Below are positions 1 to 37,226 of a DNA stretch of 37,226 nucleotides, piece after piece. The position numbers and the translations under genes are program-made. This stretch comes from a virus. Its lineage: Duplodnaviria; Heunggongvirae; Uroviricota; Caudoviricetes. The notes beneath the pieces are model-generated. The model was not told the origin of the DNA. It did no database searches and saw only the letters and a program-made list of their open reading frames with translations. The stretch is taken from the IMG/VR virus record IMGVR_UViG_2529292736_000004. One strand, given 5' to 3'. The number at the start of each line of letters is the position of its first letter. The stretch's first letter is position 1.

Positions 1-7990: not shown

Positions 7991-8431
7991 ATGAAAAAAC
8001 TAACCTTTGAAATTCGATCTCCAGCACATCAGCAAAACGCTATTCACGCAGTACAGCAAATTCTTCCAGACCCAACCAAACCAATCGTAGTAACCATTCA
8101 GGAACGCAACCGCAGCTTAGACCAAAACCGAAAGCTTTGGGCTTGCCTTGGTGACGTTTCGCGTCAGGTTGAATGGCATGGTCGCTGGCTGGATGCAGAA
8201 AGCTGGAAGTGTGTGTTTACCGCAGCATTAAAGCAGCAGGACGTTGTTCCTAACCTTGCCGGGAATGGCTTTGTGGTAATAGGACAGTCAACCAGCAGGA
8301 TGCGTGTAAGCGAATTTGCGGAGCTATTAGAGCTTATACAGGCATTCGGTACAGAACGTGGCGTTAAGTGGTCAGACGAAGCGCAACTGGCTCTCGAATG
8401 GAAAGCGCGATGGGGAGATCGGGCTGCATGA
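7991..8431 (+). CDS. ninB: NinB recombination protein, 146 aa
   Basis: MKKLTFEIRSPAHQQNAIHAVQQILPDPTKPIVVTIQERNRSLDQNRKLW... matches lambda NinB; start taken at the internal ATG at 7991 behind a purine-rich RBS. Confidence 0.85.
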   Translation: MKKLTFEIRSPAHQQNAIHAVQQILPDPTKPIVVTIQERNRSLDQNRKLWACLGDVSRQVEWHGRWLDAESWKCVFTAALKQQDVVPNLAGNGFVVIGQSTSRMRVSEFAELLELIQAFGTERGVKWSDEAQLALEWKARWGDRAA

Positions 8432-8955
8432 CTATCAAATCAAATACGCCAGCACACGACAAGGACTGCTGGCAAACTCCGCTTTGGCTTTTTGATGCAC
8501 TGGATATTGAGTTTGGATTCTGGCTGGATTCGGCAGCGAGCGACAAAAATGCTCTGTGCGCTCACTGGCTAACTGAGGCCGACGACGCGCTCAATTCTGA
8601 GTGGGTAAGCCAGGGTGCAATCTGGAATAACCCACCGTACAGCAATATCAGGCCGTGGGTGGAAAAAGCCGCTGAGCAGTGCATACAACAGCGACAGACG
8701 GTAGTGATGCTTGTGCCAGAGGATATGTCTGTCGGATGGTTCAGCAAGGCTCTGGAGAGTGTTGACGAAGTTCGTATTATCACTGATGGACGGATTAATT
8801 TTATCGAACCATCGACAGGGCTGGAGAAGAAGGGAAACAGCAAAGGTTCCATGCTGCTGATTTGGCGACCGTTCATCAGTCCTCGACGGATGTTTACTAC
8901 CGTATCCAAAGCGGCATTGATGGCGATCGGGCAGGGCGTCAGGAGGGCTGCATGA
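8428..8955 (+). CDS. Phage N6-adenine DNA methyltransferase (Dam-like, orphan), about 175 aa
   Basis: Motif IWNNPPYSN (NPPY catalytic motif of N6-adenine/N4-cytosine MTases); start ATG overlaps the ninB stop (ATGA). No adjacent restriction gene is apparent. Confidence 0.75.
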
Positions 8956-9128
8956 GACGACAGCGGCGAAGTTTCACCGACATCATCTGCGAAAACTGCA
9001 AATACCTTCCAACGAAACGCTCCAGAAATAAACGCAAGCCAATCCCAAAAGAATCTGACGTAAAAACCTTCAACTACACGGCTCACCTGTGGGATATCCG
9101 GTGGCTAAGACATCGTGCGAGGAAATGA
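8952..9128 (+). CDS. ninE: NinE-like protein, 58 aa
   Basis: [58 protein letters not shown] resembles lambda/DLP12 NinE; start overlaps the MTase stop. Confidence 0.75.
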
Positions 9129-9472
9129 CAATGGATTATTCACAGTTAAGTGATTTTGAAATTAACCGAATGGTAGGAGACATAATTTTTAAAGGCCTTT
9201 GGGCATGTAAGCCTGAAACATCAGGGAATAACACCAACAAATGGTATTACGGAAATGCCGATGTAAGTCTTGAGCCATTAAACCCTTTGCCTGACTACTG
9301 CAATGATCCGAGCGCTTCATGGCCGATTATTGAGAAATACAGGATTTCTATCTTAGACCAGTTAACTGAATGGTGTGTGGATGCAAAAGGCGTAAGCCCA
9401 ATATTTGATACCAGACCTCTCCGCGCCGCCATGATTGTCTTTCTCCTGATGCAGGAGGCCAATAATGCTTAG
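9125..9472 (+). CDS. Hypothetical nin-region protein, about 115 aa
   Basis: [34 protein letters not shown]..., translationally coupled to ninE. Family not recognised. Confidence 0.6.
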
Positions 9473-9659
9473 CCCATCTCAATCCCTTCAATACCTGAAA
9501 GGAAGCATAGAGCGGGCTTCAATGTGCACAGAGTGGATTCTATCTAGGTTTAGCGCATACAGAAGATTGCCGGTAAAGGGCATGCCAAGCAAGTCGATGC
9601 TGCATATGCAAAAGAATGCGCGCTGGAAGGTATGGCGAGAACACAGGTTATCTGGCTGA
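9465..9659 (+). CDS. NinF-like small protein (only the N-terminal ~19 aa match lambda NinF); integrity uncertain
   Basis: [19 protein letters not shown]... A second coding-looking frame (…[29 protein letters not shown], ending at 9682 and overlapping the rusA start) suggests a frameshifted or recombinant gene here. Confidence 0.4.
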
Positions 9660-9678
9660 AAGAGGGGGTTATTAAGGC

Positions 9679-10041
9679 GTGAATACCTACAGCATCACAT
9701 TACCCTGGCCTCCGAGCAATAATCGCTATTACCGCCATAATCGCGGGCGCACGCACGTCAGCGCAGAGGGGCAGGCATACCGCGATAACGTCGCCCGAAT
9801 CATTAAAAACGCAATGCTGGATATCGGCCTGGCTATGCCTGTGAAAATCCGCATTGAGTGCCACATGCCGGATCGCCGTCGCCGTGACCTGGATAATCTG
9901 CAAAAAGCCGCTTTTGACGCACTCACTAAAGCAGGTTTCTGGCTGGATGATGCTCAGGTCGTTGATTACCGCGTTGTGAAGATGCCTGTTACCAAAGGTG
10001 GGAGGCTGGAACTGACCATCACCGAAATGGAGAATGAATGA
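9679..10041 (+). CDS. rusA: RusA Holliday-junction resolvase, 120 aa
   Basis: [82 protein letters not shown]... matches DLP12 RusA; GTG start. Confidence 0.9.
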
Positions 10042-10178
10042 TGTTTGAGTTTAATATGGCAGAACTTCTTCGCCACCGCTGGGGGCGTCTGCGCTTATAT
10101 CGTTTCCCCGGTTCTGTTTTGACCGATTACCGAATACTGAAGAATTACGCCAAAACCCTGACAGGAGCAGGAGTATGA
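10038..10178 (+). CDS. ylcG: YlcG-like small protein, 46 aa
   Basis: Hand translation [46 protein letters not shown]; below the track size cut-off; same position as DLP12 ylcG. Confidence 0.7.
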
Positions 10179-10263
10179 AGTCAGAGATAACAATCAACTA
10201 ATACTGTTTTGTTGATTTTTGCTTGTAATTGGCGTTCTGGTCTGATTTTTGTGGAGTAAGTTG

Positions 10264-10647
10264 ATGCGTGATATTCAGATGGTTCTTGAGCGTTGGGGAG
10301 CGTGGGCGGCTAATAATCATGAAGATGTGACCTGGTCGTCCATTGCCGCCGGTTTTAAGGGATTAATTACTTCAAAAGTAAAATCTCGCCCGCAATGTTG
10401 TGACGATGACGCGATGATTATTTGCGGGTGCATGGCCCGTCTGAAAAAGAACAACAGCGATTTGCACGATTTATTAGTAGATTATTATGTAGTCGGTATG
10501 ACATTCATGTCACTGGCAGGTAAGCATTGCTGCTCTGATGGTTATATCGGGAAAAGGTTACAGAAGGCTGAGGGCATAATTGAAGGGATGTTAATGGCAT
10601 TAGATATCCGGTTAGAGATGGATATCGTTGTTAATAACTCTAATTAA
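10264..10647 (+). CDS. quuD: Q-family late-gene antiterminator (QuuD-like), 127 aa
   Basis: [62 protein letters not shown]... matches DLP12 QuuD; Cys-rich zinc-binding region; ATG at 10264. Confidence 0.85.
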
Positions 10648-10661
10648 TATGCCAATTGTTT

Positions 10662-10698
10662 ACTAAAAATTATTAAAAATGGGGCGTTGCAACGCCCC
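10662..10698 (-). terminator. Palindromic GC hairpin (ggggcgttgcaacgcccc) with a T-rich tail on the minus strand; candidate nmpC terminator
   Basis: Perfect 6-bp stem with a 6-nt loop. On the minus strand it is followed by atttttaataattttt. It lies about 140 nt past the nmpC stop, so the assignment is tentative. Confidence 0.4.
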
Positions 10699-10835
10699 CA
10701 AAAATAAAGGGTAATATATAACAGAAGATTTATATAGTTAGAAGCAAGGTTGTGCTCCTAAAGGAAGTGGCTTGAGGGAGCCACTTATATGTTGGGGAGG
10801 CAAAGCCTCCCGCAACATATCTTTTAGTAATCAAA

Positions 10836-11918
10836 TTAGAACTGGTAAACCATACCTACAGCAACGATATCATCGGTAGCAACGCCAGATGCTTTCGTGA
10901 AATCGCTCTTATCAATCAGGTTGATTTTGTAATCAACAAAAGTGGACATATTTTTGTTGAAGTAATAGGTTGCACCTACATCAATATATTCAACCAGGTC
11001 CTGATCACCCCACGCACCCAAGTCTTTTCCTTTAGATTGCAGGTAAGCAACGGACGGACGCAGACCGAAGTCGAACTGATATTGTGCAACTACTTCGAAG
11101 TTTTGTGCTTTGTTGGCAATATGGTTATTACCAAAAACAGTCATGTTCTGGGTTTCAGAATAGGTGGTAGCCAGATAGATGTTGTTCGCATCATATTTCA
11201 GACCAGCTGCCCATACTTCAGCATTTTGACCAGATGCATTCAGGCTGTTGTTACCGTAGATAACCTGATTATTAGTGCGGTCAGATTTAGCATAGGTTGC
11301 ACCTACACCGAATCCTTCATACTCATAAGTAGTGGAGAAACCGAAACCATCACCATTAGCTTCAGTTACGTCAGTGCGGTCATTTTTACCCTGATACTGA
11401 GCAGCAAAGTTCAGACCATCAACCAGACCAAAGAAGTCGTTGTTACGATAAGTTGCAACACCAGTGGTGCGACCAGTCATGAACACATCTGTTTGGGTCC
11501 AGGTATCGCCACCGAATTCTGGCAGAACGTCAGTCCACGCACCGATGTCGTATGCTACACCGTAGTTACGGCCGTAATCGATTGAGCCGTAGTCACCGAA
11601 TTTCAGGCCTGCAAATGCAAGACGGGTTTTGTCTTTGGAGGAACCTTGAGATTCAGCGCGGTTGCCTTTGAATTCATATTCCCACTGACCGAAACCAGTC
11701 AGTTGATCGTTGATTTGGGTTTCACCTTTGAAGCCAAGACGGGCATAAGTAGTATCACCATCATCTGCATCATTAGAGGAGAAGTAGTGCTTAGCATTAA
11801 CTTTCCCGTACAGATCCAGCTTGTTACTGTCTTTATTATAAATTTCAGCTGCCTGAGCAGACATCGCCATCAGTACTGATGCAGCTACAGCAGAAATTGC
11901 CACTGTTAATTTTTTCAT
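10836..11918 (-). CDS. nmpC: Outer-membrane porin, OmpC/OmpF family (NmpC-like), apparently intact, 360 aa
   Basis: Signal peptide [23 protein letters not shown] followed by a classic porin sequence ([17 protein letters not shown]...GMVYQF). Antisense to the phage late operon between Q and the holin. Confidence 0.9.
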
Positions 11919-12347
11919 CGTGAGCCCTTTTTTTTGAACTATTATTAAAAAATGATGTCACTGCGCGATAAATATTCATCTAATCAATGTGATTATTTCA
12001 AGATGTAAGTTTTGGTTTCTCGTTTGATTTGTGAAGTAGATCTCTATTTTTATCTGAACTTTTTTCTATCGAATCCTATTCATAGCTCTTGTCTGAATAA
12101 AAATAAATCTACTAGCCAATTTATATTAACGGCTGTTATTTATAAGTGCTCTATAATTTGAAGGTTCAATTTAAATCGGCTAAAAATAACACTGGAAATT
12201 ATTTGTTGGTTATTTGTTGAGATTTGCTTATGTATTTGTAGTGGTGTTTTCAATACTCGGTAGCATTCTCGCAAATATCATTTAGTGGTTTACGTACGTA
12301 AAAAATTGGTTATGCTGTTAAGAGTGGTTACTTCGTCACACAGCTTA

Positions 12348-12380
12348 AACCCGCCGTCGAGCGGGTTTTTCCATTTTTTG
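12348..12380 (+). terminator. Intrinsic terminator on the plus strand upstream of the holin; candidate tR' of the late operon
   Basis: aaacccgc-cgtcga-gcgggttt followed by ttccatttttt. A possible promoter (TTTACG...TATGCT, about 12288..12320) lies roughly 60 nt upstream; that promoter assignment is inference only. Confidence 0.55.
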
Positions 12381-12468
12381 AGTCTCGATATTAGCTGATA
12401 ACCCAATACCTGAGTTATTCACTGACTGAACCGCCCCGGGTTTCCTGGAGAGTGTTTTATCTGTGAAC

Positions 12469-13359
12469 TCAGGCTGCCAGATCATCGTTTCCGATGGAAG
12501 CATAATAAGCTTTTTCTGCTTCTGCCGGTGGGATATGGCCCAGCCTTTCCAGCAATCGTCGATTGTTATACCAGTCCACCCACGTGAGTGTGGCCAGTTC
12601 CACTTCTGTCCGGTTTTTCCAGCTCTTACGGTGTATTACCTCCGCTTTGTAAAGGCCATTGATGCTCTCCGCCATCGCGTTGTCATACGAGTCACCAGTA
12701 CTTCCTGTTGATGCCAGTAATCCGGCTTCCTTAAGCCGCTGTGTGTAGGCCAGCGATACATACTGAGAACCTTTATCACTGTGATGGACTGTGCCGGACG
12801 GTCGACGGGCCCATAACGCCTGCTCCAGAGCATCCAGCACGAATGTCGTTTCCATAGACGATGAGACCCGCCACCCCACGATGTATCCGGCAAACACATC
12901 AATGATGAACGCCACATAGACGACCCCCTGCCATGTGCTGACGTAAGTAAAATCAGCCACCCACAACTGGTCAGGACGTTCTGCCACAAACTGACGGTTT
13001 ACGCGGTCGCCTGCGGCAACGGCTTTCCGGCTGACGGTAGTGCGGACCTTTTTACCCCGGAGAACACCGGCAAGTCCCATAACCGCCATGAGGCGCGCCA
13101 CTGTACATCTGGCTACCCTGATTCCTTCCCGTAACAACTGACGCCAGACTTTACGCACACCGTATACCTGATGATTCCCATCGTATACGCGCAGTATCTC
13201 TTTCTTCAGCCAGTCATCGCGCTGCGCACGGGCACTGCGTTTATCAGGATGATGTCGCTGTTGCTGACAGTGGTAATACGTTGACGGGGCAATATGTAGT
13301 TCACTGCATACCGGTCCGACCCCGTACAGCTTACGCAGCTTATCCAGCAGTGGCATCAC
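12469..13359 (-). CDS. IS629 OrfB (DDE integrase/transposase catalytic subunit), 296 aa
   Basis: IS3-family catalytic-domain sequence (…[48 protein letters not shown]…[11 protein letters not shown]…). Confidence 0.85.
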
Positions 13360-13682
13360 TTTTTCCAGAGGCGGTCGAACTCCGCCTTCGCAAAATAAGC
13401 GGAAGCCTGGCGAAGGATATCGTTACTGCGGCGCAGTTCACGATTTTCACGTTCCAGCTCTTTCAGACGCTGACGTTCAGCGGTGGTGAGCCCGCCATCA
13501 CCGCCTCCGGTATCCCGCTCATGCTGGCGTACCCAGACACGCAGAGTCTCCGGTGTACAGTCAATCTTTGGGGCAATGGAACAAATTGCCGCCCACTGTG
13601 AGTCATATTCGCCCTGACTTTCCAGAACCATACGAATCGCCCTCTGACGGACTTCGGGGGAAAAACGAGTATTTTTAGTCAT
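13356..13682 (-). CDS. IS629 OrfA (HTH transposase subunit), 108 aa
   Basis: [40 protein letters not shown]...; overlaps orfB by 4 nt, typical of IS3-family -1 frameshift elements. Confidence 0.85.
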
Positions 13683-13804
13683 CCTGTTTACCTCTTTCTC
13701 AGGGAGTTTAGTCTCCAGGATTCCCGGGGCGGTTCAGACTCCGAGTCTGTTACGTTTCGTAGTATTCCCTCAATTTACACCCGCTTTGTCTGCGAGGTGG
13801 GGTT

Positions 13805-14020
13805 ATGAAATCCATGGATAAGTTAACAACGGGTGTCGCCTATGGCACCTCAGCAGGTAGTGCCGGTTACTGGTTTTTACAGCTGCTCGATAAAGTCACG
13901 CCCTCACAGTGGGCAGCAATAGGTGTGCAGGGTAGCCTGGTATTTGGCCTGCTGACGTACCTGACAAACCTTTATTTCAAGATTAAAGAAGATAAGCGCA
14001 AGGCTGCGAGAGGTGAATAA
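13805..14020 (+). CDS. essD: Holin (EssD/lambdoid class), 71 aa
   Basis: [71 protein letters not shown]: small protein with transmembrane segments and a charged C-terminus, directly upstream of the lysozyme. Confidence 0.8.
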
Positions 14021-14517
14021 TGCCTCCATCATTACGAAAAGCCGTTGCTGCTGCTATTGGTGGCGGAGCAATTGCTATAGCATCAGTGTTAATCACTGGC
14101 CCAAGTGGTAACGATGGTCTGGAAGGTGTCAGCTACATACCATACAAAGATATTGTTGGTGTATGGACTGTATGTCACGGGCATACAGGAAAAGACATCA
14201 TGCTCGGTAAAACGTATACCAAAGCAGAATGCAAAGCCCTCCTGAATAAAGACCTTGCCACGGTCGCCAGACAAATTAACCCGTACATCAAAGTCGATAT
14301 ACCGGAAACAATGCGCGGCGCTCTTTACTCATTCGTTTACAACGTGGGTGCTGGCAATTTCAGAACATCGACGCTTCTTCGCAAAATAAACCAGGGCGAT
14401 ATCAAAGGCGCATGTGATCAGCTACGTCGCTGGACATATGCTGGCGGTAAGCAATGGAAAGGTCTCATGACTCGTCGTGAGATTGAGCGTGAAATCTGTT
14501 TGTGGGGTCAGCAATGA
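14020..14517 (+). CDS. rrrD: Endolysin (T4-type lysozyme fold) with an N-terminal hydrophobic signal-anchor-like segment, 165 aa
   Basis: Hydrophobic N-terminus ([20 protein letters not shown]) then a lysozyme-like sequence (…[19 protein letters not shown]…); start overlaps the holin stop. The gene symbol is by analogy with DLP12. Confidence 0.8.
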
Positions 14518-14972
14518 ACAGAGTAACCGCGATTATCTCCGCTCTGGTTATCTGCATCATCGTCGGCCTGTCATGGGCTGTTAATCATTACCGTGATAAC
14601 GCCATTACCTACAAAGCCCAGCGCGACAAAAATGCCAGAGAACTGAAGCTGGCGAACGTGGCAATTACTGACATGCAGATGCGTCAGCGTGATGTTGCTG
14701 CGCTCGATGCAAGATACACAAAGGAGCTTGCTGATGCTAACGCGACTATCGAAAGTCTCCGTGCTGATGTTTCTGCTGGGCGTAAGCGCCTGCAAGTCGC
14801 CGCCACCTGTGCAAAGTCAACGACCGGAGCCAGCGGCATGGGCGATGGAGAAAGCCCAGGACTTACAGCAGATGCTGAACTCAATTATTACCGTCTCCGA
14901 AGTGGAATCGACAAGATAACCGCGCAGGTTAACTACCTGCAGGAATACATCAGGACGCAATGCCTGAAATAA
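14514..14972 (+). CDS. rzpD: Rz-type i-spanin, 152 aa
   Basis: N-terminal transmembrane segment ([20 protein letters not shown]) and coiled-coil-like remainder; ATG overlaps the lysozyme stop. Confidence 0.8.
14767..14919 (+). CDS. rzoD: Rz1-type o-spanin lipoprotein, embedded in the +1 frame of Rz, about 50 aa
   Basis: [25 protein letters not shown]...: lipobox VSAC and a proline-rich mature region, wholly inside Rz. Confidence 0.7.
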
Positions 14973-15003
14973 TTTTTTTGCAAATCACAAAGTCCATTTA
15001 ATG

Positions 15004-15026
15004 AGCCTCGCGATGCGGGGCTTTTT
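15004..15026 (+). terminator. Intrinsic terminator after the lysis cassette
   Basis: gcctcgc-gat-gcggggc stem (one mismatch) followed by ttttt. Confidence 0.5.
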
Positions 15027-15033
15027 GCAATAA

Positions 15034-15058
15034 ATGCGTACCGCAACGCATGTTTTTT
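15034..15058 (+). terminator. Second intrinsic terminator after the lysis cassette
   Basis: atgcgt-accgca-acgcat hairpin followed by gtttttt. Confidence 0.55.
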
Positions 15059-15173
15059 ACACCGAACCTGCCCCTTTGGAATGGGCCTTTGAGGATACCA
15101 GTTAGTGCTGGCGAGCCTCGGTGGGCTGGTTTCCTGTGCGGCAAAGGTTCATTTCAAAGAGTAGGTACACGCT

Positions 15174-15671
15174 ATGAAATCATTAACCCTCTTCAATCAA
15201 CCAATTCGTATCGGTGAAGATGGCATGATCTGCCTCACTGATATGTGGAAAGCCAGTGGTAAAAGTGAATCTGAATCGCCTTACCACTACCTGCGAAACA
15301 AGCAGACCAAAGAGTTCTTAGCCGAGCTGGAGAAAAACCACGAATCTGTGGTTTTTACTGAGCGCGGTGTACACGGTGGAACATATGGCGGGAAGTTTGT
15401 TGCTTACGATTATGCGGCTTGGTTAAACCCCGGGTTCAAGTACGCGGCCTATAAAGTCCTCGATGACTACTTCACCGGAGAACTTCAGCATCGCAACAGC
15501 TTAAGTGCGCAGCTCAACATGAAATGTCATGAGTTTGACCAGAAGAAAGACATGGCGAGCTTCTGCGGACAAGGGCTGGCAGCATGGCGCTATACGAAGC
15601 CAGTGTTGGTCGCTGAGATTAACTCCCTGGCTAACCAGCTGCAGATTACGATCCCCGGGCTTCCGGGATGA
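15174..15671 (+). CDS. KilA-N-like domain protein, 165 aa
   Basis: N-terminal segment (FNQPIRIGEDGMICLTDMWKASGK...NKQTKEFLAEL) resembles the KilA-N fold; assignment is by motif resemblance only. Confidence 0.5.
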   Translation: MKSLTLFNQPIRIGEDGMICLTDMWKASGKSESESPYHYLRNKQTKEFLAELEKNHESVVFTERGVHGGTYGGKFVAYDYAAWLNPGFKYAAYKVLDDYFTGELQHRNSLSAQLNMKCHEFDQKKDMASFCGQGLAAWRYTKPVLVAEINSLANQLQITIPGLPG

Positions 15672-15931
15672 GTGATCGTGTTATTGAATGCGCCTCCAGA
15701 GCGGGGCGCGACTTCTCAGAGTTCATGAAAGGCGAGAAGGGCATGATGGAAGCATTGGCCTCGGTGGATGAGTTTGGCGAGCAGCTGCGCCTCAACGGCT
15801 GTGTCAATCATCACTTTGTTAGCTACATGATGCGGAACTCGATCATGCAGGCATTCATAGACATGGCAAAAGCCGAGAGGAAAGAAGAGCGCCGGCGTAA
15901 GCGAGCGGAAGCAAAAGCAAAAGTGAAGTAG
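15668..15931 (+). CDS. Hypothetical protein, 87 aa, lysine/arginine-rich C-terminus
   Basis: ORF translationally coupled to the upstream gene (ATGA overlap). Confidence 0.5.
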   Translation: MSDRVIECASRAGRDFSEFMKGEKGMMEALASVDEFGEQLRLNGCVNHHFVSYMMRNSIMQAFIDMAKAERKEERRRKRAEAKAKVK

Positions 15932-16155
15932 CCATTACAAAGCCCATTTACGGGTGGGCTTGATAATGAAACCGGAATTTATTCTGGGCCACCAGTTAAC
16001 GGCAGTACCACGAAACAACCCAAGCCAGTAAGTGGGGAAATAACACCGGCAGCCACTGAAAGATGAACCTCCTGCCTTATGGCAAAAAAGATTCTTTGTG
16101 GTGGCGGACTGATGGAAAGACATCCTAATTTCAGCCAAACATTGAAGGAGTTGTT

Positions 16156-16227
16156 ATGTCAGCAGAAGGTTTCAATAACCCATCAAAATTCCGGGATGAG
16201 TGGGATAGCAGCGTAAAGAGTAAGTGA
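16156..16227 (+). CDS. Putative 23-aa peptide (MSAEGFNNPSKFRDEWDSSVKSK) with a strong RBS
   Basis: GAAGGAG 7 nt upstream of the ATG; followed by the same hairpin/GATAATG module that follows the 15668..15931 gene. Confidence 0.25.
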   Translation: MSAEGFNNPSKFRDEWDSSVKSK

Positions 16228-16309
16228 TGCCATCACAAAAGCCATTCCCTACAGAGTGGCTTTGATAATGGCTTATACCCTACACGGGATAACTTAACTG
16301 ATATCCCTT

Positions 16310-16474
16310 TTAAAGGATAAAGGTATTCAAGCCTGACACATCATGCGCTGTATCGTCGCCGTATTCCCGTATTAACAGAGACCGTAGCCCGACGGGGAAC
16401 TCCTTCTGCGCGAGTGTGCGGGAATAATCAAAAACGATGCACACCGGGGTTACCGGGTACACATATTTCATCAT
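16310..16474 (-). CDS. Putative small protein, 54 aa (MMKYVYPVTPVCIVFDYSRTLAQKEFPVGLRSLLIREYGDDTAHDVSGLNTFIL)
   Basis: Hand translation; below the track cut-off. Coding status uncertain. Confidence 0.25.
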   Translation of the reverse strand: MMKYVYPVTPVCIVFDYSRTLAQKEFPVGLRSLLIREYGDDTAHDVSGLNTFIL

Positions 16475-16519
16475 GCCAGCGAGTCCGGTTCTGGCACGGA
16501 AGAAACCGGACGTTATGAT

Positions 16520-16930
16520 TTAGTGCGGAAATATTTGTGTAGAGTTCTGAATGTTCTCAGTAAAGAGTAATGAATTATCAAAGGTATAGTAATACCTTTT
16601 GTTTTCGTGGATATTTGTAATCCATCTGAAAACCCCTGCTGTAGCAAGATTTTTCCTGTATTCGTAAAATGATAACTCTCCTGATTTGAATCCTTTTAAG
16701 GTGGCTTCTATAAGGCATTTATTTTTTGAAAATCTTACATTTACAACCTTACCCTGTCCTTTTATTAAAACCGTATTATCGTTTTCAAGAACAAGATGAA
16801 TATTCTCTGTGGCTAAATAGTAAATGTAATGTGAGACATTGTGACGTTTTAGTTCAGAATAAAACCAGTGATAGTTTAAATTATTTCGCACTTTATCGAA
16901 TATTTGTTTAAAAATGGCAACCTGAGCCAT
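16520..16930 (-). CDS. ybcV: YbcV/YdfO-like protein (DUF1398 family), about 136 aa
   Basis: [61 protein letters not shown]... resembles E. coli prophage YdfO/YbcV from memory; low-GC region. Confidence 0.7.
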
Positions 16931-16987
16931 TGTAGTACCTTCCATGTGATATGAGGGGGCGTAGTCTGCACGATTATCTAAATTGCT

Positions 16988-17221
16988 TCAATCTGGTCTA
17001 ACCTGTTTTCTGAGCAATTCAGTAATGTCACTCTTTTCTTTGTTTGCTTCAGGCGAAACTCTTTTTTCTGAGCACAGTCTCCGGCGGCAGGCTTCAATGA
17101 CCCAGGCTGAGAAATTCCCGGACCCTTTTTGAACAAGAGCGATGTTAATTTGTTCAATCATTTGGTTAGGAAAGCGGATGTTGCGGGTTGTTGTTCTGCG
17201 GGTTCTGTTCTTCGTTGACAT
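16988..17221 (-). CDS. ylcI: YlcI/YnfO-like small protein (DUF3950 family), 77 aa
   Basis: MSTKNRTRRTTTRNIRFPNQMIEQINIALVQKGSGNFSAWVIEACRRRL... resembles DLP12 YlcI from memory; sits directly before cos, as ylcI does before nohD. Confidence 0.65.
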   Translation of the reverse strand: MSTKNRTRRTTTRNIRFPNQMIEQINIALVQKGSGNFSAWVIEACRRRLCSEKRVSPEANKEKSDITELLRKQVRPD

Positions 17222-17379
17222 GAGGTTGCCCTGTATTCAGTGTCGCTGATTTGTATTGTCTGAAGTTGTTTTTACGTTAAGTTGATGCAGATCAATTAAT
17301 ACGATACCTGCGTCATAATTGATTATTTGACGTGGTTTGATGGCGTAGATGCACGTTGTGACATGTAGATGATAATTAT

Positions 17380-17600
17380 TATCATTTTGCGGGTCCTTTC
17401 CGGCGATCCGACAGGTTACGGGGCGGCGACCTCGCGGGTTTTCGCTATTTATGAAAATTTTCCGGTTTAAGGCGTTTCCGTTCTTCTTCGTCATAACTTA
17501 ATGTTTTTATTTAAAATACCCTCTGAAAAGAAAGGAAACGACAGGTGCTGAAAGCGAGCTTTTTGGCCTCTGTCGTTTCCTTTCTCTGTTTTTGTCCGTG
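17380..17600 (+). other. cos: Lambda cos site (cosQ-cosN-cosB); 12-nt cohesive end GGGCGGCGACCT at 17421..17432
   Basis: …CGACAGGTTACG|GGGCGGCGACCTCGCGGGTTTTCGCTATTTATGAAAATTTTCCGGTTTAAGGCG… matches the lambda right-end/left-end junction; cosB runs up to the IS66 insertion point at 17608. Confidence 0.9.
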
Positions 17601-17608
17601 GAATGAAC

Positions 17609-17986
17609 GTAAGCGGCTCGCCAGAACCGTATTGATATTTACTGAGAAGTCAGATCAACTTTCCAGGGCAACAGATCGCGTACCCGGTTTGCCGGCCAGT
17701 CCTGGATATGCTCAATAACGTAACGCAGCCATTTTTCTGGCTCTACATTGTTCAGACGGCATGTGCCGATCAGCGAGTACAACACCGCCGCATGTTCGCC
17801 ACCGCTGTCGGAACCCGCGAAGAGCCAGTTTTCCGGCCTACCGCCACTCCCCGTAAGGCGTTCTCTGCGATGTTGTTGTCGATTTCCACCCAGCCATTAC
17901 TGCAGTACACGTTCAGTGCATCCCACTGTTTCAGCAGGTATGCGAACGCTTTTGCCGTATCTGAGTGACGCGACAGTGTTTTCATC
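17609..17986 (-). repeat. Partial (378-bp) copy of the IS66-family element end (terminal repeat plus tnpC 3' end), in tandem with the full copy
   Basis: 17609..17986 aligns with 17987..18364 with about five differences (for example TTTTCC versus TTTTTCC, and two changes within cagtgcatccc versus cagggcctccc); both copies start GTAAGCGGCTCGCC. Confidence 0.85.
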
Positions 17987-18016
17987 GTAAGCGGCTCGCC
18001 AGAACCGTATTGATAT

Positions 18017-19588
18017 TTACTGAGAAGTCAGATCAACTTTCCAGGGCAACAGATCGCGTACCCGGTTTGCCGGCCAGTCCTGGATATGCTCAATAACGTA
18101 ACGCAGCCATTTTTCTGGCTCTACATTGTTCAGACGGCATGTGCCGATCAGCGAGTACAACACCGCCGCATGTTCGCCACCGCTGTCGGAACCCGCGAAG
18201 AGCCAGTTTTTCCGGCCTACGGCCACTCCCCGTAAGGCGTTCTCTGCGATGTTGTTGTCGATTTCCACCCAGCCATTACTGCAGTACACGTTCAGGGCCT
18301 CCCACTGTTTCAGCAGGTATGCGAACGCTTTTGCCGTATCCGAGTGACGCGACAGTGTTTTCATCTGTTCCTGTATCCAGTCATACAGTGACTGCATCAG
18401 TGGAGCCGCTCTGGCTTTTCTTGCTGCCAGACGCTGTTCTGCTGAACATCCCCAGACTTCTGCCTCGATGACATACAGTTCACCGATACGCTGCAGGGCT
18501 TCCGTGGTGATGTCGGTTGGCACTCTTGCATGCACATCGTGGATTTTTCTCCGGGCATGGGCCATACACGCGGCTTCCGTTATTCTGCCGGATTCGTATA
18601 ACGCCCGGTAACCACCGTAAGCATCTGCCTGAAGCACACCGCTGTAACCGGCCAGGTGATTCTGTGGATGGATACCTTTCCGGTCCGGGCTGTACGCGAA
18701 CCAGACCGCCGGGGGCATCTGTGAACCGGCGTTACGGTCATCACGGACATAGACCCACAGCCGGGCAGTTCTTGTTTTACCACTGCCCGGCTCCTGGACC
18801 GGAACGGGGATATCATCCGCATGGACTTTACCGGGCATCAGCACATACTGGCGCAGCACGTCATACAGCGGCTCCAGCAGTTCAGCAACGGCACCGGTCC
18901 AGCGCCCCAGCGTGGCGCGGCTCAGTTCCACGCCCTGACGAAGGTATATTTCTGACTGGCGGTATAACGGCAGATGGTCTGCATACTTCCCGGTGACGAT
19001 ATGAGCCAGAAGCCCCGCTCCGGCATAACTGCGTGCAATGGGTTTTGAAGGTACTGGTGCCTGCACGATATGGTCGCACCGGCAACAGGCCAGTTTCGGA
19101 CGTTGTGTTTCGATAACCTTAAAAGCGCTGCTGATAAGCTCCAGTTGCTCTGACACATCACACCCCAGAGGACTGAGGTCACCACCACAGGCCGGGCAGC
19201 ATTCCTCTTCCGGCCGGATGACCCGGGTTTCACGGGGAAGTGAGGCCGGTAACGGCTTACGGGCTGAAGACTGGCGCAGGGCGGATGGCAGTACCGGGTC
19301 ATATTGCTCACCCAGCGTTTCCGCCATTTCTTCCTGAAGTGCGCTGATTCGCTCCTGGGCTTCCTGTATCTGCCGTTCGGTTTTAGCGCGAAGTTTTTCT
19401 GAGCTTTTACCGAACTGCATACGTTGCAGTTTCGCAACCAGCGCCTTCAGCCGGTTGATTTCGGAAGCATAAGCCGCCACCCGCTGTGAGAGCAGGCGGT
19501 TGTATTCAGCCATCTGGCGTATGGTGTCCTGTTGCGTCTGCAACAGTGCCCGCAGGCGGGCGTTCTCATGAGCAAGTGAGGTGTCCAT
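18017..19588 (-). CDS. tnpC: IS66-family transposase TnpC (orf3), 523 aa
   Basis: N-terminal coiled-coil/leucine-zipper region, CxxC zinc-finger-like motifs (CPACGG...CCRCDH) and a DDE-type catalytic region typical of IS66 transposases. Confidence 0.85.
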
Positions 19589-19607
19589 ATCCTCACTTTA
19601 CAACGGG

Positions 19608-19955
19608 TTATATGCGGATGCCAGCGCGTTCCGTTCGTTTCGGGTGCTTCCAGTTGATACCTTCAAGAAGCATAGATAACTGAGCCGGAGTAAGGTGCAC
19701 CTTGCCGTCACGGGTAACCGGCCAGACGAAGCGGCCCCGCTCCAGGCGTTTGGTGAAGAGGCACAGTCCGTCACTGTCAGCCCACAACACTTTTATCTGG
19801 TCACCCCGGCGTCCGCGGAAGATGAACAGATGCCCGGAGAACGGGTCATCCTTCAGGACGTTCTGAACTTTTGATGCCAGGCCGTTAAAACCATTTCGCA
19901 TGTCGGTGATACCGGCAACCAGCCAGATACGCGAACCGGCAGGGAGAGATATCAT
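19608..19955 (-). CDS. tnpB: IS66-family TnpB (orf2), 115 aa
   Basis: MISLPAGSRIWLVAGITDMRNGFNGLASKVQNVLKDDPFSGHLFIFRGRRGDQIKVLWADSDGLCLFTKRLERGRFVWP: canonical IS66 Orf2. Confidence 0.85.
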   Translation of the reverse strand: MISLPAGSRIWLVAGITDMRNGFNGLASKVQNVLKDDPFSGHLFIFRGRRGDQIKVLWADSDGLCLFTKRLERGRFVWPVTRDGKVHLTPAQLSMLLEGINWKHPKRTERAGIRI

Positions 19956-20605
19956 TAGTGGCTGCTCCCTTTCATTTCGCGGATAAGTGTCTGTAATAAC
20001 GCCGGTGTCAGTTCACCTTTCAGCCTGAGAGTTCCGGCCGGCAGAACCAGCTCACAGCACAGACTGTCGGGCGGTGTATTTATCTGTTCAGGTATCTGCA
20101 CTGGTGCCGGGATTTTATTATCCGGCTCCGGAGTTAACGTCACGGGAAGTAGCGATGTTTCATGTTCGCCGGTCGGCTGCAGGCCGCCGTTACGCCAGAG
20201 ATGCCGCCAGTTAAAGAGCAGGTTATCGTTGATTCCGTTCTCACGAGCTATTTGTGCGACACAGGCACCGGGTAAAAGAGTTTGCTGAACAAGCCTCCAT
20301 TTAAACTCCGGTGAAAATCGGTTCCGGCGGATTTTCTCTGTTTTCACAGGCTGAGTCACTGTCGGGGCTGAAGGGTATCGCCCCGGGAACAGAGCCCGGG
20401 CCAGTTGCACGCAGGAATATTCTCCGGAAAGAGGCCAGTCAGTGAATACCTGGTGAAATCGCCTCACCAGAGAAAAAATGGCGGTTTTGCTGATACCGGT
20501 CTGCGCAGAAATGCGCGGGTACGACAGTGACTCGTCAAATCTCAGTTGTAGCACACGCAGGATCAATTCCGGATTGTCTGCCAGTACCGCTTTTCGTGCA
20601 TTCAT
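19955..20605 (-). CDS. tnpA: IS66-family TnpA (orf1), 216 aa with an N-terminal HTH extension
   Basis: Contains ...RRNRFSPEFKWRLVQQTLLPGACVAQIARENGINDNLLFNWR..., typical of IS66 orfA. Confidence 0.75.
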   Translation of the reverse strand: MNARKAVLADNPELILRVLQLRFDESLSYPRISAQTGISKTAIFSLVRRFHQVFTDWPLSGEYSCVQLARALFPGRYPSAPTVTQPVKTEKIRRNRFSPEFKWRLVQQTLLPGACVAQIARENGINDNLLFNWRHLWRNGGLQPTGEHETSLLPVTLTPEPDNKIPAPVQIPEQINTPPDSLCCELVLPAGTLRLKGELTPALLQTLIREMKGSSH

Positions 20606-20699
20606 CTTAAATGTCCCTTTACTGCGAAAATGGACATTAGTATCGGAAACAGGAAAGGGAGGCGAAAGACGGTTTAAATGAGACGGTTACGAATGAACA

Positions 20700-21219
20700 A
20701 TGGAAGTCAACAAAAAGCAGCTGGCTGACATTTTCGGTGCGAGTATCCGTACCATTCAGAACTGGCAGGAACAGGGAATGCCCGTTCTGCGAGGCGGTGG
20801 CAAGGGTAATGAGGTGCTTTATGACTCTGCCGCCGTCATAAAATGGTATGCCGAAAGGGATGCTGAAATTGAGAACGAAAAGCTGCGCCGGGAAGTTGAA
20901 GAACTGCGGCAGGCCAGCGAGACAGATCTCCAGCCAGGGACTATTGAGTACGAACGCCATCGACTTACGCGTGCGCAGGCCGACGCACAGGAGCTGAAAA
21001 ATGCCAGAGACTCCGCTGAAGTGGTGGAAACCGCATTCTGTACTTTCGTGCTGTCGCGGATCGCAGGTGAAATTGCCAGTATTCTCGACGGGATCCCCCT
21101 GTCGGTGCAGCGGCGTTTTCCGGAACTGGAAAACCGACATGTTGATTTCCTGAAACGGGATATCATCAAAGCCATGAACAAAGCAGCCGCGCTGGATGAA
21201 CTGATACCGGGGTTGCTGA

Positions 21220-21245
<26 letters not shown>
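20700..21245 (+). CDS. Nu1: Terminase small subunit Nu1, 181 aa
   Basis: MEVNKKQLADIFGASIRTIQNWQEQGMPVLRGGGKGNEVLYDSAAVIKWYAERDAEIENEKLRREVEELRQA... matches lambda Nu1. Confidence 0.95.
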
Positions 21246-24926
<3,681 letters not shown>

Positions 24927-24946
<20 letters not shown>

Positions 24947-26246
24947 TCTCCCGCATATTGCCAGTATGGCCTTTAATGATCCGCTGATGCTTGAACCCGC
25001 CTATGCGCGGGTTTTCTTTTGTGCGCTTGCAGGCCAGCTTGGGATCAGCCGCCTGACGGATGCGGTGTCCGGCGACAGCCTGACTGCCCAGGAGGCACTC
25101 GCGACGCTGGCGTTATCCGGTGATGATGACGGACCACGACAGGCCCGCAGTTATCAGGTCATGAACGGCATCGCCGTGCTGCCGGTGTCCGGCACGCTGG
25201 TCAGCCGGACGCGGGCGCTGCAGCCGTACTCGGGGATGACCGGTTACAACGGCATTATCGCCCGTCTGCAACAGGCTGCCAGCGATCCGATGGTGGACGG
25301 CATTCTGCTCGATATGGACACGCCCGGCGGGATGGTGGCGGGGGCATTTGACTGCGCTGACATCATCGCCCGTGTGCGTGACATAAAACCGGTATGGGCG
25401 CTTGCCAACGACATGAACTGCAGTGCAGGTCAGTTGCTTGCCAGTGCCGCCTCCCGGCGTCTGGTCACGCAGACCGCCCGGACAGGCTCCATCGGCGTCA
25501 TGATGGCTCACAGTAATTACGGTGCTGCGCTGGAGAAACAGGGTGTGGAAATCACGCTGATTTACAGCGGCAGCCATAAGGTGGATGGCAACCCCTACAG
25601 CCATCTTCCGGATGACGTCCGGGAGACACTGCAGTCCCGGATGGACGCAACCCGCCAGATGTTTGCGCAGAAGGTGTCGGCATATACCGGCCTGTCCGTG
25701 CAGGCTGTGCTGGATACCGAGGCTGCAGTGTACAGCGGTCAGGAGGCCATTGATGCCGGACTGGCTGATGAACTTGTTAACAGCACCGATGCGATCACCG
25801 TCATGCGTGATGCACTGGATGCACGTAAATCCCGTCTCTCAGGAGGGCGAATGACCAAAGAGACTCAATCAACAACTGTTTCAGCCACTGCTTCGCAGGC
25901 TGACGTTACTGACGTGGTGCCAGCGACGGAGGGCGAAAACGCCAGCGCGGCGCAGCCGGACGTGAACGCGCAGATCACCGCAGCGGTTGCGGCAGAAAAC
26001 AGCCGCATTATGGGGATCCTCAACTGTGAGGAGGCTCACGGACGCGAAGAACAGGCACGCGTGCTGGCAGAAACCCCCGGTATGACCGTGAAAACGGCCC
26101 GCCGCATTCTGGCCGCAGCACCACAGAGTGCACAGGCGCGCAGTGACACTGCGCTGGATCGTCTGATGCAGGGGGCACCGGCACCGCTGGCTGCAGGTAA
26201 CCCGGCATCTGATGCCGTTAACGATTTGCTGAACACACCAGTGTAA
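24927..26246 (+). CDS. C: Capsid maturation protease / minor capsid protein C, 439 aa (GTG start)
   Basis: VTAELRNLPHIASMAFNDPLMLEPAYARVFF... matches lambda gpC; GTG at 24927 behind GAGGAGG; ClpP/S49-like protease fold. Confidence 0.9.
25641..26246 (+). CDS. Nu3: Scaffolding protein Nu3 (in-frame C-terminal portion of C), 201 aa
   Basis: Internal in-frame ATG at 25641 (MDATRQMFAQKVSAYTGLSVQ...), arrangement as in lambda C/Nu3. Confidence 0.8.
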   Translation: MDATRQMFAQKVSAYTGLSVQAVLDTEAAVYSGQEAIDAGLADELVNSTDAITVMRDALDARKSRLSGGRMTKETQSTTVSATASQADVTDVVPATEGENASAAQPDVNAQITAAVAAENSRIMGILNCEEAHGREEQARVLAETPGMTVKTARRILAAAPQSAQARSDTALDRLMQGAPAPLAAGNPASDAVNDLLNTPV

Positions 26247-26255
26247 GGGATGTTT

Positions 26256-26588
26256 ATGACGAGCAAAGAAACCTTTACCCATTACCAGCCGCAGGGCAAC
26301 AGTGACCCGGCTCATACCGCAACCGCGCCCGGCGGATTGAGTGCGAAAGCGCCTGCAATGACCCCGCTGATGCTGGACACCTCCAGCCGTAAGCTGGTTG
26401 CGTGGGATGGCACCACCGACGGTGCTGCCGTTGGCATTCTTGCGGTTGCTGCTGACCAGACCAGCACCACGCTGACATTCTACAAGTCCGGCACGTTCCG
26501 TTATGAGGATGTGCTCTGGCCGGAGGCTGCCAGCGACGAGACGAAAAAACGGACCGCGTTTGCCGGAACGGCAATCAGCATCGTTTAA
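26256..26588 (+). CDS. D: Head decoration protein D, 110 aa
   Basis: [52 protein letters not shown]... matches lambda gpD. Confidence 0.95.
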
Positions 26589-26643
26589 CTTTACCCTTCA
26601 TCACTAAAGGCCGCCTGTGCGGCTTTTTTTACGGGATTTTTTT

Positions 26644-27669
26644 ATGTCGATGTACACAACCGCCCAGCTGCTGGCGGCAAATGAGCAGAAATTTAAGTTT
26701 GATCCGCTGTTTCTGCGTCTCTTTTTCCGTGAGAGCTATCCCTTCACCACGGAGAAAGTCTATCTCTCACAAATTCCGGGACTGGTAAACATGGCGCTGT
26801 ACGTTTCGCCGATTGTTTCCGGTGAGGTTATCCGTTCCCGTGGCGGCTCCACCTCTGAATTTACGCCGGGATATGTCAAGCCGAAGCATGAAGTGAATCC
26901 GCAGATGACCCTGCGTCGCCTGCCGGATGAAGATCCGCAGAATCTGGCGGACCCGGCTTACCGCCGCCGTCGCATCATCATGCAGAACATGCGTGACGAA
27001 GAGCTGGCCATTGCTCAGGTCGAAGAGATGCAGGCAGTTTCTGCCGTGCTCAAGGGCAAATACACCATGACCGGTGAAGCCTTCGATCCGGTTGAGGTGG
27101 ATATGGGCCGCAGTGCGGCGAACAACATCACGCAGTCCGGCGGCACGGAGTGGAGCAAGCGTGACAAGTCCACGTATGACCCGACCGACGATATCGAAGC
27201 CTACGCGCTGAACGCCAGCGGCGTGGTGAATATCATCGTGTTTGACCCGAAAGGCTGGGCGCTGTTCCGTTCCTTCAAAGCCGTCAGGGAGAAGCTGGAT
27301 ACCCGTCGCGGCTCTCATTCCGAACTGGAGACAGCGGTAAAAGACCTGGGCAAAGCGGTGTCTTATAAGGGAATGTATGGCGATGTGGCCATCGTCGTGT
27401 ATTCCGGACAGTACGTGGAAAACGGCGTCAAAAAGAACTTCCTGCCGGACAACACGATGGTGCTGGGTAACACTCATGCACGCGGTCTGCGCACCTATGG
27501 CTGTATTCAGGATGCAGATGCATTGAGTGAGGGTATTAATGCGTCTCCCCGTTATCCGAAAAACTGGAAGACATCCGGCGATCCGGCGCGAGAGTTCACC
27601 ATGATTCAGTCAGCACCGCTGATGCTGCTGGCTGATCCTGATGAGTTCGTGTCCGTTCAACTGGCGTAA
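26644..27669 (+). CDS. E: Major capsid protein E, 341 aa
   Basis: MSMYTTAQLLAANEQKFKFDPLFLRLFFRESYPFTTEKVYLSQIPGLVNMALYVSPIVSGEVIRSRGGSTSEF... matches lambda gpE. Confidence 0.95.
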   Translation: MSMYTTAQLLAANEQKFKFDPLFLRLFFRESYPFTTEKVYLSQIPGLVNMALYVSPIVSGEVIRSRGGSTSEFTPGYVKPKHEVNPQMTLRRLPDEDPQNLADPAYRRRRIIMQNMRDEELAIAQVEEMQAVSAVLKGKYTMTGEAFDPVEVDMGRSAANNITQSGGTEWSKRDKSTYDPTDDIEAYALNASGVVNIIVFDPKGWALFRSFKAVREKLDTRRGSHSELETAVKDLGKAVSYKGMYGDVAIVVYSGQYVENGVKKNFLPDNTMVLGNTHARGLRTYGCIQDADALSEGINASPRYPKNWKTSGDPAREFTMIQSAPLMLLADPDEFVSVQLA

Positions 27670-27710
27670 TCATGGCCCTTCGGGGCCATTTTCTCTCTGT
27701 GGAGGAGTCC

Positions 27711-28106
27711 ATGACGAAAGATGAACTGATTGCCCGTCTCCGTTCGCTGGGTGAGCAACTGAACCGTGATGTCAGCCTGACGGGGACGAAAGAAGAACTG
27801 GCGCTCCGTGTGGCAGAGCTGGAAGAGGAGCTTGATGACACGGATGACGCAGCCGGTCAGGACACGTCTGTCAGCCCGGAAAATGTGCTGACCGTGCATG
27901 AAAATGAGGTGGTATCAGCGCAGCCGGATACCGTGACTGATACGGCTGAACTGGTCACGGTCGTGGCACTGGTGACGCTGCATACTGATGCACTTCACGC
28001 CACGCGGGATGAACCTGTGGCATTTGTGCTGCCGGGAACGGCGTTTCGTGTCTCTGCCGGTATGGCAGCCGAAATGACAGAGCGCGGCCTGGCCAGAATG
28101 CAATAA
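27711..28106 (+). CDS. FI: DNA-packaging protein FI, 132 aa
   Basis: MTKDELIARLRSLGEQLNRDVSLTGTKEELALRVAELEEELDDTDD... matches lambda gpFI; ATG at 27711 behind GGAGGAG. Confidence 0.9.
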   Translation: MTKDELIARLRSLGEQLNRDVSLTGTKEELALRVAELEEELDDTDDAAGQDTSVSPENVLTVHENEVVSAQPDTVTDTAELVTVVALVTLHTDALHATRDEPVAFVLPGTAFRVSAGMAAEMTERGLARMQ

Positions 28107-28117
28107 CGGGAGGCGCT

Positions 28118-28471
28118 GTGGCTGATTTCGATAACCTGTTCGATGCTGCCATTGCCTGCGCCGATGAAACGATACGCGGGTACATGGGAACGTCAGCCAC
28201 CATGACATCCGGTGAGCAGTCCGGTGCTGTGATACGTGGTGTTTTTGATGACCCTGAAAATATCAGCTATGCCGGACAGGGCGTGCGCGTTGAAGGCTCC
28301 AGCCCGTCCCTGTTTGTCCGGACTGATGATGTGCGGCAGCTGCGGCGCGGCGACACGCTGACCATCGGTGAGGAAAACTTCTGGATAGACCGGATTTCGC
28401 CGGATGATGGCGGAAGCTGTCATCTCTGGCTTGGGCGGGGCGTACCGCCTGCCGTTAACCGTCGCCGCTGA
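28118..28471 (+). CDS. FII: Head-tail joining protein FII, 117 aa
   Basis: MADFDNLFDAAIACADETIRGYMGTSATMTSGEQSGAVIRGVFDDPENISYAGQGVRVEG... matches lambda gpFII. Confidence 0.95.
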   Translation: MADFDNLFDAAIACADETIRGYMGTSATMTSGEQSGAVIRGVFDDPENISYAGQGVRVEGSSPSLFVRTDDVRQLRRGDTLTIGEENFWIDRISPDDGGSCHLWLGRGVPPAVNRRR

Positions 28472-28482
28472 AAGGGGGATGT

Positions 28483-29061
28483 ATGGCCATAAAAGGTCTT
28501 GAGCAGGCCGTTGAAAACCTCAGCCGTATCAGCAAAACGGCGGTGCCCGGTGCCGCCGCAATGGCCATTAACCGCGTTGCTTCATCCGCGATATCGCAGT
28601 CGGTGTCACAGGTTGCCCGTGAGACAAAGGTACGCCGGAAACTGGTAAAGGAAAGGGCCAGGCTGAAAAGGGCCACGGTCAAAAATCCGCAGGCCAGAAT
28701 CAAGGTTAACCGGGGGGATTTGCCCGTAATCAAGCTGGGTAATGCGCGGGTTGTCCTTTCGCGCCGCAGGCGTCGTAAAAAGGGGCAGCGTTCATCCCTG
28801 AAAGGTGGCGGCAGCGTGCTTGTGGTGGGTAACCGTCGTATTCCCGGCGCGTTTATTCAGCAACTGAAAAATGGCCGGTGGCATGTCATGCAGCGTGTGG
28901 CCGGGAAAAACCGTTACCCCATTGATGTGGTGAAAATCCCGATGGCGGTGCCGCTGACCACGGCGTTTAAACAAAATATTGAGCGGATACGGCGTGAACG
29001 TCTTCCGAAAGAGCTGGGCTATGCGCTGCAGCATCAACTGAGGATGGTAATAAAGCGATGA
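28483..29061 (+). CDS. Z: Minor tail protein Z, 192 aa
   Basis: MAIKGLEQAVENLSRISKTAVPGAAAMAINRVASSAISQSVSQVARETKVRRKLVKERARLKRATVKNPQ... matches lambda gpZ. Confidence 0.95.
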   Translation: MAIKGLEQAVENLSRISKTAVPGAAAMAINRVASSAISQSVSQVARETKVRRKLVKERARLKRATVKNPQARIKVNRGDLPVIKLGNARVVLSRRRRRKKGQRSSLKGGGSVLVVGNRRIPGAFIQQLKNGRWHVMQRVAGKNRYPIDVVKIPMAVPLTTAFKQNIERIRRERLPKELGYALQHQLRMVIKR

Positions 29062-29453
29062 AACATACTGAATTCCGTGCAGCCGTACTGGATGCACTGG
29101 AGAAGCATGACACCGGGGCGACGTTTTTTGATGGTCGCCCCGCTGTTTTTGATGAGGCGGATTTTCCGGCAGTTGCCGTTTATCTCACCGGCGCTGAATA
29201 CACGGGCGAAGAGCTGGACAGCGATACCTGGCAGGCGGAGCTGCATATCGAAGTTTTCCTGCCTGCTCAGGTGCCGGATTCAGAGCTGGATGCGTGGATG
29301 GAGTCCCGGATTTATCCGGTGATGAGCGATATCCCGGCACTGTCAGATTTGATCACCAGTATGGTGGCCAGCGGCTATGACTACCGGCGCGACGATGATG
29401 CGGGCCTGTGGAGTTCAGCCGATCTGACTTATGTCATTACCTATGAAATGTGA
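29058..29453 (+). CDS. U: Tail terminator protein U, 131 aa
   Basis: [69 protein letters not shown]... matches lambda gpU. Confidence 0.95.
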
Positions 29454-29460
29454 GGACGCT

Positions 29461-30201
29461 ATGCCTGTACCAAATCCTACAATGCCGGTGAAAGGTGCCG
29501 GGACCACCCTGTGGGTTTATAAGGGGAGCGGTGACCCTTATGCGAATCCGCTTTCAGACGTTGACTGGTCGCGTCTGGCAAAAGTTAAAGACCTGACGCC
29601 CGGCGAACTGACCGCTGAGTCCTATGACGACAGCTATCTCGATGATGAAGATGCAGACTGGACTGCGACCGGGCAGGGGCAGAAATCTGCCGGAGATACC
29701 AGCTTCACGCTGGCGTGGATGCCCGGAGAGCAGGGGCAGCAGGCGCTGCTGGCGTGGTTTAATGAAGGCGATACCCGTGCCTATAAAATCCGCTTCCCGA
29801 ACGGCACGGTCGATGTGTTCCGTGGCTGGGTCAGCAGTATCGGTAAGGCGGTGACGGCGAAGGAAGTGATCACCCGCACGGTGAAAGTCACCAATGTGGG
29901 ACGTCCGTCGATGGCAGAAGATCGCAGCATGGTAACAGCGGCAACCGGCATGACCGTGACGCCTGCCAGCACCTCGGTGGTGAAAGGGCAGAGCACCACG
30001 CTGACCGTGGCCTTCCAGCCGGAGGGCGTAACCGACAAGAGCTTTCGTGCGGTGTCTGCGGATAAAACAAAAGCCACCGTGTCGGTCAGTGGTATGACCA
30101 TCACCGTGAACGGCGTTGCTGCAGGCAAGGTCAACATTCCGGTTGTATCCGGTAATGGTGAGTTTGCTGCGGTTGCAGAAATTACCGTCACCGCCAGTTA
30201 A
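29461..30201 (+). CDS. V: Major tail tube protein V, 246 aa
   Basis: [67 protein letters not shown]... matches lambda gpV, including the C-terminal Ig-like domain. Confidence 0.95.
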
Positions 30202-30216
30202 TCCGGAGAGTCAGCG

Positions 30217-30639
30217 ATGTTCCTGAAAACCGAATCATTTGAACATAACGGTGTGACCGTCACGCTTTCTGAACTGTCAGCCCTGCAGCGCATTGAGCAT
30301 CTCGCCCTGATGAAACGGCAGGCAGAACAGGCGGAGTCAGACAGCAACCGGAAGTTTACTGTGGAAGACGCCATCAGAACCGGCGCGTTTCTGGTGGCGA
30401 TGTCCCTGTGGCATAACCATCCGCAGAAGACGCAGATGCCGTCCATGAATGAAGCCGTTAAACAGATTGAGCAGGAAGTGCTTACCACCTGGCCCACGGA
30501 GGCAATTTCTCATGCTGAAAACGTGGTGTACCGGCTGTCTGGTATGTATGAGTTTGTGGTGAATAATGCCCCTGAACAGACAGAGGACGCCGGGCCCGCA
30601 GAGCCTGTTTCTGCGGGAAAGTGTTCGACGGTGAGCTGA
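30217..30639 (+). CDS. G: Tail assembly chaperone G, 140 aa
   Basis: MFLKTESFEHNGVTVTLSELSALQRIEHLALMKRQAEQAESDSNRKFTVEDAIRTGAFLVAMSLWHNHP... matches lambda gpG. Confidence 0.95.
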   Translation: MFLKTESFEHNGVTVTLSELSALQRIEHLALMKRQAEQAESDSNRKFTVEDAIRTGAFLVAMSLWHNHPQKTQMPSMNEAVKQIEQEVLTTWPTEAISHAENVVYRLSGMYEFVVNNAPEQTEDAGPAEPVSAGKCSTVS

Positions 30640-31055
30640 GTTTTGCCCTGAAACTGGCGCGTGAGATGGGGCGACCCGACTGGCGTGCCATGCTTGCCGG
30701 GATGTCATCCACGGAGTATGCCGACTGGCACCGCTTTTACAGTACCCATTATTTTCATGATGTTCTGCTGGATATGCACTTTTCCGGGCTGACGTACACC
30801 GTGCTCAGCCTGTTTTTCAGCGATCCGGATATGCATCCGCTGGATTTCAGTCTGCTGAACCGGCGCGAGGCTGACGAAGAGCCTGAAGATGATGTGCTGA
30901 TGCAGAAAGCGGCAGGGCTTGCCGGAGGTGTCCGCTTTGGCCCGGACGGGAATGAAGTTATCCCCGCTTCCCCGGATGTGGCGGACATGACGGAGGATGA
31001 CGTAATGCTGATGACAGTATCAGAAGGGATCGCAGGAGGAGTCCGGTATGGCTGA
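30217..31055 (+). CDS. T: Tail assembly chaperone G-T fusion made by -1 programmed ribosomal frameshift at GGGAAAG (30615..30621)
   Basis: Slippery heptamer G GGA AAG near the end of G; the -1 frame continues open to 31055 (…FDGELSFALKLAREMGRPDWRAMLAGMSSTEYADWHRFY…), matching lambda gpT. Confidence 0.85.
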
Positions 31056-33609
31056 ACCGGTAGGCGATCTGGTCGTTGATTTGAGTCTGGATGCGGCCAG
31101 ATTTGACGAGCAGATGGCCAGAGTCAGGCGTCATTTTTCCGGTACGGAAAGTGATGCGAAAAAAACAGCGGCAGTCGTTGAACAGTCGCTGAGCCGACAG
31201 GCGCTGGCTGCACAGAAAGCGGGGATTTCCGTCGGGCAGTATAAAGCCGCCATGCGTATGCTGCCTGCACAGTTCACCGACGTGGCCACGCAGCTTGCAG
31301 GCGGGCAAAGTCCGTGGCTGATCCTGCTGCAACAGGGGGGGCAGGTGAAGGACTCCTTCGGCGGGATGATCCCCATGTTCAGGGGGCTTGCCGGTGCGAT
31401 CACCCTGCCGATGGTGGGGGCCACCTCGCTGGCGGTGGCGACCGGTGCGCTGGCGTATGCCTGGTATCAGGGCAACTCAACCCTGTCCGATTTCAACAAA
31501 ACGCTGGTCCTTTCCGGCAATCAGGCGGGACTGACGGCAGATCGTATGCTGGTCCTGTCCAGAGCCGGGCAGGCGGCAGGGCTGACGTTTAACCAGACCA
31601 GCGAGTCACTCAGCGCACTGGTTAAGGCGGGGGTAAGCGGTGAGGCTCAGATTGCGTCCATCAGCCAGAGTGTGGCGCGTTTCTCCTCTGCATCCGGCGT
31701 GGAGGTGGACAAGGTCGCTGAAGCCTTCGGGAAGCTGACCACAGACCCGACGTCGGGGCTGACGGCGATGGCACGCCAGTTCCATAACGTGACGGCGGAG
31801 CAGATTGCGTATGTTGCTCAGTTGCAGCGTTCCGGCGATGAAGCCGGGGCATTGCAGGCGGCGAACGAGGCCGCAACGAAAGGGTTTGATGACCAGACCC
31901 GCCGCCTGAAAGAGAACATGGGCACGCTGGAGACCTGGGCAGACAGGACAGCACGGGCATTCAAATCCATGTGGGATGCGGTGCTGGATATTGGTCGTCC
32001 TGATACCGCGCAGGAGATGCTGATTAAGGCAGAGGCTGCGTTTAAGAAAGCAGACGACATCTGGAATCTGCGCAAGGATGATTATTTTGTTAACGATGAA
32101 GCGCGGGCGCGTTACTGGGATGATCGTGAAAAGGCCCGTCTTGCGCTTGAAGCCGCCCGAAAGAAGGCTGAGCAGCAGACTCAACAGGACAAAAATGCGC
32201 AGCAGCAGAGCGATACCGAAGCGTCACGGCTGAAATATACCGAAGAGGCGCAGAAGGCTTACGAACGGCTGCAGACGCCGCTGGAGAAATATACCGCCCG
32301 TCAGGAAGAACTGAACAAGGCACTGAAAGACGGGAAAATCCTGCAGGCGGATTACAACACGCTGATGGCGGCGGCGAAAAAGGATTATGAAGCGACGCTG
32401 AAAAAGCCGAAACAGTCCGGCGTGAAGGTGTCTGCGGGCGATCGTCAGGAAGACAGTGCTCATGCTGCCCTGCTGACGCTTCAGGCAGAACTCCGGACGC
32501 TGGAGAAGCATGCCGGAGCAAATGAGAAAATCAGCCAGCAGCGCCGGGATTTGTGGAAGGCGGAGAGTCAGTTCGCGGTACTGGAGGAGGCGGCGCAACG
32601 TCGCCAGCTGTCTGCACAGGAGAAATCCCTGCTGGCGCATAAAGATGAGACGCTGGAGTACAAACGCCAGCTGGCTGCACTTGGCGACAAGGTTACGTAT
32701 CAGGAGCGCCTGAACGCGCTGGCGCAGCAGGCGGATAAATTCGCACAGCAGCAACGGGCAAAACGGGCCGCCATTGATGCAAAAAACCGGGGGCTGACTG
32801 ACCGGCAGGCAGCGCGGGAAGCCACGGAACAGCGCCTGAAGGAACAGTATGGCGATAATCCTCTGGCGCTGAATAACGTCATGTCAGAGCAGAAAAAGAC
32901 CTGGGCGGCTGAAGACCAGCTTTGCGGGAGCTGGATGGCAGGCCTGAAGTCCGGCTGGAGTGAGTGGGAAGAGAGCGCCACGGACAGTATGTCGCAGGTA
33001 AAAAGTGCAGCCACGCAGACCTTTGATGGTATTGCACAGAATATGGCGGCGATGCTGACCGGCAGTGAGCAGAACTGGCGCAGCTTCACCCGTTCCGTGC
33101 TGTCCATGATGACAGAAATTCTGCTTAAGCAGGCAATGGTGGGGATTGTCGGGAGTATCGGCAGCGCCATTGGCGGGGCTGTTGGTGGCGGCGCATCCGC
33201 GTCAGGCGGTACAGCCATTCAGGCCGCTGCGGCGAAATTCCATTTTGCAACCGGAGGATTTACGGGAACCGGCGGCAAATATGAGCCAGCGGGGATTGTT
33301 CACCGTGGTGAATTTGTCTTCACGAAGGAGGCAACCAGCCGGATTGGCGTAGGAAATCTTTACCGGCTGATGCGCGGCTATGCCACCGGCGGTTATGTCG
33401 GTACACCGGGCAGCATGGCGGACAGCCGGTCGCAGGCGTCCGGGACGTTTGAGCAGAATAACCATGTGGTGATTAACAACGACGGCACGAACGGTCAGAT
33501 AGGGCCACAGGCACTGAAGGCGGTTTATGACGTAGCCCGTAAGGCGGCAATGGATGTTGTGACCGGGCAGATGCGCGATGGTGGTCTGTTCTCCGGAGGT
33601 GGACGATGA
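31048..33609 (+). CDS. H: Tail tape-measure protein H, 853 aa
   Basis: Matches lambda gpH (MAEPVGDLVVDLSLDAARFDEQMARVRRHFSGTESDAKKTAAVVEQSLSRQALAAQKAGISVGQYKAAMRM...). Confidence 0.95.
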   Translation: MAEPVGDLVVDLSLDAARFDEQMARVRRHFSGTESDAKKTAAVVEQSLSRQALAAQKAGISVGQYKAAMRMLPAQFTDVATQLAGGQSPWLILLQQGGQVKDSFGGMIPMFRGLAGAITLPMVGATSLAVATGALAYAWYQGNSTLSDFNKTLVLSGNQAGLTADRMLVLSRAGQAAGLTFNQTSESLSALVKAGVSGEAQIASISQSVARFSSASGVEVDKVAEAFGKLTTDPTSGLTAMARQFHNVTAEQIAYVAQLQRSGDEAGALQAANEAATKGFDDQTRRLKENMGTLETWADRTARAFKSMWDAVLDIGRPDTAQEMLIKAEAAFKKADDIWNLRKDDYFVNDEARARYWDDREKARLALEAARKKAEQQTQQDKNAQQQSDTEASRLKYTEEAQKAYERLQTPLEKYTARQEELNKALKDGKILQADYNTLMAAAKKDYEATLKKPKQSGVKVSAGDRQEDSAHAALLTLQAELRTLEKHAGANEKISQQRRDLWKAESQFAVLEEAAQRRQLSAQEKSLLAHKDETLEYKRQLAALGDKVTYQERLNALAQQADKFAQQQRAKRAAIDAKNRGLTDRQAAREATEQRLKEQYGDNPLALNNVMSEQKKTWAAEDQLCGSWMAGLKSGWSEWEESATDSMSQVKSAATQTFDGIAQNMAAMLTGSEQNWRSFTRSVLSMMTEILLKQAMVGIVGSIGSAIGGAVGGGASASGGTAIQAAAAKFHFATGGFTGTGGKYEPAGIVHRGEFVFTKEATSRIGVGNLYRLMRGYATGGYVGTPGSMADSRSQASGTFEQNNHVVINNDGTNGQIGPQALKAVYDVARKAAMDVVTGQMRDGGLFSGGGR

Positions 33610-33935
33610 AAACCTTCCGCTGGAAAGTGAAACCCGGTATGGATGTGGCTTCGGCCCCTTCTGTAAGAAAGGTGCGCTTTGGTGATGGCTATTCCCAGCG
33701 AGCGCCTGCCGGGCTGAATGCCAACCTGAAAACGTACAGCGTGACGCTTTCTGTTCCCCGTTGGGAGGCCACGGTACTGGAGTCGTTTCTGGAAGAGCAC
33801 GGGGGCTGGAAGGCCTTTCTGTGGACGCCGCCTTATGAGTGGCGGCAGATAAAGGTGACCTGCGCAAAATGGTCGTCGCGGGTCAGTATGCTGCGTGTTG
33901 AGTTCAGCGCAGAGTTTGAACAGGTGGTGAACTGA
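33606..33935 (+). CDS. M: Tail tip assembly protein M, 109 aa
   Basis: MKTFRWKVKPGMDVASAPSVRKVRFGDGYSQRAPAGLNANLKTYSVTLSVPRWEATVLESFLEEHGGWKAF... matches lambda gpM. Confidence 0.95.
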   Translation: MKTFRWKVKPGMDVASAPSVRKVRFGDGYSQRAPAGLNANLKTYSVTLSVPRWEATVLESFLEEHGGWKAFLWTPPYEWRQIKVTCAKWSSRVSMLRVEFSAEFEQVVN

Positions 33936-34632
33936 TGCAGGATATCCGGCAGGAAACACTGAATGAATGCACCCGTGCGGAGCAGTCGGCCAGCGTGGTG
34001 CTCTGGGAAATCGACCTGACAGAGGTCGGTGGAGAACGTTATTTTTCTGTAATGAGCAGAACGAAAAAGGTGAGCCGGTCACCTGGCAGGGGCGACAGTA
34101 TCAGCCGTATCCCATTCAGGGGAGCGGTTTTGAACTGAATGGCAAAGGCACCAGTACGCGCCCCACGCTGACGGTTTCTAACCTGTACGGTATGGTCACC
34201 GGGATGGCGGCAGATATGCAGAGTCTGGTCGGCGGAACGGTGGTCCGGCGTAAGGTTTACGCCCGTTTTCTGGATGCGGTGAACTTCGTCAACGGAAACA
34301 GTTACGCCGATCCGGAGCAGGAGGTGATCAGCCGCTGGCGCATTGAGCAGTGCAGCGAACTGAGCGCGGTGAGTGCCTCCTTTGTACTGTCCACGCCGAC
34401 GGAAACGGATGGCGCTGTTTTTCCGGGACGTATCATGCTGGCCAACACCTGCACCTGGACCTATCGCGGTGATGAGTGCGGTTATCACGGTCCGGCTGTC
34501 GCGGATGAATATGACCAGCCAACGTCCGATATCACGAAGGATAAATGCAGCAAATGCCTGAGCGGTTGTAAGTTCCGCAATAACGTCGGCAACTTTGGCG
34601 GCTTCCTTTCCATTAACAAACTTTCGCAGTAA
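33935..34632 (+). pseudogene. L: Tail tip protein L, reading frame broken by a 1-nt deletion in a T-run (about 34042..34047)
   Basis: N-terminal 37 aa (MQDIRQETLNECTRAEQSASVVLWEIDLTEVGGERYF) are in one frame (track ORF 33935..34138); the rest (FFCNEQNEKGEPVTWQGRQYQPYPIQ...INKLSQ) is in the next frame (33967..34632). Both match lambda gpL. Confidence 0.8.
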
Positions 34633-34781
34633 ATCCCATGACACAGACAGAATCAGCGATTCTGGCGCACGCCCGGCGATGTGCGCCAGCGGAGTCGTGC
34701 GGCTTCGTGGTAAGCACGCCGGAGGGGGAAAGATATTTCCCCTGCGTGAATATCTCCGGTGAGCCGGAGGCGTATTTCCGT

Positions 34782-35381
34782 ATGTCGCCGGAAGACTGGC
34801 TGCAGGCAGAAATGCAGGGTGAGATTGTGGCGCTGGTCCACAGCCACCCCGGTGGTCTGCCCTGGCTGAGTGAGGCCGACCGGCGGCTGCAGGTGCAGAG
34901 TGATTTGCCGTGGTGGCTGGTCTGCCGGGGGACGATTCATAAGTTCCGCTGTGTGCCGCATCTCACCGGGCGGCGCTTTGAGCACGGTGTGACGGACTGT
35001 TACACACTGTTCCGGGATGCTTATCATCTGGCGGGGATTGAGATGCCGGACTTTCATCGTGAGGATGACTGGTGGCGTAACGGCCAGAATCTCTATCTGG
35101 ATAATCTGGAGGCGACGGGGCTGTATCAGGTGCCGTTGTCAGCGGCACAGCCGGGCGATGTGCTGCTGTGCTGTTTTGGTTCATCGGTGCCGAATCACGC
35201 CGCAATTTACTGCGGCGACGGCGAGCTGCTGCACCATATTCCTGAACAACTGAGCAAACGAGAGAGGTACACCGACAAATGGCAGCGACGCACACACTCC
35301 CTCTGGCGTCACCGGGCATGGCGCGCATCTGCCTTTACGGGGATTTACAACGATTTGGTCGCCGCATCGACCTTCGTGTGA
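34782..35381 (+). CDS. K: Tail tip assembly protein K (JAB/MPN plus NlpC/P60-like), 199 aa; the ORF is open in frame upstream to 34638
   Basis: MSPEDWLQAEMQGEIVALVHSHPGGLPWLSEADRR... (JAMM-type HxH...S..D motif) matches lambda gpK; ATG at 34782 behind GGAGG. Confidence 0.85.
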   Translation: MSPEDWLQAEMQGEIVALVHSHPGGLPWLSEADRRLQVQSDLPWWLVCRGTIHKFRCVPHLTGRRFEHGVTDCYTLFRDAYHLAGIEMPDFHREDDWWRNGQNLYLDNLEATGLYQVPLSAAQPGDVLLCCFGSSVPNHAAIYCGDGELLHHIPEQLSKRERYTDKWQRRTHSLWRHRAWRASAFTGIYNDLVAASTFV

Positions 35382-35950
35382 AAACGGGGGCTGAAGCTAT
35401 TCGGGCGCTGGCCACACAGCTCCCGGCGTTTCGTCAGAAACTGAGCGACGGCTGGTATCAGGTACGGATTGCCGGGCAGGATGTCAGCACGTCCGGATTA
35501 ACGGCGCAGTTATATGAGACTCTGCCTGATGGCGCTGTGATTCATATTGTTCCCAGAGTCGCCGGGGCCAAGTCAGGTGGCGTATTCCAGATTGTCCTGG
35601 GGGCTGCCGCCATTGCCGGATCATTCTTTACCGCCGGGGCCACCCTTGCAGCATGGGGGGCAGCCATTGGGGCCGGTGGTATGACCGGCATCCTGTTTTC
35701 TCTCGGTGCCAGTATGGTGCTCGGTGGTGTGGCGCAGATGCTGGCACCGAAAGCCAGAACTCCCCGTACACAGACAACGGATAACGGCAAACAGAACACG
35801 TATTTCTCCTCACTGGATAACATGGTTGCCCAGGGCAATGTTCTGCCGGTTCTGTACGGTGAAATGCGCGTGGGGTCGCGGGTGGTCTCTCAGGAGATCA
35901 GCACGGCAGACGAAGGGGATGGTGGTCAGGTTGTGGTGATTGGTCGCTGA
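35279..35950 (+). CDS. I: Tail tip assembly protein I, 223 aa
   Basis: MAATHTLPLASPGMARICLYGDLQRFGRRIDLRVKTGAEAIRALATQLPAFRQKLSDGWYQVRIAGQD... matches lambda gpI; the start overlaps K. Confidence 0.95.
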   Translation: MAATHTLPLASPGMARICLYGDLQRFGRRIDLRVKTGAEAIRALATQLPAFRQKLSDGWYQVRIAGQDVSTSGLTAQLYETLPDGAVIHIVPRVAGAKSGGVFQIVLGAAAIAGSFFTAGATLAAWGAAIGAGGMTGILFSLGASMVLGGVAQMLAPKARTPRTQTTDNGKQNTYFSSLDNMVAQGNVLPVLYGEMRVGSRVVSQEISTADEGDGGQVVVIGR

Positions 35951-36019
35951 TGAAAAACGTTTATGTGAAACCGCCTCCGGGCGGTTTTGTCGTTTATGGA
36001 GCGTGAGGAATGGGTAAAG

Positions 36020-37226
36020 GCAGCAGTAAGGGGCATACTCCGCGCGAAGCGAAGGACAACCTGAAGTCCACGCAGTTGCTGAGTGTGATCGATGCCATCA
36101 GCGAAGGGCCGGTTGAAGGTCCGGTGGATGGATTAAAAAGCGTGCTGCTGAACAGTACGCCAGTGCTGGACAGTGAGGGGAATACCAATATCTCCGGCGT
36201 CACGGTGGTGTTCCGGGCCGGTGAGCAGGAGCAGACACCGCCGGAGGGATTTGAATCCTCCGGCTCCGAGACGGTGCTGGGTACGGAAGTGAAATACGAC
36301 ACGCCGATCACCCGGACCATCACGTCGGCAAACATTGACCGACTGCGTTTTACCTTCGGCGTGCAGGCACTGGTGGAAACCACCTCAAAGGGGGACAGGA
36401 ATCCGTCGGAAGTCCGCCTGCTGGTTCAGATCCAGCGTAATGGTGGCTGGGTGACGGAAAAAGACATCACCATTAAGGGCAAAACCACCTCGCAGTATCT
36501 GGCCTCGGTGGTGGTGGATAACCTGCCGCCGCGCCCGTTTAATATCCGGATGCGCAGAATGACGCCGGACAGCACCACAGACCAGCTGCAGAACAAAACG
36601 CTCTGGTCGTCATACACCGAAATCATCGATGTGAAACAGTGCTACCCGAACACGGCACTGGTCGGCGTGCAGGTGGATTCGGAGCAGTTCGGCAGCCAGC
36701 AGGTGAGCCGTAATTATCATCTGCGCGGGCGCATTCTGCAGGTGCCGTCGAACTATAACCCGCAGACGCGGCAATACAGCGGTATCTGGGACGGAACGTT
36801 TAAACCGGCATACAGCAACAACATGGCCTGGTGTCTGTGGGATATGCTGACCCATCCGCGCTACGGCATGGGGAAACGTCTTGGTGCGGCGGATGTGGAC
36901 AAATGGGCGCTGTATGTCATCGGCCAGTACTGCGACCAGTCAGTGCCGGACGGCTTTGGCGGCACGGAGCCGCGCATCACCTGTAATGCGTACCTGACCA
37001 CACAGCGCAAGGCGTGGGATGTGCTCAGTGATTTCTGCTCGGCGATGCGCTGTATGCCGGTATGGAACGGGCAGACGCTGACGTTCGTGCAGGACCGACC
37101 ATCAGATAAGGTGTGGACCTATAACCGCAGTAATGTGGTGATGCCGGATGATGGCGCGCCGTTCCGCTACAGCTTCAGCGCCCTGAAGGACCGCCATAAT
37201 GCCGTTGAGGTGAACTGGATTGACCC
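36020..37226 (+). CDS. J: Central tail fibre / host-specificity protein J, N-terminal ~402 aa (partial; runs off the window end)
   Basis: Hand translation from the ATG at 36020: MGKGSSKGHTPREAKDNLKSTQLLSVIDAISEGPVEGPVDGLKSVLLNSTPVLD... matches lambda gpJ; not in the ORF track because no stop is reached. Confidence 0.9.

Follow-up and report, generated by a model that had tools for sequence, protein, structure and literature searches.

An intact nmpC/lc porin gene contiguous with an ipeX region in a lambda-like prophage

Identity of the prophage porin

The porin gene in the analysed window (the whole stretch of 37,226 nucleotides of viral DNA) is very probably an intact allele of the long-known NmpC/Lc general-diffusion porin of DLP12/PA-2-type lambdoid prophages. 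With comparably high confidence we propose that this antisense gene and the adjoining ipeX region form one module that would bring about a swap of porins in the lysogen, transcription of this copy being predicted from its sequence. The literature already describes the NmpC/Lc porin and where it sits in lambdoid prophages, how IS5 silences it in K-12, and the attached IpeX RNA. The window porin matters little as a discovery, and its value is a practical one for annotation. The locus comprises the following features:

10264..10647, plus strand: quuD, Q-type late antiterminator (Phage_antitermQ, E=4e-53; annotated as quuD in matching genomes)
10672..10835, minus strand: ipeX-equivalent 3' UTR, ~165 nt, bounded by the stop codon and the T-run of the terminator (identity to K-12)
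10681..10698, minus strand: intrinsic terminator hairpin of the predicted nmpC-ipeX transcript, GGGGCGTTGCAACGCCCC + ATTTTTAATA (terminator scan and fold)
10836..11918, minus strand: nmpC/lc porin gene, 360 aa, uninterrupted (ORF and Pfam match)
11850..11918, minus strand: signal peptide, residues 1-23, predicted cleavage AQA/AE (sequence read directly)
11919..12117, minus strand: homologue of the K-12 nmpC promoter fragment, -199..-1 (alignment with K-12 and CE0021a)
11919..12426: AT-rich spacer between nmpC and the insertion sequence, 508 bp, 32.5% GC (composition)
12347..12368, plus strand: terminator-like hairpin on the late-operon strand (terminator scan; invariant in K-12 and other strains)
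12427..13736, minus strand: IS629 isoform (IS3 family), 1310 bp, transposase toward nmpC (BLAST against the uninterrupted locus)
13805..14020, plus strand: holin essD, P21-type (Pfam Phage_holin_2_1)
14020..14517, plus strand: lysozyme rrrD (Pfam Phage_lysozyme)
14502..14972, plus strand: Rz (Pfam Phage_lysis)
17609..20690: IS66-family insertion with an 8-bp duplication, ending directly before the Nu1 start codon at 20700

Integrity and family of the porin

The reading frame begins with ATG and comprises 360 codons without internal stops. It is covered over its full length by the Pfam model Porin_1 (PF00267; 1-337 of 337, E=3.1e-153). The OmpC-subfamily model of NCBIfam scores 518 bits against a cutoff of 484, and the porin scores under the equivalog cutoffs of both PhoE and OmpF. 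At E<1e-100 the protein matches 48 solved porins, the closest structure being that of Klebsiella OmpK37 (6v78, E=2e-137). The signal peptide, which had been described as intact, was recovered as such when the sequence was read: it consists of MKK, a hydrophobic core and AQA/AE, and has the same residues as the N-terminus of K-12 NmpC. The mature chains of solved OmpC, OmpK36 and PhoE start to align at residue 24 of the window porin.

Identity to the window porin amounts to 64% for K-12 OmpC and 62% for K-12 OmpF. In the alignment with these two proteins the constriction residues K39, R60, R99, R150, D130 and E134 are invariant; we take them to be the equivalents of K16, R42, R82, R132, D113 and E117 of OmpF. 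The PEFGG motif of loop 3 is conserved at residues 133-137, as is the terminal phenylalanine F360 of the C-terminus (...VGMVYQF). No disabling mutation was found in this alignment. From the 62-64% identity to OmpC and OmpF we infer that the window porin would form a 16-stranded trimeric beta-barrel with pore activity. The GC content is 44% in the porin gene and 51.8% in the whole window. Two ORFs antisense to the porin within its gene (11037..11585 and 11646..11879, both plus strand) have no Pfam or PHROG match, and the same applies to the small ORFs of the spacer at 11919..12426. They were therefore treated as chance ORFs and rejected as genes.

K-12 NmpC is identical to the window protein at 313 of 346 positions (~90%), and residues 1-148 are 100% identical. 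Together with the full-length Porin_1 match and the shared synteny, this bears out the original prediction of a full-length, nmpC-like porin of the OmpC/OmpF family. The window allele differs from K-12 NmpC in patches at residues 182-187, 216-231, 263-267, 302-312 and 335-338. All five patches coincide in the alignment with segments that carry indels between OmpC and OmpF, presumably the outward-facing loops L4-L8. Thus the differences are ordinary surface-loop allelism and no sign of decay. In K-12, IS5B has split the gene 58 bp short of the 3' end, and K-12 NmpC thereby loses its last 19 codons including the terminal phenylalanine, whereas the window copy carries no IS5 and its product is whole. 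The contrast with the IS5-disrupted K-12 gene had been drawn correctly.

Locus and distribution

The porin gene lies between quuD, which ends at 10647, and the lysis genes essD, rrrD and Rz, of which essD starts at 13805, and is oriented opposite to both. This placement had been anticipated, and so had an AT-rich upstream region of about 500 bp, which corresponds to the 508-bp spacer. On the other side, 188 bp containing the ipeX RNA region separate the nmpC stop codon from quuD. The order rusA, ylcG, quuD, antisense porin, essD, rrrD is common to CE0021a, where it is uninterrupted, and to K-12 MG1655, whose DLP12 (qsr') prophage carries nmpC at the same locus and in the same orientation as the window.

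The end of quuD, the porin gene and the upstream spacer (1.8 kb) were found as one piece at megablast-level identity in 2,463 of the 5,426 complete E. coli genomes, so that the module is uninterrupted in ~45% of them. These genomes are annotated with quuD followed by 'ompC'. The exact 360-aa protein occurs on at least 1,000 contigs of a public protein collection, and its database names include 'outer membrane porin protein LC', 'porin OmpD [Shigella sonnei]' and 'porin OmpC'. The labels 'ompC' and 'OmpD' were rejected as statements of orthology, given the 64% identity to K-12 OmpC, the different locus and a model match at the level of the subfamily only.

Relatives of the window porin are present in 42 phage records, and the isolated temperate phages PhiR34_1 and PhiR68_2 encode a porin that is 100% identical to it. 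The layout of Q, antisense porin and S-R-Rz also occurs in these isolated phages and in ten independent genomic contexts. This indicates that the antisense arrangement is compatible with a working late operon. The module shows the features of a moron, namely a promoter (placed by homology), a terminator, a position between phage genes and an atypical GC content.

The ipeX region and the porin swap

From the nmpC stop codon onward, K-12 DLP12 and the window agree in 192 of 200 aligned columns (96%), a stretch that covers the 3' UTR and runs a few bases into the end of quuD. The predicted fold of the 3' UTR, which includes the terminator hairpin, has a minimum free energy of -69.2 kcal/mol (z=-9.8 versus shuffles). 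No Rfam family was detected for the 3' UTR, either at the gathering threshold in the whole window or at a permissive threshold in 10200..14100. The only Rfam matches were ALIL in the insertion sequence, the lambda cIII thermoregulator and a chance-level Trp_leader (E=0.74) on the hairpin at 12347. As it has no Rfam model, the 3' UTR is named IpeX by its sequence identity to K-12, and it would be expected to act likewise. In DLP12, IpeX is a 167-nt RNA that is made from the phage porin promoter within the porin transcript and that represses OmpC and OmpF (PMC12197685, PMC5069750, PMC3617542). The nmpC promoter and ipeX are separated by an IS5 in K-12 but contiguous in the window, as in PA-2. 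Because the attached IpeX would be expected to repress host OmpC and OmpF, the module is best described as a putative swap of porins, in which the phage porin would be supplied and the host porins would be turned down, and not as the simple addition of a porin.

The original prediction had suggested lysogenic conversion by an extra outer-membrane porin. For the NmpC/Lc family lysogenic conversion is established and has been documented since the 1980s, so this part stood on the evidence from other strains. The suggestion had omitted IpeX and had overlooked that the spacer is bounded by IS629.

It is possible, but rather doubtful, that the module serves the phage over the host. The OmpC receptor would then be lowered via IpeX, superinfection would be excluded and progeny protected, and permeability would be secondary. 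OmpC is the receptor of phage PA-2 and disappears from PA-2 lysogens, in line with such a role, and viable temperate phages carry the module. The allelic differences cluster at the OmpC/OmpF indel segments, as expected under receptor or immune selection, and repression of OmpC and OmpF is the documented effect of IpeX (PMC5069750, PMC12197685). However, according to Pugsley and Schnaitman 1978 (cited in PMC8544407), sensitivity to some phages and colicins is raised by NmpC. The prophage looks defective yet keeps the module, and its tail-fibre genes fall outside the analysed region or past the end of the window. A benefit to the phage is compatible with the porin swap, our preferred explanation, and differs from it only in the beneficiary.

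The labels attached to the exact protein are a pitfall of annotation, as 'ompC' and 'OmpD' hide that the porin belongs to a prophage and comes with its own putative repressor of host OmpC and OmpF. With an intact NmpC copy, the cell surface can offer other phage and colicin receptors and other antigens, and the entry of antibiotics can change as well. Therefore NmpC should be counted when porin-loss resistance or the phage host range of this strain is judged.

Promoter region and expression

The spacer at 11919..12426 has ~98.6% identity to that of K-12. In the -199..-1 part, the two sequences differ by three substitutions and by a single A in the run of A residues that precedes the ribosome-binding site. 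In the alignment with K-12 and CE0021a, two of these substitutions, close to -194 and -174, occur in the window only; both are at the end of the promoter fragment that is farther from nmpC. A consensus promoter scan of the minus strand of the spacer revealed no consensus-grade sigma-70 site. Since the scan found no strong site, the nmpC promoter was placed by homology to K-12, and its position in the window is thus a predicted one. In K-12, PnmpC was removed by deleting -199..-1 and the start site was mapped by 5' RACE in 2024; the promoter is of typical sigma-70 type, with CRP as its activator and OmpR, IHF and MprA as its repressors (PMC11677980). The small RNA RybB also targets nmpC mRNA (PMC3333887).

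It is unlikely that the gene is intact yet effectively silent in its host, being repressed by OmpR, IHF or a nucleoid protein without an ordinary conversion phenotype. The 32.5% GC of the upstream DNA and the three repressors of K-12 PnmpC (PMC11677980) would suit such silence. Expression of nmpC is moreover strongly condition-dependent: in K-12 it is 16.5-fold up at 37 C compared with 23 C, among the strongest inductions (PMC8544407), and in Shigella flexneri it is induced anaerobically, partly via FNR (PMC4229854). Prilipov et al. 1998 (cited in PMC3333887) use the word 'quiescent' in their title for nmpC of E. coli B. However, the transcript of the nearly identical K-12 promoter was readily detected by RACE (PMC11677980). 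In uropathogenic CFT073 both nmpC copies are induced at 37 C at the level of RNA and protein (PMC12890032), and NmpC was found in the outer-membrane proteome of the wild STEC strain PMK5 (PMC9731836). The presence of the uninterrupted module in ~45% of complete E. coli genomes also speaks against a useless gene.

The mechanism that we favour for the porin swap is as follows. A sigma-70 promoter less than ~200 bp from the start codon would give rise to a single transcript in the lysogen, which would end at the hairpin 10698..10681 just before quuD. The porin precursor would be exported by Sec, cleaved after Ala23 and assembled into an OmpC-like trimeric barrel, and the structured 3' UTR of ~165 nt (IpeX) would lower host OmpC and OmpF after transcription. 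Replacement of the host porins would alter phage and colicin receptors, antigenic surface loops and permeability. Upon induction, Q-modified late transcription of the lysis genes, which by synteny would begin downstream of quuD, would cross the module in antisense, and the late transcripts would pass the plus-strand hairpin at 12347..12368 and then IS629 before the holin gene is reached. Transcription of this copy, processing and activity of its IpeX and the crossing of IS629 are predictions from the sequence. In the consensus scan no plus-strand promoter was detected between quuD and nmpC, and the late promoter pR' was not located; TAATAT at 10712..10717 (plus strand) resembles a -10 element, for which no good -35 was found.

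Insertion sequences and state of the prophage

The two IS insertions are the only strain-specific features. The element upstream of nmpC was called an IS629 isoform because it is 96.1% identical over 100% of the IS length to the annotated IS629 of phage BP-4795. It is flanked by a 3-bp target duplication, GAC, at 12424-12426 and 13737-13739, and its terminal inverted repeats begin TGAACCGCCCCGGG and match at 23 of the first 25 positions. The copy contains the IS3-family orfA/orfB transposase domains on the minus strand and the ALIL frameshift pseudoknot at 13285..13401 (Rfam). A distance of 508 bp separates it from the nmpC start, which places it upstream of, and well outside, the defined promoter fragment; at its other end the essD start follows after 68 bp. 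From this position it could alter the regulation of nmpC. The junction of spacer and IS629 was found in none of the 5426 complete E. coli genomes at a coverage of at least 80%, and it had no exact match among species-representative genomes. The spacer of CP049179.1 carries an independent, IS1-sized insertion of 768 bp, and the spacer therefore looks like a tolerant insertion target.

It is very unlikely that IS629 dominates over the native promoter, either by read-through that raises porin and IpeX or by cutting off the lysis cassette. The transposase does lie on the nmpC strand close to both genes, with a junction that recurs in no other complete E. coli genome, but over 300 bp lie between the insertion and the -199..-1 fragment of PnmpC, and the hairpin at 12347..12368 stands between the insertion and nmpC. 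Promoters of IS3-family transposases are weak in general, and since Q-modified polymerase resists terminators, the lysis genes may suffer little polarity. Transcription through IS5 has been documented at the same locus of K-12 (PMC11677980), and the lysis genes of DLP12 are immediately preceded by a regulatory region, -121 to +650, that is controlled by RpoE/Hha (PMC7918800); both would lend weight to an influence of the element, whereas the IS1-sized insertion in the spacer of another strain suggests a merely tolerant target.

The two insertions adjoin the starts of the holin and of the small terminase subunit (Nu1). Thus the prophage is probably decaying and its late functions may be impaired, although the porin module is intact, which is a plausible picture of domestication. 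A dismantling of the prophage driven by insertion sequences, in which IS629 rewires the whole nmpC-ipeX module by read-through transcription or by uncoupling of the lysis genes, and so turns a phage conversion gene into a differently regulated porin fixed in the host, is highly improbable.

Comparison with known systems

The closest counterpart of the module is that of K-12 DLP12. Whereas DLP12 is cryptic, the window nmpC belongs to a lambda-like prophage that is far larger and includes head and tail genes, and the K-12 upstream spacer lacks the IS629 isoform. The sequence of PA-2 was not found in the phage collection, and the link between the PA-2 Lc porin and the window porin is the database label 'outer membrane porin protein LC' on an identical sequence. 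The Lc porin of PA-2 (protein 2) is expressed from the lysogen, and OmpC is lost at the same time; the title of Blasband et al. 1986 (cited in PMC9731836) also bears on this biology.

Among the chromosomal general porins OmpC, OmpF and PhoE of E. coli and OmpK37 of Klebsiella, OmpC and OmpF share the constriction residues, the PEFGG motif and the C-terminal signature with the window porin. Unlike OmpC and OmpF, the window porin is borne by a prophage at another locus and has its own regulator in the 3' UTR. Phage records and some database entries give the window protein the name of Salmonella OmpD, and nmpC has been treated as the E. coli counterpart of Salmonella ompD (PMC3333887). However, Salmonella OmpD is encoded by a core chromosomal gene, whereas the window porin is a prophage gene.

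The module also resembles morons of the stx type, which occupy the slot between the Q antiterminator and the holin, have a lower GC content than their surroundings and carry their own transcription signals. The stx genes are in sense orientation and partly dependent on late transcription. The porin module differs from them in that it is antisense and, as known from other strains, is expressed from the repressed prophage (PMC12890032, PMC9731836).

Insertion sequences in the nmpC-essD spacer

The AT-rich spacer between the prophage porin gene nmpC and the holin gene essD harbors an insertion sequence:

12427..13736, transposase on the minus strand: IS629 isoform, 1310 bp, 3-bp duplication (GAC)

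This element lies upstream of both genes, with essD 68 bp downstream of it and nmpC at a distance of 508 bp on the opposite side. Its insertion junction was detected in none of the 5426 complete E. coli genomes searched. In L009 (CP049179.1), another strain, a separate, IS1-sized insertion of 768 bp (2842..3611) is located in the same spacer, at a site corresponding to ~12302..12309 of the window. The spacer appears to be an IS target that is hit repeatedly and tolerated.

Signals and reading frames on the late-operon strand

The late-operon strand carries the following features:

12347..12368, plus strand: terminator-like hairpin, conserved, with a T-run after it
11037..11585 and 11646..11879, plus strand: two long ORFs, of 182 and 77 aa respectively, that run antisense to the porin gene

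The hairpin separates the holin gene from the region upstream of nmpC. In the lysogen, it may shield the lysis genes from stray transcription. Rfam gave a weak match to Trp_leader at this position (E=0.74), which was attributed to chance. Neither antisense ORF matched Pfam or PHROG, and both were taken as chance ORFs.

The late promoter pR' and a Q-utilisation site, expected in the interval 10648..10835 (plus strand), just 3' of the antiterminator gene quuD, were not found by a consensus scan; TAATAT at 10712..10717 (plus strand) is the sole -10-like element seen in this interval. If present there, they would overlap the ipeX region, the 3' UTR of nmpC, and its terminator on the opposite strand, and with pR' the transcription units would be face-to-face.

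Porin annotation and type of prophage

Automatic annotation labels the porin (10836..11918, minus strand) 'ompC' in RefSeq and 'OmpD' in phage records. These labels could mislead analyses of porin loss or resistance, because the protein shares only 64% identity with K-12 OmpC and its gene is located in a prophage.

17609..20690, transposition ORFs on the minus strand: IS66-family insertion, ~3.07 kb, 8-bp target duplication
834..892, minus strand: lambda cIII thermoregulator RNA (Rfam, 88.5 bits)
4578..5279, minus strand: cI-like repressor

The IS66-family insertion, with three transposition ORFs (18017..20605), stops directly upstream of the small terminase gene Nu1, whose start codon is at 20700. 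It has probably displaced the Nu1 ribosome-binding site, and the prophage may therefore be packaging-defective. As the cIII thermoregulator and the repressor are accompanied by O/P replication genes and by lambda-like head and tail genes as far as ~36 kb, the element carrying the porin is a near-complete lambda-like prophage, larger than a remnant the size of DLP12, the cryptic K-12 prophage.

Follow-up and report, generated by a model that had tools for sequence, protein, structure and literature searches.

Late transcription in lambda is controlled by the pR'-6S RNA-tR' unit, in which a constitutive promoter located directly after Q gives a short terminated leader of 194 nt and Q-dependent read-through carries transcription into S, R and Rz. 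The locus described here, located in the window (the whole 37,226-nt stretch of viral DNA analyzed, IMG/VR record IMGVR_UViG_2529292736_000004), appears to follow the same logic with a different regulator: its Q belongs to PF06530, which is unrelated to the lambda Q family PF03589, and there is no sequence similarity. Another counterpart is provided by Stx phages with a Q933-type regulator (933W, Sakai Sp5 and Sp15). These phages carry a homologous -35 element, spacer, -10 element, +1 and first hairpin (84% mean column identity) together with a related Q (78%), and their promoter is presumed, as in the window, to be constitutive with Q-dependent read-through. In the Stx phages the unit is found ~44 nt after Q and the leader, which extends as far as a second terminator at +258, yields the StxS sRNA, whereas in the window Q and the unit are separated by a porin gene and the lysis genes come immediately after the unit. 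The match between StxS-L and the window is limited to +1..+47, at 12323-12370; the 74-nt 3' fragment of StxS (+174..+258), which contains the regulatory seed and the second terminator, has no match in the window. The pR'-hairpin unit is present in 363 phage records and the Q933/QuuD family in 401, and the unit accompanies these Q genes.

The gene order of the window is that of the DLP12 'qsr' module of K-12 (quuD-nmpC-essD-rrrD-rzpD), phage 434 and PA-2, which share near-identical intergenic DNA including the promoter-hairpin unit. This DLP12-type module is a frequent target of insertion sequences, with IS5 in nmpC of 434 (and in that of K-12), IS1 inside pR' of one relative locus (L037) and, in another (L073), a porin gene that carries an IS629-like element. 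Compared with these insertions, the IS in the window differs in type and position and leaves both the genes and the promoter uninterrupted. Prophages commonly carry IS629 insertions, which serve as strain markers. Sakai Sp5 contains an IS629 copy (NC_002695.2, 1270503-1271812) that is also antisense within the Q-driven late operon and upstream of the lysis genes, but that copy interrupts ECs_1207, between stx2B and S, whereas the IS in the window lies in non-coding leader DNA.

In the window, the Q gene (10264..10647, plus strand, with an alternative TTG start at 10249) encodes a late antiterminator of the QuuD type (PF06530 at 4e-53). The protein has ~78% amino-acid identity to 933W Q, its relatives in RefSeq are named quuD, and it is a distant relative of the Q21 structures 6p18 and 6jnx (E = 7e-7), for which a nozzle mechanism has been described (10.1101/651190). 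Next to Q is an OmpC/NmpC/Lc-type porin gene, a moron, on the minus strand at 10836..11918 (Porin_1 at 3e-153), in the position occupied by lc in PA-2 and by nmpC in 434. A porin gene is present at every locus with this Q whose contig reaches past Q. The distance from the Q stop at 10647 to the -35 element at 12289 is 1641 bp, including the 1083-bp porin gene and its flanks, and the cassette is not immediately downstream of Q either in the window or in any relative with this Q allele whose contig reaches that far. The plus-strand lysis genes begin with an S21-type, EssD-like holin/antiholin gene (13805..14020; PF04971 at 3.5e-34), the first late gene past the IS, and continue with an endolysin gene (14020..14517; Phage_lysozyme domain) and an Rz i-spanin gene (14502..14972; Phage_lysis domain). 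Elsewhere in the same prophage, an IS66-family insertion lies 9 nt before Nu1 and the O gene is split by an apparent frameshift at ~6444-6564; with O frameshifted, the prophage, if defective, may be unable to express Q at all.

The insertion itself is an IS629-group element of 1310 bp on the minus strand (12427..13736), with IRR at 12427-12451 and IRL at 13712-13736. These termini are imperfect 25-nt inverted repeats (TGAACC...GGTTCA); the repeat tool lists 26-nt arms with 92% complementarity because one flanking base pairs by chance. Both the length and the imperfect repeats ending in 5'-TG...CA-3' are those of IS629, a member of the IS3 family (~1310 bp). The element is bounded by direct GAC repeats at 12424-12426 on the left and 13737-13739 on the right, and relatives have a single GAC at the empty site. 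The minus-strand orfA (13356..13682; Pfam HTH_Tnp_1 at 4e-12) ends in ...TGG AAA AAG TGA, which overlaps the GTG of orfB at AAAAAGTGA. The orfB gene, also on the minus strand (12469..13359; Pfam HTH_21 and rve), encodes the DDE transposase domain and is joined to orfA by a predicted programmed -1 frameshift. A frameshift-stimulating ALIL pseudoknot is located at 13285..13401 on the minus strand and matches the full-length Rfam model RF01497 (116 bits, E = 1.8e-30); an Rfam scan of positions 9000-16000 gave no match besides ALIL. Both IS ORFs are antisense to the holin gene. The element thus shares with IS629/IS1203/IS3411 of the IS3 family its length of 1310 bp, the TGAACCGCCCCGG... termini, the orfA/orfB frameshift, the ALIL pseudoknot, the 3-bp duplication and the preference for prophages.

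Copies that are 100% identical to this IS are found in several E. coli genomes. Aligned with the Sakai copy, which is annotated as IS1203 / IS629 transposase and has the same length, it is 95.04% identical over 1310 bp with no gaps, a value that, judged by sequence identity, places it at the edge of the isoform range (at least ~95% for IS629). The 5.0% difference suggests another IS629 sub-type and fits the 4-5% by which IS629 sub-types diverge from each other (PMC3271280). IS629 target duplications of 3-4 bp and the occurrence of the element mostly in prophages have been described in the same study (PMC3271280). A preliminary description of this DNA had called the element a complete IS629 of 1310 bp with intact inverted repeats and a 3-bp GAC duplication, antisense to the late operon and located between the hairpin and the holin gene. 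These statements are confirmed to the base, with 46 nt separating the hairpin from the IS and 68 nt separating the IS from the holin ATG at 13805.

The sequence that results when position 12426 is joined to 13740 occurs without interruption in 2339 E. coli genomes and 36 phage records, with identities reaching 99.7%. The empty site is contiguous in phages 434, PA-2 and mEp332, and the exact target (GAGTTATTCACTGAC directly followed by TCCGAGTCTGTTACG) is contiguous, with a single GAC, in 73 of the 80 IMG/VR loci that have an identical Q gene. The comparison with uninterrupted relatives that had been proposed as a check shows that removing the IS and one GAC restores a site common to more than 2300 E. 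coli genomes, so the insertion is not a chance pattern. The exact junction of IS and flank has 0 matches in GTDB species-representative genomes and in IMG/VR. Likewise, an insertion at this site is absent from 5426 complete E. coli genomes, among which the best matches have an IS elsewhere in the module; the best flank match among complete E. coli RefSeq genomes is 99.3%. The insertion is an ordinary IS event in a non-coding leader, and every one of its components is already known.

The candidate pR' upstream of the insertion occupies 12289..12316 on the plus strand, with the -35 element TTTACG at 12289-12294, a 16-nt spacer and the -10 element TATGCT at 12311-12316, and its -35 element begins 58 nt before the hairpin. 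Because it matches the consensus at only 8 of 12 positions, it is not listed by a generic promoter scan. It aligns position for position with TTTACG-16-TATCAT of Sakai Sp5 and 933W, and it is identical in 75 of the 80 IMG/VR relatives. For the Sp5 pR' transcript, a start mapped by dRNA-seq, an RNase E site at +173 and a 3' end at +258 have been published (PMC7547250). The mapped Sp5 start, NC_002695.1 1,266,203, corresponds to position 1046 of locus L085, and this position was reproduced on L085 from the GU/AUU cleavage site at +173 and the terminator at +258. Its homologue in the window is the inferred plus-strand start at 12323, 7 nt past the -10 element. The assignment of 12289..12323 as a putative QuuD-type late promoter is thus supported by homology with the mapped Stx-phage pR'.

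The -35/spacer region contains a palindrome of 10 bp, TACGTACGTA at 12291-12300 on the plus strand, whose sequence changes along with the Q allele and which is a candidate Q-binding element. Where relatives have a Q with 51% identity, the unit differs solely in its -35/spacer and the initial transcribed leader is conserved, as expected of a Q-specific binding site. Q21 uses direct TGAGCA repeats, and repeats of this type are absent from the aligned promoter sequences; no convincing -10-like hexamer for a sigma-dependent pause could be assigned in the early transcribed region of the window. Two other readings of the DNA around the porin gene were rejected. The 188-bp spacer between Q and the porin gene (10648..10835), the canonical place for a late promoter, has no similarity to the post-Q sequence of 933W or ev058, and its three hairpins, one of which is called by the scan, are better read as minus-strand porin terminators. 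A CRP site annotated in the PA-2 GenBank record (equivalent to window positions 12323-12343) was discarded as the main function of that segment, which is conserved after Q in porin-less Stx phages where the TCACA half-site is lost.

The leader hairpin and U-tract that form the candidate tR' were located by a terminator scan at 12347..12380 on the plus strand, and consist of AAACCCGC-CGTCGA-GCGGGTTT followed by TTCCATTTTTT. This hairpin lies at ~+25..+58 of the inferred transcript and is the sole terminator-like site between the inferred start and S. Its stem has 8 bp, including 5 G-C pairs, and precedes a U-run in which the U-tract is interrupted (UUUUUCCAUUUUUU); the predicted fold has an energy of -12 kcal/mol (z = -2.2), and 5 of 200 shuffled sequences fold as well. 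Conservation of the stem extends to Stx phages, PPyecE_EH1910 and SfIV; among the 72 relatives in which the hairpin is readable, 25 have a C·U or C·A mismatch in the stem. The Sp5 homologue of the hairpin, which has a 7-U tract, occupies +24..+52, but the 3' end published from Term-seq is at +258, so some of the transcription, at least, continues past that hairpin. The preliminary description had combined a promoter-like sequence and a strong terminator into a short pR'-tR' unit. The promoter holds up as a homologue of the mapped 933W/Sp5 late promoter and the hairpin and U-tract do have the canonical shape, but the strength of the terminator is doubtful given the read-through of the Sp5 homologue and the mismatches in relatives.

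The prophage is lambda-like and has a DLP12/434/PA-2-type module, which comprises a QuuD-type Q, a reverse porin gene, a probable Q-cognate late promoter with a short hairpin leader and S21-type lysis genes. An intact IS629-group element transposed in antisense orientation into the 111 nt of non-coding DNA that separate the leader hairpin from the holin gene, duplicating GAC. This event left all coding sequences intact, together with the promoter, the hairpin, the putative Q-loading region and the ribosome-binding site of the holin gene; in phage 434, the annotated holin ribosome-binding sites are no more than 11 nt from the start codon, a good distance downstream of where the IS inserted. Through the IS, the leader grows from 169 to 1482 nt. 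Upon induction, Q would load at pR' and the terminator-resistant polymerase would traverse the IS, with late expression little affected. In the lysogen, Q-less polymerase leaking past the hairpin would meet 1.3 kb of untranslated, C-rich antisense RNA and a Rho stop would be more likely; any effect of the IS should therefore lower basal lysis-gene expression. A neutral insertion downstream of a homologous pR'/hairpin unit, read through by Q-modified polymerase, is the likely explanation of the locus as a whole. The effect of the IS on phage late-gene expression is probably small, and the insertion is most plausibly one among several events in the prophage that are neutral or reflect decay.

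As such the finding matters little, the late control module being of the well-known DLP12/434/PA-2 type. More useful than the insertion are its by-products: a homology-placed QuuD pR' at 12289..12323, which lies past the porin gene at a distance of ~355 nt from the published essDp promoter; a palindrome in that promoter whose variation follows the Q allele, a candidate Q-binding site that can be tested; and a conserved terminator-like hairpin at ~+25 that is seemingly read through in Sp5. All three are independent of the IS.

Other effects of the IS were weighed against a neutral insertion. The preliminary description had suggested that the element could be polar or could add outward promoters and terminators. 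Neither suggestion is supported. A scan of the plus strand returned no consensus sigma-70 promoter in the IS or beyond it, and its hairpin/T-run matches there were limited to two weak ones (12436-12448 and 13735-13749). Hybrid promoters created by the IS at either junction were also considered, and none was convincing by eye or by scan. Strong polarity would uncouple the lysis and morphogenesis genes from pR' and lock the prophage in place, a domestication by insertion. Consistent with such a block are the 1.3 kb of antisense RNA that the IS adds, which is untranslated and has stretches rich in C and poor in G (C/G of 1.23 on the IS plus strand, with 78-nt windows that have 27-30 C versus 12-16 G), the two weak hairpin/T-run sites and the further lesions of the prophage in O and before Nu1. 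However, the insertion is downstream of the Q-loading site and contains no strong plus-strand terminator, and Q-modified RNA polymerase reportedly suppresses polarity and is resistant to intrinsic as well as Rho-dependent terminators for more than 20 kb, a result attributed to Forbes and Herskowitz in 1982. Moreover, wild-type Sp5, whose Q is 78% identical, forms plaques and lysogenizes (PMC5155283) despite its antisense IS629/IS1203 between stx2B and the lysis genes, a precedent that involves a different IS629 sub-type at a different operon position. The terminator resistance of Q-modified polymerase and the infectious Sp5 together make polarity very improbable. That the IS has been selected as a 'polarity plug', in whose untranslated antisense RNA Rho stops Q-less read-through past a leaky hairpin and silences harmful basal holin and endolysin expression while the element is transparent to Q-modified polymerase, is quite improbable.

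Two further alternatives concern the leader rather than the IS. According to one, the hairpin is no functional tR' but either a partial terminator or a leader structure conserved for another role, for instance in pausing or Q loading, and basal read-through into S is normal in this phage family. This agrees with the extension of the Sp5 transcript past the homologous hairpin, with the mismatched stems and broken U-tract noted above and with the reported low-level expression of the DLP12 lysis genes in K-12 (PMC7918800). Yet it is rather unlikely, because the hairpin has the stem and U-run of a canonical intrinsic terminator, the 933W GenBank record annotates its homologue as a putative tR', phages of the window type have no second terminator before S, and RNAs of ~50 nt are easily lost from standard RNA-seq and Term-seq libraries. 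The other alternative holds that the Q-responsive late promoter is the RpoE-type essDp, for which Rueggeberg et al. are said to have reported RpoE- and Q-dependence in DLP12 in 2015, and that 12289..12380 is only a leader element and terminator of a longer transcript. This sigma-E-type promoter and its +1 were placed at 11935..11967 on the plus strand by reconstruction from published primer coordinates: the DLP12 construct is described as -121..+650 (PMC7918800), and its forward primer Pdlp12Fw maps to 11846-11865, which puts the +1 at ~11967, ~355 nt upstream of the inferred pR' start. The sequence at this position, TGAACTA-N16-GTCAC, does contain a GAACT-N16-TCAC motif. Against this alternative, Stx phages have nothing downstream of Q that corresponds to 11919..12280 but do have a counterpart of 12289..12380, which coincides with the mapped Sp5 start, and it is the -35/spacer of the latter unit to which change is confined in relatives with the 51% identical Q. 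A late promoter at essDp in place of pR' is accordingly quite unlikely. The two promoters could coexist, and the IS lies downstream of both either way.

The window is a lambda-like prophage whose gene order is N, sieB, cI, O, P, ninB, dam, ninX, rusA and Q, followed by a reverse-oriented porin gene, an IS629 element, S, R, Rz, genes for a KilA-N and a DUF1398 protein, cos, and then Nu1, A and the genes for portal, major capsid, tape measure and other tail proteins. Q (10264..10647; PF06530) is distantly related to the solved Q21 structure (E 7e-7), has close RefSeq relatives named QuuD and shares ~78% protein identity with Q of the Stx phage 933W. The Q-porin-S order is that of DLP12, 434 and PA-2 and is found in every relative with the window's Q allele whose contig reaches beyond Q.

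The IS629-group element occupies exactly 1310 bp on the minus strand (12427..13736) and is bounded by imperfect 25-nt terminal inverted repeats (TGAACCGCCCCGGG...; 12427-12451 and 13712-13736) and by GAC direct repeats (12424-12426 and 13737-13739). It encodes orfA (13682..13356, minus strand; HTH_Tnp_1) and orfB (13359..12469, minus strand; HTH_21 and rve); across their overlap, the ALIL frameshift pseudoknot model RF01497 is matched over its whole length (116 bits). The element starts 46 nt beyond a leader hairpin (12347..12380), and 68 nt separate its other end from the start codon (ATG, 13805) of an S21-type holin (PF04971). The preliminary description of a complete element with inverted repeats, a 3-bp duplication and this spacing holds down to the single base. 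The element is 100% identical to copies found in several E. coli genomes, and the Sakai Sp5 copy, annotated IS1203/IS629, has equal length and 95.0% identity with no gaps, which agrees with the 4-5% difference reported between IS629 sub-types (PMC3271280).

Comparison with the uninterrupted locus, as the preliminary description had suggested, used an empty site reconstructed in silico by removing IS629 and one GAC from the window (888 bp). Among complete E. coli genomes, 2339 carry this sequence unbroken, with identities reaching 99.7%, as do phages PhiR26_1, 434, mEp332, Kati and PA-2. Among the 80 IMG/VR loci encoding an identical Q protein, the target GAGTTATTCACTGAC/TCCGAGTCTGTTACG is contiguous in 73, and no locus carries an IS at this point. 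No second case of this insertion point was found in complete E. coli genomes, GTDB species representatives or IMG/VR. The insertion is a genuine, strain-specific event; all components are already known and the insertion point alone is new.

The 188-bp spacer between Q and the porin gene, the canonical place for pR', was rejected as the late promoter site because it has no similarity to the 933W sequence after Q and because the three hairpins in it make better sense as terminators of the porin gene. The segment at 12285..12380, in contrast, aligns with the post-Q segment of 933W and of Sp5, a Shiga-toxin prophage of E. coli O157:H7 Sakai. Across this alignment the -35 element TTTACG (12289-12294) is unchanged, the 16-nt spacer holds CGTAAAAA, the -10 element is TATGCT (12311-12316) in the window versus TATCAT in Sp5, and TAAGAGTGGTTAC is invariant; the shared hairpin AACCCGCCG...GCGGGTTTTT comes next. 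For Sp5 PR', a dRNA-seq start, an RNase E cut at +173 in GU/AUU and a 3' end at +258 were reported (Sy et al., PMC7547250). These three numbers fit the Sakai sequence only if +1 is the A 7 nt past TATCAT (position 1046 of the extracted Sp5 locus, L085), which places GU/AUU at 1217-1221 and the second terminator T-run at ~1303; the homologous window base is 12323. The promoter-hairpin unit starts ~44 nt past the Q stop in Stx phages and is present in 363 phage records, compared with 401 records with the Q family; it travels with the QuuD/Q933-type Q. Homology to the mapped Sp5 promoter, linkage with this Q family and a -35/spacer region that varies with the Q allele argue for accepting 12285..12380 as the pR'-tR' unit, as the promoter-like sequence before the hairpin had been read, with the porin gene inserted between Q and its promoter.

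A competing claim places the promoter of the lysis cassette ~355 nt further upstream, at the DLP12 essDp, whose +1 is reconstructed from published primers at ~11967. This promoter is said to be RpoE-dependent, and a sigma-E-like motif (TGAACTA-N16-GTCAC, 11935..11967), 49 nt upstream of the porin ATG and on the opposite strand, coincides with the reconstructed +1. The mapped Sp5 start nevertheless supports the promoter at 12289..12323, and IS629 is downstream of both candidates. In Shigella phage SfIV (L089 1..1106), too, the conserved leader-hairpin unit directly follows a reverse-oriented gene, and the holin lies ~140 nt downstream of the unit, so this placement of a reverse 'moron' ahead of the late promoter may be a recurrent one. 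Two mosaic loci (L081 and L082, ~7083..7200) carry Q, porin, pR' and hairpin and then a Stx-phage-type leader replacing the S21 holin, with the recombination junction directly 3' of the hairpin.

The -35/spacer region of pR' also contains a 9-10-bp palindrome (window 12291..12300, L085 1014..1023, L088 ~695..703, and SfIV), which reads TACGTACGTA with QuuD, TACGATCGTA with Q933 and GCGGTCCGC with a 51%-identical Q. Phages with the latter Q are still ~96% identical from +1 to the hairpin, whereas their -35/spacer is altered. Such variation with the Q allele is expected of an allele-specific Q-binding site between -35 and -10, and the palindrome is a candidate Q-binding element of this family. 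The Q21 site has the same position but consists of direct TGAGCA repeats.

The leader hairpin and its U-tract (-12 kcal/mol, z = -2.2) look canonical and form the sole terminator-like site from the inferred start to S, but the label of a strong terminator is doubtful. The homologous Sp5 hairpin (L085 1069..1096) lies at +24..+52 and has the better U-tract, yet the Sp5 transcript is reported to end at +258, so some polymerase gets past it, although RNAs of ~50 nt may have escaped that study. In the window the U-tract is interrupted (UUUUUCCAUUUUUU), and a stem mismatch occurs in 25 of the 72 relatives whose hairpin is readable, which weakens the label further. The intrinsic-terminator-like hairpin of the Stx-phage PR' transcript is kept across the family despite the +258 end; it may serve as a partial terminator, as a pause or as an aid to Q loading, a point that PMC7547250 does not explain. 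The StxS regulatory part of Sp5 (+174..+258) is missing from the window.

With IS629 the leader measures 1482 nt instead of 169 nt, and the element leaves intact the promoter, the hairpin, all coding sequences and the holin ribosome-binding sites, which in 434 are annotated ≤11 nt from the start codon. The preliminary description had raised polarity and IS-borne outward promoters or terminators. A plus-strand scan within and after the element found no consensus promoter and just two weak hairpin/T-run matches (12436-12448 and 13735-13749). The antisense RNA across IS629 is C-rich (C/G = 1.23; windows of 27-30 C versus 12-16 G) and probably untranslated, which would make unmodified polymerase prone to Rho-dependent termination; polymerase crossing without Q would be liable to stop. 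Q-modified polymerase reportedly withstands intrinsic and Rho-dependent terminators and suppresses polarity (Forbes and Herskowitz 1982), and would be expected to read through. The nozzle mechanism of Q21 (10.1101/651190) also speaks for this resistance. Sp5, with a 78%-identical Q and a homologous pR', offers a close natural precedent for such read-through: it carries a 1310-bp antisense IS629/IS1203 between stx2B and the lysis genes, and the wild type formed plaques and lysogenised K-12 after mitomycin C (PMC5155283). Polarity is thus unlikely, and IS629 is probably all but neutral for late expression driven by Q; any effect would be a reduction, in the lysogen, of the basal read-through that reaches the lysis genes. 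Overall, the original observation is confirmed and its interpretation partly supported.

Other lesions occur in the prophage. The replication initiator gene O (6034..6932) is divided over two frames that overlap, 6034..6564 (phrog_277 positions 1-166) and 6444..6932 (157-317), so that O is a frameshifted pseudogene unless the sequence itself contains an error. The late operon contains a second IS, an IS66-family element (region 17609..20690; TnpC, TnpB and an HTH protein, with minus-strand genes at 18017..19588, 19608..19955 and 19955..20605), between a lambda-like cosB hairpin (17529-17585) and Nu1. An 8-bp GAATGAAC duplication lies on either side of it. The element is preceded by a ~380-bp fragment whose first 224 nt repeat the IS end, and it stops 9 nt before the Nu1 ATG (20700), where it may impair Nu1 translation. 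Given the split O and this insertion, the prophage may be defective for causes unrelated to IS629. IS insertions in the late control module are common among relatives: phage 434 has IS5 in nmpC, and the porin gene of relative L073 holds an IS629-like element. In an IMG/VR relative (L037 6144..6921), IS1 with a ~8-9 bp duplication (AAAATTGG) separates the -35 and -10 elements of pR' and, judging from its position, should inactivate the promoter.

What the first reader, a model, noticed from the sequence alone, without database searches (positions are those of the whole stretch)
17601..20698. IS66-family element inserted between cosB and the Nu1 start codon, with an 8-bp target duplication
The lambda sequence GTGGAATGAACAATGGAAGTC is interrupted so that GAATGAAC appears on both sides of about 3.1 kb of IS DNA (17601..17608 and 20691..20698). 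This leaves cosN and cosB intact but moves Nu1-A roughly 3.1 kb away from cos and changes the sequence immediately 5' of the Nu1 ATG, which may affect its ribosome-binding context. Late transcripts would have to cross an antisense IS66 to express terminase and all head/tail genes. The prophage's ability to package is therefore doubtful, although terminase acts at cos in trans.
Basis: seen in the sequence. Interest (0 to 1): 0.6.

Follow-up and report, generated by a model that had tools for sequence, protein, structure and literature searches.

The report
IS66-family insertion between lambda cos and Nu1
A common bacterial jumping gene of the IS66 family has landed between the DNA-packaging site (cos) and the first packaging gene (Nu1) of a lambda-like prophage; the insertion is real and cleanly bounded, but it is an ordinary kind of event.

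Summary
GAATGAAC occurs at 17601-17608 and 20691-20698, flanking 3,082 bp of IS66-family DNA. Removing that DNA plus one 8-mer gives a cos-Nu1 sequence 100% identical over 451 bp to phages PhiR11_1 and PhiR68_2, and 99.1% identical to lambda.

The insert is not one canonical IS. It is a complete 2,704-bp element (17987-20690; tnpA, tnpB and tnpC intact, minus strand) preceded by a 378-bp fragment (17609-17986) carrying a second copy of its tnpC-side end. The same 3.08-kb composite sits at three other sites, each with its own 8-bp duplication: ACCGGCTA on another contig of this genome, and TAATCAGA and GAACAGGA on ETEC plasmids. So it moves as a unit.

The cohesive end and the R3, R2 and R1 sites are intact. 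Sequence upstream of Nu1 changes only from position -10, and the native Shine-Dalgarno is already weak. The late operon already crosses several antisense genes downstream of an intact Q gene.

Larger threats to phage production are genome oversize (about 54 kb, extrapolated) and a frameshift in gene O. That frameshift may be a sequencing error, because the window is a draft contig.

Verdict: real but ordinary, and low interest.

The parts
17421..17432 (+). Lambda cohesive-end sequence GGGCGGCGACCT (lambda bp 1-12; right half of cosN)
   Evidence: Exact match to the first 12 bases of NC_001416.
17473..17585 (+). cosB: R3 17473-17488, R2 (inverted) 17528-17544, R1 17570-17585. All are intact and lie upstream of the insertion.
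   Evidence: The R-element sequences were located. The region is 100% identical to phage PhiR11_1. Naming these as R sites rests on established lambda literature recalled from memory.
17601..17608 (.). Left copy of the 8-bp target-site duplication GAATGAAC (lambda bp 182-189)
17609..17986 (-). 378-bp fragment of an IS66-family element: an outer IRR plus the 3' end of tnpC, broken by a 1-nt deletion in a T run at 17829. The residual ORF 17770-17985 hits PF03050.
   Evidence: It duplicates 17987-18365, with 100% identity over the first 225 nt and 97% beyond. Pfam hit. Allele comparison.
17987..20690 (-). Complete 2,704-bp IS66-family element (ISCro1-related) with imperfect terminal inverted repeats at about 17987-18013 and 20664-20690
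   Evidence: It is 99.8% identical over its full length to a copy on ETEC plasmid p300709_97, and 94.8% identical over 85% of its length to copies that PGAP names ISCro1 family.
18017..19588 (-). tnpC, the DDE transposase, 523 aa
   Evidence: PF03050 (E 1.7e-102), PF13005, PF13007 and PF13817. NF033517 scores 472 bits against a cutoff of 180.
19608..19955 (-). tnpB accessory protein, 115 aa. Its start codon overlaps the tnpA stop codon by 1 nt, and tnpC starts 19 nt downstream of its stop.
   Evidence: PF05717 (E 4.7e-40), NF033819, junction sequences.
19955..20605 (-). tnpA accessory protein, 216 aa
   Evidence: PF01527. NF038385 scores 285 bits against a cutoff of 150.
20691..20698 (.). Right copy of the target-site duplication GAATGAAC
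20700..21245 (+). Nu1, terminase small subunit, intact at 181 aa. Bases -9 to -1 are unchanged; from -10 upstream the sequence is now the IS end.
   Evidence: PF07471 (E 3.9e-101). The exact protein is widespread in public assemblies. Junction sequence.
21220..23145 (+). gpA, terminase large subunit, intact at 641 aa
   Evidence: PF05876 and PF20454.

Best explanation
A 3.08-kb three-ended derivative of an IS66-family insertion sequence transposed into a lambda-type prophage between cosB and the Nu1 start codon. It duplicated lambda bp 182-189. The derivative is a complete 2,704-bp IS679/ISCro1-like element plus an adjacent 378-bp fragment that supplies a second IRR.

The transposase uses the outer IRR of the fragment and the IRL of the complete copy as the two ends, so the whole 3.08 kb moves as one unit and makes the family's usual 8-bp duplication.

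The insertion is recent and strain-specific. It leaves cos, Nu1 and gpA intact. Its main physical effects are to add 3,090 bp to the cos-to-cos genome length and to replace the Nu1 5' leader from position -10 upward.

Shown: the identity of the element, its boundaries, the duplication, intact neighbouring genes and cos, and mobility as a unit at other sites.

Inferred:
- In a lysogen the insertion is probably neutral.
- On induction, Q-antiterminated late transcription should cross it.
- Any loss of phage production comes mainly from genome oversize, possibly from a modest drop in Nu1 translation, and from independent lesions such as the O frameshift.
- It does not come from separating cos from the terminase genes, because terminase acts in trans.
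For: Duplication and boundaries.

Clean empty site: 100% identity over 451 bp to three phage records that lack the insertion.

IS66-family proteins: all three pass curated cutoffs. The gene layout, with the tnpA stop overlapping the tnpB start and tnpC 19 nt downstream, is.

Composite structure.

The same composite with the same internal junction at three other sites, each with its own 8-bp duplication: TAATCAGA in L003, L007 and L008, and GAACAGGA in L006; ACCGGCTA on contig AIHJ01000011.1 of the same genome.

Strain-specific: 0 of 5,426 complete E. coli genomes carry the junction. It is also absent from the species-representative genomes, the metagenome contigs and the 10 sampled contexts of the exact Nu1 protein.

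Functional points:
- Weak native Shine-Dalgarno and little change in accessibility.
- No excess of terminator-like sites and no outward promoter.
- The late operon already has antisense genes downstream of an intact Q gene.
- Window 525-37226 is 5,421 bp longer than the matching part of the 49,016-bp phage PhiR11_1.
Against: The window is a contig of a draft assembly that holds at least two copies of this repeat. The interior of the IS at this site, and specifically the 378-bp fragment, could therefore be an assembly path and not the true local structure.

The window's fragment is chimeric. Its outer 216 nt carry full-copy alleles and its inner part carries fragment alleles, with two unique changes at the switch point. 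This fits either gene conversion or mis-threading.

No functional consequence has been measured. The genome-length estimate assumes that the unseen prophage ends resemble PhiR11_1.

I recalled the IS679 name and the Tn679 experiment from memory and could not read the paper.
Confidence: 0.85

Rival explanations
1. A plain 2,704-bp IS66-family element sits at this site. On this reading the extra 378-bp fragment is an assembly artefact, made when the assembler threaded reads from the genome's other, genuinely composite copy into this locus.
For: The window is a draft contig, and the same genome has a true composite on contig 11. The window copy differs from that copy only in the outer ~235 nt of the fragment. 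There it switches from full-copy alleles to fragment alleles, with a unique 1-nt homopolymer deletion and a unique substitution right at the switch. Other homopolymer deletions in the contig suggest sequencing error.
Against: Gene conversion between the two adjacent direct repeats gives the same allele pattern. The composite demonstrably transposes as a unit to other sites, so finding it here is not surprising. Both contigs carry the repeat internally, which suggests the assembler had linking information.
Confidence: 0.2
2. The whole insertion is a misassembly that joins an IS copy to prophage reads, which was the refutation condition the first reader named.
For: It is a draft assembly with a multi-copy repeat.
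Against: Both junctions lie in one contig. They share a perfect 8-bp duplication of exactly the length this family makes, and excising the insert restores a site 100% identical to intact phages. A chance false join would not create a matching duplication at both ends (about 1.5e-5 for a given pair of 8-mers).
Confidence: 0.03
3. The composite was built in place: one IS66-family copy inserted at GAATGAAC, a second copy then inserted into the first copy's tnpC, and recombination removed the rest. On this reading it did not arrive as a ready-made 3.08-kb unit.
For: The outer fragment and the inner copy are not identical in their distal 150 nt, so two parental copies were involved at some point in the element's history.
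Against: The identical internal junction (...CAGTGTTTTCATC|GTAAGCGG...) and the same fragment length occur at three other sites, each with a different flanking duplication. The composite therefore formed once and then spread. Rebuilding it independently at the same nucleotide is very unlikely.
Confidence: 0.05
4. The insertion by itself inactivates the prophage by blocking expression of Nu1, gpA and the head and tail genes, through polarity or loss of the ribosome-binding site.
For: The G at -10 of the weak GGA Shine-Dalgarno is lost, and properly spaced pairing falls from -3.3 to -2.7 kcal/mol. There are 3.1 kb of antisense-oriented DNA between cos and Nu1.
Against: The calculated change is small and start-site accessibility does not get worse. 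Terminator-like sites are not enriched. An intact Q antiterminator gene is present, and the operon already crosses other antisense genes, including another IS. Terminase acts in trans on cos, as cosmid packaging shows (established knowledge).
Confidence: 0.2

Closest known systems
IS679 / ISCro1 group of the IS66 family (E. coli, Citrobacter rodentium)
   Same: It has three genes in the order tnpA, tnpB, tnpC, and a DDE_Tnp_IS66 transposase with zinc-finger and leucine-zipper regions. Its imperfect terminal inverted repeats of about 27 bp begin GTAA, and it makes an 8-bp target duplication. The length is 2,704 bp, which I recall as the published length of IS679. It is 94.8% identical in DNA over 85% of its length to copies that NCBI annotation names ISCro1 family.
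   Different: The tnpA-proximal ~420 bp differ from the ISCro1-named copies: tnpA is 216 aa here against 225 aa there. I could not compare it with a reference IS679 sequence, because pB171 is not in the collections. The unit that moved is 3,082 bp with an extra end.
Tn679-type construct: an intact IS679 plus an IRR-only fragment that transposes as a unit (Han et al. 2001, J Bacteriol 183:4296; recalled from memory, citation seen)
   Same: It is an intact element plus a fragment carrying only IRR. The pair behaves as one transposable unit bounded by the outer IRR and the IRL and makes 8-bp duplications. Four natural sites show this here.
   Different: This one is natural and not engineered. No cargo lies between the fragment and the intact copy, because the fragment directly abuts the inner IRR.
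IS66-family insertions in the late regions of other lambdoid prophages of E. coli
   Same: Related elements sit in R (L015), Rz (L013), bor (L001), gpA (L009, L010), intergenic DNA (L011, L012, L014), and inside cosB between R2 and R1 in strain 300709 (L002).
   Different: None is at this nucleotide. Those examined are plain IS copies, not the composite.

Membership tests
IS66 family of insertion sequences | Three consecutive genes tnpA, tnpB, tnpC on one strand | tested here: met
   The ORFs are 20605-19955, 19955-19608 and 19588-18017. NF038385, NF033819 and NF033517 all score above their curated cutoffs.
IS66 family of insertion sequences | TnpC carries the IS66-type DDE transposase domain | tested here: met
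   PF03050 E 1.7e-102, covering positions 1-283 of the 284-position profile, plus PF13005, PF13007 and PF13817.
IS66 family of insertion sequences | Imperfect terminal inverted repeats of about 20-30 bp beginning GTAA | tested here: met
   GTAAGCGGCTCGCCAGAACCGTATTGA against GTAACCGTCTCATTTAAACCGTCTTTC, 17 of 27 identical. That GTAA is the family hallmark is from memory.
IS66 family of insertion sequences | 8-bp target-site duplication | tested here: met
   GAATGAAC here. Other copies show TAATCAGA, GAACAGGA, ACCGGCTA and CCCGAAAC.
IS66 family of insertion sequences | The tnpB start overlaps the tnpA stop, and tnpC follows after about 20 bp | tested here: met
   The overlap is 1 nt (TAATG) and the gap before tnpC is 19 nt, with GAGG upstream.
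IS66 family of insertion sequences | Transposition activity | not testable with these tools
   The evidence is indirect only: four insertion sites of the same composite with different duplications, and all three ORFs intact.
IS679 specifically (named isoform) | At least 95% DNA identity to the reference IS679 of plasmid pB171 | not tested
   The reference sequence and paper were not obtainable. Only the recalled length of 2,704 bp agrees.
Lambda-type cos / terminase module | 12-nt cohesive-end sequence followed by R3, R2 and R1, then Nu1 and gpA | tested here: met
   GGGCGGCGACCT at 17421, R3 at 17473, R2 at 17528 and R1 at 17570. Nu1 hits PF07471 and gpA hits PF05876 and PF20454. The reconstructed site is 99.1% identical to lambda.

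The most novel reading that the evidence does not exclude
The 3.08-kb three-ended IS66 derivative is an actively spreading variant in ETEC-related E. coli. Its spare IRR would allow alternative end choice (2,704 or 3,082 bp). Its insertion between cosB and Nu1 would lower terminase expression and oversize the genome, turning this prophage into a locked-in element that still carries a functional cos. Such an element could be packaged only with terminase from a co-resident lambdoid helper, or after losing DNA.
Probability: 0.1. Interest if true: 0.35.

Novelty: already known. Interest (0 to 1): 0.15.

Why it matters
It matters little beyond annotation. The result shows that this prophage's packaging site and terminase genes are intact but separated by a mobile element. 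It shows that the '3.1-kb IS' should be annotated as a complete IS66-family element plus an end fragment that travels with it. It also shows that IS66-family elements litter the late regions of lambdoid prophages in E. coli. For anyone predicting whether this prophage is inducible, genome length and the O gene deserve more attention than the cos-Nu1 separation.

Tried and rejected
1. I looked for the same insertion elsewhere. I used an exact left-junction scan of the species-representative genomes, an exact right-junction scan of the metagenome contigs, a junction BLAST against 5,426 complete E. coli genomes, and a contexts look-up of the exact Nu1 protein. None found it. Only the window's own contig carries it.

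2. I considered whether cos-Nu1 is an IS66 hot spot. Mapping ten related insertions showed them scattered over R, Rz, bor, cosB, gpA and intergenic DNA. I rejected a site-specific preference. Two pairs of near-neighbour insertions (43 bp apart in cos, 12 bp apart on a plasmid) are noted but are too few to test.

3. All those insertions share the window's orientation. I rejected this as a finding, because the search tool joins only same-strand pieces, so the bias is built in.

4. The internal-junction search overcounted composites, because the tool joins the two halves of the query across normal copies. Only single-piece hits are diagnostic.

5. I tried to read Han et al. 2001 and to fetch plasmid pB171 to test IS679 identity. 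Neither is held. A literature search for IS66-family definitions and a search for the assembly accession gave nothing useful.

6. I looked for an outward-facing promoter at the IS end that might drive Nu1. None was predicted.
Full report
**Observation**

The 8-mer GAATGAAC is present at 17601-17608 and again at 20691-20698. The 3,082 bp between the copies begin GTAAGCGGCTC and end GAGACGGTTAC. These are imperfect inverted repeats that both start GTAA (17 of 27 positions match).

Nu1 (PF07471, 181 aa) starts at 20700 and gpA (641 aa) follows at 21220. The lambda cohesive-end sequence GGGCGGCGACCT is at 17421. The R3, R2 and R1 elements of cosB are at 17473-17488, 17528-17544 and 17570-17585, all upstream of the insertion.

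When 17609-20698 is removed in silico, the result is 100% identical over 451 bp to phages PhiR11_1, PhiR11_1_star and PhiR68_2, and 99.1% identical to lambda. Against NC_001416, where nu1 starts at bp 191, the duplicated target is lambda bp 182-189.

**What the insert is**

The minus strand carries three ORFs:
- tnpA at 20605-19955 (216 aa)
- tnpB at 19955-19608 (115 aa)
- tnpC at 19588-18017 (523 aa)

All three pass the curated NCBIfam cutoffs for IS66 TnpA, TnpB and TnpC. TnpC covers the whole DDE_Tnp_IS66 profile and also has the zinc-finger, leucine-zipper and C-terminal IS66 domains. The tnpB start overlaps the tnpA stop by one base, and tnpC starts 19 nt after tnpB. With the GTAA-initiated inverted repeats and the 8-bp duplication, every sequence-level defining feature of the IS66 family is met.

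Related copies at 94.8% identity are named 'ISCro1 family' by NCBI annotation. The 2,704-bp length matches what I recall for IS679. I could not test that, because neither the paper nor plasmid pB171 is held.

**The insert is a composite**

17609-17986 is a second copy of the tnpC-side end, that is IRR plus the last ~350 nt of tnpC. It is placed directly against the IRR of a complete 2,704-bp element at 17987-20690.

The same 3.08-kb arrangement, with the same internal junction, occurs on plasmids of human ETEC strains and on a second contig of the very genome the window comes from. Each location has its own 8-bp flanking duplication:
- TAATCAGA in pTW10590_102, p300709_97 and pWS1933D_126
- GAACAGGA in pWS1933D_83, only 12 bp away from the TAATCAGA site in the same plasmid backbone
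- ACCGGCTA in contig AIHJ01000011.1
- GAATGAAC in the window

Four sites with four different duplications and one internal junction mean the composite formed once and has since transposed as a unit. It uses the outer IRR and the IRL as its ends. I recall an experimental precedent, Tn679, in which an intact IS679 plus an IRR-only fragment transposed with 8-bp duplications (Han et al. 2001). I confirmed only that the citation exists.

**Caveat on assembly**

The window is the whole of contig AIHJ01000015.1 of draft assembly GCA_000250395.2. The window's composite is identical to the contig-11 copy over 17843-20690. It differs at 12 positions plus one 1-nt T-run deletion, all within 17609-17842.

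In that stretch the outer 216 nt carry the alleles of the complete copy, while the inner part carries the alleles of the plasmid-type fragment. Gene conversion between the two adjacent repeats would produce this pattern. So would an assembler that joined junction reads from a plain IS to reads from the genome's other composite.

I give the artefact about 0.2 for the fragment only. The insertion itself is secure, because each junction is short and the two junctions share the duplication.

**Distribution**

The junction is absent from all 5,426 complete E. coli genomes, from one-genome-per-species representatives and from the metagenome contigs. None of ten diverse contexts of the identical Nu1 protein has an IS next to it. 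The insertion is therefore private to this strain or a narrow lineage.

IS66-family insertions in lambdoid late regions are nevertheless common:
- in R (L015)
- in Rz (L013)
- in bor (L001)
- in gpA at two positions (L009, L010)
- in intergenic DNA (L011, L012, L014)
- inside cosB between R2 and R1 in strain 300709 (L002)

These insertions are scattered, so I see no site-specific hot spot. Their shared orientation is a consequence of how the search tool joins pieces.

**Consequences**

cos is intact and identical to that of phages that lack the insertion. Terminase works in trans on cos, which is established from cosmid packaging. Distance between cos and Nu1 is therefore not in itself a problem.

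Upstream of the Nu1 ATG, bases -9 to -1 are preserved by the duplication. From -10 upward the IS end replaces the native leader. The native Shine-Dalgarno is only GGA (-3.3 kcal/mol), and the junction gives -2.7 kcal/mol at acceptable spacing. Predicted accessibility of the start region is unchanged or slightly better (0.46 against 0.53). A modest reduction in Nu1 translation is possible but not predicted to be drastic.

For transcription, the late operon here runs through the following features:
- Q at 10249-10647, which is intact (PF06530)
- an antisense porin gene at 10836-11918
- an antisense 1,310-bp IS3-family element at 12427-13736
- S, R, Rz and a KilA-N gene
- two antisense genes, DUF1398 and DUF3950
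- cos

Crossing another antisense element is nothing new for this transcript. The IS holds no more plus-strand terminator-like sites than shuffled sequence and has no outward promoter. Q-modified polymerase ignoring terminators is established lambda biology.

**Larger obstacles to phage production**

The first obstacle is size. Window 525-37226 is 5,421 bp longer than the collinear part of PhiR11_1, a 49,016-bp phage. Of that excess, 3,090 bp come from this insertion and 1,313 bp from the other IS. If the unseen ends resemble PhiR11_1, the genome would be about 54.4 kb, or 112% of lambda. That is above the classical limit of about 105%. This is an extrapolation.

The second obstacle is gene O. 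It has a 1-nt deletion in an A run at 6490 that truncates the protein at 176 of 299 residues. Three other 1-nt deletions in homopolymer runs, at 5317, 9663 and 17829, suggest these may be sequencing errors in the draft.

**Verdict**

This is a real, cleanly bounded, strain-specific insertion of a known kind of element into a known kind of prophage. The only mildly unusual feature is that the mobile unit is a three-ended IS66 derivative, for which I recall an experimental precedent. Its functional worries are mostly not supported by what can be computed, and the factors most likely to matter lie elsewhere. Interest is low.

Noticed in passing
window 6034-6932 (deletion after 6490): The replication gene O carries a 1-nt deletion in an A run relative to close relatives. 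The ORF stops at 176 aa instead of about 299. Either the prophage is replication-defective or this is a homopolymer sequencing error in the draft contig.
   Followed up: partly
window 12427-13736: A 1,310-bp IS3-family element lies antisense between the prophage porin gene and the holin gene, flanked by a 3-bp repeat GAC. Its ends (TGAACCGCCCCGGG...) resemble what I recall of IS629, and its orfA and orfB hit PF01527 and rve.
   Followed up: partly
window 5317, 9663, 17829: There are further single-base deletions in T, G and T homopolymer runs relative to relatives. Together with the O deletion, this pattern suggests homopolymer sequencing errors.
   Followed up: no
L031 2899-5981 (contig AIHJ01000011.1 of the same assembly): A second 3,083-bp composite copy lies in the early region of a different prophage, between Ead/Ea22-like genes and a DUF7167 gene, flanked by ACCGGCTA. 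Its fragment is not frameshifted.
   Followed up: yes
L003 1501-4583 versus L006 3219-6301: Two independent insertions of the composite lie 12 bp apart in the leading region of ETEC F-type plasmids, between the ssb remnant and hok (TAATCAGA and GAACAGGA). In L005 the right-hand duplication is missing, which indicates a later rearrangement.
   Followed up: partly
L002 about 1766-4466 (strain 300709 chromosome): An ISCro1-type copy is inserted inside cosB between R2 and R1, at the equivalent of window 17558-17565 and 43 bp from this insertion. That prophage has a truncated gpA annotation.
   Followed up: partly
window 14784-17058: The segment between Rz and cos does not align with PhiR11_1 and is about 1.4 kb longer. 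It carries a KilA-N/ORF11CD3 gene (15174-15671) and an antisense DUF1398 gene in place of bor.
   Followed up: no
window 1-524: The first ~520 bases of the contig do not align with the closest relatives of the rest of the early region. I did not examine them.
   Followed up: no
window about 17559 (lambda bp ~139): There is a one-base difference from lambda between R2 and R1 (GAGGCTTTTT in lambda, GAGCTTTTT here). Phage PhiR11_1 shares it, so it is a natural variant and not an error.
   Followed up: yes

Follow-up and report, generated by a model that had tools for sequence, protein, structure and literature searches.

Tn1721 and Tn1722, a pair of Tn3-family transposons whose structure is traced back to two copies of one element or of a relative of it (PMC5736529), offer a described parallel for the locus examined here, in which a truncated copy of an IS66-family insertion sequence is fused head to tail to a complete one. 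The layout is shared, with two right ends in direct orientation, a single left end and a truncated transposase gene at the extra end, and in both cases either the whole unit or the minor element transposes and makes its own target duplication, which for our composite is suggested by comparative evidence. The differences are equally plain. Tn1721/Tn1722 follows the replicative transposition of the Tn3 family and leaves a 5-bp duplication, whereas the composite belongs to IS66 and leaves 8 bp; and Tn1721 carries tet cargo between its two right ends, where the composite has only a 379-bp tnpC remnant and no passenger gene. Neither passenger genes nor a Tn3-family transposase or resolvase were found in the composite, the proteins of which are of the IS66 family, and it is therefore an analogue of Tn1721/Tn1722 rather than a member of the group.

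A second parallel is provided by IS30 and IS911, for which nested or abutting insertions and the targeting of IS ends have been described. Here the likeness lies in a composite that adjoins a full ISCro1 in plasmid pWS4437A1_42 and in clustered insertions in the plasmid leading region, but the cases are few and the targeting of IS ends by IS66-family transposases is only putative. The terminal inverted repeats of IS66-family elements begin with 5'-GTAA, a rule in connection with which Han et al. 2001 and Gourbeyre et al. 2010 are reportedly named. To our knowledge, the biochemistry of transposition in this family is poorly characterised, and a literature search turned up no account of either this composite or the IS66 transposition pathway. 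Insertion of IS66-family elements duplicates 8 bp of the target (PMC6778807). The composite resembles most directly the ISCro1 group of Citrobacter rodentium and E. coli, with which it has in common the gene order tnpA-tnpB-tnpC, the 8-bp target duplication, terminal repeats starting with GTAA and a TnpC with DDE_Tnp_IS66, zf-IS66, LZ and C-terminal domains, while the extra right end with its 379-bp truncated tnpC sets it apart from standard IS66-family elements, which have none.

A doubled right end in a lambdoid prophage

The window, by which we mean the whole stretch of DNA analysed, is the entire 37,226-bp contig AIHJ01000015.1 of the draft assembly GCA_000250395.2, and represents a lambdoid prophage (Table 1). 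From left to right it carries a porin gene, an IS3-family element, genes for holin, lysozyme, Rz and a KilA-N protein, a cohesive-end 12-mer and the composite, to the right of which lie Nu1-like and GpA-like terminase genes followed by portal, head and tail genes. The 12-mer GGGCGGCGACCT at 17421-17432 is taken to be cosN from what is known of phage lambda.

Table 1. Features of the prophage locus and the sites of the composite in plasmids
Feature	Coordinates	Strand	Remarks
Lambda-type cohesive-end 12-mer, GGGCGGCGACCT	17421..17432	+	about 180 bp left of the insertion
Left target-site duplication, 8 bp, GAATGAAC	17601..17608	.	identical to 20691-20698; empty site has one copy
Partial copy A, 378 bp	17609..17986	-	outer right terminal inverted repeat and last 115 tnpC codons
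Outer right-end terminal inverted repeat, GTAAGCGGCTCGCCAGAACCGTATTG	17609..17634	+	end used in this insertion; target duplication abuts
Complete IS66-family element B, 2704 bp	17987..20690	-	ISCro1 relative
Inner right-end terminal inverted repeat	17987..18012	+	identical to the outer one in this window
tnpC, DDE transposase, 523 aa	18017..19588	-	PF03050 1.7e-102; PF13817, PF13005, PF13007
tnpB, IS66 accessory protein, 115 aa	19608..19955	-	PF05717 4.7e-40
tnpA, helix-turn-helix accessory protein, 216 aa	19955..20605	-	PF01527
Left-end terminal inverted repeat	20665..20690	-	reverse complement GTAACCGTCTCATTTAAACCGTCTTT
Right target-site duplication, 8 bp, GAATGAAC	20691..20698	.	1 bp upstream of the start codon at 20700
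Nu1-like terminase small-subunit gene	20700..21245	+	PF07471 Phage_Nu1; nohD DNA-packaging protein in empty-site annotation
Composite site, target duplication TAATCAGA			8 complete copies, common F-like leading-region backbone
Composite site, target duplication GAACAGGA			pWS1933D_83; 12 bp from the TAATCAGA site
Composite site, target duplication ATATTAAC			p504239_155
Composite site, target duplication GTATAATC			pWS4437A1_42

The segment at 17609-17986 (copy A, 378 bp) is directly repeated, with a spacer of 0, at 17987-18365 (379 bp), as established by a repeat search and direct alignment, and the two meet at 17986/17987 in the junction ...GTTTTCATC|GTAAGCGGCTCG... Each unit of the repeat contains the right terminal inverted repeat together with the final 115 tnpC codons. 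Direct alignment of copy A with the start of the complete element, B, gives four substitutions and one 1-base indel in a T run, a divergence of about 1.3%; the five are confined to the inner 160 bp (copy positions ~221-355), and over the first 220 bp the copies agree completely. Exactly two occurrences of the 20-nt terminus GTAAGCGGCTCGCCAGAACC are present in the window, where shuffled sequence leads one to expect 0, and while Tandem Repeats Finder returned no rows over the region, the repeat search and the direct alignment are unambiguous. The duplicated right end is itself real beyond doubt.

Much of this had been read from the letters beforehand. An earlier note on this DNA described a head-to-tail double right end of an IS66-family element consisting of the terminal repeat plus the tnpC 3' end, with about five differing positions and about 1.3% divergence and with the target duplication adjoining the partial copy, and all of this is confirmed, the opposite duplication adjoining the left end of the full copy. 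Of the coordinates it gave, 17609-18364, the start stands and the end falls one base short of 18365 owing to the indel.

B has the features expected of an IS66-family element. Pfam identifies tnpA (HTH), tnpB (IS66 Orf2-like) and tnpC (DDE) as consecutive genes; the terminal repeats are imperfect, about 20-30 bp long and start with 5'-GTAA, with 17 of 26 positions matching between right and left (GTAAGCGGCTCGCC... vs GTAACCGTCTCATT...); and 8-bp target duplications are present in the window, at four further sites of the composite and at two sites of a short form, both described below.

The GAATGAAC duplication brackets the entire 3082-bp composite, partial and full copy together. When the composite and one of the two 8-mers are deleted in silico, the resulting 610 bp match, at 100% identity, a prophage site in E. 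coli FDAARGOS_536 that has no insertion. The composite has entered the interval from cos to the gene for the terminase small subunit, 1 bp upstream of the ATG at 20700, so that 3.1 kb of inserted DNA now separates cos from the terminase genes and the sequence just upstream of the nu1 start codon has been replaced. Expression of the terminase, or packaging, may be impaired by this.

The same junction in plasmids of enterotoxigenic E. coli

Copies of the composite elsewhere were sought with a 60-nt probe centred on the junction between A and B, counting full-length matches. Among 5426 complete E. coli genomes, nine contained the junction, in 12 plasmid records and 0 times in a chromosome, and a further search of PLSDB returned 15 plasmids; all of the junction-bearing plasmids in both collections belong to human ETEC. 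The exact junction pattern was absent from the GTDB representative genomes, the IMG/VR viral contigs, the JGI metagenomes and the GenBank phage collection, which suggests that only a small group of E. coli carries the composite.

For comparison, 13 plasmid copies of the composite were extracted. The plasmid form is 3083 bp long, against 3082 bp in the window, and a perfect 8-bp duplication surrounds each of the 13 with two exceptions: L019, the left end of which lies outside the fetched locus, and L001, the two flanks of which carry TAATCAGA and ATATTAAC respectively, as would be expected if two composites had recombined. With the window counted, the composite and its identical internal junction occupy five sites, four in plasmids and one marked by GAATGAAC in the prophage, each with a duplication of its own, although four of the five are on related ETEC plasmids and two of these are only 12 bp apart on the same backbone, so that truly independent events are few. 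No extended homology common to the five sites was found in the flanks examined.

Copies within single strains are especially informative. In strain WS4437A-1, the copies at the TAATCAGA and GTATAATC sites (L007 and L008) are identical, down to a block of 37 ISCro1-type SNPs, and in strain WS1933D the copies at TAATCAGA and GAACAGGA (L005 and L006) are likewise identical. Variants that are specific to a strain and common to its copies at different sites point to recent transposition of the unit within single strains, and perfect 8-bp duplications round the same composite at five sites point to its transposition as a unit in general. On this comparative evidence, partial and full copy together appear to move as one unit of about 3.1 kb. 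The B of the window is identical at 2704 of 2704 positions to the B of the composite on ETEC plasmid pTW10590_102, and the two composites are the same everywhere except in copy A.

Evidence for three usable ends

B is also found alone, as a 2704-bp short form. A copy in the chromosome of strain 504239 is flanked by the target duplication CATTCTTC, and another in plasmid p504239_155, in inverted orientation and abutting the TAATCAGA site, by GGGCAGCA; both are 100% identical to the B of that strain's composite. A third, in the chromosome of strain 300709, has its left end outside the fetched locus and carries two SNPs that are private to that strain's composite. Since long and short forms each have target duplications of their own, both right ends have been used, and B alone would appear to transpose in the same strains as the composite, giving the element three usable ends.

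The comparison also indicates how the two forms arise. The transposase appears to have paired the left end of B with either of the right ends, each event generating an 8-bp target duplication; choice of the outer, ISCro1-derived end mobilises the 3083-bp composite, and choice of the inner end the 2704-bp element alone. The window records one event at the outer end, by which the composite landed in a lambda-like prophage.

Origin of the partial copy

Throughout the plasmid copies examined, 14 positions (3.7%) distinguish the partial copy from the opening 379 bp of B, whereas its identity to the right end of ISCro1, as annotated by NCBI, is 100%. ISCro1 is widespread in E. coli, with 1859 records matching at >=99%. 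The comparison of B with ISCro1, for which we used elements annotated as such, gives nucleotide identities per 100 bp of 91-100% over the first 2100 bp and of 42-78% over the last ~600 bp. At the protein level TnpB is 100%, TnpC 97.7% and TnpA 55% identical, the N-terminal half of TnpA and the ~600 bp proximal to the left end being the parts that differ. The terminal repeats of the two elements are nearly identical over 24 nt, which, together with the 97.7% identity of TnpC, makes cross-recognition of their ends plausible. The label that the NCBI pipeline gives to B is only 'IS66 family transposase'.

Since the plasmids' partial copy is the right end of ISCro1 and departs from B at 14 positions out of 379, two related elements must have gone into the original composite. 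The most economical route would be a single insertion of B, in the same orientation, into a copy of ISCro1 after ISCro1 position 379, where the presumed target is TTTTCATC; the left end of B would then have been paired with the outer right end, that of ISCro1. The ancestral junction that this route predicts, with the left end of B followed by TTTTCATC and ISCro1 from position 380 on, was not found in the 5426 complete E. coli genomes. We consider it very probable that the locus is such a three-ended composite, in which a 379-bp right-end fragment of ISCro1 is fused to the right terminal repeat of a full B. The earlier note had weighed two possibilities, that a composite transposed as a unit or that two related elements were inserted in succession with loss of the sequence between them. 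Both prove right, each for its own stage: the second holds for the original build, with its ISCro1-type partial copy, and the first for later spread, given the five sites with identical junction and perfect 8-bp duplications.

A probable recombinant outer end in the prophage copy

Copy A of the window is a mosaic. At the first 11 variable sites (13-216) it has B-type alleles and at the last three (310, 313 and 355) ISCro1-type alleles, and it is further marked by a T deletion at ~221 and by G>C at 235. These two changes, which lie within the interval of exchange, are private to it: a search for a third donor variant found neither of them in any of ~4900 copies of the segment in complete genomes. 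The 1-base deletion breaks the reading frame into ORF pieces of 71 and 47 aa, and the 71-aa frameshifted ORF is unique to this contig in a large gene-position collection.

Copy A thus appears to be a recombinant, the outer part of which, at least 216 bp, is B-type. A single exchange or template switch between the two direct repeats, somewhere within positions 216-310, would produce this structure, either by unequal exchange between the direct repeats followed by use of the new end or by a template switch during copying. Simple internal gene conversion is less likely than a single exchange, because the B-type tract ends within 12 bp of the outer edge of homology and there is almost no homology outside. 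Exchange of the outer at least 216 bp lowers the divergence from 14 differences to five, so that the 1.3% reported in the earlier note, which is correct as measured, is a remnant of the 3.7% of the plasmid form and not the full original difference.

These particulars come from a draft contig, and errors of consensus or of sequencing may explain in part the identical first 220 bp, the G>C change and the deletion in the homopolymer. One may accordingly ask whether the duplication is real but everything specific to the window is consensus error, the true sequence being of the plasmid type with 14 differences. This is unlikely, though it deserves some weight: beyond the draft origin, both private changes are missing from the ~4900 complete-genome copies, and the rest of the window composite matches that of pTW10590_102. 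It would, however, need 11 converted sites, amounting to ~5% divergence over ~220 bp, to have been merged where assemblers usually keep such sequences apart, and the true alleles would be present in any reads that extend from the unique cos flank. The finished genomes bear on the same question, as tracts exchanged between ISCro1 and B are common in them, at B positions 418-1024 in L007/L008, 190-1970 in L018 and 1435-1576 in L015, the last of which is also present in the window. With comparable tracts in finished sequence, a real exchange in copy A is credible.

Other explanations for the locus

A further question is whether the composite is anything beyond a passive accident, be it an incipient transposon, the source of a trans-acting regulator made from the TnpC fragment, or the outcome of targeting to target-site duplications and hot spots; taken together, we think this improbable. 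With regard to the first, the outer ISCro1-type end could turn the composite into an IS66-family transposon in the making, which might take up DNA between the two right ends. The second concerns the remnant gene. The breakpoint between A and B lies exactly at an in-frame tnpC ATG, and the partial copy of the plasmids encodes an intact 115-aa C-terminal fragment of TnpC (the end of PF03050 plus PF13817) in an ORF 31 nt downstream of the full tnpC, intact in all plasmid copies examined; that it acts in trans as a truncated-transposase regulator is possible but unsupported. The length of this ORF had also been considered as a marker for the composite and was rejected, as degraded IS66 copies with no relation to the composite also yield 115-aa fragments, cluster P0016 being one such remnant. 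As for the third, transposases of the ISCro1 group may be drawn to the 8-bp duplication that flanks a copy already in place, as well as to a few structural hot spots. In pWS4437A1_42, where the composite adjoins a full ISCro1, the same 8-mer is present three times, and insertions are clustered, three of them in a 30-bp stretch of the F-like leading region and two in a 20-bp stretch at cos-nu1. A plasmid with ISCro1 alone at the GTATAATC site would order the two insertions, but the search for one returned pWS4437A1_42 itself and no other.

That the strain has a single IS end, doubled by a repeat-induced error of assembly, is highly improbable. The window is a whole draft contig of 37,226 bp, draft assemblers can place a repeat consensus twice, a deletion in a T run is a typical homopolymer error and the 71-aa frameshifted ORF occurs in no other contig of the gene-position collection. 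Yet the same junction and breakpoint are found in ~15 independently finished plasmid sequences, and near the junction the window has three ISCro1-type alleles that are missing from B and that a duplicated consensus would not give. The worry about an artefact raised in the earlier note is thereby removed for the junction itself.

Two separate insertions at the prophage site, of an ISCro1-like element and then of a second one inside it, with local deletion of the intervening sequence, can be practically discounted; the composite is indeed made of two related elements, but the same breakpoint would be needed independently at five sites, and both the 100% identity of the window's B to that of a plasmid composite and the pairing by the 8-bp duplication of the partial copy's end with the left end of B point to a single insertion of a preformed unit. 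Equally hard to credit is duplication of the end in place, by slippage or unequal exchange at the prophage locus followed by divergence through point mutation, which would suit the head-to-tail arrangement, the spacer of 0 and the 98.7% identity but not the identical junction at four other sites in other strains, the ISCro1-type partial copy of the plasmids with its 14 differences from B, or a target duplication that flanks the composite; the three ISCro1 alleles retained in the window show descent from a plasmid-type composite and not a local origin, and the case made beforehand against a simple recent tandem duplication holds good on these alleles and on the junction at the four other sites.

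Significance for IS66-family elements

Events of the kind seen in the three-ended composite, in which a nested insertion yields an alternative end, are ordinary for mobile DNA; this one is unusually well documented, as nature has supplied replicates. Judged from sequence comparison, it offers natural evidence that either of two right ends can be selected by an IS66-family transposase, and that the DNA lying between them can be moved. Such movement of extra DNA between two right ends would be a first step from an insertion sequence towards a cargo-carrying transposon. For annotation, the pseudogene labelled 'IS66 family transposase, incomplete' that accompanies a complete copy in ETEC plasmids belongs to a mobile unit and should not be taken for debris, and the junction provides a lineage marker that ties the prophage insertion to the backgrounds of ETEC virulence plasmids. 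The locus also illustrates how fast the ends of insertion sequences can be reshaped by recombination between paralogous copies.

Exchange among IS66-family paralogues

Finished genomes indicate that gene conversion is frequent between IS66-family paralogues sharing a genome, with blocks of ISCro1-type alleles being embedded in elements that are otherwise of the type of B, the complete IS66-family element (Table). When B is compared with ISCro1, TnpB is 100% and TnpC 97.7% identical, whereas TnpA is 55% identical, with N-terminal halves that differ, and the ~600 bp proximal to the left end differ as well; the tnpA/left-end region therefore looks like a module exchanged within the ISCro1 group. 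A composite (ISCro1 right-end fragment plus B) in plasmid p504239_155 has TAATCAGA as its left flank and ATATTAAC as its right, without a duplication; these mismatched flanks are the mark left when two copies of the composite recombine homologously, an event in which ~400 bp of plasmid backbone was deleted or rearranged.

Features of the window and comparison loci (L numbers)
Feature	Locus	Position	Context
ISCro1-type block	L007/L008	B 418-1024	
ISCro1-type block	L018	B 190-1970	
ISCro1-type block	window, also L015	B 1435-1576	window 19421-19562
tnpA/left-end comparison	window vs L008	19955-20690 vs 2313-3043	B vs ISCro1
Cluster insertion	L014	10607-13310	leading region, between ssb pseudogene and hok
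Cluster insertion	L002	3729-6811	same
Cluster insertion	L005	3052-6134	same
Recombinant composite	L001	3729-6811	p504239_155
ISCro1/composite pair	L008	337-6142	pWS4437A1_42
ISCro1 in nu1	L004	4222-6936	EC130 chromosome
Composite end to terminase ATG	window	20691-20702	
Window site to EC130 site	window	20691-20720	
IS3-family element	window	about 12469-13690	HTH_Tnp_1 and rve ORFs

Choice of target

Three separate ISCro1-group insertions are held by a 30-bp stretch, CAGGGCAGCAGTAATCAGAGTCAGAACAGGAGG, in F-like plasmids of ETEC, namely an inverted short form (B alone) with the target-site duplication GGGCAGCA and composites with TAATCAGA and GAACAGGA, and this part of the leading region looks like a strong local hot spot for insertion. 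In pWS4437A1_42, a full ISCro1 and a composite form a head-to-tail pair delimited by three copies of the octamer GTATAATC, one on the left side of ISCro1, one separating the two elements and one on the composite's right side. One of the two elements therefore used precisely the other's target duplication as its own insertion site. A search for a plasmid with only ISCro1 or only the composite at the GTATAATC site found none.

A second lambdoid prophage, on the chromosome of E. coli EC130, has acquired an ISCro1 independently; this insertion, with the duplication CAAAAAGC, lies inside nu1, the terminase small-subunit gene, in the same orientation as the window's composite and only 20 bp from its site, which suggests that the cos-nu1 area is regionally preferred for insertion.

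Consequences for the prophage

Besides the composite, the window carries an IS3-family element in the interval from the porin gene of the prophage (10836-11918) to its holin gene (13805), and the prophage has therefore received at least two IS insertions. The terminase small-subunit ATG stands 1 bp downstream of the composite end, the native sequence upstream of the gene, past the 8-bp duplication, having been displaced, and cos is now 3.1 kb from the terminase genes. Judged from this arrangement, the composite insertion may have impaired terminase expression or packaging.

Follow-up and report, generated by a model that had tools for sequence, protein, structure and literature searches.

A one-base contraction of a T-run splits tail-tip gene L in a draft contig of a lambdoid prophage from Escherichia coli DEC13E

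Gene L and its neighbourhood in the deposited contig

The stretch of DNA analysed here, referred to below as the window (37,226 nucleotides), is a complete draft WGS contig, AIHJ01000015.1 (GCA_000250395.2), of E. coli DEC13E, a strain of the DEC collection for which the accession-to-strain series of genomes has been confirmed (PMC5592225). It carries a lambdoid prophage in prophage order, and its part from 20691 to 37226 is 98.2% identical to positions 182-16721 of lambda. The gene order H (tape measure)-M-L-K-I-J, as found for the lambda gpL family, is kept in the window. Gene L, which encodes the tail-tip hub protein gpL and is broken here, was delimited by lambda alignment, PF05100 and PDB matches to 33935-34632 on the plus strand, and the interval named in the original prediction coincides exactly with its start and stop codons. 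Directly upstream lies the intact gene M (109 aa, 33606-33935, plus strand), whose stop overlaps the start of L, and directly downstream the likewise intact gene K (247 aa, 34638-35381, plus strand).

Inside L, a run of five T's at 34042-34046 on the plus strand can be read directly within tatttttctg (34040-34049; TATTTTTCTG), whereas lambda and all good-quality relatives have six T's at this run. As deposited, the gene measures 698 nt instead of the expected 699, and its frame is broken past codon 37. From the ATG at 33935, frame 1 extends over 67 codons (33935-34138, plus strand, with the stop at 34136-34138), of which codons 1-37 (MQDIRQ...GGERYF) equal residues 1-37 of lambda gpL, the remaining 30 giving out-of-frame residues. 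In the -1 frame, an open stretch begins at 33967 and runs to the stop at 34630-34632; from 34042 onwards it reads FFCNEQNEKG...INKLSQ, i.e. residues 37-232 of gpL. This downstream ORF of 221 aa (33967-34632, plus strand) is annotated as EHX77413.1, 'phage minor tail protein L', and the exact product is recorded in a single contig, AIHJ01000015.1. EHX77413.1 starts at an out-of-frame ATG, and its first 25 residues (33967-34041, MHPCGAVGQRGALGNRPDRGRWRTL) do not belong to gpL.

A base-by-base alignment with lambda (NC_001416) reveals the missing T (lambda position 13536) as the sole indel inside L, in addition to four substitutions. Adding one T yields a protein of 232 aa with 230 of 232 residues identical to lambda gpL; of the two differences, E93A is common to the sister strains and S185H belongs to a common alternative L allele. 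The original prediction, according to which L is split by the loss of one base in a T-run into two intact lambda-like pieces lying out of frame, and is restored by an extra T, is therefore borne out in each of these respects. The repaired gpL matches the family PF05100 (Phage_tail_L) with 336.3 bits over residues 29-230, and the deposited 221-aa ORF does so with 327.7 bits (cut-off 25 in both cases), while the 67-aa upstream ORF has no Pfam match. The repaired protein also matches the full-length 'Tail tip protein L' chains of five lambda tail structures (PDB 8iyk, 8iyl, 8k35, 8xcg and 9e7m).

Lambda L mutants form no functional tails. If the deletion were real, translation would stop after 37 native and 30 foreign residues, so that neither functional gpL nor a tail-tip initiator would be made and tailless particles would result. 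The structural role of the protein is known: gpL is the trimeric hub protein of the lambda tail tip, present in three copies per tail, with a hub HDI domain formed by residues 1-166 and a C-terminal domain that binds a [4Fe-4S] cluster via Cys173, Cys182, Cys205 and Cys212 (PMC10721106). All four cysteines are retained in the downstream frame, according to the alignment with lambda gpL. No uninterrupted ORF of about 232 codons that would give the HDI domain is present as deposited, the available ORFs being those of 67 and 221 aa; since this domain spans residues 1-166, an allele cut short at residue 37 would be null. In its deposited form, L is a pseudogene of the PF05100 family and not a functional member. 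The lesion is a discrete fact of the record, for which chance is not an issue; the question is whether the deposited base call is correct.

One way in which the five-T gene could nevertheless be functional is recoding: full-length gpL with the wild-type ...YFFCNE... would be restored if tRNA-Phe slipped by -1 on U UUU U, or if transcriptional slippage took place. A P-site shift from UUU (34043-34045) to UUU (34042-34044) would indeed give the wild-type protein, which is needed at just three copies per tail, and an SD-like GGUGGAG lies 7 nt upstream; however, the zero frame (CGU UAU UUU UCU) contains no X XXY YYZ heptamer and offers only a U UUU tetramer. The 80 nt downstream have a minimum free energy of -22.8 kcal/mol (z = -0.90) and 35 of 200 shuffled sequences fold as well, there is no Rfam match at the site, and the two-frame arrangement is seen in no good-quality relative, all of which have six T's and one ORF. 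Transcriptional slippage, moreover, usually needs runs far longer than five residues. Programmed or tolerated recoding, lacking heptamer, downstream structure, Rfam match and conservation, was thus rejected, and we consider it extremely improbable.

Beyond L, the tail module is intact as far as the contig reaches, as had been anticipated: one full-length ORF or match covers each of Z, U, V, G, T, H, M, K and I, and the frame of J stays open as far as the contig goes. In the late genes, 16.5 kb of lambda-like sequence, no indel other than the missing T breaks a frame; the remaining coding indels in this region come in threes (in FI and H), and an intergenic TTT at about 35960 is also present in intact relatives. 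The M-L-K block differs from lambda NC_001416 by 13 substitutions and two single-base length differences, the second of which is a G at 34772 of the window that is absent from the lambda reference at about 14266/14267. Because of this G, K comprises 247 aa in the window as against 199 aa in the lambda record. The 247-aa ORF is also found in most relatives, and the G missing from K in the reference is presumably an error of that record, corresponding to a long-known correction to J02459. Both K and a 258-aa early protein of the window are very widespread.

Gene O and the insertion elements of the same prophage

The L lesion is not the only one-base contraction of a homopolymer in the window. 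Intact O genes encode 299 aa; relative to these, replication gene O of the window (6034-6932) falls into ORFs of 176 and 162 aa owing to a change from A6 to A5 at 6487-6491. An exact copy of the truncated 176-aa product is encoded by DEC13C, by JXMX01000002.1 (an unrelated contig of 1.37 Mb) and by two Logan assemblies, so that the O lesion is carried by five contigs from independent projects. This recurrence in independent assemblies indicates that the O frameshift is real and inherited, and that homopolymer frameshifts do occur in this prophage lineage, which on the evidence of its O gene is predicted to be replication-defective. The view that four private homopolymer frameshifts in this contig prove bad sequencing chemistry was withdrawn, as the truncated O product is shared by independent assemblies, and because the O lesion proved real our confidence in an artefact in L fell from rather high to somewhat better than even.

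Further anomalies are associated with insertion sequences. The contig starts (1-524) with the end of an IS21 element, comprising the 3' part of istB. This istB is broken by a run of five A's at 96-100, where the DEC13C copy and 128 of 128 finished records have four, and a private SNP occurs at 118. An IS66-family (ISCro1-like) element occupies 17609-20690, directly upstream of the ATG of Nu1 (20700), with tnpA, tnpB and tnpC on the minus strand, GTAAGCG termini and an 8-bp target duplication (GAATGAAC) at 17601-17608 and 20691-20698; cosN and cosB are intact upstream of it (window position 17421 corresponds to lambda position 1). The insertion at Nu1 is absent from DEC13C and DEC13D. That it might be an old shared insertion was considered and discarded, given that ISCro1 resides in gene C in O26:H11 11368 and that the sister strains have no insertion at Nu1. 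A tandem duplication affects the initial ~378 bp of the IS66 end (17609-17986 and 17987-18365), and the extra copy has a T4 run as against T5 in its twin and in the finished ISCro1 copy of O26:H11 11368, along with four substitutions, three of which agree with the O26 copy. In our own reading, this duplicate, which is about as long as a read and lies at the edge of a repeat, resembles an overlap of contigs that was left unmerged, or else reads derived from another IS copy. The anomalies in istB and IS66 could, on the other hand, be genuine differences between IS copies.

A third element, of the IS3 family, is located in DEC13E at 12428-13736 (ORFs 12469-13359 and 13356-13682, minus strand), between a porin gene and the holin gene S. 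DEC13D has a copy of the same IS3-family element inside its lysozyme gene, a gene that in DEC13C is hit by an IS21. Three sister strains thus display three different IS hits in or beside the lysis cassette. The porin gene itself (OmpC/OmpD/NmpC-like, Porin_1; 360 aa, 10836-11918, minus strand) is flanked by Q and the lysis genes; it is typical lambdoid cargo that relatives possess as well.

These findings bear on the consequence that had been drawn for the phage, i.e. virions with defective tails. Because the prophage already has a real frameshift in gene O and an IS66-family element before Nu1, this consequence is largely moot.

The T-run in relatives and the origin of the missing base

The 853-aa H protein of the window is identical in 20 contigs and its portal protein in 24. 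In all 12 other contigs retrieved by exact H or exact portal, six T's are found wherever the site is covered, and L has 232 aa wherever the whole gene is present. These 12 contigs include DEC13C (AIHH), DEC13D (AIHI), UDCW, UDBY, ABKBPM, DAIHSM and the Logan assemblies ERR1204102, ERR7734099 and SRR23010334, so that NCTC-type assemblies and three Logan assemblies are represented in the six-T set; in all, six T's were read at ten loci besides those of the two sister strains. Among the examined contigs with identical H, no independent assembly of the lineage has the five-T lesion, and the missing T is private to the DEC13E assembly. The repaired L allele of the window is absent from about 15 billion proteins, and neither the five-T products nor the repaired allele occur in any Logan sample. 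Logan appears to contain runs of the DEC project, since the contig of SRR096911 breaks at the private IS sites of DEC13C.

Outside L and the end of the contig, the sister strains are extremely similar. The window and DEC13C match at 100% identity in two segments, 525-12427 and 13737-17608. For DEC13D, 14,256 nt of late genes can be compared, and apart from the missing T only SNPs at 34473, 34486 and 34487 set it apart from the window, all of these changes falling in L; these three SNPs form a small patch (34473-34487, plus strand; T at 34473 and CA at 34486-34487, the latter giving S185H), which besides the missing T constitutes the only difference from DEC13D in about 20 kb. Altogether, no point differences between DEC13E and its sisters are found in about 30 kb besides the L cluster and the L-J end. 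This similarity can be read in two ways. On the one hand, an assembly of DEC13E that is perfect in unique sequence over about 30 kb implies a low general error rate, which favours a real deletion. On the other hand, almost no point differences from the sisters leave little time for a real mutation at one particular run.

A real loss would be a very recent slippage event in a T6 run, private to DEC13E, in a prophage under relaxed selection. A run of six T's is a classic slippage substrate, the same prophage has inherited a frameshift in an A-run of gene O, and inactivating IS events accumulate strain by strain (IS66 and IS3 in DEC13E, the lysozyme hits in its sisters). The sequence comparisons nonetheless make us regard such a mutation as possible but rather unlikely: apart from the scarcity of point differences, independent assemblies of the lineage lack the deletion, and a second draft genome of the same project shows the same call. 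This genome, DEC10F (AIGU01000052.1), has five T's at the run in a different L allele, and its identical 67-aa product is annotated as hypothetical protein ECDEC10F_3522; in finished records, the 101-nt context of the DEC10F allele has six T's in 392 of 392 cases. With at most one in about 8,000 finished-genome copies showing the five-T form, a coincidence of two real deletions in DEC13E and DEC10F would be unlikely.

The quality of the other records with five T's is informative as well. Complete E. coli genomes (5,426, with 7,973 L copies) contain the exact five-T 70-mer of the window once, namely in NZ_CP011416.1 (E. coli CFSAN029787), in a different prophage at record positions 1-21218. Six consecutive genes of that prophage (portal, G, tape measure, M, L and K) are flagged 'frameshifted', which suggests uncorrected long-read indel errors in this 'complete' chromosome. 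The cluster of the 67-aa product contains 15 sequences that share the same frame change on different allele backgrounds. The carriers inspected comprise Logan contigs in which V, H and J are each fragmented, single-contig genomes with fragmented U, H, K, I and J and many homopolymer indels, a metagenome contig with additional T-run indels in T and I, and one clean contig with a k-mer coverage of 0.76. In IMG/VR the five-T form occurs in 4 contigs and the six-T form in at least 120, and 2 of these 4 have a second frameshift, in I or K. The T-run of L is hence a recurrent miscall site, whatever else it may be. Given that at least 15 distinct backgrounds among the L alleles show the five-T form, one might also imagine the T6 run of codons 36-38 as a recurrent, possibly reversible slippage hot spot that switches off tail-tip assembly in resident lambdoid prophages, and that may act as a contingency-type switch or as a preferred first step of domestication; we deem such a role very improbable.

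The contig end to which L belongs shows signs of a mixed origin. The three-SNP patch is located about 430 bp from the missing T, and at its SNPs it agrees with an alternative L allele (GAT..TAT CAC) that is common and, in many other prophages, has six T's. At 34410 and 34521 the alleles of this type depart from the window, which restricts the patch to at most about 110 bp, and the known patch-bearing alleles differ from the window at 34125-34410. In the comparison with DEC13C from M to the contig end, all twelve differences fall within the final 3.2 kb: besides the missing T at 34042 they are at 34473, 34486, 34487, 35398, 35800 and 36518-36758. A further SNP, at 28535, is a deviation of DEC13C alone, as the window and DEC13D agree there. 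The private SNPs relative to DEC13C cluster in I and J (35398-36758); the J differences at 36518-36758 entail D170G, C211G and N250S, and most of them are states of other natural J alleles. The contig terminates inside J (37226), and the median number of L copies per E. coli genome is two. The L-J pattern fits a real exchange between co-resident prophages or a mixing of reads in the assembly, and the SNPs in I and J together with the end inside J point to a mosaic or collapsed-repeat contig end.

From these observations it could be supposed that the five T's are real and were acquired from a second, paralogous lambdoid prophage copy in DEC13E, via gene conversion or a chimeric join, the last ~3.2 kb being of other origin. 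The confinement of the differences from DEC13C to this end, the natural SNP states, the termination in J and the median of two L copies would all be consistent with such an origin. Yet no second L copy of DEC13E was retrieved, the repaired allele is absent from the protein collection, and the differences of the patch alleles at 34125-34410 mean that one tract would need an unobserved donor. A single gene-conversion tract that brought the missing T along with the SNP patch was rejected, as no donor allele fits, and an origin from a second prophage copy appears improbable overall.

The original prediction had left open whether the lesion is real or an artefact, which was a fair judgement at that stage; the evidence gathered since leans to a miscall in the draft assembly of DEC13E, a reading that we favour with slightly more than even confidence and for which we infer a technical cause. 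The T would then be absent from the record and present in the bacterial DNA, owing either to a homopolymer-length miscall or to a consensus error from mixed reads of paralogous lambdoid prophages, and the true gene would have six T's and encode a normal 232-aa gpL, the trimeric tail-tip hub. We lean to a miscall because the site is a homopolymer run and the prophage region around it is multi-copy and shows signs of mixed paralogues, because private homopolymer anomalies occur in the repeat sequence of the contig (A5 in istB, T4 in the IS66 end), because DEC10F from the same project shows the same private five-T call on another allele, and because most other carriers of five T's are error-laden or very low-coverage assemblies.

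Significance and likeness to known systems

Either outcome is ordinary and not novel, being a routine homopolymer error or another lesion in an already defective prophage. The biological weight of the L lesion is consequently small: if real, it is one more lesion in a prophage already unable to replicate normally, whereas an artefact would leave the tail module intact. Its main relevance is for curation. The N-terminus of EHX77413.1 is false, the T-run is miscalled in several public assemblies, so that L 'pseudogenes' at this site need read support before being counted as decay, and truncated 'hypothetical proteins' of 65-78 aa in the databases stem from this single site in L.

Compared with gene L of lambda, the gene of the window occupies the same place in H-M-L-K-I-J and differs by four substitutions and one gap in 699 nt; it is without one T of the T6 run at codons 36-38 and without the 232-codon ORF. 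The programmed -1 frameshift of lambda G/GT takes place in the same tail operon, and there, too, the downstream frame is the -1 frame. The lambda G/GT site is a conserved slippery heptamer in all relatives, whereas the site in L has neither heptamer nor stimulator nor a conserved shifted form. The closest parallel within the prophage itself is the lesion of gene O, as both are one-base contractions of a six-base homopolymer that split an essential phage gene; the O lesion, however, is carried by five contigs of independent projects, while that of L is reproduced in none of the lineage. Finally, the same T6-to-T5 homopolymer call in L, private to one assembly, is encountered in CFSAN029787 (NZ_CP011416.1) and in the single-contig assemblies GCA_045585815.1 and GCA_045585215.1. 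In these three records many further genes are split by the side of L, whereas in the window L is the sole broken late gene and the other anomalies are in IS-derived sequence.
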